Positions 1 to 64,000 of a stretch of DNA of 64,000 nt are shown here, in pieces. A model generated the notes under the pieces. It saw nothing but the letters and a program-made list of their open reading frames with translations. It was not told where the DNA came from and searched no databases. The stretch comes from Desulfotignum sp. (lineage in GTDB: Bacteria; Desulfobacterota; Desulfobacteria; Desulfobacterales; Desulfobacteraceae). Every line of letters begins with the position of its first letter. Within the stretch, counting starts at the first letter, position 1. The stretch spans positions 36,079-100,078 of the forward strand of contig JAABUB010000001.1 of the NCBI GenBank assembly GCA_011389575.1. The letters are read 5' to 3'. The position numbers and the translations under genes were made by a program.

Positions 1-1036
1 TGCCCAGCCATCTGCCCTGGAGCACCAAAGGGATGGTACCGAAATACAGGTCCATTTTATCCTGGTCCACCCTGGCGCCGGACCGCCCGGCAGCAGCCGT
101 GATCCGTCCCCAGTTGGGATCTTCCCCGTAAATGGCGGTCTTGACCAGGTTGGAATGGGCAATGGCTTCTGCAGCCTTGAAAGCATCGGTCTGTGATGCT
201 GCCCCTGTTACCGTGATCTGCACCACCTTGGTGGCCCCCTCCCCGTCTTTTAAAATCTGTGCGGCAAGATTCATACAAACCGTTTCCAGCAGTTCCCGGA
301 ACACGGCCAGAGAAGCTGCATCCTGTATATGTGCCGGCCCGGTGCCCCCGGCCAGGCACAACAGTGTATCATTGGTGGAGGTGTCCCCGTCCACGGTGAT
401 GCGGTTGAATGATTTGTCACAGGCCCTTGTCAGAGCCTGCTGCAGGTCAGTGGCACTGATGTGCGCATCAGTGAGCACATAGGCCAGCATGGTGGCCATG
501 TCCGGTCTGATCATGCCCGATCCCTTTGCAACCCCTGCCATGGCAATGGTTCGGGCACCTTGGCCTGTTTCGATATCAGCGGTCATTTCAATGGTTTTAG
601 GAGCAAGATCCGTCGTGAGGATGGCATCGGCAAAATCCGCCAGCGTACCGCTGGTAATATGTGTTTTCAGCTGTGGCACCCCGGATGCAAATCTGTCCAT
701 GGGCATGGGGGCACCGATCACCCCGGTGGAACATACCATGACCAGGTCTGTGGGAATGCCGAAGGTGTCTGCCACCAGTTGTGTGCAAAGCTGTGCATCT
801 TTTATCCCCTGCTCTCCGGTAAAGCAGTTGGCATTGCCTGAGTTGACCAGTACAGCCTGGCATACGCCTTTTTTGATCATCTGCTGCCCCAGAATCACCG
901 GAGCGGCTTTGACCTGGTTTTTTGTAAACACGGCTGCAGCAGTTGCCGGTTTGTCACACAGGATCAATCCCAGGTCCCTGCGCCCGTTTTTTTTGATGCC
1001 GGCATGGATACCGGCAAATGACAATCCATTTATCAA
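1..1036 (-). CDS. argJ: Bifunctional ornithine acetyltransferase/N-acetylglutamate synthase (3' end runs off the window)
   Basis: Manual translation (absent from ORF track): LINGLSFAGIHAGIKKNGRRDLGLI...AAAVFTKNQVKAAPV...VLVNSGNANCFTG...KGSGMIRPDMATML. TTG at 1036 follows an AGGAG RBS; alternative in-frame ATG at 1078. Confidence 0.95.
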   Translation of the reverse strand, partial: MINGLSFAGIHAGIKKNGRRDLGLILCDKPATAAAVFTKNQVKAAPVILGQQMIKKGVCQAVLVNSGNANCFTGEQGIKDAQLCTQLVADTFGIPTDLVMVCSTGVIGAPMPMDRFASGVPQLKTHITSGTLADFADAILTTDLAPKTIEMTADIETGQGARTIAMAGVAKGSGMIRPDMATMLAYVLTDAHISATDLQQALTRACDKSFNRITVDGDTSTNDTLLCLAGGTGPAHIQDAASLAVFRELLETVCMNLAAQILKDGEGATKVVQITVTGAASQTDAFKAAEAIAHSNLVKTAIYGEDPNWGRITAAAGRSGARVDQDKMDLYFGTIPLVLQGRWLG

Positions 1037-1287
1037 AACTGGTTCACTCCTGATATGTTTTACATGGTTCACTGCCATTGCAATGCTCCAGAATATAAAA
1101 TGTGCATTATAGCCATGGAACCTAAGGGTGTAAATAAATATGTGAAGGACTCGAATTTGAGAACTTCGAATAGCTGAGAAAAAAATTTCGGTTCTGCTGT
1201 CTGGATGTCAGCTTTTTTTTATCGGGATGCCTGTGACAGGCGCCATGCGGCAGAATAGCAGCAACGCATAGCATTTTGTGTCTATGT

Positions 1288-1363
1288 GCCGCCCCTGCCG
1301 GTGTCCTGTGCCCGGCCCGAGATTGTCATCTGACGGCCCTGGCACAGAACACCGGCAGGGGGC
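1288..1363. repeat. GC-rich long inverted repeat/hairpin in the intergenic region upstream of argJ
   Basis: Arms CCCCTGCCGGTGTCCTGTGCC and GGCACAGAACACCGGCAGGGG (21 bp, one mismatch that is a G-U pair on the minus strand), with inner GGCC and AGAT/ATCT pairing. Confidence 0.85.
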
Positions 1364-1487
1364 TCCCGAAAGATGCTCCCAGCCGATGGGTTCAGTTTGC
1401 CGGCATTGCGTATATCAAAATTCTACCAGCACTTTTGTTGGCTGCAAAAATTACATATACCATTACTGTTAAATTTGGGAGTAGACG

Positions 1488-1600
1488 ATGAATAAATATG
1501 AGATAATCATCTATTGAAGTGAGAGTGATAAATTATTTCTTGCAGAAGTCCCAGAACTCCCTGGATGTATGGCTGATGGTCATAGTTATCAGGATATTCA
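1488..1600 (+). pseudogene. hicB: HicB-family antitoxin fragment with nonsense codon
   Basis: MNKYEIIIY*SESDKLFLAEVPELPGCMADGHSYQD; TGA at 1515-1517 sits where Trp is expected; similarity is lost after about 1600. Overlapped by LGVDDE*, resembling a HicA C-terminus. Confidence 0.8.
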
Positions 1601-1676
1601 TGTTTTTGCCATGAGCCGAGGAAAATTTATAATTTTATGTTGAAAAGCGCTTTAAAGTCCACATTGCCTCGACCTG

Positions 1677-2597
1677 TCATTCGTTTTGCGGCCTTTCGAG
1701 TATCAAAAGCAGCGGCCGCCTGTCATCCGGATAGGTTTCTGTTGGGATATTATTGTTATCAAGGATCACATAGACATGATTACCATCCATGCAGAGTCCT
1801 TCGGCCTTGCCGTATTTCATATCCGCATACCTGTATGCTTTTTCTGTGACCACATGCCTGTAGGACCATGATTCCAGGGGCTCATACCTATTGTTTTTCA
1901 CTGTCATCCGCGTGACCGCATAGGCATTTCTTTCAAGCACATAAAGACTGTTTTCCTCATAAAAGAGTCCTGAAAAATCAGGGCTGCGCCCGGGCGGAAA
2001 CTCAAGCAGTGTTTCCCGGGCCTGCCTGGCAGCCACTTCAGGTGGGTTCAAAGACATATCAACACTGACAAATCCCCGGGGCTGGCGTTCGGCGCAGAGA
2101 ATGAACGCGTTCTGTCCCGTCAGAGCGATACCTTCAAAATAGGCGTTGTTAGTTTTGAAAAGGTCCGCGGCATTTCCCTGGGGTTTCAGGCTGTCCGTAA
2201 TCCAGGAAGCGCTCTTTCCATCCGTGGATACCCGGAGTATGCGGAAAAATGATTCACTGACAAGATAGAAATTTCCGAGACTGTCCGTGGCAATACCTTC
2301 GAAATCATAATTCTGTGTGTAGGAGATTTCAGCGATGCTGGGTGCATTGAAAATCAAACAGGGTTCCATTACTGCTGTGTCAGACGTCAGCCGGATCGAA
2401 AAAACCGTGCTGTCGTGTTTGTCTGAAACAGTGTAAAGGATTCCTTGCCAGAGGGTTAGCCCGGACGGCTGATTGTTTTCAGGGCCATCAACAAAAAGCG
2501 CCTTGTGAAGCACCAGCGGTTTGACCGGATACCCGCAGAAAGCATCGGAGACAAAAAAAATCAGCACAATACCTGTAAAAAAGAAAAATTTATTCAT
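1677..2597 (-). CDS. Exported beta-propeller protein (SdiA-regulated/phytase-like esterase family)
   Basis: Signal-like N-terminus MNKFFFFTGIVLIFFVSDAFC; repeated blade motifs QPSGL, DFEGIA, YFEGIA, DFSGL, KAEGL. Start moved from 2705 to ATG 2597. Confidence 0.7.
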   Translation of the reverse strand: MNKFFFFTGIVLIFFVSDAFCGYPVKPLVLHKALFVDGPENNQPSGLTLWQGILYTVSDKHDSTVFSIRLTSDTAVMEPCLIFNAPSIAEISYTQNYDFEGIATDSLGNFYLVSESFFRILRVSTDGKSASWITDSLKPQGNAADLFKTNNAYFEGIALTGQNAFILCAERQPRGFVSVDMSLNPPEVAARQARETLLEFPPGRSPDFSGLFYEENSLYVLERNAYAVTRMTVKNNRYEPLESWSYRHVVTEKAYRYADMKYGKAEGLCMDGNHVYVILDNNNIPTETYPDDRRPLLLILERPQNE

Positions 2598-2658
2598 CAG
2601 CTCGCCCAAGCAAATTCGAATATTGTCAAATTTATCGGTCCCCTGGTATCCTTTGAAA

Positions 2659-2883
2659 ATGGACAATATCAAACAAGCCATACGTTCCGTGATCAAAGAT
2701 ACCACCGAACTTGATTCTATTTGCAGTGTGCTTATAAATGCGGCAGAAAAGGCTGAACAAGAAGGATTGCCTTATCAAACACTGATTACAACAGTCTTGC
2801 ACAAATACATCACAAATCAACTAGTTGAAAAAGAGGAAATCCTGAAATCAATTCGGTTGTTAAAAGAAGAACGGGTTATATAA
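2659..2883 (+). pseudogene. Truncated/chimeric ribbon-helix-helix (CopG/BrnA-like) antitoxin remnant
   Basis: C-terminal KAEQEGLPYQTLITTVLHKY is the GxxYQTxI helix motif of these antitoxins; the expected N-terminal part and a cognate toxin are missing. Confidence 0.6.
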
Positions 2884-3011
2884 CCAGCAATTGGACGTTA
2901 ACCAAGCAGTTTAAATTCAATTGACTCAAGGCATACCAGCCATTCTGCAAAATACAGGTGCATAGCAACCAGTTTGTGGCGAAGGATGTGGTTACAACCA
3001 ACCATCCACTG

Positions 3012-3941
3012 TCATGCGATGGGAGGGGGTGGCAACGGCAGTTCTCCTTTTTTCAGGGCAACCCGTGCCTTTTTCACTGGGATCATAGATTCACAGGGGA
3101 CCTTGACCTGGCACAGGCCGCATCCATATCCCTCGAATCCATAGGCTTCCTGGACATGTTTCCGGGATAAGGCCAGGTGCTGCCGGCATTTTTCCTTATC
3201 ATGCCCTGCCGCTGTGATGGCCCGGGCAGGACACCGGTCAATGCATTTGCCGCAGGTGCCGTCTGTGTAGAAGAGACAATAGGCGTGATGGTCTGCATAG
3301 GGGCGGGGTGTGGGATCGATGGAAAGTTTTGCCACAACAGATCCTGTCCGCATGGCTTTGCCTTTTTCGGTAATCAGACCGTCACACAACCCGAATGTGC
3401 CAAGACCTGCTGCATGGGCTGCATGCCGTTCCGACCAGGAAGAGGCATAGGAAAACCGCGCGGATTTGACAATGGTCCAGTTGGGCACCATCATCGGCGC
3501 TACAGCTGGATGACCATGCGCTTCCAGGCGGTGGACCAGATGATGCCTCAGCGCCATGTTGCATTTTTCACCAAACACCCGGATCCTGGCCCATTCTTGG
3601 GCAGGAAATCGTTTTTCTTTTTTATTGGCATCCCGGACCGGTTTGCGCTGGGGCAGAATCCAGGAGATAACTGTCAGCTGCTCTGCACTGACATTTTCCT
3701 GGGGCAGGTGCTGATTGAACACCTCCCACGGGGTCCAGTGAAACGCGCCGACATACTCTTTGTATTGCTGCCAGAGTGGGTCCGCTCCGGAAGCAAACCC
3801 AACCAGGGCCTGGTCCCAGGCTGGCTCACCAGTGCTGTCTTCCATTGTGTTCAGCAATGATGTGGCAATAAAATCCTTGATTGTCTTTTTGACCCAATCC
3901 CCGGAAATATTGGACTGCTCTGCCATGATGATCTCCTGCAA
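3012..3941 (-). CDS. QueG/reductive-dehalogenase-like 4Fe-4S protein
   Basis: WSERHAAHAAGLGTFGL motif; Cys clusters YC...CGKCIDRCP and EKC...GCGLCQVKVPC. True start may be MAEQ at 3926. Confidence 0.75.
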   Translation of the reverse strand: MQEIIMAEQSNISGDWVKKTIKDFIATSLLNTMEDSTGEPAWDQALVGFASGADPLWQQYKEYVGAFHWTPWEVFNQHLPQENVSAEQLTVISWILPQRKPVRDANKKEKRFPAQEWARIRVFGEKCNMALRHHLVHRLEAHGHPAVAPMMVPNWTIVKSARFSYASSWSERHAAHAAGLGTFGLCDGLITEKGKAMRTGSVVAKLSIDPTPRPYADHHAYCLFYTDGTCGKCIDRCPARAITAAGHDKEKCRQHLALSRKHVQEAYGFEGYGCGLCQVKVPCESMIPVKKARVALKKGELPLPPPPIA

Positions 3942-4079
3942 AAATCTGTTTTAATGATGAAACCCTTTTTGAATTTTATCTTATAAGGATACCAATACCA
4001 GTTAAAAAATGCTATAGTTGGTTTTCCAGCAAACTGTACCAGTGTGGGTAATTTTTTTATAAAGGTGCAAAAAGTTCAT

Positions 4080-4538
4080 ATGGGTGACCATTTTCTGGAA
4101 GGCTGTTTGTTTTTTAATGTAAATGCGTTTTCACGGCAGATGCTGAAACTTGCGGAAACCAGTTTTGCGCCGTTGCAGCTCTCCCCTGCCCATGCCTCCC
4201 TGATGCTTATCCTGTATGAAAATCCAGGCATAAGTCCAAAGAAACTTGGGAATATGTTGCAGCTTACTCCCTCCACCATCACCCGGTTCATTGATGCGCT
4301 GGCCAAAAAAAAGATGGTAAAAAGAAAATCCAGCGGCAAAACCAGCGCTATATTTTCCACGGACAAAGGCCATGAAATAAAACCTGCCATTGCCCGGGCC
4401 TACCAGGAGTTTTATCAAAATTATACCCGTATTCTGGGAACCGATAAAGCCCACAGACTGGCCCTTCAGATCAGCCGCGCCAATGAAGCATTCTCCGGGT
4501 TATCCGGGGAAGATTCGGCCCATGATTCAGAACTTTAA
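4080..4538 (+). CDS. MarR-family transcriptional regulator
   Basis: Winged HTH: LSPAHASLMLILYENPGISPKKLGNMLQLTPSTITRFIDALAKKKMVKR; overlaps the truA start. Confidence 0.9.
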   Translation: MGDHFLEGCLFFNVNAFSRQMLKLAETSFAPLQLSPAHASLMLILYENPGISPKKLGNMLQLTPSTITRFIDALAKKKMVKRKSSGKTSAIFSTDKGHEIKPAIARAYQEFYQNYTRILGTDKAHRLALQISRANEAFSGLSGEDSAHDSEL

Positions 4539-5265
4539 ACTGACCATAGAATATGACGGCACCGGTTTTTTTGGATGGCAGCGCCAGGCAGACAAACCCA
4601 CCATCCAGGAAGAGCTGGAACTGGTGTTGTCCCGCATTTTGAACCAGCCTGTATTCCTGGCCGGTTCCGGCCGCACCGATGCCGGGGTCCATGCCCGGGG
4701 CCAGGTGGCCTCTTTTTGTGCTGATACGAATATGGATTCTTGGGTGCTGCAAAAAGGGGTGAACAGTCTGATGAAGCTTCCCATTGTTCTGACAGAATGC
4801 ATCCGGGTTTCTGATGAGTTTCATGCCCGGTATTCTGCGGTTTCAAAGCAATACCATTACCATATCCTCAACAGAGAAATCCCCTGCGCTGTTGGCAGAA
4901 ACTATATCTGGCACATCCATACCCTGCTGGATGCAGCTGCCATGAACCATTGCAGCTCCCTGTTATGCGGAACCCATGATTTCAAGTCTTTTGAAAATAC
5001 CGGTGCGCCAAGACGCTCCACCGTGCGCACGGTGTTTGCGGCTCAGGTGAATGAACAGCCTGGCAGCCGTCTGGTATTCAGCATCTGCGCGGACGGTTTT
5101 TTGAAAAACATGGTGAGAAATATTGTGGGCAGCCTGGTGGATGCGGGCAGGCATAAAATAACTGTGAAAGATTTTGAAAGCATTCTGTCGGCAAAGGACC
5201 GGTCCCTTGCCGGTGCCACCGCACCGGCAAGGGGGTTGTTTTTAAAACAGGTGAACTACGCCTGA
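4522..5265 (+). CDS. truA: tRNA pseudouridine(38-40) synthase
   Basis: KLTIEYDGTGFFGWQRQ, GSGRTDAGVHARGQV, GFLKNMVRNIVG, ATAPARGLFL; start ATG 4522. Confidence 0.97.
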   Translation: MIQNFKLTIEYDGTGFFGWQRQADKPTIQEELELVLSRILNQPVFLAGSGRTDAGVHARGQVASFCADTNMDSWVLQKGVNSLMKLPIVLTECIRVSDEFHARYSAVSKQYHYHILNREIPCAVGRNYIWHIHTLLDAAAMNHCSSLLCGTHDFKSFENTGAPRRSTVRTVFAAQVNEQPGSRLVFSICADGFLKNMVRNIVGSLVDAGRHKITVKDFESILSAKDRSLAGATAPARGLFLKQVNYA

Positions 5266-7076
5266 GGCTTTTCTTTGGCCGGGGTCTGAAAAGATTTTTT
5301 TTCCGGATCTGATCCGGGTTCCCTGATTTTCTGCACATGCCGGTTGTAGTGGGCAATGATGTCCCGCCGGTAGATCAGGCCGATCAGTTCTTTGTGATTT
5401 TCTTCATTCACCACGGGCAGGGCATCGATATTTTTCTGGGTCAGTTTGTGCAGCACTGTGTTCAGATCTTCGGCCGGGGTGGTGATGATCAGATCCGAAA
5501 TCATGATGTCCTTCATGACCACCAGGTCTTCAATGTGAATGGTGAAGATCACTTCCCGGATATCATTGGATGAAAATATGCCGGCAAACTCCCCTTTTGC
5601 ATTGTTCACAGGAAAATAATGCTGTTTGGTGGTCTGGAAAATGGATTTGAATTCGGAAAACGGCATGTTTTCATTGACACATTGCACCTTTTTGATCAAA
5701 TGATCCAGATCTTCCACCTTCATGGTCTGGAGGATATCCATCATGAATTCACCGGCATGGGCCGGGGAATCCACCCGGGATTTCACCTGGTTCTCAAAAA
5801 TGGTGAACCGCCGGGACAACAGATAGCACAAAGAACATACCAGCAGACTGGGCAACAGCAGGTGATAGGAATTGGTCATTTCACTGACGAAAATGATGGT
5901 GGAAATAGGGGTATTGGAAACAGAGGTGAAAAAACCGGCCATGCCCACAATAACGAATGCACCCGGATGGGTGACCACAGTGGGGATGAACATGTGAAAT
6001 ATTTTGCCCACTGCCCCGCCCAGGGCACCCCCGATAACCACGGACGGTCCGAACACCCCGCCGCTGCCGCCGGAGCCTATGGAAAAGGAAGTGGTGAAAA
6101 TTTTGCCGATGGCCAGGGCGATGAGGGTGGAGATGGCTACCTGGTTGAAAATGGCATTCTGGGCCATGCCATAGCCGAATGCCAGGGTATAGGGCAGAAA
6201 AAATCCGATAATGCCGGTGCACAGACCGCCGATGGCAGGTTTTATATGGTTGGGGACCGCAAGTTTTTTAAAAAATTCCACCAGGCCGTAAAACACCTTG
6301 ACATACATATAGCCGAACACCACCAGAACTCCTGCCAGTATAATATAAGGTCCCAGCTCCAGCGGGTTTTGAAATTTGAACCCGGGAGAATCAAACAATG
6401 ATCCCCAGCCGAATACCAGGCAGAAAACACAATATGCCACCACCGAAGAGATACCTGCCGGAATGATGACTTCTGATTCAAAATCCGGATCCCGGTACAA
6501 TACCTCGGCAGCAAACAGGGCCCCGGCCAGGGGGGCCCGGAATATACTGCCCACCCCGGCACCGATACCGGCGGCCATCATGATGCGGCGCTCTCTTTCC
6601 GACAGTTTGAAGCGGGTGGCCAGAAATGAGCCGAACCCGGAACCGATCTGGGCAATGGGCCCTTCCCTGCCCCCGGATCCGCCGGTGGTCAGGGTGATGG
6701 TGGAAGCAATGGTCTTGATGATGGGAATCCTGCCCCGGATCATTCCGCCCTTGTTGTGGTATGCGTCAATGGCAGCATCTGTACCATGGCCTTCTGCTTC
6801 AGGTGCAAAGGTGTATACCAGCCAGCCGGACACGATACCTCCCAGGGCCGGCAGAATCAGCAGCATCCACCGGTTGAACGGCGTATTGGTGGAGGGCAGC
6901 AGGGCATGTTCCCCGGCCGGTGCATCCGGCCGGTATCCTGCCATCATATCCAGAAAATAGTGCATGCCAAGGCCGCACAGGTAATGAAAAAGAACAGCAC
7001 CAAGGCCTGCGATCAGGCCGATGAGCACAAAATAAAACGACCATCTGAAGGCCACTTTAAAATCAAGTGTTCCCAT
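5256..7076 (-). CDS. ClC chloride channel/H+-Cl- antiporter with C-terminal CBS pair
   Basis: GGSGGREGP, FRAPLAGALFAAE, GGSGGVFGP motifs, many TM helices, CBS domains. Start 7076 preferred (ORF extends to 7142). Confidence 0.92.
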   Translation of the reverse strand: MGTLDFKVAFRWSFYFVLIGLIAGLGAVLFHYLCGLGMHYFLDMMAGYRPDAPAGEHALLPSTNTPFNRWMLLILPALGGIVSGWLVYTFAPEAEGHGTDAAIDAYHNKGGMIRGRIPIIKTIASTITLTTGGSGGREGPIAQIGSGFGSFLATRFKLSERERRIMMAAGIGAGVGSIFRAPLAGALFAAEVLYRDPDFESEVIIPAGISSVVAYCVFCLVFGWGSLFDSPGFKFQNPLELGPYIILAGVLVVFGYMYVKVFYGLVEFFKKLAVPNHIKPAIGGLCTGIIGFFLPYTLAFGYGMAQNAIFNQVAISTLIALAIGKIFTTSFSIGSGGSGGVFGPSVVIGGALGGAVGKIFHMFIPTVVTHPGAFVIVGMAGFFTSVSNTPISTIIFVSEMTNSYHLLLPSLLVCSLCYLLSRRFTIFENQVKSRVDSPAHAGEFMMDILQTMKVEDLDHLIKKVQCVNENMPFSEFKSIFQTTKQHYFPVNNAKGEFAGIFSSNDIREVIFTIHIEDLVVMKDIMISDLIITTPAEDLNTVLHKLTQKNIDALPVVNEENHKELIGLIYRRDIIAHYNRHVQKIREPGSDPEKKSFQTPAKEKPQA

Positions 7077-7098
7077 GTTCCCAGGTCCTTTCAGTGGT

Positions 7099-8415
7099 TC
7101 AGGTAGTGCGAAGATCCTTGATGCCGCTGACAATGATATCAAACAAGGGCTTCACATCTTTTTCTTCCAGACAGGAAAACGCTATCCGGATATTTTTCTC
7201 GCCGATGGCAATCAGGCCCACCCCGTAAGCGTCCAGCAGGTGAAGGCGCAATTGTTCCGCATGCACATCCTTGAGGCGGATGCACATGAAATATCCTGAA
7301 TTAAAGGGATATACATCAAAATAGGATGCATATGCCGGGTTCTTCAACGTTTTTTTTATCAAGGCGGCCCGCTGTTTGAGCAGAGTGAATTTTTCCTGTT
7401 TCTGGGCATGGTAGTCAGGATCGGCCATGGCCTTGAGCAGAATGGTCTGGCCCAGGTGGGAGGCATTGGAAATATTGCCCCTGATGCAGCCGGCGGTTTT
7501 TTGTTCAAGGGCCTGGTAAATATCTTCTGTTCCCTGGTCCGCTGCAAGGCCATAGGTGATAAAACCAAGCCGAAATCCCCATACATAGTCTTCTTTTGTG
7601 GCGCCGTCCAGCTTAACAGCCAAAAGCCGTTTGTGCCTGCCCGCAAGTTTTGCAAACAAAGATTCCTTACTGGTCTGTTCTTCAAAAAACAGTCCGAAAT
7701 ACGCATCATCACAGACAGCCACCACATTCGTCCCTTTTTGTGCCGTGTCCAGAAGAATGGCAGCAACCTGGTCAGCCTCTTTTTTGCTCAGAGAATATCC
7801 GCTGGGATTGTGGGGAAAATTAAGCATTACCACCACTTTGTCATTCTGTGCAGCCCGGGTCTGGAGCACAGATGCAAAATCTTCCACATTGAACCGGGTC
7901 AATGCATCATCATAGGCTTTGAAATGTACGATTTTTGCGTGGTTGCGCACAGTAAAGGTCATGTTATAGTTGCCCCACATCATGTCCGGCATCACAATGA
8001 CATCTTCGTTGTTCACCCACATATCTGAGAACACACTGACACCATGGGTGATGCCCGAAGTCACCACCGGCAGGCTGACAACACTGCCTTCCAGAGAGGG
8101 GTTTTTTTGAAACAGATTTTTTTTCCATTGCTCCCGCAGACCGGGGATGCCGAAAGACGGGGCATAGGGCAGATAAGCATCCGGCGCAATACCGGTGATA
8201 TACCGGGTGACACAGGGCAGACTCAGTACGCTGCCGCCCTGTTTTGCAATGCCGATGGTGGCATTGATTCTATGGGCTTTGGTTCTGGCCTCTGCACTCT
8301 GGCTTAAAATCCCTTTGGGAAAAAACAATGCTTTTCCCATATCGGAAAGCATGTCATAAATATGGGGATTGGCTTGTGTGATGGTGGTGTTCAACTGCTG
8401 TGCAATCACATTCAT
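7099..8415 (-). CDS. Class I/II PLP-dependent aminotransferase
   Basis: LNFPHNPSGY, CDDAYFGLF, DGATKEDYVWGFRLG (PLP lysine), IRIAFS. Confidence 0.9.
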   Translation of the reverse strand: MNVIAQQLNTTITQANPHIYDMLSDMGKALFFPKGILSQSAEARTKAHRINATIGIAKQGGSVLSLPCVTRYITGIAPDAYLPYAPSFGIPGLREQWKKNLFQKNPSLEGSVVSLPVVTSGITHGVSVFSDMWVNNEDVIVMPDMMWGNYNMTFTVRNHAKIVHFKAYDDALTRFNVEDFASVLQTRAAQNDKVVVMLNFPHNPSGYSLSKKEADQVAAILLDTAQKGTNVVAVCDDAYFGLFFEEQTSKESLFAKLAGRHKRLLAVKLDGATKEDYVWGFRLGFITYGLAADQGTEDIYQALEQKTAGCIRGNISNASHLGQTILLKAMADPDYHAQKQEKFTLLKQRAALIKKTLKNPAYASYFDVYPFNSGYFMCIRLKDVHAEQLRLHLLDAYGVGLIAIGEKNIRIAFSCLEEKDVKPLFDIIVSGIKDLRTT

Positions 8416-8545
8416 GGGTATATTTCCTAAGCAAAATATCAGGGTCAAAAAAAGGCGGCCGCAGCCATGTCAGCACCCTGAAATGAAAAACTCTGCAGCT
8501 TTACAGGAGAAAAAACCACAGAGTTCACAATAGCGGTCAAAAAAA

Positions 8546-8818
8546 CTATTTTCTCTTGGATGCTTTGATGGGGTTAAGTTTTTGTTTTTTGCCGGCGGCA
8601 ACGGTCTTGATATGGGTAGCAATGTTGCAGTTGCCGTTTTTCCATTTTAAAGACGGGTCCGGTGCTGCTGTGCAGTACATGCCTGTGGGATACTCGGAAA
8701 TTCTCTGGCACCCCATGCATTCCTCCACAACCGGCAGACAATGGCCTTCATTATAGCTGCAGCCGGCTGCTGTCATAAACACACAGTCATCACCTTCTCT
8801 TACGGTGGTACAAATCAT
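8546..8818 (-). CDS. PxxKW-family cysteine-rich small protein
   Basis: Eight Cys, PSLKW motif, basic tail KLNPIKASKRK. Confidence 0.85.
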   Translation of the reverse strand: MICTTVREGDDCVFMTAAGCSYNEGHCLPVVEECMGCQRISEYPTGMYCTAAPDPSLKWKNGNCNIATHIKTVAAGKKQKLNPIKASKRK

Positions 8819-9077
8819 GATAAAATCCCTAATTCCTGTTGGTTTGATTTATAAAAACCCAGAAACCCCTTTTTTTTTCGGATATTTTTGGGCTGTTTTT
8901 TTCTGGCACATACCTGCCTGAAACGATAAACCTTAATCAAATATCATAAAATCAGACAAGGTGTCAATCATAGATTATTTCATCCCCCGGAAAACCACAT
9001 ATTTTTTTGTGGGCAAACCACGGCAAAAAGTGTATAACTCTTATCTGGAAATCTTAAATATCACCAACCACAACCAG

Positions 9078-10076
9078 ATGAATCACACAACCATGATTAT
9101 TTCCACAGCCATTGATGTTCTGAAGATCGAAGCACAGGGTATTTTACACCTGGCCAAAAAACTGGATGCTGCATTTGAAACCCTTGTACATGATATCTGT
9201 GCCTCCCCGGGCCGGGTGGTTATTTCCGGGATCGGAAAATCCGGTCTTATCGGACGTAAAATTGCAGCGACTTTGAGCAGCACCGGCACCAATGCCATGT
9301 TTCTGCATCCGGTGGAAGCGGTGCACGGAGACCTGGGCATGGTGAGCCCCCATGATGTGTTCATCGCTATTTCCAACAGCGGAGAAACCAGCGAACTCAA
9401 CCAGCTGCTGCCGGTAATCCGGGATATCGGATGCCGCCTGGCCGGGTTTACAGGAAATCCTTTATCCACCATGGCCCGGTATTGTGATCTGGTGATCGAT
9501 ACCGGGGTGGAAAAAGAAGCCTGTCCCTTTAATATGACCCCGACCTGCAGCACCACTGCCCAGCTGGCCATGGGAGATGCCCTGGCCATTGTGCTGATTG
9601 AAAAAAAGAAATTCAAAAAAAGTGATTTCATGAAATCTCATCCCGGCGGTGCGCTGGGTCAGCGGCTCGCCTGTCAGGTGGGAGAAATCATGTTCAAGAC
9701 AGCCCAGGCACCCTGTGCTTTTCTGGGTGAGACCATGGCAACCGCCCTGGCAACCATGGACCGGTTCAGCCTGGGCGCTGTCCTGGTGCTCAACCGGGAC
9801 CGCCAGGTGCTGGGTATTATCACCGATGGTGATATCCGGCATGCCATGGCCCGGGGAATAAGTGATTTTGCAAAAATGCCGGTGGCTGATATCATGACCA
9901 GAAATCCCCACTGTCTGGGGGTGGAGGCTTACCTGTATGATGCCCTGAATCTCATGGAAAAATATGAGATCACGGTCTTGCCGATTGTAGATACAAAAAA
10001 CCGGCTGCAGGGCCTTTTACACCTGCATGACATCCTTGGGAAAGGATCTTTTACATTCAACGGAGGCAGCCAATGA
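9078..10076 (+). CDS. kdsD: Arabinose-5-phosphate isomerase KdsD/GutQ (SIS + CBS)
   Basis: GIGKSGLIGRKIAATLSSTG, EAVHGDLG, SNSGET, HPGGALG, two CBS domains. Confidence 0.93.
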   Translation: MNHTTMIISTAIDVLKIEAQGILHLAKKLDAAFETLVHDICASPGRVVISGIGKSGLIGRKIAATLSSTGTNAMFLHPVEAVHGDLGMVSPHDVFIAISNSGETSELNQLLPVIRDIGCRLAGFTGNPLSTMARYCDLVIDTGVEKEACPFNMTPTCSTTAQLAMGDALAIVLIEKKKFKKSDFMKSHPGGALGQRLACQVGEIMFKTAQAPCAFLGETMATALATMDRFSLGAVLVLNRDRQVLGIITDGDIRHAMARGISDFAKMPVADIMTRNPHCLGVEAYLYDALNLMEKYEITVLPIVDTKNRLQGLLHLHDILGKGSFTFNGGSQ

Positions 10077-11401
10077 TAACCCAGGATCTTTGCACAAAAA
10101 TTCCGGTTCTCGGAAAAGCCAATATTGCTTCTCCCATAATACGGGCAGACCGATCAGGCAAGGCAAAAAAATGTTTTATTTCAGATGAATCCCGCATCAT
10201 CGTAGATGTCCAGACCGAATATATAGAGAACACCATTGCTGCCGGGCAGAAACTTCTCAGCTTTGAACAGGCCGGACCCAGGGAAAAGATATATTTTGAC
10301 CCCAGCAAACTTAAATGCGCTATTGTGACCTGCGGCGGGCTCTGCCCCGGCTTGAATGACATTATCAGGGCAATTGTGCTGGAGCTGTATCATATTTACC
10401 ATGTGAAAACCATCTACGGCATCCGCCACGGACTTCAGGGATTTGTTCCGGAATACAAACATGATTTCATGGATCTGACCCCTGCATCTGTAGCCGGTAT
10501 ACAGGATATGGGCGGCACCATTTTAGGCTCTTCCCGGGGCAGCCAGGATATCGGGGTTGTGGTGGACTGCCTGGAACGTATGAGTGTGGGAATTTTATTC
10601 ATGGTGGGCGGTGACGGTACCATCATGGCTTCCAAAAAGATTGCCGATGAAATCGAAAATCGCAATCTCAAAATATCTGTGGTGGGAATTCCCAAAACCA
10701 TTGACAACGATATTTTTCTGGTTTCCCGGTCCTTTGGCTTTGACTCGGCCGTTGATGTGGCCACCCAGGCCATCAAAGGTGCCCATAATGAATCAGAAGC
10801 CTACCCCAACGGTATCGGGCTGATCAAGCTCATGGGACGGCATTCGGGTTTTCTGGCAGCAACGGCGGCCCTGGCCCAGCAGGATGCCAATTTTGTACTT
10901 ATTCCGGAAGTGGATATAGACCTGTATGGAAAAACCGGCTTTCTTCAGGCCCTGGAAAACAGGATCACAACCAGAAAACATGGGGTGGTGATTGTGGCTG
11001 AAGGAGCGGGCCAGAATTTTTTTGAAAACAAGGAGCAAAAGTATGATGCATCCGGTAACATAGTGCTCCAGGATATCGGCTTGTTTCTCAAGGAGCAGAT
11101 TACCAAGTGGTTTGCGGCCAGAAATATCCCCATTACCTTAAAATACATTGATCCTGCCTATATTATCCGCAGTCTGGCAGCCAATGCCAATGACAGTGTG
11201 TTCTGCGGGCTGCTGGGAAGGGATGCGGTCCATGCGGGTATGGCAGGAAAAACCAAGCTTCTGGTGAGTTTCTGGAACAACCATTATGTTCATGTGCCCA
11301 TGGAAGCCTCTGCCGGCAGGCAAAAGCGGCTGGATCCCAATGGCAGGCTCTGGCAGTCAGTGCTGGAGGCCACCGGTCAGGATGCCTATTTCGGATCTTG
11401 A
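10073..11401 (+). CDS. pfkA: ATP-dependent 6-phosphofructokinase
   Basis: TCGGLCPG, GGTILGSSR, GGDG, PKTIDND, KLMGRHSG; ATGA overlap with kdsD. Confidence 0.92.
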   Translation: MITQDLCTKIPVLGKANIASPIIRADRSGKAKKCFISDESRIIVDVQTEYIENTIAAGQKLLSFEQAGPREKIYFDPSKLKCAIVTCGGLCPGLNDIIRAIVLELYHIYHVKTIYGIRHGLQGFVPEYKHDFMDLTPASVAGIQDMGGTILGSSRGSQDIGVVVDCLERMSVGILFMVGGDGTIMASKKIADEIENRNLKISVVGIPKTIDNDIFLVSRSFGFDSAVDVATQAIKGAHNESEAYPNGIGLIKLMGRHSGFLAATAALAQQDANFVLIPEVDIDLYGKTGFLQALENRITTRKHGVVIVAEGAGQNFFENKEQKYDASGNIVLQDIGLFLKEQITKWFAARNIPITLKYIDPAYIIRSLAANANDSVFCGLLGRDAVHAGMAGKTKLLVSFWNNHYVHVPMEASAGRQKRLDPNGRLWQSVLEATGQDAYFGS

Positions 11402-11417
11402 TCCAAAGGAACCGCAG

Positions 11418-13100
11418 TCAGGGCTGGATTTCTGTGAACTGATTGTTTTTTATGGTAATTAAAAATATTTCCTTGCGGGCCGCACCGGTTTTATCAAAAA
11501 TGGTATTGCCGGTTACCCCTTCGAACAAACGGCCTTGTGTCAGGGCTTCTTTCAGGTGCTGCCGGGAATCCACAAAAGCATCCATACCTGTCTTAAAAAG
11601 TATCTGTACCGTGTCATAGGAAACCGCTTCTAAAAAACCCGGGGATTCTTCATACAATGCGGTGAATGCCTTTTCAAACCGGGCAGTGGCAGGTTTTTTG
11701 CTTTTGCCGAAATAGCCTTCGGTTATAACGGTGTTGCGGTTGTATCCTTTTGTTTCAGCCAGCAGGCTTTGCTCATGCCAGAGATTGGTTCCCAGCAGCA
11801 CAATGTCCTTGACATCGTTAAACGCCAGCTGGGGAAGCATCATGTTTATTCTGGAAGCAGAATCAGGAATGAACAGGGCTTGAAAATTAAGCGGGATTTT
11901 ATCGGTCCTGTCAGAATCAATAGCCAGGGGGTCATCTGTTTTTCCGGTCTGGGATTCATGATCTGATTGCGGTACCGGTAAGTCTGGTTCTGAAATCAGG
12001 AAGGATTCCTCCACCAGTTTCTGGATGGGAATGGAAAAATCGGTTTTTTTGCCGTCATAGGATTCCACAGCAACTATTTGTCCGCCGTATTCCTCCACCA
12101 TATCCCTGAACAGCTGCATATGCAGTCTGCCATAGCGTTCATCAGGATAAAGCACAGCCACCTTTGACAGATCAAGCTTTCTAAATACATAGGCGGCAAG
12201 GGTCTGGACCTGCATCTGGGGGGTGATGAAATTGGAAAACAGATAATCTCCTGCCAGAGGAAAGTCTGCTTTCTGGGTCAGGGCGATAAGGGGAATCTGC
12301 AGTTCCTGGGCCCGGGCACCCGCGGTTTCCACCGCAAGGATCGGGCCGATAATGCCCATGACATGCGCCTGAAAGAGCTCGTCCACACAGTCTGCGGCCC
12401 TTTGGGGATCAGACCGGGTATCTTTGACAATGATTTTAAAATCGCGGTTATATGTGCCTGACAGATCCTGGACAGCCATCTGAATGCCTTTTAAGGCTTT
12501 GTGGCCGAAAACGGCGTATTTTCCCGACAGGGGCAGCAGACATCCGATGGTATCCTTTTTAAATGTGGTCTGTTTGATGAGAGCCATCAGTTCTTGTGCA
12601 TCCGGGGCATGGGCATGGTCGGGACAGGTATCCATAAACCTGGTCAAAGCTGCCAGGCTATCGGCATATTCCCGGGCTGCGGCATGGTTCACCCCCAGCC
12701 AGTACAGCAGCAAACACCGGGGGATTGCCAAATTTTTGATGTGTAAAAATTCTTTTATCAATGGAGGTTCCGCCTTGGCCAGAAACTGTTCAACCTCTGA
12801 CAGCATCATGTTTTTCTGCGGGTCATCCGGGTTTTGGGCCATGGCCTGGTTGTAGGTGAGAAATGCCTGTTTAAGATCACCTTGTTCGATGAATTTTTTT
12901 GCTTCAGCCCCGAGCATTTTTACCAGAGCAGCGGTTTGTTTTTCTTTGTCATGCAGGTCAGGGATCTCGGTTTCCGGAACAGAAATACCATCTCCTGGTT
13001 TTTGAACGGTTTTAGGGGCACAACCCCAGACGGCAGCCAGAAAAAATACAGCCGCAAGCAAGGCAGTGCCGCGGAAAATAAAAATACGTTTTTCTATCAT
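11418..13100 (-). CDS. LpoA/LppC-like lipoprotein (TPR-like + type 1 periplasmic binding fold; PBP activator)
   Basis: Lipobox VWG-C; TPR-like helices; IGCLLPLSG, DTRSDP, FEGVTG motifs. Confidence 0.8.
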   Translation of the reverse strand: MIEKRIFIFRGTALLAAVFFLAAVWGCAPKTVQKPGDGISVPETEIPDLHDKEKQTAALVKMLGAEAKKFIEQGDLKQAFLTYNQAMAQNPDDPQKNMMLSEVEQFLAKAEPPLIKEFLHIKNLAIPRCLLLYWLGVNHAAAREYADSLAALTRFMDTCPDHAHAPDAQELMALIKQTTFKKDTIGCLLPLSGKYAVFGHKALKGIQMAVQDLSGTYNRDFKIIVKDTRSDPQRAADCVDELFQAHVMGIIGPILAVETAGARAQELQIPLIALTQKADFPLAGDYLFSNFITPQMQVQTLAAYVFRKLDLSKVAVLYPDERYGRLHMQLFRDMVEEYGGQIVAVESYDGKKTDFSIPIQKLVEESFLISEPDLPVPQSDHESQTGKTDDPLAIDSDRTDKIPLNFQALFIPDSASRINMMLPQLAFNDVKDIVLLGTNLWHEQSLLAETKGYNRNTVITEGYFGKSKKPATARFEKAFTALYEESPGFLEAVSYDTVQILFKTGMDAFVDSRQHLKEALTQGRLFEGVTGNTIFDKTGAARKEIFLITIKNNQFTEIQP

Positions 13101-13158
13101 ATGAAATCTCTGAAAGTCAGGGTTATTGGTATGAATGAACTATATGTAAAATCACATC

Positions 13159-14076
13159 TCATGTCAAAAATTCTTTTGCCAGGGTTTTGGCCCGGGAAAG
13201 TTGTGAGGGTTTCACCCAGATGATGCCGGGCTCTTTTTTAAACCAGGTGAACTGGCGCTTGGCATACCGTCTGGTATCACGTTTGAGCAGAAAAACCGCC
13301 CGGTCAAAATCCAGCTCTTTTTTGAGAAACCATCCCATATGGCGGTATCCAATGGACTGCATGGATTTGAGATCAAGGGAATAGCCTTTCCGGACCAGAT
13401 CTGTTACTTCTGCCAGAAAGCCCAGCCTGATCATGGTATCAACCCGGGAATCAATTCGTTCGTACAAGGTTTTGCGGTCCATGAAAAGACCCATGGTCAG
13501 ACTCTGGTACCGGGGAGATATAAAATTGTGTTCCTTTTGCATTTGTGATATGGGGGTTCCTGTAGTCTGAAACACCTCCAGGGCACGGATGATCCGGAAA
13601 CTGTCATGGGGATGAATTTTTTGCGCAGCAGCAGGATCACATGCATGCAGCAGATGGTGCAGATAAGCACTGCCCTTTTCTTGTGCTTCCTTGGTCAGTT
13701 GTGCCAGGGTTTTTTCACACACAGGCCGGGACCGGAACAATCCGTATAAAAGGGCGCGGATATAAAGGCCTGTGCCCCCTGCAATGATGGGAATCCTGCC
13801 TTTCCGGGTAATATCAATAATTTTTTGTGCAGCCATTTGTGCATATTGGCCGGCATCAAAATCCTGGGATGGATCCAGAAAATCCACCAGATGATGGGGG
13901 GCCTGTGCCAGTTCTGCGGCATCCGGCTTGGCCGTGCCGATATCCATATATTTATATATCTGCATGGAGTCGGCCCCGATAATTTCACCGTTGAACGCTT
14001 GGGCCAGGGCAATAGCAAAACCGGTTTTTCCGATGCCTGTGGGACCGCAGATAGTAATGATTTTTTCCATGAACAA
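13159..14076 (-). CDS. miaA: tRNA dimethylallyltransferase
   Basis: GPTGIGKT, ADSMQIYKYMDIGTAKP, GGTGLY, TRRYAKRQFTWF. Confidence 0.97.
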   Translation of the reverse strand: MFMEKIITICGPTGIGKTGFAIALAQAFNGEIIGADSMQIYKYMDIGTAKPDAAELAQAPHHLVDFLDPSQDFDAGQYAQMAAQKIIDITRKGRIPIIAGGTGLYIRALLYGLFRSRPVCEKTLAQLTKEAQEKGSAYLHHLLHACDPAAAQKIHPHDSFRIIRALEVFQTTGTPISQMQKEHNFISPRYQSLTMGLFMDRKTLYERIDSRVDTMIRLGFLAEVTDLVRKGYSLDLKSMQSIGYRHMGWFLKKELDFDRAVFLLKRDTRRYAKRQFTWFKKEPGIIWVKPSQLSRAKTLAKEFLT

Positions 14077-14104
14077 AGGGTATGTCTGTTTTGGTCAATA
14101 ATGG

Positions 14105-14134
14105 TTGACATTATTTGGCAGATGGTTTTATAAC
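14105..14134 (+). promoter_or_regulatory. Putative sigma70 promoter of the hdrA-flx operon
   Basis: TTGACA (14105-14110), 18 nt, TATAAC (14129-14134) in an AT-rich intergenic region. Confidence 0.55.
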
Positions 14135-14257
14135 ATAATCTTTTAATTAATGACACTTAATTAAAATTATCAATCAGGATCTTAAAATAACAGCAATTTT
14201 AAAAATATTTAAGATTGGGCTGCTATTGTTTTATGAACCAAACAGGAGAGACAAACA

Positions 14258-17200
14258 ATGGAATCAAAAAAGACCGGATCTGTGGTGGTGATAGGTGGCG
14301 GTATTTCCGGCATGCTGTCGGCACTGGATCTTGCGAACTCCGGATTTTATGTTTATCTGGTGGAAAAAGGCCCGTCCATCGGCGGTGTCATGGCCCAGCT
14401 GGACAAGACCTTTCCAACCAATGACTGTGCCATGTGAATTATCTCACCCACACTGGTCGAGGTCGGCCGGCATTTAAACATAGAGCTTTTAACCCTTTCT
14501 GAAGTCAAAAACATCACCGGTGAAAAAGGCAATTTTACCGTTGAAATCCTCAAAAAACCCAGGTACGTCAGAGAAGACCGCTGTATTGCCTGCGGGGCCT
14601 GTACGGAAAAATGTCCGGGCAAATTCGATGACAAGTATAATGCAGATCTCAAAGCACAAACCGCCATTTATGTGGAATACCCCCAGGCAGTGCCCTTGAA
14701 ATATGCCATTAATCCGGATGTCTGTCTGAAACTGACCAAGGATAAATGCGGCACCTGTGAAGAGGTCTGTCCTGCAGATGCCATAGACTACACCATGACA
14801 GAGGAAATGTTGACCGTTGCTGCCGGATCCATTATCCTGGCACCCGGATTCAAACCCTTTGATCCCTCCAGATTTGACAATTACCAGTATGCCAATTTTC
14901 CCAATGTGGTTACCTCTATGGAGTTTGAACGGATTCTGTCCGCTACCGGTCCCACCATGGGGCATGTGACCACCTTTCCCAAGCTGCCTGCCAATCCCAA
15001 AAAGAAAAAAGACAAGCTGCTGGCGCAAAAGCGCAAAGACCCCAAAAAAATTGCCTGGTTCCAGTGTGTGGGATCCAGGGATATCAACAAGTGCGACAAT
15101 GCCTATTGTTCTTCGGTGTGCTGCATGTACGCGGTAAAAGAAGCCATCATTGCCAAAGAACATGCCGGCAGCGATCTGGATTGTTCCATCTTTTTCATGG
15201 ACATGCGCACCCCGGGCAAGGAATTTGAAAAATACTACGAGAATGCCAAACACAAGCACGGCATCAATTTCATCCGGTCAAGGGTGCATTCGGTTACTGA
15301 AGATCCGGAAACAGGGGACTTGTCTGTCCGATACGTAGATGAACTGGGCCAGATCATCACTGAGACGTATGATATGATCGTCTTGTCCGTGGGTCTGGAA
15401 ATCTCCGAAGAAACCCGTGATCTGGCCGGGAAGCTGGACATTGACCTTACAGAAGGTGGCTTTGCCAGAACAGCATCTTTTGAACCGGTGGCCACTTCCA
15501 GGGACGGTATTTATGTATCCGGGGTGTTCAACAACCCCAAAGATATTCCTGAATCGGTTCTGGATGCCTCTGCTGCCGCCTCTGCTGCAGGAGATGCGCT
15601 GGCTGACGTGCGAAACACGTTGACCAAAGAAACCCTGCCGGTGGAAGAAACAAATGTGGTTGGGGACCGGCCCAGCATCGGGGTGTTTATCTGCGACTGC
15701 GGCTCCAATATTGCCGGTGTGGTGGACTGCCCCAGTGTCACGGAATACGCTGCCAACCTGCCCTATGTCACAGTGGCTGAAGAAACCACCTATGCATGCA
15801 GTCAGGATGCCCAGGACAAGATGGTGGAAATCATCAAAGAAAAAGGCCTGAACCGCATTGTGGTGGCTGCCTGCACCCCCAAAACCCATGAACCGCTGTT
15901 CCAGGAAACCCTGAAAAATTCAGGATTGAACAAATACCTGTTTGAAATGACCAACATCCGGAACCACAACTCCTGGGTTCACAAGAACAATCCTGACATT
16001 GCCACTGACAAGGCCAAAGACCTGGTACGGATGGCGGTTGCCAAAGCTGCTCTGGCCCAGCCCCTGAAAGAGGAAAAGATCAATGTCAACCCCTCGGTCA
16101 TGGTGGTGGGCGGTGGACTGGCCGGCATGACAGCTGCCAGAAGCCTGGCATCCCAGGGATATGAAACCCATATCATCGAAAAAAAGGAATGCCTGGGCGG
16201 CGAGGCCCTGAAGCTGTGGAAAACAGCCCAGGGAGAAGATGTGCAAAAAGAACTGGATGCCCTGATTCAGGATATTGCATCCAACGACAAGATAATTGTT
16301 CATACAAACACCACCCTGGAAGGGGTGGACGGATTTGTGGGCAATTTCACCTCCCAGTTGAAAACCGACGGGAAAACTACGCCACTGGAACACGGGGTGG
16401 CAGTACTGGCCACAGGTGCAAAGGCGCTTGAACCTGACGAGTACAGCTTTGGCAGGGACGACAGAATCATCAGAACCCTGGATCTGGACAAAATGTTCAA
16501 GGAAAGTGATCCAAAACTGGATACGGTAAAGTCTGCGGTGTTCATCCAGTGTGTGGGCTCAAGAGAACCGCAACGCCCCTATTGTTCCCGGGTATGCTGT
16601 ACCCATTCCGTGGACAATGCCATTGCCTTGAAGGAAAAAAATCCTGAAACCGATGTGTTTATTCTTTACCGGGATATCAGAACCTATGGTGAACGCGAAC
16701 TGCTCTATAAAAAAGCCAGAGAAAAAGGGGTGATATTTATCCGGTTTGATGTGGAAAACAAGCCGGAAGTAGTGGTGGAAAAAGACCACCTCAAGATCAC
16801 TGTTATTGATCACGTACTGAATCTGCCTGTGACCATTTATGCAGACCTGCTTACCCTGGCTGCGGCCCTGGTACCCAGAAAAGATGAGCGCCTGGCCAAT
16901 TTCTTCAAGGTGCCTTTGAATGATGAGGGGTTTTTCGTGGAAAAACACGCCAAGCTGGGACCGGCGGAATTTGCCACAGACGGTGTTTTTATTGCCGGAT
17001 CCGCTCACTATCCCAAACCGGTGAACGAGGCCATTACCCAGGGACGGGCTGCCGCATCCCGGGCTTTGACCCTGCTGGCAAAAAAAGACAGTCTGTTCAC
17101 CTCGGGTAACGTTGCCAGCGTGGATGTACAAAAATGCAGTGCCTGCGGTGTCTGCATATCCATCTGTCCCTATAATTCCCCCTCATTTCTGGCTGAAGGC

Positions 17201-17350
17201 CGGTTTGCAGGCAAGGCGGATGTCAATGCGGTGCTGTGCAAAGGCTGCGGCCTGTGCGTGGCTTCCTGCAGATCCGGTGCCATCCATCTGCGGGGGTTTG
17301 ACACCAATCAGATTCTTTCACAGATTTTTGCTTTGGATGAAGTAAGTTAG
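14258..17350 (+). CDS. hdrA: Heterodisulfide reductase subunit A-like selenoprotein, 1030 aa, Sec at codon 60
   Basis: ATG 14258 after AGGAG; [18 protein letters not shown]...[14 protein letters not shown](14435-14437)-IISPTLVEV continues in frame into ORF 14672..17350; two FAD-binding domains, CVGSR and CSxVCC motifs, ferredoxin motifs. Confidence 0.93.
14453..14470 (+). promoter_or_regulatory. SECIS-like hairpin of hdrA
   Basis: CUGGUCG-AGGU-CGGCCGG: 7-bp stem with two G-U pairs, G-containing loop starting 22 nt after UGA. Confidence 0.7.
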
Positions 17351-17378
17351 ATGAAGAAAGCTAAAGGAGATATAATTA

Positions 17379-17804
17379 ATGGCTGATGATAATATAAAAA
17401 TTGTAAGTTTTCTGTGCAACTGGTGTTCCTATGGCGCAGCAGACCTGGCAGGGGTGAGCCGGATGGAATACCCGGCGGACATTCGGGTGATCAGGATCCC
17501 CTGCTCCGGCCGCATGAGTCCCAAATTCATTTTGTCCGCTTTCCGGGAAGGGGCTGATGCTGTATGGGTGTCCGGCTGACATCCCGGCGAATGCCATTAC
17601 CTGGACGGTAATTACTATGCGAGACGAAAATTTGCTATGATGGGCAACCTTCTGGAACATATGGGTATTGAACGGGACCGGCTGCATTTTTCCTGGATTT
17701 CCTCTGCCGAAGCCACCAAGTTTGTGGATGTGGTCAAAGAGATATCCGACAAAGTCAGGGCCCTGGATACCGATAAAAAACTTGCAAAGGACTATACCAA
17801 ATAA
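17379..17804 (+). CDS. flxD: MvhD-like 2Fe-2S subunit FlxD, selenoprotein (Sec at codon 67), 141 aa
   Basis: [20 protein letters not shown](17577-17579)[11 protein letters not shown] matches the GCHxGxCHY motif; frame stays open to TAA 17802-17804. Confidence 0.93.
17596..17612 (+). promoter_or_regulatory. SECIS-like hairpin of flxD
   Basis: AUUACC-UGGAC-GGUAAU: perfect 6-bp stem, loop starting 22 nt after UGA. Confidence 0.7.
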
Positions 17805-17816
17805 AGGTTTTATATC

Positions 17817-18773
17817 ATGGATACCTGTATCGAAAAAATAAGGACGATTTGTGCAGACCTGCTTGCCAAAGGGGAAGTACAAAAAGTGATCGGGTTTGCC
17901 GAGGGTTCCATTCCCATGGCCTCCCGTCCCATTGCCGTCACATCCAAAGATGATGTGGAAAAACTGGTTTTCAATGCAACCTGCGGACTCAACCTGGCCA
18001 ATTATGTGTCAGAAGCACTACCAAAAGATGGCAAAATTGCCGTGACGGCAAAAGGATGCGATTCCCGGAACCTGGTCACCCATATGGTGGAAAACCAGGT
18101 GTCCAGGGACCGGTTGTATATCATCGGGATTCCCTGCACCGGCATGGTGGACAAAAGAAAAATTGCCGCCCTTTTTGAAGATGAAATCACCGATTTCATT
18201 GAAGAGGGTGATACCCTTACCATTGTATCGCCCCAAAAAAAAGAGAAGGTTTCCAAAACAGATGTGCTGCGGCATAACTGCCGGATGTGCACCCACCGCA
18301 ACCCGGTGGTGTTTGACGTCATGGCGGCGGAACCGGTGGAAGAACAGTCCCTTGACCAGCCGTTTGCCGATGTGGACCAAATTGCGGCCATGGATCCGGA
18401 AACCAGGTGGGCCCATTTTCAGGAATTGACCAAAAACTGTATCCGGTGCTATGCATGCAGAAATGCCTGTCCCTTGTGTTACTGCCCCACCTGTTTTGTG
18501 GATGAATCTTCTCCCCAGTGGGTGGGCAAGGGCCAGGATAAGACGGATATCAATACCTTCCATTTTCTGCGGGCCTTTCACTGCGCCGGCAGGTGTACGG
18601 ATTGCGGTGCCTGCGTAGAGGTCTGTCCCATGGGAATCAATGTCAGGGATTTTACCCGGAAACTCAATAAAGACGCTCTGGAACTTTTTGGCTGGGAAGC
18701 GGGTCTGGATATGGAAAAACGCCCGCCTCTGGATGTGTACAGTCCGGATGATCCCGATGATTTTATCAAGTAA
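17817..18773 (+). CDS. flxC: FlxC 4Fe-4S dicluster protein
   Basis: CIRCYACRNACPLCYC and RCTDCGACVEVCP; position between flxD and flxB. Confidence 0.85.
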   Translation: MDTCIEKIRTICADLLAKGEVQKVIGFAEGSIPMASRPIAVTSKDDVEKLVFNATCGLNLANYVSEALPKDGKIAVTAKGCDSRNLVTHMVENQVSRDRLYIIGIPCTGMVDKRKIAALFEDEITDFIEEGDTLTIVSPQKKEKVSKTDVLRHNCRMCTHRNPVVFDVMAAEPVEEQSLDQPFADVDQIAAMDPETRWAHFQELTKNCIRCYACRNACPLCYCPTCFVDESSPQWVGKGQDKTDINTFHFLRAFHCAGRCTDCGACVEVCPMGINVRDFTRKLNKDALELFGWEAGLDMEKRPPLDVYSPDDPDDFIK

Positions 18774-18784
18774 ACAAAAAGGCT

Positions 18785-19840
18785 ATGCATATGAATTTCA
18801 TTACAATTGATAAAAAGGACTGGGCCGGCGGTATTGACAAATCCAGAAAAACCTATCGGGTTTTCGGCCCTGTCCAGGACGAAAACGGCTGCCAGCTAAA
18901 ACCGCTGGCACCGGATGTCTATCCCCTGATGGATGCCGGTGTTACGGTCATGTCCCCGAAGTCTGTGCTTTTTCCCCAGACCGAAAAAATGCTTACAGCA
19001 ACCCTGGATGAATCCAGCGAAGACCACCACATCATGAAGCCGGTGGAAAAAGACAATACCCCCCGGGTGGTTCTGGGGATCCGGCCCTATGATGCCAGGG
19101 CCATCCAGATGGTGAAATTGAATTTTGACAATCCGGATTATCAGGATCCTTACTGGTGTGAGGCCTATGACGCCACTACGTTTGTGGGGCTTGGGATAAA
19201 CCGTCCCGATTCCTGTGATTTTTCCACATCTGCCGGAACCGGACCTTTCAGTGAAGAAGGACTGGATGTTTTGATGGCAGATCTGGATGACAGATATCTG
19301 GCCAAGATCCTGACCGAAAAAGGGGAAACATGGGCTGAGGCCTGTGGTTTTGACACCAGTGCGGATGCTGCAGAAAGTCAGGCCCTGTTTGATATTCTCA
19401 GAAAAGAAGCGGAAAAAAATATTACTGCCTCTGTTGATACTGACCGGCTTTCTGAAAAATCCATTCTGGATCTGTATGAAGCCCCTTTCTGGGATGATGT
19501 GGCTTTTTCTTGTATCAACTGCGGCACCTGCACCTTTGTGTGCCCCACCTGCTGGTGTTTTGACATCCAGGATGAAACCAAACACAAGACAGCAACAAGG
19601 TTTCGAAACTGGGATACCTGCATGTCACCCTTATTCACCCACCATGCATCCGGCCACAATCCCAGAGGATCCAAGGTGCAGCGGGTCAGGCAGCGATTTA
19701 TGCACAAATTGAAATATTTTGTGGACAAATATGACCAGGGCATCATGTGCGTGGGATGCGGCAGGTGCGTTGCCAGCTGCCCGGTGAATATCGACATCCG
19801 GGAAGTGTGCAAAACCATGAACAACTATGAGAAAGAATAA
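18785..19840 (+). CDS. flxB: FlxB, AsrA/sulfhydrogenase-beta-like 4Fe-4S protein
   Basis: CINCGTCTFVCPTCWCF, RQRFMHK, CVGCGRCVASCP. Confidence 0.87.
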   Translation: MHMNFITIDKKDWAGGIDKSRKTYRVFGPVQDENGCQLKPLAPDVYPLMDAGVTVMSPKSVLFPQTEKMLTATLDESSEDHHIMKPVEKDNTPRVVLGIRPYDARAIQMVKLNFDNPDYQDPYWCEAYDATTFVGLGINRPDSCDFSTSAGTGPFSEEGLDVLMADLDDRYLAKILTEKGETWAEACGFDTSADAAESQALFDILRKEAEKNITASVDTDRLSEKSILDLYEAPFWDDVAFSCINCGTCTFVCPTCWCFDIQDETKHKTATRFRNWDTCMSPLFTHHASGHNPRGSKVQRVRQRFMHKLKYFVDKYDQGIMCVGCGRCVASCPVNIDIREVCKTMNNYEKE

Positions 19841-19865
19841 ATAGCGAACACCAAGGAGAAATGAT

Positions 19866-20711
19866 ATGGAAAACCCTTATGTGCCGTATCCGGTTCGCAT
19901 TGATGATATCGAAGTGGCAACAGAAGACAAGTCTTTGAAAACATTTACCTTTGTTTTTCAAAATCCTGCAGATGAAGAAAAGTTCGCCTACAAGGCTGGT
20001 CAGTTTGCTGAACTGTCCATACCGGGTGTGGGAGAAATCCCTATCGGTATTGCCTCATCTCCGGTGGAAAAAGGTTTTGTCAAATTCACCGTCTTCAGAA
20101 CCGGTATGGTCACCTCCCATCTTCACAACATGAAAAAAGGTGATATCATGGGAATCAGAGGACCTTTAGGCAACTGGTATCCCTGGGAAAAACTGGAAAA
20201 CAAGAATGTGGTGATCATCGGCGGCGGATTTGCCTTTACCACCCTGCGCTCGTCCATTGTCTACATGCTGGATCCGGCCAACCGGTCCAGATTCAAAAAC
20301 ATCGATGTGATTTACGGTGCCAGATCGCCGGGCATGCTGCTCTACAGAGAAAAGCTGTTTGACTGGGAAAAACGCGATGATATAAACATGCATATCACCG
20401 TGGACAGCACGGATGATCCAGACTGGAAATACCACACCGGGTTCGTTCCCCAGATAGTGGAAAAAAATGCCCCTGTTGCAGATGAAGATACCTATGCCAT
20501 TGTGTGCGGACCGCCCATCATGATCAAATTTACCCAGCCGGCCCTGACACAGCTGGGTTACCAGGACCATCAGGTCATCATGTCCCTGGAAAATAAAATG
20601 AAGTGCGGTATCGGTATGTGCGGCCGGTGTAATATCGGAAAGGAACTGGTATGTAAAGACGGGCCGGTTTTTACCCTTGAACAGATAAACCAGACCCCGA
20701 AAGAATATTAA
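19866..20711 (+). CDS. flxA: FlxA FAD/NAD(P)-binding 2Fe-2S oxidoreductase (PyrK/FNR-like)
   Basis: GQFAEL, IRGPLGN, IGGGF, CGPPIM, MKCGIGMCGRC...VCKDGPVF. Confidence 0.9.
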   Translation: MENPYVPYPVRIDDIEVATEDKSLKTFTFVFQNPADEEKFAYKAGQFAELSIPGVGEIPIGIASSPVEKGFVKFTVFRTGMVTSHLHNMKKGDIMGIRGPLGNWYPWEKLENKNVVIIGGGFAFTTLRSSIVYMLDPANRSRFKNIDVIYGARSPGMLLYREKLFDWEKRDDINMHITVDSTDDPDWKYHTGFVPQIVEKNAPVADEDTYAIVCGPPIMIKFTQPALTQLGYQDHQVIMSLENKMKCGIGMCGRCNIGKELVCKDGPVFTLEQINQTPKEY

Positions 20712-20762
20712 ATCCAATGTATTGGAAAGGCCGATATTTTTACAATCAGGCTTGATTCTTTG

Positions 20763-20791
20763 TTGACAAGCCCGGGTTGCTGAGATATGGT
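20763..20791 (+). promoter_or_regulatory. Putative sigma70 promoter of dsrC
   Basis: TTGACA (20763-20768), 17 nt, TATGGT (20786-20791). Confidence 0.6.
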
Positions 20792-20882
20792 TAGTGGTCA
20801 ATTATTGAAACAGACCATGAAGCCAAGACAGTATGTCTTAAAATGATAGAAAAAAATTAAAATTTACAGGAGGAAAGTTTAC

Positions 20883-21200
20883 ATGGCAACAGTAGAATTC
20901 AACGGGAAAACATTTGAAATAGATGAAGATGGATTCCTTCTTGATTACAATTCCTACTCAGAAGAATGGGTGGATTATGTAAAGACCCAGGAAGGAATTG
21001 AAGAAATGACTGACGAGCACTGGCAGCTGGTAAAAGTGCTCCAGGACTATTATGAGAAAAACGGAATTGCTCCGATGGTCCGGGTACTTTCCAAACTCAC
21101 CAAATTCAAACTCAAACACATCTATGAACTGTTCCCCTCAGGTCCGGGAAAAGGTGCCTGTAAAATGGCCGGTCTTCCCAAACCAACCGGATGTGTATAA
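20883..21200 (+). CDS. dsrC: Sulfur carrier protein DsrC
   Basis: DEDGFL, YELFPSGPGKGACKMAGLPKPTGCV with both C-terminal Cys (CX10C); strong AGGAGG RBS. Confidence 0.97.
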   Translation: MATVEFNGKTFEIDEDGFLLDYNSYSEEWVDYVKTQEGIEEMTDEHWQLVKVLQDYYEKNGIAPMVRVLSKLTKFKLKHIYELFPSGPGKGACKMAGLPKPTGCV

Positions 21201-21232
21201 TTCATACCCTATCCGATTGATTTGATTTGTTT

Positions 21233-21275
21233 GTAAAGGCTCTGTTTTGCATGAAACAGAGCCTTTGCTTTTTGT
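21233..21275 (+). terminator. Intrinsic terminator after dsrC
   Basis: AAAGGCTCTGTTT-tgcatg-AAACAGAGCCTTT 13-bp stem followed by a T-rich tract. Confidence 0.8.
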
Positions 21276-21296
21276 CTTTTTTTCGGGAGTGAGCCA

Positions 21297-21752
21297 ATGA
21301 CCGACATTGATGCCACCAACAAATCCATTCTCAACACAATTCAGCTTGATTTTCCCATTGATGCCAGACCTTACAGGGTGCTGGCCCAACAGCTTGGATT
21401 AACAGAAGATGTGCTCATGGACCGGATTCGCCTGATGAAGGAAAAAGCCCTTATCCGGCGTATCGGCGGTAATTTCAGCCCGGACCGGCTCGGATATTAC
21501 TCCACCCTTTGTGCGGCAAAGGTTGCAGCGGAAAAAATCGATCTTTTTACCCACACGGTCAATGCCTACCCAGGAGTCACCCACAATTACATGCGTGAGC
21601 ATGTCTTCAATATCTGGTTTACCTTTATCGCCCCTTCCCGGGAACTGATCCAGAACCATCTTGATGACATATCCAAAAAAACCGGTGTCCATCCCATATT
21701 GAACCTGCCGGCCACCCGGGTGTTTAAAATTTCCGCCAATTTCAAGTTATGA
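21297..21752 (+). CDS. ahbA: Siroheme decarboxylase alpha subunit (AsnC/Lrp-like fold)
   Basis: IQLDFPIDARPY, IRRIGGNF...LGYYSTLCAAKV, PGVTHNYMR, FNIWFT. Confidence 0.85.
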   Translation: MTDIDATNKSILNTIQLDFPIDARPYRVLAQQLGLTEDVLMDRIRLMKEKALIRRIGGNFSPDRLGYYSTLCAAKVAAEKIDLFTHTVNAYPGVTHNYMREHVFNIWFTFIAPSRELIQNHLDDISKKTGVHPILNLPATRVFKISANFKL

Positions 21753-22567
21753 GACCGGTGAAACTGTGTCTTGTGTCCACCAACTGTCCGGTGGGCAGAT
21801 GGGATGAAAATATGGGCAACTGCCGTGATCTCATCCACAAGGCTGCCGAAAACAAAGCCGATATAGTGGTATTTCCGGAAATGAATCTCACCGGTTATGC
21901 CACCGGCCGCAAGATTACAGATTATGCCAGGGCCATTGACAACTGTTTTATCCAGAACTTTCAAGACCTGTCGGATCAGCTGAACCTGGCAATCCTGGCA
22001 GGACTTGCTGAAAAAGCGGATACCGCGAAAAAGACTTTTGCATCCCATCTGGTATTTATTCCAGGCACTGTCCCCGGCAAATACCAGAAACTGCACATCG
22101 CCCCCAGTGAACAAGAAATTTTTAGCCCTGGATATACAATTCCGGTGTTTGTACATGCCGGCATCACCTTCGGCATCCAGTTGTGCTATGATGCACATTT
22201 TCCGGAATTATCCACAGCCATGGCAATGCAGGGTGTGGATCTTATTGTCCTGCCCCATGCATCGCCCAGGGGGACCCCGGAGGAAAAACACACATCCTGG
22301 ATGCGGCATTTGCCGGCCCGGGCCTTTGACAACGGGGTCTTTATCGCGGCCGTGAATCAGGCCGGAGACAATGGCGCAGGCTTGGATTTTCCCGGCCTGT
22401 CTCTGGTTATCGGTCCGGATGGACATATTGTCGAAAGATCCATGGCCTGTAAAAATCATCTGCATATTGTGGATCTGGACCCTGCACTGCTCTGCCATGT
22501 CCGGTCCCACAGGATGCGCTATTTTCTGCCTTCCCGCCGCAACGATCTGTTCCCGGTCAATGTTTGA
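21749..22567 (+). CDS. Nitrilase-related carbon-nitrogen hydrolase
   Basis: Glu-Lys-Cys triad: VFPEM, YQKLH, QLCYD; ATGA overlap with ahbA. Confidence 0.9.
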   Translation: MRPVKLCLVSTNCPVGRWDENMGNCRDLIHKAAENKADIVVFPEMNLTGYATGRKITDYARAIDNCFIQNFQDLSDQLNLAILAGLAEKADTAKKTFASHLVFIPGTVPGKYQKLHIAPSEQEIFSPGYTIPVFVHAGITFGIQLCYDAHFPELSTAMAMQGVDLIVLPHASPRGTPEEKHTSWMRHLPARAFDNGVFIAAVNQAGDNGAGLDFPGLSLVIGPDGHIVERSMACKNHLHIVDLDPALLCHVRSHRMRYFLPSRRNDLFPVNV

Positions 22568-23360
22568 CCTGTGATCTCCGGTTCTGGATATAGGCATTTT
22601 TGATGGCGGTATATGGATCAAGGGATGCTGCTTTCAAGTCCTCATAATCACCGATGCGAAAGGATGTCCGGTTGACGATGTCAAGTATGCCAAGCCCGGT
22701 ATCAAGCTCCCAGGGTTCCACATAATTGAGCGGGGTGATAAAATAATCCCCTACCCTGCCCACGGTGTCCCGTAAGGTGGAAGGCCCGAAGACCGGCAGC
22801 ACCAGATAAAATCCTTCTGTGATGTGATAAGTGCCCAAAGTCTGTCCCAGATCTTCTGTTTTTGTGTGCATATCCAGGTGTTTCTGGGCCACCTGTTTGA
22901 ACCCCAGTATACCGGCGGTTGAATTGACAAAAAATATACCGATTTCATCAGATGCCTGGAGCGTTTTTCCCTGGAGCAGGTTGTTGACAAACCTGACAGG
23001 AAAGAGCAGGTTGTGGAAAAAATTGCGGATGCCTCTTCTGGCCGGTGTGGGTACAAGAGCCTTATACCCTTGGGCAAGGGGTTTGAGCGCATAAAAATAC
23101 AGCTTGTCATTCACCGTATACATGGCATAATTAAAATAATAGATGGGATCGGCCACCCGGGAACCATCTTGTGTATCATCTTCAAATTCATCAAACAGAT
23201 CATCATAAGGATCATTGTCACCACCTGAAACCGCATCCGGATTTTCCTGTTGTGATGCAGTTTGATATGCAACAACAGCATCAGCTGCCCATGCAATGGA
23301 CACTGTGCCCGCAAAAACCAAAAAACCGATGATACACAGAATCTGACATGTTTTTTTCAT
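22557..23360 (-). CDS. mlaA: MlaA/VacJ family protein
   Basis: DPIYYFN, EDLGQTLG, YLVLPVFGPSTLRD, DPYTAIKNAYIQNR. Confidence 0.9.
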   Translation of the reverse strand: MKKTCQILCIIGFLVFAGTVSIAWAADAVVAYQTASQQENPDAVSGGDNDPYDDLFDEFEDDTQDGSRVADPIYYFNYAMYTVNDKLYFYALKPLAQGYKALVPTPARRGIRNFFHNLLFPVRFVNNLLQGKTLQASDEIGIFFVNSTAGILGFKQVAQKHLDMHTKTEDLGQTLGTYHITEGFYLVLPVFGPSTLRDTVGRVGDYFITPLNYVEPWELDTGLGILDIVNRTSFRIGDYEDLKAASLDPYTAIKNAYIQNRRSQVKH

Positions 23361-23421
23361 ATTGCTGTAAATCCTTCATAATATAGTTTCAAGAAGCATC
23401 AGTCTGTTACCTGATGGTATA

Positions 23422-23874
23422 TCACAAGGCATTTTCACTGAAGATGAATTTTCTGATCAACGATTCAATATCCAGAGAGGATTCCGTATTTTCAATTTCA
23501 TCTCCGTGGGCCAGCATTGCATCTGATCCACCGGGCAGAATTTCAATATATTTTTCACCGATTATCCCCGCGGTTTTGATTGATGCAATGCTGTCTTCGG
23601 ATATGGCAATTTTCCGGTCAATATCCAGTGCTACTTTTGCCACCAGAAATTGTGTATCTATACGGATGGCAGATACATGGCCGATTTTAACACCGGCAAG
23701 TTCCACCACTGCTTTTTTTTTGAGACCTGATGCAGAAGAAAAATATCCATACACTGTATACCGGTCTTTGAAAAAAGCGGACAGATCACCCATTACAATG
23801 ATCAGGTACCCGCTGCAGAGTATGCCGATAATGACAAAGATACCCACATAAAAATTTCGTTTTTTCTCATTCAT
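23422..23874 (-). CDS. mlaD: MCE-domain lipid asymmetry protein MlaD
   Basis: N-terminal TM, SGLKKKAVVELAGVKIG, IKTAGIIGEKYIEI. Confidence 0.92.
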   Translation of the reverse strand: MNEKKRNFYVGIFVIIGILCSGYLIIVMGDLSAFFKDRYTVYGYFSSASGLKKKAVVELAGVKIGHVSAIRIDTQFLVAKVALDIDRKIAISEDSIASIKTAGIIGEKYIEILPGGSDAMLAHGDEIENTESSLDIESLIRKFIFSENAL

Positions 23875-23977
23875 ACAATATGGTCCTCAAAACCCGGGTA
23901 AAAATAATGCATTTTTGTCCAATACTGCATATCCTGCAGGCTTTTGGTCTTTTATGCCCTGTTGGCTGGTATGTGAA

Positions 23978-24733
23978 CTATCCATGTGCCATGCTCTCTT
24001 TTCCCTGTATAAAAGCCTGGATCTCGGGGATATCGGAGTGCAGTAACTCCTGTCCGGAGCCTTCAAAAAGAATGATGCCCTCATCCAGTAGGGCAATGTG
24101 CTGGGCCAGATCAAAAATCTGCGGGATATCGTGGCTTACTATCACAGCAGTAAATCCAAATTTTTTCTGGTACTCTTTTATCATGGTGTGTACATTTTTT
24201 TTGCGTACGGGATCCAGGCCTGTTGTGGGTTCATCAAACAATATCACCTCCGGATCTGTCACAAGGGCCCGTGCCAGGGCGACCCGCTTGCGCATTCCCC
24301 CGGACAGTTCTGAGGGGTATTTGTTGTCAATCCCCTCAATACCCAATTGTTTCATGCGGGCATGCACCTTTTGCTGCAATGCGGCATCCGAAATTTTTGA
24401 AGTTTCCACCAGAGGCAGTGCAATATTTTCATATACGGTGAGAAAATCAAACAGGGCATTGTCCTGGAACATATAGCTTGTTTTTTTTTTGAACTGACGA
24501 GCTTTTTCTTTGGACAGCCGGTCCAAGGGCTCTCCCTGGATCAGCAATTGGCCAAAATCCTGATGGATCAGCCCCACTATATGCTTGAGCAGGACGGATT
24601 TTCCGGTTCCACTCTTACCGATAACCACGGTAACCTGGCCTTTGGTTATGGACAGATTCACCCCCTTGAGCACCTCCAGGTCCCCGAATTTCTTTTTCAG
24701 ATCTTTGAATTGAATAAAAGGTGGTGTTGTCAT
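23978..24733 (-). CDS. mlaF: Mla ABC transporter ATPase
   Basis: GKSGTGKS, LSGGMRKRVALARAL, LFDEPTTGLDP. Confidence 0.92.
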   Translation of the reverse strand: MTTPPFIQFKDLKKKFGDLEVLKGVNLSITKGQVTVVIGKSGTGKSVLLKHIVGLIHQDFGQLLIQGEPLDRLSKEKARQFKKKTSYMFQDNALFDFLTVYENIALPLVETSKISDAALQQKVHARMKQLGIEGIDNKYPSELSGGMRKRVALARALVTDPEVILFDEPTTGLDPVRKKNVHTMIKEYQKKFGFTAVIVSHDIPQIFDLAQHIALLDEGIILFEGSGQELLHSDIPEIQAFIQGKESMAHG

Positions 24734-24736
24734 GGG

Positions 24737-25528
24737 TTATACCAGAAAAGAAGTAATTACATAGTCGCAGATCAGAATAGTGACACACGATTGCACCACT
24801 GCGTTGGTTGTTGCCAGAGACACGCCTTTTGCCCCGAATTCGCCCTGGCGGTTCACATGGGAATAATACCCGCGGTAGCAGCATATGGTGGTCACCACAA
24901 AGGCAAACACGATGGATTTGAAAAATCCTCCCCAGATATCGGCTATTTTCACACTGTGAATCACCCTGTCCATGTATACGGCTTCATTTATTCCCAGAAG
25001 CAGTGATCCGGACAGGTATCCGCCGAAAATGCCCACCATGTCAAATAGTGCGGTAAGCAAAGGAAAGCTTAAGACCGCGGCCAGTATTCTGGGAGTAAAC
25101 ACAAAGCGCACAGGATCGATCTGCATGGTGACCAGGGCATCGATCTGTTCTGACATGCGCATGACCCCGATTTCAGCGGCCATGGCTGAGCCTGCCCTGG
25201 CAGTGATCATGATAGCGGTCAAAACAGGTCCCAGTTCCCGGATCAGGGTCAATGAAACAGCGGTGCCCAATGCTGCCTCAGAGCCGAATGTTATCAGGGT
25301 ATAATACCCCTGGAGTCCCAATACCATGCCGGTGAACAAACCGGTGAGCAGGATGATGAAAATTGATTTGGCGCCTATAAACCAGATATGGTCCAGTATT
25401 TTGTTCGTTTGAAACGAGAGGGTGAATACCTGACCGACACCGGAAGCAAAGAACAAAAAAAGCCTGCCCACAGATGCAATGAACTTTGTAAAAATACTGC
25501 CGATGGCTTCAATATAACAGGTTATCAT
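24737..25528 (-). CDS. mlaE: Mla ABC transporter permease
   Basis: LIRELGPVLTA, AEIGVMRMSEQIDAL, GAKGVSLATTNAVV; start set at ATG 25528. Confidence 0.92.
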   Translation of the reverse strand: MITCYIEAIGSIFTKFIASVGRLFLFFASGVGQVFTLSFQTNKILDHIWFIGAKSIFIILLTGLFTGMVLGLQGYYTLITFGSEAALGTAVSLTLIRELGPVLTAIMITARAGSAMAAEIGVMRMSEQIDALVTMQIDPVRFVFTPRILAAVLSFPLLTALFDMVGIFGGYLSGSLLLGINEAVYMDRVIHSVKIADIWGGFFKSIVFAFVVTTICCYRGYYSHVNRQGEFGAKGVSLATTNAVVQSCVTILICDYVITSFLV

Positions 25529-25689
25529 AATCTTTTGGCTTATATCGGATTTACAAGGAAAATACAAGATATGTTGACAAACAGATTGACACGTATGGCA
25601 AAAAACATTACGTATAAAAGTATATTTGTTTTTTAAAATAAAGCAAAGCATCATACATATTTAGGTGTAAGAGGTGAAAGGAAAGTCCC

Positions 25690-26163
25690 ATGGCCCAGAA
25701 AATCACTTTGAGCATACCGGACATGCTTCATGAAAGACTCAAACAATGGCGGGATTCTTTTAATTTTTCAAAAATGTTCCAGGATGCGGTCACAGATGCC
25801 ATCCAGAAAAAAGAAGAGTTCCAGAAACGGTTTTCCCAGGAGTTTGATATGACGGAAGTCATTATGCGCCTGCAAAAGGAAAAGCAGGACTGGGTCAGAC
25901 AATTTTATAAACTGGGACGAAAAGAAGGCATAAGATGGGGTAAATCCGCCCATTTTGAAGACCTGTTATACGTATTGCAGGTGCAAGATACGTATGAACT
26001 GGTTCAGGATACAAGATTTTCCGCATATTTCAATAACATTATGGGCAGCTACGGGATTGATCAATTCACCATCTATGAAAAAAATGACCACAAGAAAATG
26101 TTTTTAGACGGCTGGATGAACGGGGTTAAGGAATTCTGGAACCAGGTAAAGGAAGCACTGTAA
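25690..26163 (+). CDS. Hypothetical protein with N-terminal ribbon-helix-helix-like segment
   Basis: KITLSIPDMLHERLK...FNFSKMFQDAV: alternating beta strand then two helices; AAGGA RBS; 1 nt before the next gene. Confidence 0.7.
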   Translation: MAQKITLSIPDMLHERLKQWRDSFNFSKMFQDAVTDAIQKKEEFQKRFSQEFDMTEVIMRLQKEKQDWVRQFYKLGRKEGIRWGKSAHFEDLLYVLQVQDTYELVQDTRFSAYFNNIMGSYGIDQFTIYEKNDHKKMFLDGWMNGVKEFWNQVKEAL

Positions 26164-26164
26164 A

Positions 26165-29100
26165 ATGGATTATACAATTGTAGGTATCGATGTTGGATCC
26201 GTGTCTGTGAATATTGCAGTAATAGATAACAATAAAAAGTTGCTGCATAAGGCCACAGCTGCCCACCAGGGAGATGTCACATCCTGTCTGTCCACCCTGC
26301 TGTCCCATGAGGCGGTGCGCACTGTGCAATATGTGGCAGCAACCGATGCCACCCCTTCTTTTGTTTTTTCCCATGACCGGTTTGATGAGCAGGTTGCTGT
26401 CATCAGAGCTGCCAGGGCTTTTCACAAAAATGGCAGTGATGCCCTGCTGCATATTGGCGGAGAAAAATTTTCTTTGAGCCTGTTTGACAAACAAAATAAT
26501 TATACCGGAGCCAGACACAACACCTCCTGCGCCGCCGGCACCGGCAGTTTTCTGGACCAGCAGGCCAGGCGCCTTAATCTGAAAGGATCTGCTGAAATCA
26601 GTGAAAAAGCCTTGAAAAACCGGCAGCAGCGACCTGATATTGCCACCCGGTGTGCTGTTTTTGCCAAAACAGATCTTATCCATGCCCAGCAGGAAGGGTA
26701 TAACATTGAACAGATTTGTGATGGTTTGTGTTACGGGCTGGCCAAAAATATTGTAAACACCCTTTTCAAAGGCAATGATATAAACGGCAGTGTACTGTTT
26801 TGCGGCGGGGTTGCCAAAAATGCTTCAGTGACCCGGTACCTGGAATCCATTCTCGGTCTTTGCCTGAAAATTGATGCATATTCAGATGTATATGGTGCGG
26901 CCGGTGCAGCTTTATGCCTGTGGGACCAGATGCAGACAAAGAAACCGGTTCCTGTTTTTTTTGATTCTGCCAAAGCCTTTTTCAAAACCACGGCCCGGAA
27001 AAATAATTATCTTTATCCGGCTTTGTCTCTTACACTGTCGGATTATCCGGATTTCCACTGTTTCAAGCAGTTTGTTCATGATGGTGTGGAAACCGATATC
27101 TACTCAGATCCTGCCCTTCTGGATGTTTCGGACACCTATCTGGGCCTGGATGTGGGGTCCACCTCCACCAAGAGCATATTGATAAACCAGAACGGAGATC
27201 CCATTGTGGGCTGCTATACCAAAACCGCATCGCGCCCGGTCCAGGCAGTCCAGAAAATATTCAAAGCCATGGATACATTCCTAGCGGATGCCGGTCTTGC
27301 AATTTCTGTCAAGGGCTGCGGTACCACCGGGTCGGGCCGACGTATCAGCGGCAGGGTTATCGGGGCGGATATCGAGCCTGATGAAATAACGGCCCATGCC
27401 ACTGCAGCGGTCAATCTGAACAAAGATGTGGACACCATCATTGAAATCGGGGGCCAGGATGCCAAATTCACCCTGGTCAAGGACGGCATGGTGACCGCTT
27501 CTGTGATGAATACAGTGTGTGCAGCCGGTACAGGTAGTTTCATTGAAGAGCAGGCGGAAAAGCTTTCCTGCCCGCTTTCAGAATATTCAGAACGGGCAGA
27601 GGGGATCCAGGCCCCGGTGTCCAGCGACCGGTGCACGGTTTTCATGGAACGTGACATTAATTATTATTTTGCCGAAGGATATAAAAAAAATGAAATTCTG
27701 GCATCGGTTCTCCATTCGGTCAGAGACAATTACCTGACCAAAGTGGCCACTGCAGGCAGGATCGGAAACTGCATTCTCTTTCAGGGGGCAACAGCCAGAA
27801 ACAAGGCTTTGGTGGCAGCTTTTGAACAAAAACTGCAAAAACCCATCCATGTGTCCCGGTTCTGCCATTTGACCGGTGCCCTGGGGGTGGCGCTGCTGGC
27901 CCGTGAAAAACGCATCACCCGGACACAGTTCAGGGGGTTCGGCCTGTGGAAAAGATCGATCCCGGTGCACCAGGAGGTCTGCCAGCTGTGCACCAACCAT
28001 TGTAAACTGACCATTGCCCGGGTGGATGGCCAGCCCCGGGCCTATGGGTTTTTGTGCGGCCGGGATTATGACACCCAAAAAATGGTACCCCAAAAAAAAC
28101 CGTATGATCTGAAAAAATTACGCAAAAAACAATTGCTGCCCATTGTCCGCCATCCGGAAAAACACAGATTCACCATCGGTATTCCCGCTGCCATGCATCT
28201 GTTTGAAGACCTGGAATTCTGGGAATTCTTTTTTTCCCGCCTGGGCATTAAAACCATTACCAGCCGGAACCTGAAACACCCGGTGGCCCTGGGAAAAACC
28301 ATTGCCAGAGCAGAGTTTTGTGCACCGGTGACCGCACTGCACGGCCATGTGGCCCATCTTTTTGAAAAAGCGGATTATGTGTTTCTGCCCTTTTATTTTG
28401 AAGAAAAAACGGATCAAAAACGGGTGAGGCGCCAGCATTGTTATTACACCCAGTTCAGTCCTTCAATCATTTCCTGCCTTGACCACTATGATGCCCGACG
28501 TCTGCTCATGCCCACCATCAAGTATCTGTATACCAGTTTTCATACCAAAATGGCGCTGTATCAGATGCTCAAACAAATTTCCCAAGACTTTTTGTTTTCT
28601 TTTTTTGATATCAATACTGCCTGGGACAAGGCCCTGGCATTTCGCAAGGAAAACCAGACAAGATTATCAGCACTCTATGCAGAACAAAGACGTGCTGCGC
28701 CCGGCAGCAAAGTATTGCTCCTGGGACGTCCCTATACTGTACTGTCTGACACCATGAACCACCGCATACCCCGAATTTTTGAAAATCTGGGGGTGGAAAC
28801 CTTTTTCCAGGACATGCTGGATACCGCAGACATTGATTTTACCCCCATTCAACCCCTGCTGGAAGAAATCCACTGGAAACATGCCGCCCAAATCCTGAAA
28901 TCCGCCTATGCAGCCGCACTTTCACAGGATCTGTATCCGGTATACATCACCTCTTTCAAGTGTTCACCGGATGCATTCGGGGTGGATTATTTCAAACAGA
29001 TCATGGAAAGATGCAACAAACCATATCTGGTACTGGAACTGGATGAACATGATTCCAGTGTGGGGTATGAAACCCGCATTGAATCAGCGGTAAGGTCCTT

Positions 29101-30370
29101 TAATAACCACCACCGGGCCAGGACCAGACCCCCTGCCCTGCCCCTGGATTTTTCCCCCCGGTATTTTGACCGGCCGGAAGAAAAAACCATTGTATTTCCC
29201 AACTGGGATGCCTTGACCGGTCAATTGATTGTGTCCACCTTTCAAAGCGAAGGGTACCAGGCCTTTTTGATGGAAGAAACCCTTGAAACCCTGAAAAAAA
29301 GCCTGCTCACCAATACCGGCCAGTGCATCCCCCTCAATGCGGTTGCCGCCGGGTTTATCCACACCGTGAAAAAACATGACCTGGATCCGGCCAAAACCGT
29401 GCTGTGGCTGAACCGGTCAGACATCGCCTGCAACATCAGGCTGTATCCGTATCATATTCAGCAGATTCTCCTGCGGGAAGGAAACGGATTTGAAAAATCA
29501 GGTATCTATCTTGGTGAATTGTCCTTGTTTGATATATCTTTTCGTGCTTCCACCAATGCCTATTTTGCCTATATGTTCGGCGGGCTCCTCAGGAGCATCG
29601 GCTGCAGGATCAGGCCCTATGAAACAAACAAGGGAGAAACCGACCGGACAATGGGCCGGGCCCTGGATATTATCAGCAGGGCCTTTGCCCTGAACCGGTC
29701 CAAGGAAAAGGCCCTGGAAGAGGCCATTTCCCTGTTCAAACGTATCAGGACACAGGATGCCGGCACCCGGCCCAAGGTGGCCATTTTCGGTGATCTGTAT
29801 GTGAGGGATAATGATATAATGAACCAGAACCTGATTCATTATATCGAAGCCAATGGCGGCGAGGTGATCACCACGCCGTATTATAAATATATCAAAATCA
29901 TTGCCAATTCCTATTTTAAAAAATGGTTCAAGGAAGGCAAATACCTGAGCCTGATTTCCAACAAAGCCCTGCAGGTTGCCGCCCAGGCCATGGAAAAAAA
30001 ATATTTCCCCTATTTTGAACCCATACTGCAGGAATCGCATTTCATGGTTGAAAACTCCCATGAAAATCTCCTGGAGCAATACGGCCTCCAGCCGGAGCAT
30101 ACCGGAGAATCCATGGATAATATCTTAAAAATTCATCATATCATCCAGGAGCACCCGGACCTGGCACTGCTTGTCCAGACCAATCCAGCCTTCTGCTGCC
30201 CGGGCCTGGTTACTGAAGCCATGGCTGCCAGACTGGAAGCCAAAACCGGCGTGCCCATTGTCAGTATCACCTATGATGTGTCCGGGGGCAATAAAAACAA
30301 AGTGATAGTGCCTTTTATCAAATATTTCAGGCGCAAAAGCTATTCCCACAGCAGAAAACTTTCTGTCTGA
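26165..30370 (+). CDS. Multidomain CoA-substrate-specific enzyme activase (two BadF/BcrA-type ASKHA ATPase domains plus C-terminal DUF2229-like region)
   Basis: GIDVGS/GLDVGSTSTK, CAAGTGSF twice, RCAVF/RCTVF, EIGGQDAK, CQLCTNHC, SFKCSPD, TRIES. Confidence 0.9.
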   Translation: MDYTIVGIDVGSVSVNIAVIDNNKKLLHKATAAHQGDVTSCLSTLLSHEAVRTVQYVAATDATPSFVFSHDRFDEQVAVIRAARAFHKNGSDALLHIGGEKFSLSLFDKQNNYTGARHNTSCAAGTGSFLDQQARRLNLKGSAEISEKALKNRQQRPDIATRCAVFAKTDLIHAQQEGYNIEQICDGLCYGLAKNIVNTLFKGNDINGSVLFCGGVAKNASVTRYLESILGLCLKIDAYSDVYGAAGAALCLWDQMQTKKPVPVFFDSAKAFFKTTARKNNYLYPALSLTLSDYPDFHCFKQFVHDGVETDIYSDPALLDVSDTYLGLDVGSTSTKSILINQNGDPIVGCYTKTASRPVQAVQKIFKAMDTFLADAGLAISVKGCGTTGSGRRISGRVIGADIEPDEITAHATAAVNLNKDVDTIIEIGGQDAKFTLVKDGMVTASVMNTVCAAGTGSFIEEQAEKLSCPLSEYSERAEGIQAPVSSDRCTVFMERDINYYFAEGYKKNEILASVLHSVRDNYLTKVATAGRIGNCILFQGATARNKALVAAFEQKLQKPIHVSRFCHLTGALGVALLAREKRITRTQFRGFGLWKRSIPVHQEVCQLCTNHCKLTIARVDGQPRAYGFLCGRDYDTQKMVPQKKPYDLKKLRKKQLLPIVRHPEKHRFTIGIPAAMHLFEDLEFWEFFFSRLGIKTITSRNLKHPVALGKTIARAEFCAPVTALHGHVAHLFEKADYVFLPFYFEEKTDQKRVRRQHCYYTQFSPSIISCLDHYDARRLLMPTIKYLYTSFHTKMALYQMLKQISQDFLFSFFDINTAWDKALAFRKENQTRLSALYAEQRRAAPGSKVLLLGRPYTVLSDTMNHRIPRIFENLGVETFFQDMLDTADIDFTPIQPLLEEIHWKHAAQILKSAYAAALSQDLYPVYITSFKCSPDAFGVDYFKQIMERCNKPYLVLELDEHDSSVGYETRIESAVRSFNNHHRARTRPPALPLDFSPRYFDRPEEKTIVFPNWDALTGQLIVSTFQSEGYQAFLMEETLETLKKSLLTNTGQCIPLNAVAAGFIHTVKKHDLDPAKTVLWLNRSDIACNIRLYPYHIQQILLREGNGFEKSGIYLGELSLFDISFRASTNAYFAYMFGGLLRSIGCRIRPYETNKGETDRTMGRALDIISRAFALNRSKEKALEEAISLFKRIRTQDAGTRPKVAIFGDLYVRDNDIMNQNLIHYIEANGGEVITTPYYKYIKIIANSYFKKWFKEGKYLSLISNKALQVAAQAMEKKYFPYFEPILQESHFMVENSHENLLEQYGLQPEHTGESMDNILKIHHIIQEHPDLALLVQTNPAFCCPGLVTEAMAARLEAKTGVPIVSITYDVSGGNKNKVIVPFIKYFRRKSYSHSRKLSV

Positions 30371-31164
30371 CGTTCACCAGGCAGGTAGTCTTTGATGGCA
30401 GGATATTTTTTCACATAATTGTTCTGGAACTCGATTCGCTGGACATTAAAGGCATTGTGGCGGTCCACTGCCCGTCTGTACCGCAGATAGTATTCATCAT
30501 AATTTTTCAGGCTGGCAGGATCCTTATGCTTTGCAATATGGGAAAAATTGGCAGCAGTATAGGTAAGCAGGGCATTAAAATCATCCAGATAGGTTTCAAG
30601 ACTTTGAAAATGGCGGATGACCAGGCGGTTGGTATAATATTCCCGGACCTGATAAATCCAGTGTAATTCCTTTTTCATGAAATAATCTTTGTAGTCTGTT
30701 GTAAATTTCACCAGCCTGTCAATGGCATCCAGATTCTGGGCCAGGGTAATGCGCAAAATTTTGATAAATGCGATGGTCTGGTGCAATTTTTCAAGACTTG
30801 ATTCCACCTTGGACATGTTTTCCAGTTTTACCAGACCGGCATCCAGATCATTGGTGGTCTGTTTGAGCGTTTCACACAGCCGGAGCACCTGGCTGGTGAT
30901 GGGGGGGAGGTGGGCATATTTATTTTTTTCTTTTTCCTGTGCCCAGATATAAAATTCTGCTCCGGCAACCATGGAAAAACTGGCCAGAAACACCATGAAA
31001 AGAATCATGCCCGCCGTCTTTTTTGATTTGAAAATGACATACGGGGTGGTGACAGGGGCCAGCAAAACCATAACTGCCCACCATTTGGGATTTTTTTTCC
31101 GAAAGCAGTCAAGCAAAGTCAGTCCGGACAACAAAAAGACATAGGAAAAATAAATATAATACAC
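30340..31164 (-). CDS. Hypothetical membrane-anchored protein with helical/coiled-coil domain
   Basis: 274-aa ORF, three hydrophobic N-terminal segments; 2 nt downstream of comEC. Confidence 0.75.
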   Translation of the reverse strand: MYYIYFSYVFLLSGLTLLDCFRKKNPKWWAVMVLLAPVTTPYVIFKSKKTAGMILFMVFLASFSMVAGAEFYIWAQEKEKNKYAHLPPITSQVLRLCETLKQTTNDLDAGLVKLENMSKVESSLEKLHQTIAFIKILRITLAQNLDAIDRLVKFTTDYKDYFMKKELHWIYQVREYYTNRLVIRHFQSLETYLDDFNALLTYTAANFSHIAKHKDPASLKNYDEYYLRYRRAVDRHNAFNVQRIEFQNNYVKKYPAIKDYLPGERQTESFLLWE

Positions 31165-31166
31165 GA

Positions 31167-33620
31167 TTAACCGCCTTTATGGGTAACAATTGTATAGCCG
31201 TTGCCAGAGGATGTAATGGTGACCGCCCCATGGGTATCTGTTCTAAAAATGTGGATTCCTTTCTGCCGGTATCGGTCCAGAATATCTGGATGGGGAAACC
31301 CGTAACGGTTATTAAATCCGCAGGATATTATTACACTTTCAGGATGAACTTTATCAAGGAAAAATTTGGTGGAAGAGGTATTGCTGCCGTGGTGAGGGGC
31401 CAGCAGAATTTTGGCGCCCGGATGTTGCTGGACAGTGCGGGCCAGAAGTTCTTCTCTTGTTTCCATGATATCTCCTGGAAAAAGCATATAAAACGCTTTG
31501 AGTTTCAATTTGAAAACCAGAGAATTGTCATTGAAATCCAGTCCGGGTTGAACAGATTCACATTGGAAAAAGTCAAATTGTGTCTGGTCATAGATCATTT
31601 TGTTTTGTGTGCAATCCGGTATAAAAACCGGAATTTGTCTGTTTCGGCAGGCTGCCATGATACGTGCATACCCTTTTCGGAAACTTTTGTCTGCATTTTT
31701 TACCAGAGCTCCAACCTTGAAATTTTCCAGTATAAATACCAGTCCGTTCATGTGGTCTGTGTCAGGGTGGGTGAGGATAACCGCATCCAGAGCCATGATA
31801 CGCTGCTGCCACAAAAAAGGAGCCACAATATGCCGGCCTGTATCAAAACTGCTTCCCCCTGAAAAGCCGCCCCCGTCCACCAGAATGTTTTTTCCTTCAA
31901 TAGTCTGAATCAGTGCCGCATTTCCCTGGCCCACATCCAGGATTGTGATGGACATGTGTCCCAAAACTCTTGTTTTTGTCAGCTCCTGTATCCCATGCAC
32001 GCATACAATTGTGATGATGGCGGTGCACACTATTATGACCGGTTTTGTCTTTTTAACAGACAAGAGATAAAAACCTGCTCCCATAACAGCATAAATGGCC
32101 ACCACATCATATACCGATAAAGAAGGCAGATGGGACCAGGCAAAAGGAAACCCGGTCAGCCAGGCAACAAATGAAAGACAAAAAGAAACCAGTTTTGCCG
32201 CCATAGTCAACAACACAGCTGAAATACCGGGGAACACAGGCCAGAAAAGCAGACTCACCAGGCCGAGGGGCAGACATATAAAACCTATGACAGGTACCAG
32301 TAACAGGTTTGCCGGAATCTGAACCAAAGAGACCATGTTGAAATACCGGGCAATCAACGGAAATGTTCCAAGCCCGGCCAACACGGTTACAATGCAGATG
32401 GACGTCAGAAATTTTGGAATCAGGGGAATATGAAGCCACTGATATCTGGCAACAACACCCAGGCCAAGAATAATGAACAGTACCGCTGAAAAGGACAATT
32501 GAAATGAAATGGAAAACAAAGACCCTGGATCTGCCATCAAAATAAGAATACCGGCTCCTGCCAGAATATTGATTGGATGGTTTTGTTTTTCACCAAGAAA
32601 CGCGACCATAAAAATACTGATCATAATAAATGCCCGCTGGGTGGAAGGTGAAAATCCGCAAAACAACGCATACACGCACAAGGGAACAAGGGTAAGCATG
32701 CCGGCAATTTTTCTGGCCCTGGCCGAGATCAGAAGACGTGAAAAACCCGACAGCATCCAGTTAAAAAAATTATAAAATATTATTGACAAAATTCCCAGAT
32801 GCAGTCCTGAAATCGCCAGCAGATGGCTTGCGCCTGCCTGTGAAAACCTGTCCCGTATCCGGGTGGGCATCTGCTGTTTTTTGCCGGTGACCAGGGCAGC
32901 CAGAATATGGGCGGCATCCTGATGGTTGAGCCGGGTCATTATAAAATGGTAAAATTGGTTTCGTGTTTTTTCCAACCCCTGCATCCACCGGGTGAAAACA
33001 AAAAGATTTTCAGCCGGGACCAGCGTGATTTTGCCGGCCCCGGTATGGACGGCACCGAAGATGCCCTGGCGTTTGAGAAAGGTCTGGTAATCAAAGGCCC
33101 CGGGATTGCCGAAATTCCTGATGGGCCGGATGGGCCCCGGGCACTCAATATGATCATTGAATCCTGGCAGGCTGCCTTTTTTCCCATAGATGTTTACATA
33201 TACACGGCCCGTGGCGGCGATGGCAAAAGCGTTTCCGTCTGCATCTGTGGTGACAATTTTCCGGCAGTCCAGCACCACACGATTTTTATAGGGATACTGC
33301 CGTGAAAAAGAAACAATCCTGCCTGACAGCGTAATGCCGGGATCGTTGTAAAACCGGGACACATGTCCGGGCGAAAGATGCGGGAAATGCATCTGATAAC
33401 TCTGATATCCGGACCACACCCCGGCCAGAAAACATATACAAAATACAAAAAATTTTTGGCTGGAATATCCTGTAAAAAATACAGCTGCCAGCAGACCGAA
33501 AAACATAACAGCCAGCAGCAGGTTTGAAGGAGAGGATGCATTCCCTGCCAGAATTCCTGTAATCATGGCCAGAATTACAGGGACAAGTGGTGGAATCAAA
33601 GGCTGTGATAATTGTTTCAC
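31167..33620 (-). CDS. comEC: DNA internalization competence protein ComEC/Rec2
   Basis: NPGAFDY, HLLAISGLH, SFQLSF, LDVGQG, THPDTDH, PHHGS, NRYGFPH; GTG 33620 after GAGG. Confidence 0.95.
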   Translation of the reverse strand: MKQLSQPLIPPLVPVILAMITGILAGNASSPSNLLLAVMFFGLLAAVFFTGYSSQKFFVFCICFLAGVWSGYQSYQMHFPHLSPGHVSRFYNDPGITLSGRIVSFSRQYPYKNRVVLDCRKIVTTDADGNAFAIAATGRVYVNIYGKKGSLPGFNDHIECPGPIRPIRNFGNPGAFDYQTFLKRQGIFGAVHTGAGKITLVPAENLFVFTRWMQGLEKTRNQFYHFIMTRLNHQDAAHILAALVTGKKQQMPTRIRDRFSQAGASHLLAISGLHLGILSIIFYNFFNWMLSGFSRLLISARARKIAGMLTLVPLCVYALFCGFSPSTQRAFIMISIFMVAFLGEKQNHPINILAGAGILILMADPGSLFSISFQLSFSAVLFIILGLGVVARYQWLHIPLIPKFLTSICIVTVLAGLGTFPLIARYFNMVSLVQIPANLLLVPVIGFICLPLGLVSLLFWPVFPGISAVLLTMAAKLVSFCLSFVAWLTGFPFAWSHLPSLSVYDVVAIYAVMGAGFYLLSVKKTKPVIIVCTAIITIVCVHGIQELTKTRVLGHMSITILDVGQGNAALIQTIEGKNILVDGGGFSGGSSFDTGRHIVAPFLWQQRIMALDAVILTHPDTDHMNGLVFILENFKVGALVKNADKSFRKGYARIMAACRNRQIPVFIPDCTQNKMIYDQTQFDFFQCESVQPGLDFNDNSLVFKLKLKAFYMLFPGDIMETREELLARTVQQHPGAKILLAPHHGSNTSSTKFFLDKVHPESVIISCGFNNRYGFPHPDILDRYRQKGIHIFRTDTHGAVTITSSGNGYTIVTHKGG

Positions 33621-33651
33621 ATATCCTCGCCCGAATATATGTATTTTTTGC

Positions 33652-34905
33652 TTATCTGATGCGCTGCATGTCAGCTCCCAGCGCACAAAATTTTTCTTCA
33701 ATGGCCTCATATCCCCGGTCCATGTGATACACCCGGGAAATCAGGGTGGTGCCTTTGGCTATCAGTCCTGCGATTACCAAAGAGGCACTGGCACGAAGGT
33801 CTGAAGCCATAACCGGCGCTGCCTGAAGTTCAGCCACCCCTTTGACTTTGGCAATATTTGCTCTGGAAAGCATAATATCCGCCCCCATGCGCATCAGTTC
33901 ATTGGCATGGATAAACCGGTTTTCAAAAATGGATTCATGAATAATGCTTGTGCTGTCCGCAATACACATCAAGGCCATGAACTGGGCCTGCATATCAGTG
34001 GGAAATCCCGGATAGGGAAGGGTTGTGATGTCCACGCTTCTGACATGTTCCACACCCTTTACGCGGATCCTGTCATCGTATATTTCCACTTCGGCACCAG
34101 ATGCCTTGAGCTTATTGATCACCCCGCCTATATGGTGTGGATCGCATCCTTTAATCAATACATTGCCCCGGGTAGCGGCTGCAGACACCATAAAGGTGCC
34201 GGTTTCAATGCGGTCCGGAATCACGGTGACCTGTGCCGGTGAAAGATGCGGCACTCCTTCTATGGTAATAATGGCAGAACCGGCCCCGGATATTTTTGCC
34301 CCCATCCGGGACAAGGCATCAGCCAGGCAGACGATTTCAGGCTCACGGGCGGCATTTCTGAGAACGGTTTTTCCTTTGGCCAGAACAGCAGCCATCATCA
34401 GATTTTCAGTCCCGGTTACGGTAGGGGTATCAAAATAGATCTCGCTGCCTGTAAGTTTTTCCGCCCTTGCTTCAATGTAGCCGTGGTAAATATCAATTTT
34501 GGCTCCCAGCGCCTCCAGACCGGTCAAATGCATGTTCACCGGTCTGGCACCGATGGCACATCCCCCCGGCAAAGAAACCTTGGCATGTCCGAATCTGGCC
34601 ACCAAAGGTCCCAGCACAAGAATGGATGCCCGCATTTTGCGCACAAGGTCATATTCCGCCTCAATTTTATGAATACCGGATCCATCCACAGTCATGACAT
34701 GGTTGTCAAAGGTGCACCGGGCGCCCAGGTCTTCCAGTAGAAGCCGGATGCTGTGAATATCTATAAGATCAGGAACATTTGTAAATTCACAGGTCCCATC
34801 CACCAGGATGCTGGCGGCTATAAGCGGGAGTGCCGCATTTTTTGCCCCGGAGATAAAAACCTCTCCTGCAAGTTTTCTGCCCCCGTTGATTTGAATTTTA
34901 TCCAT
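33652..34905 (-). CDS. murA: UDP-N-acetylglucosamine 1-carboxyvinyltransferase
   Basis: SGAKNAALP, LPGGCAIGARP, PGFPTDMQAQ, DLRA. Confidence 0.98.
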   Translation of the reverse strand: MDKIQINGGRKLAGEVFISGAKNAALPLIAASILVDGTCEFTNVPDLIDIHSIRLLLEDLGARCTFDNHVMTVDGSGIHKIEAEYDLVRKMRASILVLGPLVARFGHAKVSLPGGCAIGARPVNMHLTGLEALGAKIDIYHGYIEARAEKLTGSEIYFDTPTVTGTENLMMAAVLAKGKTVLRNAAREPEIVCLADALSRMGAKISGAGSAIITIEGVPHLSPAQVTVIPDRIETGTFMVSAAATRGNVLIKGCDPHHIGGVINKLKASGAEVEIYDDRIRVKGVEHVRSVDITTLPYPGFPTDMQAQFMALMCIADSTSIIHESIFENRFIHANELMRMGADIMLSRANIAKVKGVAELQAAPVMASDLRASASLVIAGLIAKGTTLISRVYHMDRGYEAIEEKFCALGADMQRIR

Positions 34906-34932
34906 AGGTTATACTGCGCTTTTTTAAGAGAA

Positions 34933-34965
34933 AAAAGGGCTTTGGAAAAAGGCCAAAACCCTTTT
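34933..34965 (-). terminator. Possible terminator hairpin between tRNA-Leu and murA
   Basis: Imperfect inverted repeat AAAAGGGCTTTGG...CCAAAACCCTTTT; T-run follows on the minus strand. Confidence 0.55.
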
Positions 34966-34975
34966 GTTGTTATGA

Positions 34976-35063
34976 TGGTACCTGGGACGAGAATTGAACT
35001 CGTACAGTGCTTTGCACCGAGGGATTTTAAGTCCCTTGCGTCTACCAGTTCCGCCACCCAGGC
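34976..35063 (-). tRNA. tRNA-Leu(TAA)
   Basis: GCCTGGGTGGCGGAACTGGTAGACGCAAGGGACTTAAAATCCCT...GTTCAATTCTCGTCCCAGGTACCA; long variable arm, encoded CCA. Confidence 0.97.
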
Positions 35064-35184
35064 ATAATCTTCAATTTTCTATCTCATCTGGCCGGATTTT
35101 GCAAGGTCAAAATTCAGGATGAGCAGGACAATCACATGCAAAAAAATCAGTTGAAAAAAAAAGTTTTAATCAGCCGATTCCTGA

Positions 35185-36063
35185 TCAGGGACCTGGATGG
35201 TGGTGTTTTATGAATTCAAAGGTATACAGGATGACACCGGCCCAGATGCAGGCAAAGGTGATCAGATTGTGGATGGAAAAGGGTTCTTTGTACACAAACA
35301 CCCCCAGCACAAAGGCAATGGAGGGGGCAAGATACTGCAGGATACCGATGGTGGACAGATTCAGCCGTCTGGCAGCAGCAGCAAACCACAGCAAAGGCAG
35401 GGAAGTTACCACCCCTGCCCCGATCATCCAGAGGGTCAGTTGCGTATCCTTTAAAAACAAAGAGCTGCCTGTACCTATTAAAAAGAGAATATATGCCAGG
35501 GCCGGAATCATCAGAAGAAGGGTTTCAACAAACAGCCCGGGCATGGGGGCCACTGGTATGCGTTTTCGGCAGTATCCGTAAAAAGCAAAGGAAAACGCAA
35601 GGGTCAAACCGAATATGGGCAGAGCCCCATAAGCCACCAGAGAATAGACCACCCCTGTAAGGGCAAAACCAAGGGAGATGCATTGCAGACGGGTAAAGGT
35701 TTCTCCCAGCAGCAGATATCCCAAAAGTACATTTATCATGGGATTGATATAATACCCCAGGCTGGTTTCCACCACCCGGCCGGAATTCACCGCCCAGATA
35801 TATACAAACCAGTTCAGGGCAATCAATGCACTGCTCAAGGCAAGGCCTTTTACCTGGGAAGGTGTGCAAAGAATCTGTAATACCTCTTTTCCCCTTTTCT
35901 GAAAACAGATGATGATAAAAACAAACACACAGGACCAGACAACACGGTGGCAGAGAATTTCAACAGGCAGGGCCGCCTGCATCTGTTTCCAGTAGGCCGG
36001 CAAAAATCCCCAGGCGGCAAATGCGGCAAGAGCAAACAGGGCACCGTAAAATGGTTGTTTCAT
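35185..36063 (-). CDS. rarD: EamA/DMT transporter RarD
   Basis: NWFVYIWAVN, ETSLGYYINP, LQYLAPS; about 10 TM helices. Confidence 0.92.
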   Translation of the reverse strand: MKQPFYGALFALAAFAAWGFLPAYWKQMQAALPVEILCHRVVWSCVFVFIIICFQKRGKEVLQILCTPSQVKGLALSSALIALNWFVYIWAVNSGRVVETSLGYYINPMINVLLGYLLLGETFTRLQCISLGFALTGVVYSLVAYGALPIFGLTLAFSFAFYGYCRKRIPVAPMPGLFVETLLLMIPALAYILFLIGTGSSLFLKDTQLTLWMIGAGVVTSLPLLWFAAAARRLNLSTIGILQYLAPSIAFVLGVFVYKEPFSIHNLITFACIWAGVILYTFEFIKHHHPGP

Positions 36064-36271
36064 GTATTATCCCTAAAAGGTATTTCCGGATAAGGCATTT
36101 TTGGTGCCCAGTGTAGCACCATAATCTGGATTGGCAACCCAAAAAATAAGGCCCGCTGCCAGCAGCCTGAAAAAATGATTGCCTTATGATCTATATCCAG
36201 TGACCGATATCCACAAGGTTTCTTTGCAATTGCATTGCCCCGGATTGTTTTTTCTGGTAAACACAACACCC

Positions 36272-36886
36272 ATGAAATGGATGGATAAAAACAAACTGGT
36301 GCTGGCATCCCGGTCTCCCAGGAGAAAAGAGCTCCTGGAACAGATGGGACTTGCCATTGACATTCTTCCTGCTGATGTGGATGAAACCGAAAAACCGGAC
36401 CAGCCGCCCCTGGATCTGGTCAAAGCATTGTCGGAAAAAAAAACCTGTCATATCATGCTTCAGCGCAAAAATGCCTGGGTCCTCGGAGCGGATACCATTG
36501 TTGTACAAGACAGGCAGATCCTTAATAAACCGAAAAACAGAGAACAGGCCATTCACATGCTCGGCCTTTTGAGCGGCCGGACACACGCGGTGCTTACCGG
36601 GTATACCGTGGGCCATTTTGCCCGCAGACAGATGAAGACCCGTGCAGTTGAAACACAGGTTGTATTCAAAACTTTGACAAGGCAGGAGATCCTCTGGTAC
36701 ACTGGCACACAAGAACCCTATGACAAGGCCGGAGGATATGCCATCCAGGGGCTGGGCGCCTTTCTGGTCAAAGAAATTTGCGGTTCCTATTCCAATGTTG
36801 TGGGCCTGCCGGTGTGTGAACTCATTCAGACCCTCACAACGTTACAAGTGATTCAATTTGAGGACAGTCATCATGAACCGGATTAA
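36272..36886 (+). CDS. maf: Maf-family nucleoside triphosphate pyrophosphatase
   Basis: LVLASRSPRRKELL, GADTIV, KP, EPYDKAGGYAIQG, SNVVGLP; start 36272 or 36281. Confidence 0.93.
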   Translation: MKWMDKNKLVLASRSPRRKELLEQMGLAIDILPADVDETEKPDQPPLDLVKALSEKKTCHIMLQRKNAWVLGADTIVVQDRQILNKPKNREQAIHMLGLLSGRTHAVLTGYTVGHFARRQMKTRAVETQVVFKTLTRQEILWYTGTQEPYDKAGGYAIQGLGAFLVKEICGSYSNVVGLPVCELIQTLTTLQVIQFEDSHHEPD

Positions 36887-37565
36887 AGAAAATCTTACGG
36901 CTATTCGCCGGAATATCATTGATACCGCCAACAATTGTGGCAGAAACCCTGAAGATATTCAATTAATTGGTGTCAGCAAAAAAAAACCTGTCCAGGTGAT
37001 GAAACAGGCCATCGATGCAGGACTTACCATCCTGGGGGAAAATTATATCCAGGAAGCCATGGAAAAAATCGATACCATCGGCCGGGAGGCTGCTGTGTGG
37101 CATTTTATCGGTCACCTGCAGTCCAACAAAGCCAAATTTGCTGTCCAATATTTTGATCTCATCCACACGGTGGATACCTATAAACTGGCAAAAGAAATTG
37201 ATAAACAGGCCAAAAAACTCCAAAAATGCCAGGACATTCTGCTGCAGATCAATATTGCCATGGAAGATACCAAATCCGGTGCCCGGAAAGATGAGGCTGT
37301 GGATCTGGCCCAAAAAATAATGGCCTGTGAAAATCTTTCACTCCAGGGACTGATGTGCATGCCCCCGTACTTTGATGATCCGGAAGATGCCAGAATTTAT
37401 TTCAAAAAACTGGTTCAGATCAGAGATGACATCCTGGCAGCCGGGGTGAGCACCGGTGCCATGGCCCAGCTGTCCATGGGCATGAGCAATGATTTTGCGG
37501 TGGCCATTCAGGAAGGGGCCACCATGGTGCGGGTGGGAACCGCCATTTTCGGGAGCCGGATGTGA
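36873..37565 (+). CDS. yggS: PLP homeostasis protein YggS
   Basis: IGVSK, GENYIQE, WHFIGHLQSNK, LSMGMSNDF, VRVGTAIFG. Confidence 0.96.
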   Translation: MNRIKENLTAIRRNIIDTANNCGRNPEDIQLIGVSKKKPVQVMKQAIDAGLTILGENYIQEAMEKIDTIGREAAVWHFIGHLQSNKAKFAVQYFDLIHTVDTYKLAKEIDKQAKKLQKCQDILLQINIAMEDTKSGARKDEAVDLAQKIMACENLSLQGLMCMPPYFDDPEDARIYFKKLVQIRDDILAAGVSTGAMAQLSMGMSNDFAVAIQEGATMVRVGTAIFGSRM

Positions 37566-38110
37566 AACTGCTGCTGCATGCCTGCTGCGGACCCTGCACC
37601 ATTTATCCCCTGCAGGTGCTCAGAGACATGGATATCCAGGTGATGGGTTTTTTTTTCCGCCATAATATCCATCCTTTCACTGAATGCCTCAAGCGCGAAG
37701 AAACACTTCGCCAGTATGCGGATGGCCAGGACATGAAAATGATCTGGCAAAAGGACTATGAACTGGAAACATTTCTCAGGTCTGTTGCATTTCGGGAAAA
37801 AGACCGGTGCCGCTATTGCTACCATGCCCGGCTGACCGCGACAGCCAAAATTGCGAAAAAAGGAAAATTTGACAGGTTTTCGTCTACCTTGCTGTACAGC
37901 CGGTTTCAGGATCACGCCCTGATCCGGGAATTGGGACATGCTGTGGCAAAGGAAACCGGGGTGGATTTTTTTTATTATGATTTCAGGGAAGGCTGGAAAC
38001 AGGGTATTGCACAGTCAAAAGCCATGGGCATGTACAGGCAATCGTATTGCGGATGCATTTACAGTGAAAGGGACCGGTACTATCGAGCGGCAAAAAACTT
38101 CGCTTCTTAA
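37562..38110 (+). CDS. queH: Epoxyqueuosine reductase QueH (DUF208)
   Basis: LLHACCGPC, NIHP, RCRYC, YRQSYCGC. Confidence 0.9.
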   Translation: MKLLLHACCGPCTIYPLQVLRDMDIQVMGFFFRHNIHPFTECLKREETLRQYADGQDMKMIWQKDYELETFLRSVAFREKDRCRYCYHARLTATAKIAKKGKFDRFSSTLLYSRFQDHALIRELGHAVAKETGVDFFYYDFREGWKQGIAQSKAMGMYRQSYCGCIYSERDRYYRAAKNFAS

Positions 38111-38143
38111 AACACAGCTTTTTGTGATCTGCAGCCTGGCCCT

Positions 38144-40360
38144 CTAGTTGGGGGGAACCCTTTTGATCTGGTTGATCATGGAGACAAGCCGCCGGTCAGT
38201 CTGGTGGAGACGGCCTGCCAGTACTGTGAACAAATGCTTTGCCACATCCGGATATTTTTCAATGATTTCTTCGAGTTTGTCTCCGGGAAACCGCTTGATT
38301 TTGGAGCGGCCCTTGGAGATGATGGATGCGGATCGGGCATCTTTGGTAATGGCGGCCATCTCTCCGAAATATTCACCCGGCTGGGTGATCTCAGCAATTT
38401 TTTTGCCCCCTTTGACCACATACACCGCCCCTTGAACCAGTTTGAAAAAATCAATGTCTGTATTGTTTTCCCGAATAATGACATCTTTGTCTTCGTATTG
38501 TTCCACATCCGGATTCACCAGGTAGGCGGGCAAAGATTCCTTGGTGATCACTGTTTTTTTCACCACTTCTTCCAGTGATGTTTCACCTGTTCTAACCTTC
38601 TGGAGACCGGCATCCCGCAAGGTGACCATGCCTTCTTGCACCCCCACCTTTCTGAGCTGGTCCTCAGCCACTTCTGCACTTATGGCCTTGGCCACTTCAT
38701 CGGTAACCTCCATGAGTTCATAGAGCCCGACCCTGCCCTTGTAGCCGGTGCCGTTGCAATGGCTGCATCCATTGGGACCCAGGATATTCAGATGCGGGAT
38801 CTCTTCTTTGGGAAATCCATGGAGTTCCAGTTCCTTGGGGTTGTGTCCGGTTACCTGTTGTTTGCATTCCGGGCACAGCCGCCTGGCCAGCCGCTGGGAC
38901 AGGACCATGGTCACTGATGCGGCCAGCATATAAGGCGGAATGCCGATATCCACCAGCCGGCCTATGGTGGAAGGACAATCGTTGGTATGCAGGGTGGCAA
39001 ATACCAGATGGCCGGTCATGGCTGCTTTTATGGCGATTTCCGCTGTATCGATGTCCCGGATTTCTCCCACCATGATAATGTCGGGATCCTGGCGCAGAAA
39101 CGCTTTCAGGGCAGCGGCAAAAGTCATGCCGATCTCTTCTCTCACCGGCACCTGGTTGATTCCCTTGAAGTTGAACTCCACCGGATCTTCCGCAGTCAGA
39201 ATTTTGATGTCATCCTTGTTAAGCCGGTTGAGGATGGAATACAGGGTAGTGGTTTTTCCGGAGCCTGTCGGCCCTGTCACCAGCAGCAGGCCATAGGGCC
39301 GGGAAATGCTGCGCTTGAGCATGTCAAAGGTGGCAGATTCAAATCCCAGCCTGGTCAGATCAATGTTCAAAGCACTCTGGTCAAGTATCCGCATGACAAT
39401 GCTTTCTCCGAACAGGGTGGGCAGGGACGATACCCGGAAATCCACGGATTTTTTTCTGCCCAGGCGCAGTTTTATCCGGCCGTCCTGGGGAATCCGTCTT
39501 TCAGCAATATCCAGGGATGCCAGAATTTTAATGCGCGAAACCACGGCATTTTTAATGGAAACCGGCAGGTTCATGGCTTTGTACATGCCGCCGTCCAGAC
39601 GGTACCGGACCTGAAAAGATTTTTCAAAAGGTTCGATGTGGATATCTGACACCCCGTCATTGATGGCTTTGGTCAAAATTCCGTTCACAAGCTTGATGAT
39701 AGGGGCATCAGAGGCCATGAATTCGTCCTGGCCGTCCTCTCTTTCAGCGGTGCCCACCTCGATTTCTTCAGCTGCCTCAGATACCAGGGAGCCAAAATCC
39801 TCCACAGAGGTAACCGGGGTCTCATCTTCCGCATCTTCCTCAAAATGGAGAAATTTTTTGTAGTCTTCATCATTGATTTTATAAAAATCCCGGTAGGCCT
39901 GGATAATATCATTTTCCGTGGTGACATATACATGGATATTTTTTGCGGTCTTGTTGTGCAGGTCTTCCACCACATGGGTATCGGTAGGTTCCACCATGGC
40001 CACGGACAGGTCGTCATTTTTCAGGGCCAGAGGAAAAACCATGCTTTCTTTGGCCAGATCAAAGGGGAGTATTTTTTGGGCCGCTGCATCAGGTTTCATT
40101 TCTGAAAACCGGATCACATTGTAATTATAGATCCTTCCCAATACATTGATGATGGTTTCCGGATCAATATACCCTTTGTTGAGGAGAATGGAGCTGAGGC
40201 GCTCCCCGGTTTTTTTGTGAACTCCCAGGGCCTCATCCAGCTGGAGACTGGTTATCTGGCCTTCCTTGGAAAGAATTTCACCTATCCGGGTTTTGCCGGC
40301 TCCGGACTGGTCCTTGATAATGGATGTGAGACTGGATTTTCCTTTTGGCGTTTTAACCAT
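38144..40360 (-). CDS. pilB: Type IV pilus assembly ATPase PilB with C-terminal cyclic-nucleotide-binding domain
   Basis: MshEN-like N-terminus, SDIHIEP, GPTGSGKTT, EDPVE, LRQDPDIIMVGEIRD, Zn-site CPEC/CSHC, then PGEYFGEMAAITKDARSA. Confidence 0.93.
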   Translation of the reverse strand: MVKTPKGKSSLTSIIKDQSGAGKTRIGEILSKEGQITSLQLDEALGVHKKTGERLSSILLNKGYIDPETIINVLGRIYNYNVIRFSEMKPDAAAQKILPFDLAKESMVFPLALKNDDLSVAMVEPTDTHVVEDLHNKTAKNIHVYVTTENDIIQAYRDFYKINDEDYKKFLHFEEDAEDETPVTSVEDFGSLVSEAAEEIEVGTAEREDGQDEFMASDAPIIKLVNGILTKAINDGVSDIHIEPFEKSFQVRYRLDGGMYKAMNLPVSIKNAVVSRIKILASLDIAERRIPQDGRIKLRLGRKKSVDFRVSSLPTLFGESIVMRILDQSALNIDLTRLGFESATFDMLKRSISRPYGLLLVTGPTGSGKTTTLYSILNRLNKDDIKILTAEDPVEFNFKGINQVPVREEIGMTFAAALKAFLRQDPDIIMVGEIRDIDTAEIAIKAAMTGHLVFATLHTNDCPSTIGRLVDIGIPPYMLAASVTMVLSQRLARRLCPECKQQVTGHNPKELELHGFPKEEIPHLNILGPNGCSHCNGTGYKGRVGLYELMEVTDEVAKAISAEVAEDQLRKVGVQEGMVTLRDAGLQKVRTGETSLEEVVKKTVITKESLPAYLVNPDVEQYEDKDVIIRENNTDIDFFKLVQGAVYVVKGGKKIAEITQPGEYFGEMAAITKDARSASIISKGRSKIKRFPGDKLEEIIEKYPDVAKHLFTVLAGRLHQTDRRLVSMINQIKRVPPN

Positions 40361-40378
40361 TTGTAATCTAAATCTAAA

Positions 40379-40588
40379 CTATTTATAATTATTATACACA
40401 CGGATGCTGCCTGCAATCACCAGAAATATTCCCAGCATGTAAAAACAGAACCTTACAATAAAAAGTTTACTGCTGAAAAATTCAATGGCTGCCACCTGGG
40501 CGGTTACTTCAGGTATCCGGTAAAAGACCCCTAATCCCACTGCGATGAGAACAATCCCATAATAGAATGCGAATTTTTTTTTGTCCAT
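40379..40588 (-). CDS. Small two-TM membrane protein
   Basis: 69 aa, two hydrophobic segments, fills the gap between ABC-F and pilB on the same strand. Confidence 0.7.
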   Translation of the reverse strand: MDKKKFAFYYGIVLIAVGLGVFYRIPEVTAQVAAIEFFSSKLFIVRFCFYMLGIFLVIAGSIRVYNNYK

Positions 40589-40594
40589 CTTAAA

Positions 40595-42436
40595 TCACAG
40601 CCTTTCCAATTCTTTGAGTTGGTTTTCAAATTGTATATTATGAGATTCCAGGTCATTCATCTTTTCTTCAAGATCGGCAAAAAGCGATTCCACTGAAGTT
40701 TCAAGGTCTGACAATTGTTTTGAAAATATCTGGATGCTTTTGCCGTTATTGTTTTCAGATGCTGTGAGAAGCTCTTCATTCACTGCCTGTATACGGTTTT
40801 CCAGAGATTCTATCTCATCTTCTATTCTGGAAATTTTTTTCTGTATAGGCCCCAGCACCCTGGATCGGCCGGCAATGATTTCCGATTTTTTCCGGCGCAT
40901 TTTTTTTTTGTTCATTCCCGGGGATTTGTTTTGTTTTCCTGTAACCGGGCCAGCCTCTTCCCACCCGTCTTTATCCAGAAATTCCCGGTAACTGCCTTCA
41001 AATACCGCGATATGGTCGTTTTTGAATACCACCAGCCGGGTGGCCAGAGAATGCAGAAACATTTCGTTATGGGTCACCAGGATCAGGGCGCCGGGAAAAT
41101 CCTGCAATGCCGCTGAAAATGCATCACAGGCCTCGATATCCAGGTGGTTGGTGGGTTCATCCAGCAGCAGCAGGTTCACAGGGGTCAAAAGAAGTTTTCC
41201 CAGCATGACCCGGGATTTTTCTCCGCCTGACAATATGCTGATCTTTTTCAAGGCATCATCTTTTTCAAACATCATGGCCCCGCATATATTTCTGGCAGCC
41301 TGGCGGTCAAAATCCGGATGGGCATCTATCAGTTCTTCTTCAATGGTATGGCCCTCATTGAGGGTGAGCACATTGGTTTGTTCAAAATATCCCGGAACAA
41401 CCCCGGGGTTGAAGGTGACACTGCCGGATGCAGGGGCAAGTCTGCCGGTGAGCAGTTTGACCAGGGTGGTTTTGCCTTTGCCGTTCTGGCCGATGACGGC
41501 AATTCTTTCTCCTGGCTGGACCGTCAAAGAAAAATTGCGGATCAACGGGTTTTGTGTTTCATAGGCAAAACAAAGCTTTTGGGCATTAAGCATCTGCTTG
41601 CCGTTGAAGGGCTGATAATTAAAAGAAAAATCCATATTTTTGAGTTTGGAAAGTTTTTCTTTTGACTGCTGTTTTTCAAGGGTTTTTATTCTGGACTGTA
41701 CCATGTTTGCCAGCCGTGCTTTGGCCCGGAACCGGGTGACAAAGGTCTCGATTTCTTTTTTTCGCTTTTCCTCATTCAGCCTGGTCTTTTCATATACTTC
41801 TTCATCCTGGGCTACCTGGTCATAATATTTGGCAGTATTCCCTGCTATTTTTCTGATTTTCTGACGGTGGATACCGGCAATATGGGTGACCACATGGTCC
41901 ATGAACCCCCGGTCATGGGTAACCAGCAGCACCTCCCTGGGCCAGGAGGTCAGAAACTGGGAGATCCATCGAATGGAGGTGATATCCAGGTAATTGGTGG
42001 GCTCATCCAGAATGAGCAGATCAGGTTCTGACACCAGCACTTTGGCCAGGTTCAGCCTGACCTGAAAACCGCCGGAAAAAACTTCAGGATTTCTGTCCAT
42101 ATCCAAAGGGGAAAACCCCAGACCGGCCAGCACTTTTTCCGCTTTCCAATAGTGTTCTTTTTCCTGGTCAGGCAGCCCGGTCATGGCTTCTTCGCGCACC
42201 GTGTTTTTTGTAAACACAATTTTCTGGGACAACATGCCGAGGCGGTAACCGGCAGCACAATTAATCCTGCCCTCATCCGGGTGATCATATCCTGCAATTA
42301 TATTCAGCAGGGTGGTTTTTCCATGACCGTTTCTGCCCACCAGGCCCACTCGTTCTCCTGAATTTATCTGCAGGCTGGCATCATCAAACAGGGTCTGGTC
42401 GCCAAACCCCTTACAAATGGATTCAATTGTCAACAT
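40595..42436 (-). CDS. ABC-F family ATPase (ribosome-associated)
   Basis: Two ABC cassettes (GRNGHGKT, GQNGKGKT, two DEPTN), no TM, C-terminal coiled coil. Confidence 0.93.
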   Translation of the reverse strand: MLTIESICKGFGDQTLFDDASLQINSGERVGLVGRNGHGKTTLLNIIAGYDHPDEGRINCAAGYRLGMLSQKIVFTKNTVREEAMTGLPDQEKEHYWKAEKVLAGLGFSPLDMDRNPEVFSGGFQVRLNLAKVLVSEPDLLILDEPTNYLDITSIRWISQFLTSWPREVLLVTHDRGFMDHVVTHIAGIHRQKIRKIAGNTAKYYDQVAQDEEVYEKTRLNEEKRKKEIETFVTRFRAKARLANMVQSRIKTLEKQQSKEKLSKLKNMDFSFNYQPFNGKQMLNAQKLCFAYETQNPLIRNFSLTVQPGERIAVIGQNGKGKTTLVKLLTGRLAPASGSVTFNPGVVPGYFEQTNVLTLNEGHTIEEELIDAHPDFDRQAARNICGAMMFEKDDALKKISILSGGEKSRVMLGKLLLTPVNLLLLDEPTNHLDIEACDAFSAALQDFPGALILVTHNEMFLHSLATRLVVFKNDHIAVFEGSYREFLDKDGWEEAGPVTGKQNKSPGMNKKKMRRKKSEIIAGRSRVLGPIQKKISRIEDEIESLENRIQAVNEELLTASENNNGKSIQIFSKQLSDLETSVESLFADLEEKMNDLESHNIQFENQLKELERL

Positions 42437-42607
42437 ATGGTATCTGCTTTAACATGGGTTTTTATCTTTTGTATTTTTTGGTGAACAAAATATAATCATA
42501 TCATCAGTAAAGGAATTTATAAACATCAGATTTTGCTTGACTTGGAATTTCAATCTTGCAAAATTACAAGAGAATATACTATTTTATCAATTAATATAGA
42601 GGTAAAC

Positions 42608-45319
42608 ATGACCAAATATATCTATGAATTCGGCCCCAAAAATACTGAAGGGGATGCATCCTTAAAAAACCTTCTGGGCGGCAAAGGTGCCAATCTGGCT
42701 GAAATGGCACGTATGGGTCTGCCGGTCCCTCCGGGATTTACCATTTCCACGGCATGTTGCAACCATTATTTTGAACTGGACGGTCGGTTTCCCCCTGACC
42801 TTGAGCAGCAGATCATGCCTGCCCTGGCCAATATTGAAAAACAAATGGGACTGGTATTTGGTGATCCTGAATCCCCCCTGCTGGTGTCCTGCCGTTCGGG
42901 GGCCAGAAGTTCCATGCCCGGCATGATGGAAACCATTCTCAATGTGGGATTGTGCCCGAAAACCATCCCGGGCCTGGTGGAAAAAACCGGGAATGAATGG
43001 TTTGTGTATGATGCCTACCGCCGGTTGATCATGATGTACGCAGATGTGGTCATGGAAAAAGCAGAACAGGTGGTGCCTGAAGACGGCATGGGGATACGGC
43101 TGAATCTGGAAATGATGATGAACAATCTGAAAAATGACATAGGATATGAAAACGATACCGACATTTCCACCCGGGACATGAAAACCTTATGTGAACGGTT
43201 TAAAAAAAAGATACGCCAGTATCTGAAAAAAGATTTTCCCGATGATCCCCATGCACAGCTCATGGGGGCAATAGGCGCAGTTTTCAAAAGCTGGAACGGA
43301 AAACGCGCCGTTTCTTACCGGCGTATTGAACATATTCCTGATTCCTGGGGAACAGCGGTGAATGTGCAGAGCATGGTGTTCGGCAATATGGGAAACACCT
43401 CTGCCACAGGTGTGGCTTTTACCCGTGATCCTGCCACCGGGAAAAATGTTTTTTACGGAGAATGGCTGGTGAATGCCCAGGGCGAAGATGTGGTGGCAGG
43501 CATCCGTACTCCCAACCCCCTGAACACCGACACAAAGAATATGCAGAACCAGCACCTGTCATCCCTGGAAGAGGCCATGCCGGAACTTTATGGCCAGTTG
43601 TATGATATCAGAAACAAACTGGAAGCCCATTACAAGGATATGCAGGATATTGAATTCACCATTCAGGAAGGCAGATTATACATGCTTCAGTGCCGGGTGG
43701 GCAAACGGACCGCCACTGCTGCCTTGAACATGGCAATGGACATGTATGAAGAAAAAATGATTGATGAAAAAACCATGGTGTGCCGTCTGAATCCCAAATC
43801 CCTGGATGAAATGCTTCACCCCATAGTGGATCCGGTACAGGAAAAACTTGCCGTGAAGGTGGCTGAAGGTCTGCCGGCCGGACCTGGCGGGGCCTGGGGA
43901 AAAATTGTGTTTACAGCGGAAGATGCTGTCCAGATGGCCAAAACCGGTGATAATGTGATACTTCTTAGAGAAGAAACCAATCCTGAGGATATTGAAGGAA
44001 TGCGCTCTGCTGCTGCCATACTTACGGCAAGAGGCGGCATGACCAGCCATGCCGCCCTGGTGGCAAGGGGATGGGGAAAATGCTGTATTGTGGGTGCCGG
44101 GGCCCTGAAAATCAATACAAAAACCCGGCAGGTGCAGGCAGGCACCCGGATTTTCAATGAAGGAGATATTTTTACCTTGAACGGCACCCGCGGGATCGTT
44201 TATGAGGGTAGGCTTAAAATGAAAGATGCCCTGGAAAATCCCAAATTCAAAAAATTCATGGCCATTGCAGACCGCCACCGGACCATGGGGGTGCGCACCA
44301 ATGCGGATACCCCTGAAGATGCAGCAACCGCTCTGGAATTCGGAGCACAGGGTATCGGGCTTTTCCGCACAGAGCATATGTTTTACGGGGCTGATTCAGA
44401 CCGGCCTTTGTTTCTGCTGCGGAAAATGATTTTAAGCAAAACCAGAGAAGAACGCCAGGTTGCTCTGGATGAGCTGTTTCCCTTTGTAAAAGGAGAAATT
44501 CTAAAAACCCTTGCTGTCATGGACAATCTGCCGGTCACCCTCCGGCTGCTGGACCCGCCGTTGCACGAATTTGTCCCCGGCTCAGAACAGAACCAGATGG
44601 AAATAGCCAGGGCTCTGGGCATAGATATAGAGGAAGTAATCAAGCGGAGCATGCTTCTCAAGGAATCCAATCCCATGATCGGGCACCGGGGGGTGCGCCT
44701 GGGAATAAGTTTTCCTGAAATCACAAGAATGCAGGTGGCAGCCATCTTTGCGGCATCTGCCGATCTGATTAAACAGGGCAGCCATCCTTTGCCGGAAATC
44801 ATGGTGCCGGTCACCTGTAATGAAAAAGAAGTGTCCTTTACCAAGAAAATTGTTGACGACTGCCATAAAAAAGCCCTGGAAACCAATAATCTTGCACAGA
44901 TACCTTATCTGTTCGGCACCATGATTGAAATTCCCAGGGCTGCATTGATTGCCGATAAAATGGCCAAAGATGCCCAGTTCTTTTCCTTTGGCACCAATGA
45001 TCTGACCCAGATGACCTTTGGATTTTCCAGAGATGATATCGGATCTTTTATGAATGATTATATTGACAATGCTATCCTGGACGCAGATCCTTTTGAAACC
45101 CTTGATCAGGAAGCAGTGGGCAGCCTTATTGAAATCTGTGTGGACCGGGGTAAAAAAATTCGACCGGACATCAAACTGGGCATCTGCGGTGAACACGGAG
45201 GAGATCCTGATTCAGTGGTATTCTGCCACAGGGCAGGCCTCACCTATGTTTCCTGTTCGCCTTACCGGGTGCCCATTGCACGGCTGGCAGCAGCCCAGGC
45301 CGCCATCATGAACAGCTAA
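42608..45319 (+). CDS. ppdK: Pyruvate, phosphate dikinase
   Basis: LLGGKGANL, RSGARSSMPGMM, GGMTSHAA (phospho-His), GLFRTEHM, FSFGTNDLTQ, GICGEHGG; ATG 42608 after GAGG. Confidence 0.97.
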   Translation: MTKYIYEFGPKNTEGDASLKNLLGGKGANLAEMARMGLPVPPGFTISTACCNHYFELDGRFPPDLEQQIMPALANIEKQMGLVFGDPESPLLVSCRSGARSSMPGMMETILNVGLCPKTIPGLVEKTGNEWFVYDAYRRLIMMYADVVMEKAEQVVPEDGMGIRLNLEMMMNNLKNDIGYENDTDISTRDMKTLCERFKKKIRQYLKKDFPDDPHAQLMGAIGAVFKSWNGKRAVSYRRIEHIPDSWGTAVNVQSMVFGNMGNTSATGVAFTRDPATGKNVFYGEWLVNAQGEDVVAGIRTPNPLNTDTKNMQNQHLSSLEEAMPELYGQLYDIRNKLEAHYKDMQDIEFTIQEGRLYMLQCRVGKRTATAALNMAMDMYEEKMIDEKTMVCRLNPKSLDEMLHPIVDPVQEKLAVKVAEGLPAGPGGAWGKIVFTAEDAVQMAKTGDNVILLREETNPEDIEGMRSAAAILTARGGMTSHAALVARGWGKCCIVGAGALKINTKTRQVQAGTRIFNEGDIFTLNGTRGIVYEGRLKMKDALENPKFKKFMAIADRHRTMGVRTNADTPEDAATALEFGAQGIGLFRTEHMFYGADSDRPLFLLRKMILSKTREERQVALDELFPFVKGEILKTLAVMDNLPVTLRLLDPPLHEFVPGSEQNQMEIARALGIDIEEVIKRSMLLKESNPMIGHRGVRLGISFPEITRMQVAAIFAASADLIKQGSHPLPEIMVPVTCNEKEVSFTKKIVDDCHKKALETNNLAQIPYLFGTMIEIPRAALIADKMAKDAQFFSFGTNDLTQMTFGFSRDDIGSFMNDYIDNAILDADPFETLDQEAVGSLIEICVDRGKKIRPDIKLGICGEHGGDPDSVVFCHRAGLTYVSCSPYRVPIARLAAAQAAIMNS

Positions 45320-45356
45320 ATCATGCAGGCCCTTTGCCGGTTTCACCCAGAGGGCC

Positions 45357-45797
45357 TTAATTAATATCTAACCGGTAGCGCGACCAGCCGCAGCGTTCTT
45401 TATATGGATAGCGCATCAGTTCGGTGGCAAGAATGGAAAAATCCCTGGGCCGGGTGGTAAAGTACATCACTTTTTCCCTGTCCATGACGGTTTTTACACC
45501 CAGTGCCGCATAAAGGGTTTTGGCCGTATCTTCCACAAAACACTGTACCGCACCTGTGATGATAACCAGATCTGATTCGTTCCGCACCATATACACATCA
45601 ATCATGGTAATTTCAACGGACTTTCCTTTAAAATAGGAGTCGGGTCCCATACGTGTAAGCTCACAGGTTATAAAATTTGTAAATCCCATTTCATACCCGC
45701 TGAAATCTTCAGCACCCCGGGCAAATCCCGCACCAGACACAATGAAAAACACAATTGTTAATACCAGATATCGGGGTGTGAAACCTTCTTGTGTCAT
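45357..45797 (-). CDS. Hypothetical exported protein
   Basis: Signal-like N-terminus (YLVLTIVFFIVSGAGFA); ATGA overlap with the upstream gene. Confidence 0.75.
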   Translation of the reverse strand: MTQEGFTPRYLVLTIVFFIVSGAGFARGAEDFSGYEMGFTNFITCELTRMGPDSYFKGKSVEITMIDVYMVRNESDLVIITGAVQCFVEDTAKTLYAALGVKTVMDREKVMYFTTRPRDFSILATELMRYPYKERCGWSRYRLDIN

Positions 45798-46618
45798 GAC
45801 GGCGCCTGTTCCCTGTCAATGGCAGGGGGTTGTTGTTCAGTGGGCATGTTTTTGATCAGATTTTGAATATTTTTTTGCAGATCTTTAAGGACCATGGGGG
45901 TGAGAACCACAGAACCAGCTCCTGAAAACAGGTTTTGATAGCGCTGCCGGGTTTCGGAATCACGGTACCCTGTTTCCACCAGAACAGGAATTTTGTGGTC
46001 TATTTTCAAAACCTGTCTCACAAAGGTTTCTGTCTCAACACCCGGTGCCTTGTGGTTGGCAATTACCATTTTAAACTTTCCCGGCTGGGTCATGAACATT
46101 TCCAGGGCCTGGGCACCGCTTCTGGAGACAATGGCTGTATATCCCAGTGTGTTGATGACATCGGCAATCAACTGGCTGCGTGTATCATTGGTGTCAATCA
46201 CCAGAATATGCTCGTTTCCTCCCATAATGGGTATTTTTTCACCGACATCAACTGACTTGAAAAGCGCGGACCAGTTCTCATTGGTAACAGGATGCAGCTG
46301 TGTGACTTCAATTTCATAGGCATGGGAAGCCACAAACAGATCGTTTTCATCATCTGGGACTCGGGCAATGAACTGGTTGTTTTCGGCAATATACTGGCGC
46401 AGCCATGTGCGATAGTTCAGATCATCTCCTTTGAGGATCAACAGTTTGGGTCCGGCGTGGGTGTTCACCTGGATGGAATGATAAATCCGGGGCGTTTTGG
46501 AATAGGGAACCCGGCTTTCTTTGTAGTTTTCAGCCAGAAATTCAACCATGAAATCTCTGGCAGAACAAGGTGTGACTGCCAGCACCAGTATAAGCAAAAT
46601 ACCTGTTATATGTTTCAT
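45794..46618 (-). CDS. Signal-peptide protein with C-terminal degenerate receiver (REC) domain
   Basis: MKHITGILLILVLAVTPCSA signal; C-terminal HILVID...LGY...SGAQALEMF...FKMVIAN...PG...IPVLVETGY. Confidence 0.8.
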   Translation of the reverse strand: MKHITGILLILVLAVTPCSARDFMVEFLAENYKESRVPYSKTPRIYHSIQVNTHAGPKLLILKGDDLNYRTWLRQYIAENNQFIARVPDDENDLFVASHAYEIEVTQLHPVTNENWSALFKSVDVGEKIPIMGGNEHILVIDTNDTRSQLIADVINTLGYTAIVSRSGAQALEMFMTQPGKFKMVIANHKAPGVETETFVRQVLKIDHKIPVLVETGYRDSETRQRYQNLFSGAGSVVLTPMVLKDLQKNIQNLIKNMPTEQQPPAIDREQAPS

Positions 46619-46665
46619 AATACATTCCTTTCAGATTGCAGCACAATATATGATATCGGCAAAAC

Positions 46666-47049
46666 TCACAACATTCTTGAACTCCATATCACAAGCCAGC
46701 ATATAAAAAACAACGCCAGAAAAAAGCTTCCTAAAATATACATCTGTCTTTTTAAATCATTTTTACGTCTGGCCCGGAATTGTGCCAGAATCACCCCCAA
46801 AATACTGATGGCAAGACCTGAAAAAATAAGATATAACAGGTATTGTAAAAAACGCAGATCCCAGGCGGTTCTCAAATCCAGCTGGTAAAACCGGTCAAAA
46901 AAAGTTTCAAACTCCGGTTGGGCCCGGTGAAAGACCAGCATGGATACAAAGAGAAATATCCAGGCCAGCAGATGGAGGGCAATAAATACCCTGGCCCAGA
47001 TATCTTTTGACTTGCGACGCTCAAAAGGTTTTTTGCCGGGGTTGATCAG
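46666..47049 (-). CDS. Three-TM hypothetical membrane protein, probable CTG start
   Basis: Frame is open 36 codons upstream of ATG 46941 and encodes ERRKSKD plus a first TM helix; AAGGAG lies 5 nt before CTG at 47049; in-frame TAA just upstream. Confidence 0.7.
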   Translation of the reverse strand: MINPGKKPFERRKSKDIWARVFIALHLLAWIFLFVSMLVFHRAQPEFETFFDRFYQLDLRTAWDLRFLQYLLYLIFSGLAISILGVILAQFRARRKNDLKRQMYILGSFFLALFFICWLVIWSSRML

Positions 47050-47106
47050 GTAGTCTCCTTAAAGTTTTTTTCAGGGGGCATGTTGTATTTATATTATGGT
47101 TTAGTC

Positions 47107-47904
47107 ATGAATGAAATAGTTCTTTCCAAAAACCAGTTTCTCGAGTTGAAAAATCTGGTGTATCAGACGTCAGGAATAAATCTGCATGAAGGCAAAAAAG
47201 AATTGCTCAAATCCAAACTTGCCAAACGGATGCGGCTGACCAGAAAAAATTTTGATCAATACCTTGCCTATCTGGCATCCAATGAACAGGAGGTGGTTGA
47301 ATTTATAGATACCGTTACCACCAACCATTCGTATTTTTTCCGGGAAAATAACAGCATCGCATACATGGTGCAGCATTTTCAAAATATTGCTGCAAAAAAA
47401 AACAAGGTGTTCAAAATATGGTGTGCTGCATGTTCCACTGGAGATGAACCCTACTCCATTGCTATCCAGCTTCTGGAAACCAGCCTTGATTTTTCCATAC
47501 TGGCCACAGATATTTCCCATTCGGTTCTGGCCACAGCTGTCAGAGGTATTTACCGCATTGACAAGACCAGAAATATTCCCAACACCATGCTGAGACGGTA
47601 TTTTCAACAGGGCACCGGCAAGTATCAGGGCCATGTCAAAATAAAAAAACAGGTACAGGCACATATCAGTTTCCAGCGCTTCAATCTGATTACAGACACA
47701 CCGCCCGACCATGGGTTTGATGCCGTGATCTGCAGAAATGTAATGATATACTTTGATCTTCCCACCAGCGAAACAGTGGTGAACAAGCTTTATGGGGCGG
47801 TGGCACCCAAGGGCTTTTTTGCCATTGGCAATGCGGAAAGTCTCATGAACCTGACACACAAATTTTCATCCATACCCAAGGTTCCATCATTGTATATTAA
47901 GTAA
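47107..47904 (+). CDS. cheR: Chemotaxis protein-glutamate methyltransferase (orphan)
   Basis: TTNHSYFFRE, IWCAACSTGDEPYSIA, ILATDIS, ICRNVMIYFD, IGNAES. Confidence 0.95.
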   Translation: MNEIVLSKNQFLELKNLVYQTSGINLHEGKKELLKSKLAKRMRLTRKNFDQYLAYLASNEQEVVEFIDTVTTNHSYFFRENNSIAYMVQHFQNIAAKKNKVFKIWCAACSTGDEPYSIAIQLLETSLDFSILATDISHSVLATAVRGIYRIDKTRNIPNTMLRRYFQQGTGKYQGHVKIKKQVQAHISFQRFNLITDTPPDHGFDAVICRNVMIYFDLPTSETVVNKLYGAVAPKGFFAIGNAESLMNLTHKFSSIPKVPSLYIK

Positions 47905-47928
47905 TGTTCCTTTTTGGGTGTGCCTTGA

Positions 47929-48780
47929 TCAATATGGCAGGTGGGCATCTGTCTTAAACCGTCGGGTGACCATTTCAATGATTTCTTCGGCGCTGGTTTC
48001 AATGGGTTTGCTGCTCACATTGATCATGGAATACCCTTTGGCAATATAATGACGGTGGGCCATGAGAATTTCTTCTTCAATATCTTTTTTCGTGGAATAG
48101 GCTTTCATGTCTGATGCCCCAAGGTTTTCCTGGCGCATTTTCCGATGGGCCACAAGCTGTTTGGCATTTATGTTCAAGGCAAAAATCCGCCGCCGGTCAA
48201 CAGCATCCAGTATGGCAGGCATGGGAACCCCGGGAACAAAGGGAATATTGGCCACCTTCCATCCCAGCACTGCCATATACATGGACAAAGGGGTCTTGCC
48301 GGCCCGGGACAGGCCCAGCAGGATAATCTCCGCCTCATTGAGCGTTTCCGGATTCATACCATCGTCATGGGCCAGGGCAAAATCAATGGCAGAGACCTGT
48401 TTGAGATTCACTTGGTGGCGTTCCCGGTAAAGGCCGGGTTTTTCCAGGGGATCCTGGTTCAAAAAGGCCTGTATTTTTGAAAGTACCGGGCCCATGAGGT
48501 CTATGGTGACAATTTTATGTTCCATGCCCTGTCGGGTGAGGTATTTTCGCAAATTTGTGTTGACAATGGTATGGACGATCAGGCTTTCAATATCCTTGAC
48601 TTTGTCGATGAGTTCATCCACCTGTACCTCAGACCGGATCTGGGGAACCTTGACCACCGTAATTTTGTTATCGGGGAACTGGATCAGTGTGGATTCCACC
48701 AGGTGAAAGGCATTGATGCCCTCTCCGCAGGAGGCAATATAAATCATTTGAAAAGCGCAAGGATCAAGGGAGTAAATCAT
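47929..48780 (-). CDS. PPDK/PEP synthase regulatory kinase-pyrophosphorylase (DUF299)
   Basis: AIDFALAHDDG, LLGLSRAGKTPLSMY, KVANIP, KPIETSA. Confidence 0.92.
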   Translation of the reverse strand: MIYSLDPCAFQMIYIASCGEGINAFHLVESTLIQFPDNKITVVKVPQIRSEVQVDELIDKVKDIESLIVHTIVNTNLRKYLTRQGMEHKIVTIDLMGPVLSKIQAFLNQDPLEKPGLYRERHQVNLKQVSAIDFALAHDDGMNPETLNEAEIILLGLSRAGKTPLSMYMAVLGWKVANIPFVPGVPMPAILDAVDRRRIFALNINAKQLVAHRKMRQENLGASDMKAYSTKKDIEEEILMAHRHYIAKGYSMINVSSKPIETSAEEIIEMVTRRFKTDAHLPY

Positions 48781-48881
48781 GAATTAATTCCTTTATTGCA
48801 GACGGTTTTTGGTTTATAATACACGTGTTTTACAAAAAGTGTAAATATTATATATAACCTGAAAGTATGGGGAAAACAAAC

Positions 48882-49313
48882 ATGGCGCATGAGGATAAAG
48901 GGCATTATGCAGACAAACACCCGGATCATAAAACTGATCCGGTCATTGCTGCAAAACTGCAAGAAATCACCAAGGAAAACCAGCTAAACTGCGCAGCTGC
49001 CCATAAAGCTGCCGCTGAACTGGGAGTTGTTCCAAAAGAGATCGGAATTCAGGCAGATCTGATGGAATTGCGCATTGTTAAATGCCAGCTGGGACTTTTC
49101 GGCTATGAACCCGAACAAAAACGGATTGATCCGGGGATTGACGTTTCAGAGGATTTGTGGGCAAAAATTGAAAACCAGAGTATTGACGGCCGGATATCCT
49201 GCCGTGAAAGCTGGAACATTGCAAAGGAATTCAAGATCAGCCGCCTTGATATGGGTTCTGCCTGTGAGAAAATCGGTATCCGTGTCAAACCCTGCCAGCT
49301 GGGAGCATTTTAA
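48882..49313 (+). CDS. Hypothetical protein with tandem Cys-containing domain (CQLGxF twice)
   Basis: Repeat units LNCAAAHKAAAELG...IVKCQLGLF and ISCRESWNIAKEFK...VKPCQLGAF. Confidence 0.8.
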   Translation: MAHEDKGHYADKHPDHKTDPVIAAKLQEITKENQLNCAAAHKAAAELGVVPKEIGIQADLMELRIVKCQLGLFGYEPEQKRIDPGIDVSEDLWAKIENQSIDGRISCRESWNIAKEFKISRLDMGSACEKIGIRVKPCQLGAF

Positions 49314-49322
49314 GGACAGGTC

Positions 49323-49610
49323 ATGGTGGTGGGATGTGGACAGATCAGGTTACGGTTGTATGATATCCATTCTTTAAAAGCCAAGCGCAAAATTGTAAAA
49401 AGCATTGTTGCAAAAATTCAGAACCGGTTCAAGGCTGCGGTGGCGGAGACCCAATTGAACGACAGCCATGAATGGGCCGGTATAGGGTTTTGTATTGTGG
49501 GCAATGACAGTGCCAGGGTGAATTCACAGGTGGATAAAATATTTAATTTTGTGGATGATATGGGACTGGCTATGGTTGCAGATACAAATATGGAGATCAT
49601 TCATCTGTAG
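49323..49610 (+). CDS. DUF503 (YlxP-like) protein
   Basis: MVVG...HSLKAKRKIVKSI...NRFKAAVAE pattern; AGGA RBS. Confidence 0.88.
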   Translation: MVVGCGQIRLRLYDIHSLKAKRKIVKSIVAKIQNRFKAAVAETQLNDSHEWAGIGFCIVGNDSARVNSQVDKIFNFVDDMGLAMVADTNMEIIHL

Positions 49611-49968
49611 CATTCCGGGGTGATGCCAGTTTTTTGCGGGTTTTCTGCTTGCGCCGCAGTTTCTGTCTGCGGATTTTTTTTATGTGTTCGTGCCGGGCCG
49701 TATCTGTGCCTGATTGCAGGGCTTCAATTTTTTCAGCCAGGGCCCGCAAAGCAAGAAAACGGTTCAGATGCAGGGACCGGTGCTTGCCCATTTTTACGGA
49801 CAGACCGGTTTTTTGGTGGCGGACAAACACGGCGGAAGAAGATTTGTTCACCTTCTGCCCTCCTTTGCCCGAGGCTTTGATGAATTTTTCTTCCAGATCC
49901 TTTTTTTGAATACCCAGATCAGCCAGTTTCTGTTCCAGGGCTGCCAGTTTTTTTTCATTGGGTCCCAT
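49597..49968 (-). CDS. Stand-alone GGQ peptide chain release factor-like protein (ArfB/C12orf65-like)
   Basis: EEKFIKASGKGGQKVNKSSSAVFVRH; basic C-terminal tail KKIRRQKLRRKQK; no codon-recognition domain. Confidence 0.88.
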   Translation of the reverse strand: MGPNEKKLAALEQKLADLGIQKKDLEEKFIKASGKGGQKVNKSSSAVFVRHQKTGLSVKMGKHRSLHLNRFLALRALAEKIEALQSGTDTARHEHIKKIRRQKLRRKQKTRKKLASPRNATDE

Positions 49969-50136
49969 GGTATTATCCTTTTTGACCGGCTTTTTTACAA
50001 GTATGCATTCAGGTATTCTTCCACAGCATGACGGTCAATCCATAAGCCTGCCCAATTGCTGAGCACCGGATCAAAAGGATGGACCGGGATTTTGTTAATA
50101 ACACCCATGCCCGGGCGGGCACAGCAAAACATGAAA

Positions 50137-50215
50137 GCCATCAGCTGTTAGCTGTTGGTAATCAACAGGGAAAAATTTGTAATTGTTGACTGGAAGCTGA
50201 TAACTGAGTACTGAC
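50137..50215. repeat. Short heptamer-built inverted repeat
   Basis: TCAGCTGTTAGC...TCAACA and TGTTGA...GCTGATAACTGA form imperfect complementary arms. Confidence 0.55.
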
Positions 50216-50315
50216 GACTTTCATATAAAAATATCCATACAGCACCGTCGTACATAGACAGATTATAAAAAAATCAAGTTCTCTTTCCAATTTAGGCCTG
50301 TCTCCTAAAAAAACA

Positions 50316-50362
50316 AAAACCCGTGCTGCCAGCATTATGTTCTGGACAAACGGGTTTTAAAA
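50316..50362 (-). terminator. Possible terminator hairpin downstream of ssrA
   Basis: AAAACCCGT...CCAG...CTGG...ACGGGTTTT; T-runs follow on the minus strand. Confidence 0.55.
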
Positions 50363-50445
50363 AATCAAATTCAGACTGATAAACAGGTGATCAATATGTT
50401 TAAACGGTATGATAAATATCAGTTATTGATTTTATAACAAATAAT

Positions 50446-50804
50446 TGGTGGAGGCGGCGGGAGTTGAACCCGCGTCCGAAAACGATCTTCCCTGGCTTCT
50501 ACATACTTATCCTGAACTTTGATATTAGCCGCAAGGTCTCCTTCAGGAGGGATACCTTTTGGTATAGCCTGAATTATTCAACTGTTGTGGTTCAGGCAAC
50601 CATAACAGCGGTCTTGCAAAGTCGACGCCCTGACCTGAGATCTGCAAGAGGGATTTCAGCAGGACGGCAGCGGGTGTTAAGCCGCTACGGCGTAATTATA
50701 ATCGTCTGCGATTATCTTTAAGGCTTTGCCAAGTTTACGAGCTGACAAACGACTCGGTATGCTACCACAGGCTTCAAAATCTCCGTCGAAACCATTTCGC
50801 CCCC
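50446..50804 (-). ncRNA. ssrA: tmRNA; tag peptide (A)ADDYNYAVAA at 50677-50709
   Basis: 5' GGGGGCGAAATGGTTTCGACGG; 3' GGTTCAACTCCCGCCGCCTCCACCA; resume context ATAATC-GCA; adjacent to smpB. Confidence 0.96.
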
Positions 50805-50842
50805 AAATTGTAAAAGATCAGATGTTGAATCAGTATGGACAA

Positions 50843-50871
50843 TAATATAACAAACCTATGTCAAAAGTCAA
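50843..50871 (-). promoter_or_regulatory. Putative sigma70 promoter of ssrA
   Basis: Minus strand TTGACT, 16 nt, TATATT with TG at the extended -10 position. Confidence 0.5.
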
Positions 50872-50897
50872 TATGGACTTTCTATGTTTGCCGCATG

Positions 50898-51362
50898 TCA
50901 GGAGGAATATTTTTTGCGGTCCCGGTCCATGTCCCGTTTAACGTCCCGCTCTTTGATGCTCTGGCGTTTGTCAAACAATTTTTTGCCCTTTCCCAGACCA
51001 AGCAGGACTTTGATTTTATCATTTTTAAAATAAATTTTCAATGGCACCAGGGTATAGCCTCTTTCCTTGATTTTACCGATGAGTTTGGAGATTTCAGCCT
51101 TATGGAGAAGCAGTTTTCTGGTACGCATGGGTTCATGGTTGTCATTGTATGCAAATTTGTAAGGGGAAATGTGCAGCTGGCGCAAAAACACCTCTCCCCT
51201 TCTGATATCAGCATAGGAATCCTGGAAACTGACCCGCCCTTCCCTGATGGACTTGACTTCTGATCCCACCAGAACAATACCGGCTTCAAATTCCGCATCG
51301 ATTTGAAAATTGTGCCGGGCCTTTTTATTGGAGGCAATAAGTTTTATATAATCAGAGGGCAT
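50898..51362 (-). CDS. smpB: SsrA-binding protein
   Basis: NKKARHN, EAGIVLVGSEVKSIR, RKLLLHK, GKGKKLFDKR. Confidence 0.98.
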   Translation of the reverse strand: MPSDYIKLIASNKKARHNFQIDAEFEAGIVLVGSEVKSIREGRVSFQDSYADIRRGEVFLRQLHISPYKFAYNDNHEPMRTRKLLLHKAEISKLIGKIKERGYTLVPLKIYFKNDKIKVLLGLGKGKKLFDKRQSIKERDVKRDMDRDRKKYSS

Positions 51363-51365
51363 GCT

Positions 51366-53135
51366 TTAATCTTCCATCTCTTTGTAGGGGAGAATGTCTT
51401 TGTATTCTTCCTGGACAAACCGGGTAATTTCCTGAACTGTGGTAAATCCAAAAACTTTTTTGGCAAATATGCCGGCTTTTTCAAAATCCATATCACGGAT
51501 CATTTTTTTTATCACCGGGATGGAGGCAGCGTTCATGGACAGATTTTTCAGCCCAAGTCCCAGCAGTATCGGTATGTTGATGGGTTCTCCTGCCATTTCA
51601 CCGCACATCACCAGATCAATATTGTTCTTTTGGGCGGCAGTAACGGTCATTTTGATCATTTTCAATACTGCCGGGTTCAAGGCCTGATACAAATGCGCCA
51701 CCCTGCGGTTGCGGCGGTCAATGGCCATGGAGTATTGGATGAGATCATTGGTACCGATGCTGAAAAAATCCACCTCCTGTGCCAGCTCATCAGCCATAAG
51801 GACAGCAGAGGGCACCTCTATCATGATGCCCAAAGCAATATCCTTGTTGAAGATTTTGTCTTCTTTGTCAAGTTCCAGAACCGCCTGATCGATAACAGCC
51901 TTAACTTCTATGATTTCTTCCATGCATGAAATCATGGGAATCAGCAGGTTTATATTGCCGAACGCCGCAGCCCGGAGAATAGCCTTGAGCTGGGTGATAA
52001 AGATATCTTTGTTTTCCAGACAGAACCGGACAGCCCGCAATCCCAGAGACGGATTGGCCTCTTCCACAGGGTCGATATAGGGATTGAATTTATCACCGTT
52101 GATATCCAGGGTGCGGATGGTCACCGGCTGGGGGTTCATAAGTTCCACCAATTCCTTGTATTTTACCAGCAGCTCATCTTCAGTGGGGAACCGCTCCAGA
52201 TCCAGATAAAGAAATTCGGTTCTGAACAGCCCGATGCCCGCAGCCCCATTGTCTTTTGCAGAGACCACTTCCTCCACCAGTTCAATATTGGCCATAAGAT
52301 TCAGGGCAACCCCGTCTGTGGTAACAGCCGGCAGATGGCTGTCTCTTTCTATATCTGCCCGGTAGGCTTCAAACCGGGCCAGGCGTTCTTCGTATTTAAA
52401 CAGGGTGTCTTCTTCAGGATTGATGATGATGATACCGGAAGAACCGTCCACAACAAGAATATCATCATTATTGATACTGGTTGTGGCCCGGGCCAGGCCG
52501 AAAACAGAAGGAATTTTTAAAGATTTGGCCACAATACCGGTGTGGGAATCTTTTCCGCCCCGGTCGGTCACAAAACCTTTGATACGTTCCAGCTGAATCT
52601 GGCTGGCATCGGCAGGACTCAGGTCATGGGCCACAATGATCACCCGTTTGTTAATATCTGCAATTTTGATATCCCGGGCACCCAGAAGATAAGACATTAT
52701 CTTGTCGGAAACCTGCACAATGTCATTGACCCGTGCTTTTAAATACTGGTCATCCACCTGCTGAAACATGAGTTTCACCTGGCGGGCCACTTTTCTTAAG
52801 GCCCATTCCGCATTGATCTGTTCATTTTGAATAGTGTCAATGGTTTTGCCATACAGCATCTTATCTTTGAACAAAGCCATATGGGTTTCAAGAATGTTAA
52901 GGGTCTCGCTCACATCTTCATCAAGGGCCTGTATTATCCGGGCATGTTCTTTTTTTGCTTTTGCCACGGCGTTTTTAAACCGGTCTATTTCCTGGGGCAC
53001 CATGGTATCGGAGACCGGATAACGCTCGATGATGTTGACCCCTTCTCTGTCCACCAAATAGGCTTTTCCAATGCAGATGCCCGGGGAACCGCTGATGCCT
53101 TTGAGGATCATTTCCCGGGGTTTGTCACGATTCAT
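51366..53135 (-). CDS. ptsI: PTS enzyme I (no GAF domain)
   Basis: GISGSPGI, GGKDSHTGIVA (phospho-His), GIGLFRTEFL, IGTNDLIQY, MCGEMAG. Confidence 0.96.
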   Translation of the reverse strand: MNRDKPREMILKGISGSPGICIGKAYLVDREGVNIIERYPVSDTMVPQEIDRFKNAVAKAKKEHARIIQALDEDVSETLNILETHMALFKDKMLYGKTIDTIQNEQINAEWALRKVARQVKLMFQQVDDQYLKARVNDIVQVSDKIMSYLLGARDIKIADINKRVIIVAHDLSPADASQIQLERIKGFVTDRGGKDSHTGIVAKSLKIPSVFGLARATTSINNDDILVVDGSSGIIIINPEEDTLFKYEERLARFEAYRADIERDSHLPAVTTDGVALNLMANIELVEEVVSAKDNGAAGIGLFRTEFLYLDLERFPTEDELLVKYKELVELMNPQPVTIRTLDINGDKFNPYIDPVEEANPSLGLRAVRFCLENKDIFITQLKAILRAAAFGNINLLIPMISCMEEIIEVKAVIDQAVLELDKEDKIFNKDIALGIMIEVPSAVLMADELAQEVDFFSIGTNDLIQYSMAIDRRNRRVAHLYQALNPAVLKMIKMTVTAAQKNNIDLVMCGEMAGEPINIPILLGLGLKNLSMNAASIPVIKKMIRDMDFEKAGIFAKKVFGFTTVQEITRFVQEEYKDILPYKEMED

Positions 53136-53401
53136 TCTGTTAATTCTCCGAATCCGTCATCAAAAAGAGACTTGATTTTGTCCACCACTGCGGCATCTTC
53201 AAAAGATTTGGCATGGATATGAATACGAGAACCTTTTGTTGCGCACAGTGTTAAAAGATCAATAATACTGGAAGCATCCACCCGGGTATTTCCATCTGAA
53301 AGCCAGATCTCGCTTTCTGCGGCCATGGCTATCTGCGCTATTTGGGCAGCAGGCCTTGCATGCATCCCCAGGTCATTTATGACAACAGTATTGTGAACCA
53401 T
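53132..53401 (-). CDS. ptsH: Phosphocarrier protein HPr
   Basis: GMHARPAA (His15) and DASSII (Ser46 region); ATGA overlap with ptsI; alternative TTG start at 53419. Confidence 0.94.
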   Translation of the reverse strand: MVHNTVVINDLGMHARPAAQIAQIAMAAESEIWLSDGNTRVDASSIIDLLTLCATKGSRIHIHAKSFEDAAVVDKIKSLFDDGFGELTE

Positions 53402-53499
53402 TTTTGTGTTTTTATCCAAAATGTAAGCTCTTTTTTTTCTAAGAAAATTTTTTCTTTTTTTAAATGATTCCCGGTTAAAAGTCAATCCTGGGGTTGTTT

Positions 53500-56400
53500 T
53501 TACCTGGTCTGGCCCCTGGAAAAATAAAATAAAGTCTTTATGGGAAATTTTTGGATGCCCAGGCGGGCAAGAATCTCTTTTTTTGCTGCGTCCAGAGAGG
53601 CAAACTCTGTGTCGGGATCACAGATCTGATAAAACATTTCACCCCAGGAATTGATATATACAGCGCAATAATCTTTAATGAAAGATTCCTGCCTGGAAAC
53701 ATAAAAATTTATACTGACAAATACACAGATCACTTCCGGTAATTTTTTTTTCAATTCACTGAATTGGAAGGTTTGCTTAAGTTGGGGGGTGAAAAAAGCA
53801 TCCATTGCACAAAACAATTTCTGGATATCATCATGGGTAACCGGGGTGGGGTTGGGAATAAGGTGAATTGCTGAATGGTGGGCAAAAAGACGGTTGTTGA
53901 TAAGCCATGCCCCGATCTCTTCAATGGTTTTTGTCTGCAGCAAAGATTCATCAAAGCGGTGGTGTAGCCTGGTGGATTTGTGAAACAACTCCCATTTTAT
54001 CCGGGTGCCGGATCCGCCAAGATACCGAATATGCAGCTGAGAAAACAAACGCTCGCTTTTGGAAACCAGCAAAATTTTTTTTATCTTGAATGGTTTTTCC
54101 AGAAAGACAATATCCACTTTTCGCTCCAGAACCCGGCGGTCTTCATCTGAAATCATCAACCCACAGGAGTGGCTTTCAAACGTTTTTTTCACCTGGTTAT
54201 ACTTTATGAGCATATACCGTTCAATGGAGGCTGACAGCCGGTGAATCCGCTGGTAATCCCATTCTTTGAAATGCCCGATTTCAAACAGCCTGGACAAACT
54301 CCAGTCCCATTGCGCAATGGAATCTGTCACCAGGTATCTGCGCAGACCGAAAACCGTATTATCCAAAACTGACTGCTTTGAGATGGCCAGTTTCAAAAAA
54401 AAACAGGTAAGGATCAGATTCATGGATTTTGTATCTCCGGCAGACCGGTAATAGGCCAGCAGATTGTTCAAAAGGATGATATAGGAATCATTTTGTGCCA
54501 GTTTCAGATGGGCACCTGAGTTCATCCATACATTTTTGTACTGATTGCACAAAAGAGGTTCCTGTCCATAGGAATGGATATATTTTTCCAGCAGCGCCAT
54601 TTTAATCACGGATTTAAACGGGCTTTTCAACCATTTAAACATCTGCCAGATAGACGCACCGAAAAACTCGTTTACCGGTATGGCATGAATATCTCCCAGG
54701 TCAATATACCTGTGGGTTCCGGCAAATTGGCTGATTTGTGTCATGATCATATGATAATAATTCAGGCTGATAGGTGTTGGAAGTACCGACCAGAGAGGCA
54801 GTTTCCCGGCCACATGAATCATGGTTCTGTAAAACTCTTCTTTCAGCAGCCTGGATTGGGCTGACCCGGAACTTTCCTGGGTGGATCCGCCGAAATCATT
54901 GTTTTTTGCCTTTTGTATATCCACCACAAAAAAAGTCGTCTGGATTTTAAACTGTTCCATCCCCAGTTTTTCAAGCAACTTGAGTTTTTGCAAAAACAAA
55001 GAGTGTTCATGGGCATTCATAAGATCTTCATTAATACAGATCCAATAGTCAATATCAGATTCATGGGTCTGGGCTAAAGATCCTACGCTGCCCATGGTAA
55101 AAATACCTTCAATATAGGGAACGGAACTTAAGGTTGCCTTGTAGGTGTGAATACCGATTAATTTTTCAAGCACCTGCAGTGCGGTGCCCGGAGGCATGTA
55201 ATCTGCTATACCACAGGGGGTCTTGGGATGCAGTGGGGGGACGCCGGGCAGATTAATATTTTGATGCAGCAAAATGGGTACCAGTTGAAAAAAGTCCGCC
55301 TGGGATGGTTTGAAAATATCAAATGCCGTTAGAAGGCTCATTTTATTCTGGTTTAAAAATTTCATTTCTCCATAATGGATAAATTCACAGAAAATCAGCA
55401 GGTTGATTTTTGCTGCAAGGGCTTTTTCCATCCAGGGCAGATCATTGAAATCAAGCTGATACCGCCTGGCATTATAAGCAATACCATGGGACCGGATCAT
55501 GGACCCGGCACAGGAAGGAAACCGTGAAAACCGGGCCTGGACATGAGAAAAATCTGCCTGGTCGACACAGGCTGTGGCAAAAGAAACCCCTGATATCCTG
55601 GCGTGGGAAAACACGGCACACGATAAATCGGTTTGGCTGAAAAAGGTTTTGGAAATCTGTGCGTCCACAAATACAGCATCATGGAGATCTGCTTTGGTAA
55701 AATTGCAATTATACAGTTTGGCACCCAGAAAACTGCAGTCCTTGAACCTTGTTTCACGCGCATTGATGTTGATCAGCACGGCATGGTCAAAATTGGCGTT
55801 CTGAATGACAGCGCCTGACCAGTCCACATTATAGAAAATACCATGGGTGAAAAATGCTTTTTCCATATGCACGCCGGAAAGATCACAGTTTTTGAAAATG
55901 GCCCCGTTAAAATATAAAATTGATGCGGTAAACCGCAAATCAGAAAGGTTTTCATTTTCAATTGTCTCATTCTGAAAATCGATATCGTTCTGGGGAACAT
56001 TTTTTCTCAGGGCATCCAGCTTTTTTTTGATGGAATCCTGAAATACTGCTGAAAAAATAGTTTTTTGTTTTTTTTGCGGTTGCTGTAATTTGTGAGTCAC
56101 GGCTTCAGGCCAGGAGGTAATATCCTGCTTTTCCAGGTCCAGCAGGGATTTTGCCTTTTCCATAAAATCAAAAATTTTACGTGACTGTTTTTGGGCAGAT
56201 CTGTCATAATAGGCTTTTATAACCCGTACCACCCTTTCCGGTCTTTTTTTAACAATACCCAGGATACAGGCCAGGTTAATATCATAATTGGTATCCTGAT
56301 ATTGGGATTTGTTCAGGGCAATATCCTGAATAATAAAAAATGAAAGCCTGGATAAACCGGCAAGTTCCTTATTAAGCAATGGAATAAGATCTGGATGGGT

Positions 56401-57369
56401 TTCTTTTGCCTGGTTGATAAGCACGTGAACCGGCTTTTTACCGGTTACTATCATTGCCTTGAAAGCATTGAAGGCCTCCCGGGTGTCGGATTTTAAAAAC
56501 AAACGAAAAAGCGGTTTGAACAATTGAGGATACAACCCCATGGATGAATTTTCAATCAGACTGTACACTGCTTCTCGGATTTTTCTCACCTCCTCGTTTT
56601 CTAGGATGTGGCTAAGCAGGTCGGCGGGAAGTTTTCCTTTCAGCATGGACAGCGATTTAAGGCCCTTTATTTTTACTGCAGGGGCCTGGGATAGAATTTC
56701 ATTTTTCAGCAGGCTGTCCGGATCCCGCAAAAACCCGGGGATGTTGTTTAAAAAAGGATCTGCATCCCGTTTGCGGTCAAACAGGCTGGCAAAAAAATCG
56801 ATCACTGATTCCCGGGATTTGATATTGTTGAGCATTTTCTTGAAGACAGCAGCATATCTTAAACGAATTTCCGGGGGAGACTGCAGATACTGGTCAATAA
56901 AAGTGAGGCGCTGGGATTCAGTGACCAGATACACAGCCTTTTGCATGGCAGTTACATTGACAATGCCATTACGCATGGATTTAAAGGCAAAATACGACCC
57001 GCTGTCACCAAATTCCACCAGGGTTTTAAACAGATAAATGCTTTCGTTCAAGGATATGTCAGATGTGAGGTGCTGATAGATCCGGGCAGAAACTATGGCA
57101 GACTCTTTTAATCCCCGGGTGTACAACTGCTGATTTTCAGGGTGGTCAAGCATGGCCAGGGCCCTTGTTTGTATAATGCCAAGAGATTTCTGGGCAGTGG
57201 AACGAAGTGAAAAATGATAGGACAAAACAGCGTGAATAATCGGAAGTATTCCCAAAGATGGTGGCAGCGCTGCAGCCTGGGTGACGAGGTCATCTTTTTT
57301 TTCTTCGTCTAAAGATGCCCATAAAACTGCAAAATTTTTTTCATCAAAGGGGGGAGGCAGATCAGTCAT
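53500..57369 (-). CDS. cyaA: Class I adenylate cyclase fused to N-terminal helical region and pentapeptide repeats
   Basis: FTMGSVGSLAQTHESDIDYWIC, ESSGSAQSRLLKEEFYRT, LAG-like VAGKLPLW, EFFGASIWQMFK..KSPFKSVIK; pentapeptide block at about 55520-55985. Confidence 0.9.
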   Translation of the reverse strand: MTDLPPPFDEKNFAVLWASLDEEKKDDLVTQAAALPPSLGILPIIHAVLSYHFSLRSTAQKSLGIIQTRALAMLDHPENQQLYTRGLKESAIVSARIYQHLTSDISLNESIYLFKTLVEFGDSGSYFAFKSMRNGIVNVTAMQKAVYLVTESQRLTFIDQYLQSPPEIRLRYAAVFKKMLNNIKSRESVIDFFASLFDRKRDADPFLNNIPGFLRDPDSLLKNEILSQAPAVKIKGLKSLSMLKGKLPADLLSHILENEEVRKIREAVYSLIENSSMGLYPQLFKPLFRLFLKSDTREAFNAFKAMIVTGKKPVHVLINQAKETHPDLIPLLNKELAGLSRLSFFIIQDIALNKSQYQDTNYDINLACILGIVKKRPERVVRVIKAYYDRSAQKQSRKIFDFMEKAKSLLDLEKQDITSWPEAVTHKLQQPQKKQKTIFSAVFQDSIKKKLDALRKNVPQNDIDFQNETIENENLSDLRFTASILYFNGAIFKNCDLSGVHMEKAFFTHGIFYNVDWSGAVIQNANFDHAVLININARETRFKDCSFLGAKLYNCNFTKADLHDAVFVDAQISKTFFSQTDLSCAVFSHARISGVSFATACVDQADFSHVQARFSRFPSCAGSMIRSHGIAYNARRYQLDFNDLPWMEKALAAKINLLIFCEFIHYGEMKFLNQNKMSLLTAFDIFKPSQADFFQLVPILLHQNINLPGVPPLHPKTPCGIADYMPPGTALQVLEKLIGIHTYKATLSSVPYIEGIFTMGSVGSLAQTHESDIDYWICINEDLMNAHEHSLFLQKLKLLEKLGMEQFKIQTTFFVVDIQKAKNNDFGGSTQESSGSAQSRLLKEEFYRTMIHVAGKLPLWSVLPTPISLNYYHMIMTQISQFAGTHRYIDLGDIHAIPVNEFFGASIWQMFKWLKSPFKSVIKMALLEKYIHSYGQEPLLCNQYKNVWMNSGAHLKLAQNDSYIILLNNLLAYYRSAGDTKSMNLILTCFFLKLAISKQSVLDNTVFGLRRYLVTDSIAQWDWSLSRLFEIGHFKEWDYQRIHRLSASIERYMLIKYNQVKKTFESHSCGLMISDEDRRVLERKVDIVFLEKPFKIKKILLVSKSERLFSQLHIRYLGGSGTRIKWELFHKSTRLHHRFDESLLQTKTIEEIGAWLINNRLFAHHSAIHLIPNPTPVTHDDIQKLFCAMDAFFTPQLKQTFQFSELKKKLPEVICVFVSINFYVSRQESFIKDYCAVYINSWGEMFYQICDPDTEFASLDAAKKEILARLGIQKFPIKTLFYFSRGQTR

Positions 57370-57508
57370 AGGAGAATATTTTGTAATGTTTTACCTTTTT
57401 GTTTAAAAGTGTTATACGGTCATGTTTAAATTAATTATATGCAAATGTCCGGATATACCCAAAACCAATATAAAGAATTAGTCTCCATAGTACAACTCAA
57501 AATAATAT

Positions 57509-59443
57509 ATGAAATTATTTAATTCAAAAGGTGAATCAACCGGCCAAACCGGCAGATATGATGCCGAGTCCATAGAAATCCTCAAAGGCCTGGACCCTGT
57601 CAAACGCCGGCCCGGGATGTATACAGATACAACCAGTCCGGACCATCTGGTGTTCGAAGTTATTGACAACAGTGTTGATGAAGCCATTGCCGGATTTGCC
57701 GATACCATTGATGTGATCCTCAAAAAGGAGAACAGCATCCTTGTGACGGACAATGGACGGGGAATGCCTGTGGATATCCATCCCGAAGAAGGCATATCAG
57801 GGGTGGAACTGATCATGACAAGGCTTCATGCAGGGGCCAAATTTTCCAACAAAGACTATGCTTTTTCAGGGGGTCTGCACGGTGTGGGGGTGTCTGTTGT
57901 CAATGCCCTGTCATCCCGACTCGATATCACTATTTTGCGCAAGGGACAAAAATTTTCCATCGGGTTTGAAAACGGAATTAAAATCCGGGACCTGGCAATA
58001 ACAGGGCAAACCCCGAAGAAAACCACCGGCACCCAGGTACATTTTTTTCCCGACCCCGGGTATTTTGAACGCACCACTTTTTCCCAGACTGCCATCAAAA
58101 AAGCCTTAAAATCAAAGGCTGTCCTGTGCAGGGGATTGAAAACCAGTTTTCTGGATGAAGCCTCAGGAGAAAAACACACCTGGGTCTATGACCATGGTCT
58201 GGATGAATATTTGAACGAACATCTTAAAGACCATAAAACTTTGTTCCCGGAACCTTTCAGCGCAAACTGCCAGACAGAAGATTTCCAGGCTGTATGGGCC
58301 GTGAACTGGGTAACGGAAACCGGATCAGGCATGGAAGAAAGCTATGTAAACCTGATTCCCACCCCTATGGGCGGCACCCATGTCAATGGATTCAGATCCG
58401 GTCTGCTGGAATCATTGCGCGAGTTCTGCAAATTTAGAAATCTTCTGCCCAAAAATCTGTTTTTGGCACCTGAGGACATCTGGAACAATGTGGGATATGT
58501 ACTGTCTGTCAAATTGTCAGAAGCCCAGTTTTCCGGCCAGACCAAGGAACGGCTGTCATCACGGCATTGTGCCAATCTGGTGAATCTCAAAGTGCGGGAT
58601 GCCTTCAGCCTCTGGCTTAACAAGCATGTGGACCTGGGAGAGGCTTTGGCTGACCTGGCTATTGAACATGCCCGGTCCAGGGTAAGAAAATCCAAAAAAG
58701 TCACCCGGAAGCAGGCTTCCAACGGCATTGTGCTGCCGGCCAAACTGTCAGACTGCACCAGCGATGACCAGCAGCGCAGAGAACTTTTTTTTGTGGAAGG
58801 AGACTCTGCAGGCGGGTCTGCCAAACAGGCCAGAGACAGGCGGTTTCAGGCTATCATGCCCCTGCGGGGCAAAATCATGAACACCTGGGACATGCCGGCA
58901 TCCACCATTATTGAGTCAAAAGAAATCCGGGATATCGTCCAGGTACTGGGGGTGCTGCCCGGACAGGAAGATATTTCCAGGCTGCGCTATAACAAAATAT
59001 GCATTCTGGCTGATGCGGATTCTGACGGACTTCACATTGCCACGCTCCTTTGTGCCCTGTTTTTAAAACATTTTCCCAAAGTGGTTCAAAACGGACATGT
59101 GTTCATGGCCATGCCGCCTTTGTACAGGATCGATGTGGGAAAAGAGGTTTTTTATGCCCTGGATGATGCGGAAAGACAGGGCATAATCAAACGGATCAAC
59201 CGCAGGAAAAAACCGGGGAAAATCCATGTGCAGCGTTTCAAGGGCCTGGGTGAAATGAACCCTGTCCAGCTCCGGGAAACCACCATTGCACCGGATTCCA
59301 GACGTCTGGTGCAATTGACTGTGAAAAAAGAAGCTACCCTGGATGATGTCCATGAAATCATGGACATGCTGCTGGGAAAAAAACGAGCCAAAGACCGGAA
59401 AATATGGATTGAAGAACAAGGTGATATCAAAGAGATAGAATAA
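57509..59443 (+). CDS. parE: DNA topoisomerase IV subunit B
   Basis: [63 protein letters not shown]. Confidence 0.95.
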
Positions 59444-59444
59444 T

Positions 59445-61718
59445 ATGAAAGACATTCTGCCATCTGTCATGGAAGAGTATGAAAAAATCGCATTCCAGGA
59501 TTTTGCCCAAAAAGCATATCTCAATTATGCCATGTATGTGATTTTAGACCGTGCCCTGCCCCATATCGGGGATGGACTCAAACCTGTGCAGCGGCGCATC
59601 GTTTATTCCATGAGCCAGCTGGGACTTTCTTCCACGGCAAAATTCAAAAAATCAGCCCGAACCGTGGGGGATGTGCTGGGCAAATTTCATCCCCATGGTG
59701 ACACCGCCTGTTATGAGGCCATGGTACTCATGGCCCAGCCTTTTTCTTTGCGGTATCCGCTTGTTGACGGCCAGGGCAACTGGGGAGACCCCAATGATCC
59801 CAAATCCTTTGCTGCCATGCGGTATACTGAATCCAGACTGTCCCGGTATGCTGACATCCTGCTGGATGAACTGGGGCAGGGCACAGTGGAATGGGTTCCC
59901 AATTTTGATGGTACTTTACATGAACCCAGACTTTTGCCGGCCAGGCTGCCCAATCTGCTGCTCAACGGCACCACAGGTATTGCCGTGGGAATGGCCACAA
60001 ACATTTTGCCCCATAATCTGCGGGAGGTGGCCAAAGCATTGATACTGCTCATTGAAGACAAAAACACCCCTGTTGATATCCTGCTTAAACAGATCAAAGG
60101 ACCGGATTTTCCCACAGGAGCGGAAATCATTACCCCGGGCGAAGAAATCCGCACCATTTATCAAACCGGAAACGGCCGGATTAAAATGCGGGCCAGATTC
60201 CGCATTGAGCAGGGCGACATTGTTTATTTTGCCCTGCCCTATCATGCATCTGCTGAAAAAATACATGAACAGATCGCCGCCCAGATGGAAGCCAAAAAAC
60301 TGCCCATGGTCAGTGATATCAGAGATGAATCAGACCATGAAGATCCCACCCGGCTGGTGGTGATTCCCAGGTCCGGCAAGGTGGATACCACTGCTCTTAC
60401 AGATCATCTGTTTGCCACAACCGATCTGGAAAAATCATATTCCATCAACATGAATATGATAGGTATCAACGGCCGGCCCGGGGTTAAAAACCTGAAAACC
60501 ATTCTTCTGGAATGGCTGGAATTCAGGTTTCATACAGTGGAAAAAAAGCTGGGTTTCCGTCTGGACAAGGTTGTGAACAGGCTCCATATTCTGGAGGGTT
60601 TTCGGATTGCTTTTTTGAATATCAATGAAGTGATTCGGATTATCAGGGAATCCGACCATCCCGGACAGAAATTAATGAAGGTGTTTGGCCTGTCTCAGAT
60701 CCAGGCCAATGCCATCCTTGATATCCGGCTGCGCCAGCTGGCCAGGCTGGAAGAGATTAAACTGCTTTCGGAAATAAAGGATCTGAAAGAGGAACAAAAA
60801 ACCCTGGAAACCCTTTTGCATGACAAATCAGCTTTTAAAGCTTATATTATTGCAGAAATAAAATCAGATGCCAGAAAATACGGGGACAAACGGCGGTCCC
60901 CTCTTCAGGAACGCAATGAAGCAGAGGCGTTTTCCATTACCGATGTCATGGAAAAGGAACCGGTGACCATTATTTTGTCCCGGAACGGCTGGATTCGATC
61001 AGCCAAAGGGCATGACATTGATCCCCAAAAGGTGAAATTCAGATCCGGGGATGATTTTCTGTGCCATTTGCGGACCCACAGTGACAAACCCATTGTATTT
61101 TTAGACAGTTCAGGCCGCAGTTATACCCTGTATCCCCATGTTCTGCCCTCGGCCAGAAGCAACGGCCAGCCTTTAACCGGTCACCTGTCTCTTCCGCCTG
61201 ATGCCCGTATCTGCTATATGCTCTCACCGACCCGGACCACCCATTTTCTGGTAGGCTCTGACAACGGGTATGGATTCATCATAAAATTTTCAGATTTTCT
61301 GACCCATTTTAAAAACGGAAAAGCGGTGATCACGGTGAAAAAACATGCCTCCCCCCTGCCCCCCCAGCCGATTTTTGACATTGAAACTGATGCTGTTGCT
61401 GCTGTCACCACAACAGGACGGATGCTCATTTTTCCTTTACATGAGCTTCCCCGTCTGAAAAAAGGCCAGGGAAATAAAATTATCACCATTCCCAAAAAAC
61501 AGCGGCTGTCTTCTGATCCTGAAAGACTCAAACTCCTAAAAATATTGCCATTACATTCTAATCTTGTTATACATTCCGGAAAACATTTTTTTGTGCTGAA
61601 TGCGGGCAATCAAACCGACTATATCGGTATGCGGGGACACAGAGGCAAACTTTTACCCAGAGGATACCGGAAAGTGGACAGATTGGAAATAACACCAATG
61701 GCTTCCCAAACGATATAA
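59445..61718 (+). CDS. parC: DNA topoisomerase IV subunit A
   Basis: [46 protein letters not shown]; 757 aa, no recognisable GyrA box. Confidence 0.95.
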
Positions 61719-63101
61719 ATGCAACGGTTTTATGAAAAATATTTCATTTTCCTGATTTTGCTGGTTCTGTGCTGTTACTTTATCAGCCTGGCCCTTGCGC
61801 TTCACCACAAAAATCTTGGAACAGATCCCAATACGGTTGAACGCATCAAACAAACCGGTACATTACGGTTGATCACCACCCGATCGGTAAATACTTTTTA
61901 TCTGTACCAGGATGCGCCCACCGGATTTGAATATGACCTGGCCCGTGAATTTGCCCGTTATTTGAATGTGGACCTGGATGTTGTGACACCGGGTTGGAAC
62001 CACCTGTTTGTCTATCTGGATCAGGGCAAAGGAGATTTTATTGCAGCCGGCCTGGCCATAACCAAAGAAAACCTTGGCAAAGCGGTCTTTTCCATTCCCT
62101 ACATGAATATCCAGCAGCGCATTGTTCACCACAGTCTCATATTCGGCCCCAAAAATATTGATGATCTTGCCGGCAGGACCATTCACGTCCGACGCAATAC
62201 CTCCTATCATTCCCGACTGAAGGAAATAAAGGCAGCAGGCATTGATGTCAATTATATTCTTCATGACAATATTCCCACTGAAGATCTTATTGCTATGGTC
62301 AATGACCGTGAAATCAAATTTACCATTGCAGATTCCAACATTGCCCTTCTTAATCAGCGGTATTTTCCTGACATCGCTATTGGCATTCCGGTTCAGAAAA
62401 AAGAATCCCTTGCCTGGGCTGTACAAAAAAATGATGTGGAAATGCTCAAGGAAATCAACCGGTTTTTTTTGTATGCCAAAGAAAAAGGGATACTCAAACA
62501 GATTATTGAACAATACTATACAAATACCCGGGATTTTGATATATCTGAAGTAAAGACATTTCATGAAAGAATAAATACCCATCTGCCCAGATTTCAGGAT
62601 ATCATAGAAAAAGAGGCGGCAAATCATGGATTTGACTGGCGCCTGATAGCAGCGGTGGTATACCAGGAATCACGATTGGATCCAGATGCCATCAGTTTTA
62701 CCAATGTGAAAGGCCTTATGCAGGTTACCCATGCAACTGCCAGGGAAATGGGCATAAAAAACCGTGCCAATCCACAGCAGAGTATTCAGGCCGGTATCAA
62801 ATATCTGAACCAGATGTATGAGAAGTTTTATCAGATTGAAGATGAATACCAGCGGATGCTGTTTGCGCTGGCCAGTTATAATGTGGGATATGGCCATGTT
62901 AAGGATGCCATGGCCATTGCCAGGCAGAAAGGTCTCAATCCGCTGCACTGGCAGTCACTGAAAAAAACGCTGCCCCTGCTGTCAAAGCCGGAAATTTATC
63001 AGAAAACCAGACATGGGTATGCAAGGGGATGGGAGCCGGTGCATTATGTGGAACGGATCCTCACCTATTATGATATCCTGCGACAGATAGACTTTTCATA
63101 G
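61719..63101 (+). CDS. mltF: Membrane-bound lytic murein transglycosylase F
   Basis: SBP-3 N-domain (GFEYDLA) plus SLT domain (YQES, GLMQ, LASYNVGYGH, GYARGWEPVHYV). Confidence 0.93.
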   Translation: MQRFYEKYFIFLILLVLCCYFISLALALHHKNLGTDPNTVERIKQTGTLRLITTRSVNTFYLYQDAPTGFEYDLAREFARYLNVDLDVVTPGWNHLFVYLDQGKGDFIAAGLAITKENLGKAVFSIPYMNIQQRIVHHSLIFGPKNIDDLAGRTIHVRRNTSYHSRLKEIKAAGIDVNYILHDNIPTEDLIAMVNDREIKFTIADSNIALLNQRYFPDIAIGIPVQKKESLAWAVQKNDVEMLKEINRFFLYAKEKGILKQIIEQYYTNTRDFDISEVKTFHERINTHLPRFQDIIEKEAANHGFDWRLIAAVVYQESRLDPDAISFTNVKGLMQVTHATAREMGIKNRANPQQSIQAGIKYLNQMYEKFYQIEDEYQRMLFALASYNVGYGHVKDAMAIARQKGLNPLHWQSLKKTLPLLSKPEIYQKTRHGYARGWEPVHYVERILTYYDILRQIDFS

Positions 63102-63235
63102 AACGCCCAATAAGGTATTTTTTCCAGAAAGGTGTTCATAAGAAAAAAAATTTACTTGCCCGTGGCAACAGAATACCATAAACATGCTGTTGGGACATGG
63201 CAGGATTACCCCAATTTTTAAGATGAGTAAAAAAC

Positions 63236-64000
63236 ATGACAAGAAAAATACTGATCAATGCACTTGATCCCGATGTCAGCAGAATTGCCGCAGTCATAGA
63301 CAACAAGCTGGACCAGTTTCACATTGAAACCCGTGCCAAGGAAGTCACCCAGGGCAATATTTACAAGGGAATTGTAACCCGGGTGGAACAAAGCCTTCAA
63401 GCGGTTTTTGTGGACTATGGCGCGGAAAAAAACGGATTTTTACAAAAAAACGAGATCCACCAGGACTATTTTCAGGACGTGGAAACCCGGGACAAGTCCT
63501 TGTTCAATCTGATCAAAAAAGGCCAGGAACTCATTGTGCAGGTGGTAAAGGATCCCATCAGCCAGAAAGGGGCCATGCTCACCACATTCATATCCCTGCC
63601 CGGCAGGCTGGCAGTGCTCATGCCCGGAAGTACCACCAAAGGCGTATCTCGAAAAATTGCAGAAGAAGAAGAAAGAAAACGGCTGGCAGGCATTCTCAAA
63701 ACCATGGACATTCCGAAAGGATTTGGCATGATTGTGAGGACCGCCGGTAAAAATGCCACCAAAACCCAGCTGACAGCAGACCTTAAATACCTGATGCGGG
63801 TATGGAAAAATATTGACAAGCTGGCCATTGATAACAAGGCACCTTCACTGCTTTACAGAGAACAAAGCCTGGCTGTAAGGTCTTTGCGGGATTATTTTAC
63901 CACTGATATCATAGAAATTCTCATTGACAATCCTGATACTTTCCGGGAAGTCAAGGAATTCATGGCCATGATCGCCCCCAAACAGAAAAAAATTGTAAAA
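63236..64000 (+). CDS. rne: Ribonuclease E/G family (runs off the window)
   Basis: Manual translation: MTRKILINALDP...GNIYKGIVTRVEQSLQAVFVDYGAEKNGFL...GQELIVQVVKDPISQKGAMLTTFISLPGR...GVSRKI...GMIVRTAG. Confidence 0.92.
   Translation, partial: MTRKILINALDPDVSRIAAVIDNKLDQFHIETRAKEVTQGNIYKGIVTRVEQSLQAVFVDYGAEKNGFLQKNEIHQDYFQDVETRDKSLFNLIKKGQELIVQVVKDPISQKGAMLTTFISLPGRLAVLMPGSTTKGVSRKIAEEEERKRLAGILKTMDIPKGFGMIVRTAGKNATKTQLTADLKYLMRVWKNIDKLAIDNKAPSLLYREQSLAVRSLRDYFTTDIIEILIDNPDTFREVKEFMAMIAPKQKKIVK

Follow-up and report, generated by a model that had tools for sequence, protein, structure and literature searches.

A probable type IVa pilus assembly ATPase from Desulfotignum that ends in a cyclic-nucleotide-binding domain

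The locus described here, which lies in a 64,000-nucleotide stretch of Desulfotignum sp. DNA (the window), raises the question of whether the motor that extends type IV pili may in some bacteria be itself a receptor of cyclic nucleotides. So far, the control of type IV pili by cAMP is known to proceed via transcription (Vfr/CRP), and the direct control of PilB by nucleotides is known for c-di-GMP, through an MshEN domain in cis or through FimX/PilZ in trans (PMC11656802). A first-pass annotation of the window had read the gene as a PilB motor under direct allosteric control by cAMP, possibly integrated with c-di-GMP, an interpretation that is partly supported by the analysis presented here.

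The gene is a single frame with no internal stops, and its product (PilB-CNB) holds, in this order, the Pfam domains MshEN, T2SSE, and cNMP_binding (Table 1). This protein is likely a type IVa pilus (T4aP) assembly ATPase with a C-terminal cyclic-nucleotide-binding (CNB) domain, and its presumed role is that of the T4aP motor.

Table 1. Features of the pilB-CNB gene, its product, and its surroundings; coordinates are window positions.
Feature	Residues	Window position	Strand	Basis
pilB-CNB gene	738 aa + stop	38144..40360	(-)	ORF/translation, TIGR02538, three Pfam domains
Tandem MshEN_N-type motifs, degenerate at H48/S56/I77	25-77	40130..40288	(-)	NF053729, residue counts
GSPII/MshEN C-terminal subdomain	79-161	39878..40126	(-)	Pfam PF05157, E 1e-13
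T2SSE ATPase core (N2D + CTD)	217-600	38561..39712	(-)	Pfam PF00437, E 5e-137
Walker A, GPTGSGKTT	363-371	39248-39274	(-)	Script motif location
Asp box, TAEDPVE	389-395	39176-39196	(-)	Script motif location
Walker B, DPDIIMVGEIRD	425-436	39053-39088	(-)	Script motif location
His box, GHLVFATLHTN	450-460	38981-39013	(-)	Script motif location
Zinc-site cysteines, CPEC	496-499	38864-38875	(-)	Script motif location
Zinc-site cysteines, CSHC	532-535	38756-38767	(-)	Script motif location
Junction ATPase/CNB	601-619	38504..38560	(-)	Conservation, CRP alignment, AF2
CNB beta-barrel	620-703	38252..38503	(-)	Pfam PF00027, PDB sequence matches, AF2, Foldseek
Phosphate-binding cassette, GEYFGEMAAITKDARSA	662-678	38327-38377	(-)	Script motif location
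Long C-helix (hinge + lid)	704-738	38147..38251	(-)	AF2, CRP alignment, conservation
69-aa ORF, two hydrophobic (probably membrane-spanning) segments		40379..40588	(-)	ORF call, tblastn
ABC-F ATPase gene		40595..42436	(-)	Pfam; upstream in 42/80 loci
Class I adenylate cyclase with N-terminal pentapeptide-repeat region		53500..57369	(-)	Pfam PF01295 E 8e-48, PF12633 E 2e-47

The claim of a complete PilB ATPase was borne out, as the Walker A and B motifs, the Asp and His boxes, and the zinc cysteines were all located, and the protein scores 734.8 bits against the NCBIfam PilB equivalog TIGR02538 (cut-off 675.65). The tetracysteine of the CTD is present in full, with C532 and C535 nearly invariant in the homologue alignment, and by motif content the ATPase is predicted to be catalytically competent. 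The two other PilB/GspE-like ATPases of the genome, a GspE within a gspCDEFKL-type operon and a TfpB-like orphan, reach 602 and 523 bits, both below the cut-off, leaving PilB-CNB as the sole ATPase above it. Partner machinery is encoded in the same genome: PilC and PilS at 28-30.5 kb of contig C78, and PilM, a second (PilQ-type) secretin near pilM, and PilT on contig C77. There are only two platform proteins, GspF (in the T2SS operon) and PilC. The genome is metagenome-assembled (163 contigs) and only 83% complete, so a second PilB could be unassembled.

The cNMP-binding domain that the first-pass annotation had placed at 38144-38515 (residues ~616-738) is located correctly, and matches Pfam PF00027 (CAP_ED) over profile positions 2-89 of 89 with 50.9 bits (gathering cut-off 27.5). 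The AF2 model of the domain (pLDDT 87.1, pTM 0.73) consists of an eight-stranded barrel followed by the hinge and lid C-helix, with helix predicted at residues 704-733. A PDB sequence search retrieved the CNB domains of PKG, PKA, and HCN, down to E 1e-14, the best matches being those of PKG, and the cUMP receptor PycTIR was also among the matches. Foldseek returned at least 500 matches to the model at E <= 0.001; the top matches listed (probability 1.0) include the CNB domains of HCN, CRP, GlxR, and SthK, Vfr was matched as well, and the comparison with CRP-cAMP gave a TMq of 0.72 and an rmsd of 2.3 A. In an alignment with CRP at 22% identity, which ends at CRP residue ~132, G666-E667 and R676-S677-A678 fall on E72 and R82-S83-A84 of CRP (E667/R676/S677 on E72/R82/S83), and R717/T721/D722 of the C-helix on R123/T127/S128.

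The phosphate-binding cassette, which had been described as intact, is indeed preserved: among 19 non-redundant homologues (43-85% identical), G662, F665, G666, E667, and R676 are invariant, and S/T677 and A678 nearly so. The cassette is under strong purifying selection. Mean column conservation amounts to 0.79 in the CNB domain, 0.83-0.86 in the ATPase lobes, and 0.66 in MshEN_C. Some distant fused homologues, however, hold degenerate cassettes, such as P0166, where His replaces the cassette Arg. The reported absence of an HTH also holds, since the protein ends at residue 738, after the C-helix and 35 residues past the beta-barrel, and no HTH family of Pfam, HTH_Crp included, was matched. At the junction with the ATPase, the segment LPAYLxNP (residues 610-617, window 38510-38533) is near-invariant in the homologue alignment and matches E. 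coli CRP at its N-terminal helix, which would leave only ~6-8 residues between the last ATPase helix and the CNB fold. The AF2 pLDDT at this junction falls below 50 at residues 608-610 only. For the full-length protein, AF2 gives a poor model (pLDDT 65.8, pTM 0.40, N2D disordered), and therefore the CNB domain is not placeable on the ATPase and no docking conclusion is drawn from it.

At the opposite end of the protein, the MshEN-like strings previously quoted were located at residues 25-48 and 54-65. Two 24-residue motifs (residues 25-48 and 54-77) are separated here by a 5-residue spacer (49-53), and such a pair of N-terminal motifs with 5-residue spacing is known from extension ATPases that bind c-di-GMP (PMC5013675, PMC11731258, PMC6957770). 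NF053729, the MshE-related c-di-GMP motif, matches residues 25-75 with 49.7 bits (cut-off 38), and residues 79-161 align with PilF GSPII, Geobacter PilB, and MshEN (5htl). In each motif of MshEN, the key contact residues are (R/K/L)-L-G in the first three positions (1-3) and Gln in the last (24), which are polar contact positions (PMC5013675). In PilB-CNB, motif I reads R-I-G ... H48 and motif II reads R-L-S56 ... I77, so that both Gln and one Gly are replaced. The motif had thus been rightly regarded as partly degenerate on account of H48 (Q to H) and S56 (G to S), although the further loss at the end of motif II (I77) had been missed.

Of 120 fused homologues, 63 have Q and 55 have H at position I-24, 116 have S at II-3, and, at II-24, 110 have L or I and 2 have Q. 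In PilF from Thermus thermophilus, a Q-to-E change at the motif-terminal Gln of GSPII-B lowers or abolishes c-di-GMP binding, and GSPII-A, in which I-24 is His and motif II is degenerate, fails to bind this ligand (PMC11731258). The suggested integration of c-di-GMP is weakened by the replacements in both motifs and by the likeness to GSPII-A. Judging by these residues, the MshEN module of Desulfotignum is kept as a fold with a degenerate c-di-GMP site; a c-di-GMP input to PilB-CNB is doubtful in this genus, and the evidence leans towards a binding that is weakened or lost.

The closest known systems share parts of this architecture. The PilB proteins of Geobacter and Myxococcus (PDB 5tsg/5tsh, 6olj, 5zfr, 3jc8), which are the best solved-structure matches by sequence for the N-terminal region, resemble PilB-CNB in the GSPII/MshEN module, N2D and CTD, the catalytic boxes, and the tetracysteine, but they stop after the CTD (~566-588 aa), whereas PilB-CNB adds a 135-aa CNB domain; moreover, Gln ends both MshEN motifs in Geobacter PilB, in place of His and Ile. 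As in MshE from Vibrio cholerae, GSPII-B/C of T. thermophilus PilF, and PilB from M. xanthus and C. thermophilum, a messenger receptor is part of the motor polypeptide. Unlike in those c-di-GMP-binding ATPases, the additional predicted sensor sits at the opposite end, has a CNB fold, and would respond to a different class of messenger. With CRP, Vfr, and GlxR, PilB-CNB shares the CNB fold, the cassette (G-E ... R-S-A), and the long C-helix, but not the HTH; the motor itself would be the target of control, instead of transcription as in Pseudomonas, where type IV pilus genes are under cAMP-Vfr (PMC11656802). Control of an effector by a CNB domain in cis is also exemplified by the cAMP-EAL phosphodiesterase Bd1971 (PDB 6hq4), the SthK channel, and PycTIR, all of them among the Foldseek matches; however, their effectors are not hexameric secretion ATPases of the PilT class, as that of PilB-CNB is. 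Finally, in the FimX-PilZ-PilB systems of Xanthomonas and Pseudomonas, a nucleotide messenger acts post-translationally on PilB (PMC8389850, PMC5595344), but this messenger is c-di-GMP and is sensed in trans by a protein distinct from the motor. A literature search of open-access papers found no publication on a PilB with a CNB domain, in agreement with the earlier statement that no characterised PilB was known to have this architecture, and no example of a pilus or secretion motor fused to a CNB domain.

The fusion is near-universal in its family, where it was found in ~113 of the 121 sampled genomes and in all 19 genera, and is widespread in the phylum: it is present in 29/251 genomes of the order sample, 85/301 of the class sample, and 24/401 of the phylum sample, with carriers in other classes too. 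In total, at least 455 species genomes carry it, among them those of the cultured Desulfobacter latus and Desulfamplus magnetovallimortis. In a tree of the ATPase core only, all 36 fused proteins fall on one side of a single branch (SH-aLRT 99.6), a position that fits a single origin of the fusion.

Pilus genes are missing within ~4 kb of pilB-CNB, and essentially so at the loci of its relatives. As no pilus gene adjoins pilB-CNB, its assignment to the T4aP motor is one that we infer. An argument linking the fusion to the T4aP machine across the order was dropped, because 101/111 genomes of the order encode PilM, with or without the fused PilB; T4aP-like machines of this order can therefore also be served by other PilB-like ATPases. 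At 4.4 kb from pilB-CNB lies comEC.

As for the source of a ligand, the class I adenylate cyclase gene of the window, located 13 kb from pilB-CNB and adjoining ptsHI, could supply cAMP locally, and 6-7 class III cyclase-domain matches are found in the genome. In the phylum sample, class I cyclase is present in 12/24 fused genomes vs 28/377 others, a comparison between relatives that are not independent and confounded by phylogeny; it is absent from half of these fused genomes, and present in 0/6 of family f105. The CRP-like contacts of the C-helix, together with the nearby class I cyclase, somewhat favour cAMP over cGMP, a preference that is based on the 22%-identity alignment with CRP.

Taken together, these data make it somewhat more likely than not that PilB-CNB is an extension motor of type IVa pili that carries its own cNMP receptor, by which pilus extension is tuned post-translationally; its ligand binding, the identity of the ligand, the allosteric coupling and its sign, and the T4aP assignment are all inferred from the evidence above. 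A CRP-like CNB domain (N-terminal helix, eight-stranded barrel with the cassette, and long C-helix), placed shortly after the last ATPase helix, would bind a 3',5'-cyclic mononucleotide at the cassette, perhaps cAMP sooner than cGMP. Binding would reposition the C-helix, and this shift, because the CNB domain and the C-terminal ATPase lobe appear to form an almost rigid unit, could alter the ATPase cycle of the hexamer or its docking on PilC/PilM. The cNMP level would thereby set pilus extension, and may be the main nucleotide input here, since the c-di-GMP site is degenerate in the genus. More tentatively, a whole clade of sulfate-reducing Thermodesulfobacteriota may gate pilus extension at the motor by 3',5'-cNMP, with the CNB domain having largely replaced a decayed c-di-GMP site in Desulfobacteraceae.

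Among the other explanations, the one nearest to this model keeps the same architecture and logic with cGMP or another cNMP (cCMP, cUMP) as the ligand instead of cAMP, and is rather unlikely although it deserves consideration. Next to the cassette Arg, 14/19 homologues have Ser and 5/19 have Thr, as is the case in the cGMP-selective cassettes of PKG and CNG; yet CRP and HCN also hold an R-S/T-A cassette and bind cAMP. Likewise, the PKG domains as best PDB matches, PycTIR among the matches, the class III cyclase-domain genes, and the fused genomes devoid of class I cyclase point away from cAMP, while the alignment of T721/D722 with T127/S128, which make the adenine contacts in CRP, and the enrichment of class I cyclase in carriers of the fusion point towards it. 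It is improbable, on the other hand, that the CNB domain has ceased to sense any ligand and works as a constitutive module for oligomerisation, docking, or localisation, for instance by C-helix pairing or by binding a partner. CRP-type C-helices are dimerisation elements, the joint between both domains is tight, and cassettes such as that of P0166 have decayed in distant homologues; nevertheless, the residues that contact the ribose-phosphate are all invariant or nearly so in the main clade, and a mere scaffold would have little reason to retain them.

It is also quite improbable that the protein is a PilB-derived ATPase under second-messenger control that serves a different output, for instance the regulation of exopolysaccharide, the uptake of DNA, or a type IV filament system of another kind. 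The distance of the gene from pilus genes, in this genome as in most relatives, would suit such a role, as would the independence of PilM from the fusion across the order and the proximity of comEC; in addition, PilB from M. xanthus has been reported to signal to EPS production (PMC5544727). However, PilB-CNB is the only ATPase of its genome above the PilB equivalog cut-off, one of the only two platform proteins belongs to the T2SS operon, and the catalytic and zinc motifs are intact. Besides, T4aP genes are frequently scattered in other bacteria. An origin of the fusion in assembly or gene calling (a chimeric contig, or read-through of two genes), which the first-pass annotation had raised together with the absence of the fusion in relatives as grounds for rejecting its reading, and which a source metagenome-assembled in 163 contigs might suggest, can be dismissed with near certainty. 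The same uninterrupted ORF is found in complete single-contig genomes and in isolates, the three-domain architecture recurs in more than 100 protein clusters of independent provenance, and independent contigs bridge the junction. The latter are contigs of RNA libraries from 85-95%-identical relatives, which span the ATPase-CNB junction without indels, one record covering 38148-38790; RNA-library contigs cover only small shares of the window, all as relatives' contigs, and do not constitute proof of transcription.

If the preferred model of a cNMP-sensing extension motor is true, the motor-fused CNB domain would represent a third route of nucleotide control over type IV pili, fast, post-translational, and cNMP-dependent, and PilB-CNB would be, as far as the searched literature shows, the first case of cNMP regulation in the PilT/GspE secretion-ATPase superfamily, an ATPase on which the second-messenger input would have been swapped in evolution. 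In sulfate reducers from sediments, this could tie the energy or carbon status, through the class I cyclase beside ptsHI, to attachment, aggregation, or DNA uptake. Because the family is large and includes cultured strains, binding and ATPase assays are directly feasible.

Upstream of pilB-CNB, the 69-aa ORF ends 18 nt before the pilB start and is found at the equivalent position in 47/80 related loci by tblastn (40-91% identity), and it may be co-transcribed with pilB. Its comparison with Pfam gave nothing above the cut-off, with DUF2304 as a sub-threshold match only. The ABC-F gene is, as a matter of synteny only, the conserved upstream neighbour of pilB-CNB in Desulfobacteraceae.

PilB-CNB, a PilB holding a C-terminal cyclic-nucleotide-binding (CNB) domain, is a real and strongly conserved variant of this ATPase, and apparently an undescribed one. 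It is encoded by a single uninterrupted open reading frame, and scores 734.8 against TIGR02538, the NCBIfam equivalog model for type IVa PilB (curated cut-off 675.65). A motif script located the Walker A, Asp box, Walker B and His box motifs, both CxxC pairs and the phosphate-binding cassette of the CNB domain. The protein has no HTH, and its C-terminus extends only 35 residues beyond the barrel. The first-pass annotation, which had proposed a PilB ATPase with a CNB domain and an N-terminal MshEN-like motif, without HTH, is borne out in each element, and at the coordinates it gave, by the open reading frame, Pfam, NCBIfam and the motif script. It also knew of no characterised PilB of such architecture, and a full-text search of open-access literature likewise turned up no account of a CNB domain on a PilB or other T2SSE ATPase; in a 2024 review of PilB regulation, cAMP appears only via Vfr-dependent transcription (PMC11656802).

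Coordinates of PilB-CNB, its domains and the other loci discussed
Feature	Location (strand)	Details
pilB-CNB	window 38144-40360 (-)	738 aa
MshE-related c-di-GMP motif domain	residues 25-75	NCBIfam, 49.7 vs cut-off 38
MshEN	residues 79-161	Pfam
T2SSE	residues 217-600	Pfam, E 5e-137
LPAYLxNP motif	residues 610-617	
cNMP_binding	residues 620-703	Pfam, 50.9 bits vs gathering score 27.5
Cassette	residues 662-678	GEYFGEMAAITKDARSA
69-aa ORF	window 40379-40588 (-)	no Pfam family
ComEC-type gene	window 31167-33710 (-)	Competence + DUF4131 + metallo-beta-lactamase domains
ptsI	window 51366-53135 (-)	PTS enzyme I
Class I adenylate cyclase	window 53500-57369 (-)	1289 aa; PF01295 + PF12633
TfpB-like orphan ATPase, own genome	L002 (G000:C121:25000-44000), 9157-10980 (-)	607 aa
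Extended PilB-CNB	L005 (G023:C14:34500-41500), 2269-5271 (+)	
Divergently transcribed PilB-CNB pair	L008 (G166:C138:1500-11062), 3097-5355 (-) and 5631-7895 (+)	cassettes intact in both
Small cassette ORF, Desulfobulbia MAG	L058, 1624-1923 (+)	99 aa

The MshEN-T2SSE-cNMP_binding architecture is shared by more than 100 protein clusters of independent origin, simply named "PilB" in the database, whose named sources are Desulfotignum, Desulfospira, Desulfobacula and Desulfobacter, complete genomes among them. Whole genomes were searched with residues 560-738 (ATPase tail plus CNB), counting full-length matches in frames of 730-770 aa. The fusion was found in about 113 of 121 genomes of the Desulfobacteraceae (19/19 genera), in 29/251 of the order sample, in 85/301 of the class sample and in 24/401 of the phylum sample, other classes included. 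With one genome scanned for each species, at least 455 carriers were found; named ones include Desulfobacter latus AcRS2, Desulfamplus magnetovallimortis, Desulfobacterium, Desulfatiglans, Desulfobulbus, Desulfocapsa, Desulfofustis and Desulfurivibrionaceae. Moreover, contigs from other sequencing runs span the ATPase-CNB junction with no indels. An assembly artefact, or a fusion missing from relatives, had been named as fatal to the proposal; the former is excluded by the bridging contigs and the recurrence in independent clusters and genomes, and the genome counts dispose of the latter.

In a maximum-likelihood tree of the ATPase core only (384 columns, CNB excluded, quick search), a single branch (SH-aLRT 99.6) has all 36 fused proteins on one side, and nearest to them outside this group is an ordinary PilB of 570 aa, which belongs to another family. 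Identity to the Desulfotignum protein over this core is at least 63% for fused proteins and at most 52% for non-fused ones. The tree places the fused proteins in one clade, as expected if the fusion arose once. Among 111 genomes sampled from the order, only 12 encode an ATPase above the TIGR02538 cut-off, which is CNB-fused in 11.

The CNB sensor itself looks functional. Across 19 non-redundant homologues (overall identity 43-85%), no substitution occurs at G662, F665, G666, E667 or R676, and [ST]677 and A678 are almost as constant; mean column conservation is 0.79 for the CNB, compared to 0.83-0.86 for the ATPase lobes and 0.66 for MshEN_C. Its sequence matches in the PDB include CNB domains of PKG, PKA and HCN. 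The predicted fold (pLDDT 87) superposes on CRP-cAMP with a TMq of 0.72 and an rmsd of 2.3 Å, and also on HCN2/4, Vfr, GlxR, SthK, PycTIR and Bd1971. When aligned with E. coli CRP (the sequence in the MG1655 record), E667, R676 and S677 correspond to E72, R82 and S83, while R717, T721 and D722 of the C-helix correspond to R123, T127 and S128, through which CRP contacts adenine and phosphate. The LPAYLxNP motif, near-invariant among homologues, aligns with the N-terminal helix of CRP, and therefore the apparent linker already belongs to the CNB fold. Only about 6-8 residues separate this fold from the last ATPase helix, a short join that would fit mechanical coupling. Cyclic nucleotide binding with allosteric control of the motor is plausible, and the mechanism is easy to test experimentally.

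Regarding the ligand, we lean towards cAMP, based on the cyclase context and the CRP-like C-helix residues, with cGMP or another cyclic nucleotide as the alternative. Upstream of ptsI, the window encodes a class I adenylate cyclase that bears pentapeptide repeats in its N-terminal region, and the genome holds 6-7 class III cyclase-domain matches. Of the 24 fused genomes in the phylum sample, 12 have a class I cyclase, versus 28 of the 377 others (40/401 overall); this suggestive co-occurrence is confounded by shared ancestry and not universal. A second input by c-di-GMP, raised as a possibility in the first-pass annotation, is doubtful for the Desulfotignum protein. In MshEN, the Gln that ends each motif and the Gly at its position 3 make the polar contacts (Wang et al., PMC5013675); three of these are replaced here, by H48 at the end of motif I, S56 at position 3 of motif II (II-3) and I77 at its end. 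In PilF, the GSPII-A domain, in which I-24 is His and motif II is degenerate, does not bind c-di-GMP, and binding by GSPII-B is weakened or lost when Gln is changed to Glu (PMC11731258). Of 120 fused homologues, 116 have Ser at II-3 and 110 have Leu or Ile at II-24; I-24 is divided between Gln (63) and His (55). The consensus is better kept in sister families and Desulfobulbia, with a full match in a few; the dual input, probably absent here, may hold in some relatives.

Three PilB/GspE-like ATPases are encoded in the Desulfotignum genome (83% complete): a GspE within a gspK-L-C-D-E-F-type operon, the TfpB-like orphan, whose best NCBIfam match, TfpB, is under cut-off, and PilB-CNB, which alone of the three exceeds the PilB cut-off. 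Immediately downstream of the orphan come the genes of two HD-domain proteins (HD_3; HD_5, which is HD-GYP-like) and of a MotA/MotB pair. The only two platform proteins are GspF and PilC, the latter adjoining PilS on the same contig, 45 kb from pilB-CNB; a different contig carries genes for PilM and for a second secretin, of the PilQ type, plus two PilT genes. The simplest reading is that PilB-CNB works with this scattered type IVa pilus set. Two points temper it: no pilus gene adjoins pilB-CNB here or in most relatives, and PilM is present in 101 of the 111 order genomes irrespective of the fusion, so that other ATPases serve such machines elsewhere. The gene of a ComEC-type DNA-uptake channel lies 4.4 kb from pilB-CNB, which may matter should these pili function in natural transformation.

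The gene order conserved in Desulfobacteraceae is ABC-F, the 69-aa ORF and pilB-CNB, with queH-yggS-maf convergent to them. The small ORF stops 18 nt short of the pilB start codon and encodes two hydrophobic, probably membrane-spanning segments. Of 80 related loci, 47 have it in this position, conserved at the protein level (40-91% identity); it may be transcribed together with pilB-CNB and encode a partner of PilB-CNB.

Some carriers depart from the common form. In one genus of the family (four genomes, open frames of 890-1001 aa), exemplified by L005, the CNB C-helix is followed by some 230 further residues of low complexity, rich in Pro and Gln, and one genome of a sister family holds two adjacent, divergently transcribed paralogues (L008). 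P0156, a distant fused homologue of 743 aa from a metagenome, keeps the CNB cassette intact and has altered Walker A (GPRDSGKT), Asp and His boxes, and may be a cNMP-sensing pseudo-ATPase. Finally, the small ORF of L058, directly upstream of a PilB-CNB gene, bears a CNB-type cassette (FGEM...PRSAT) of its own.
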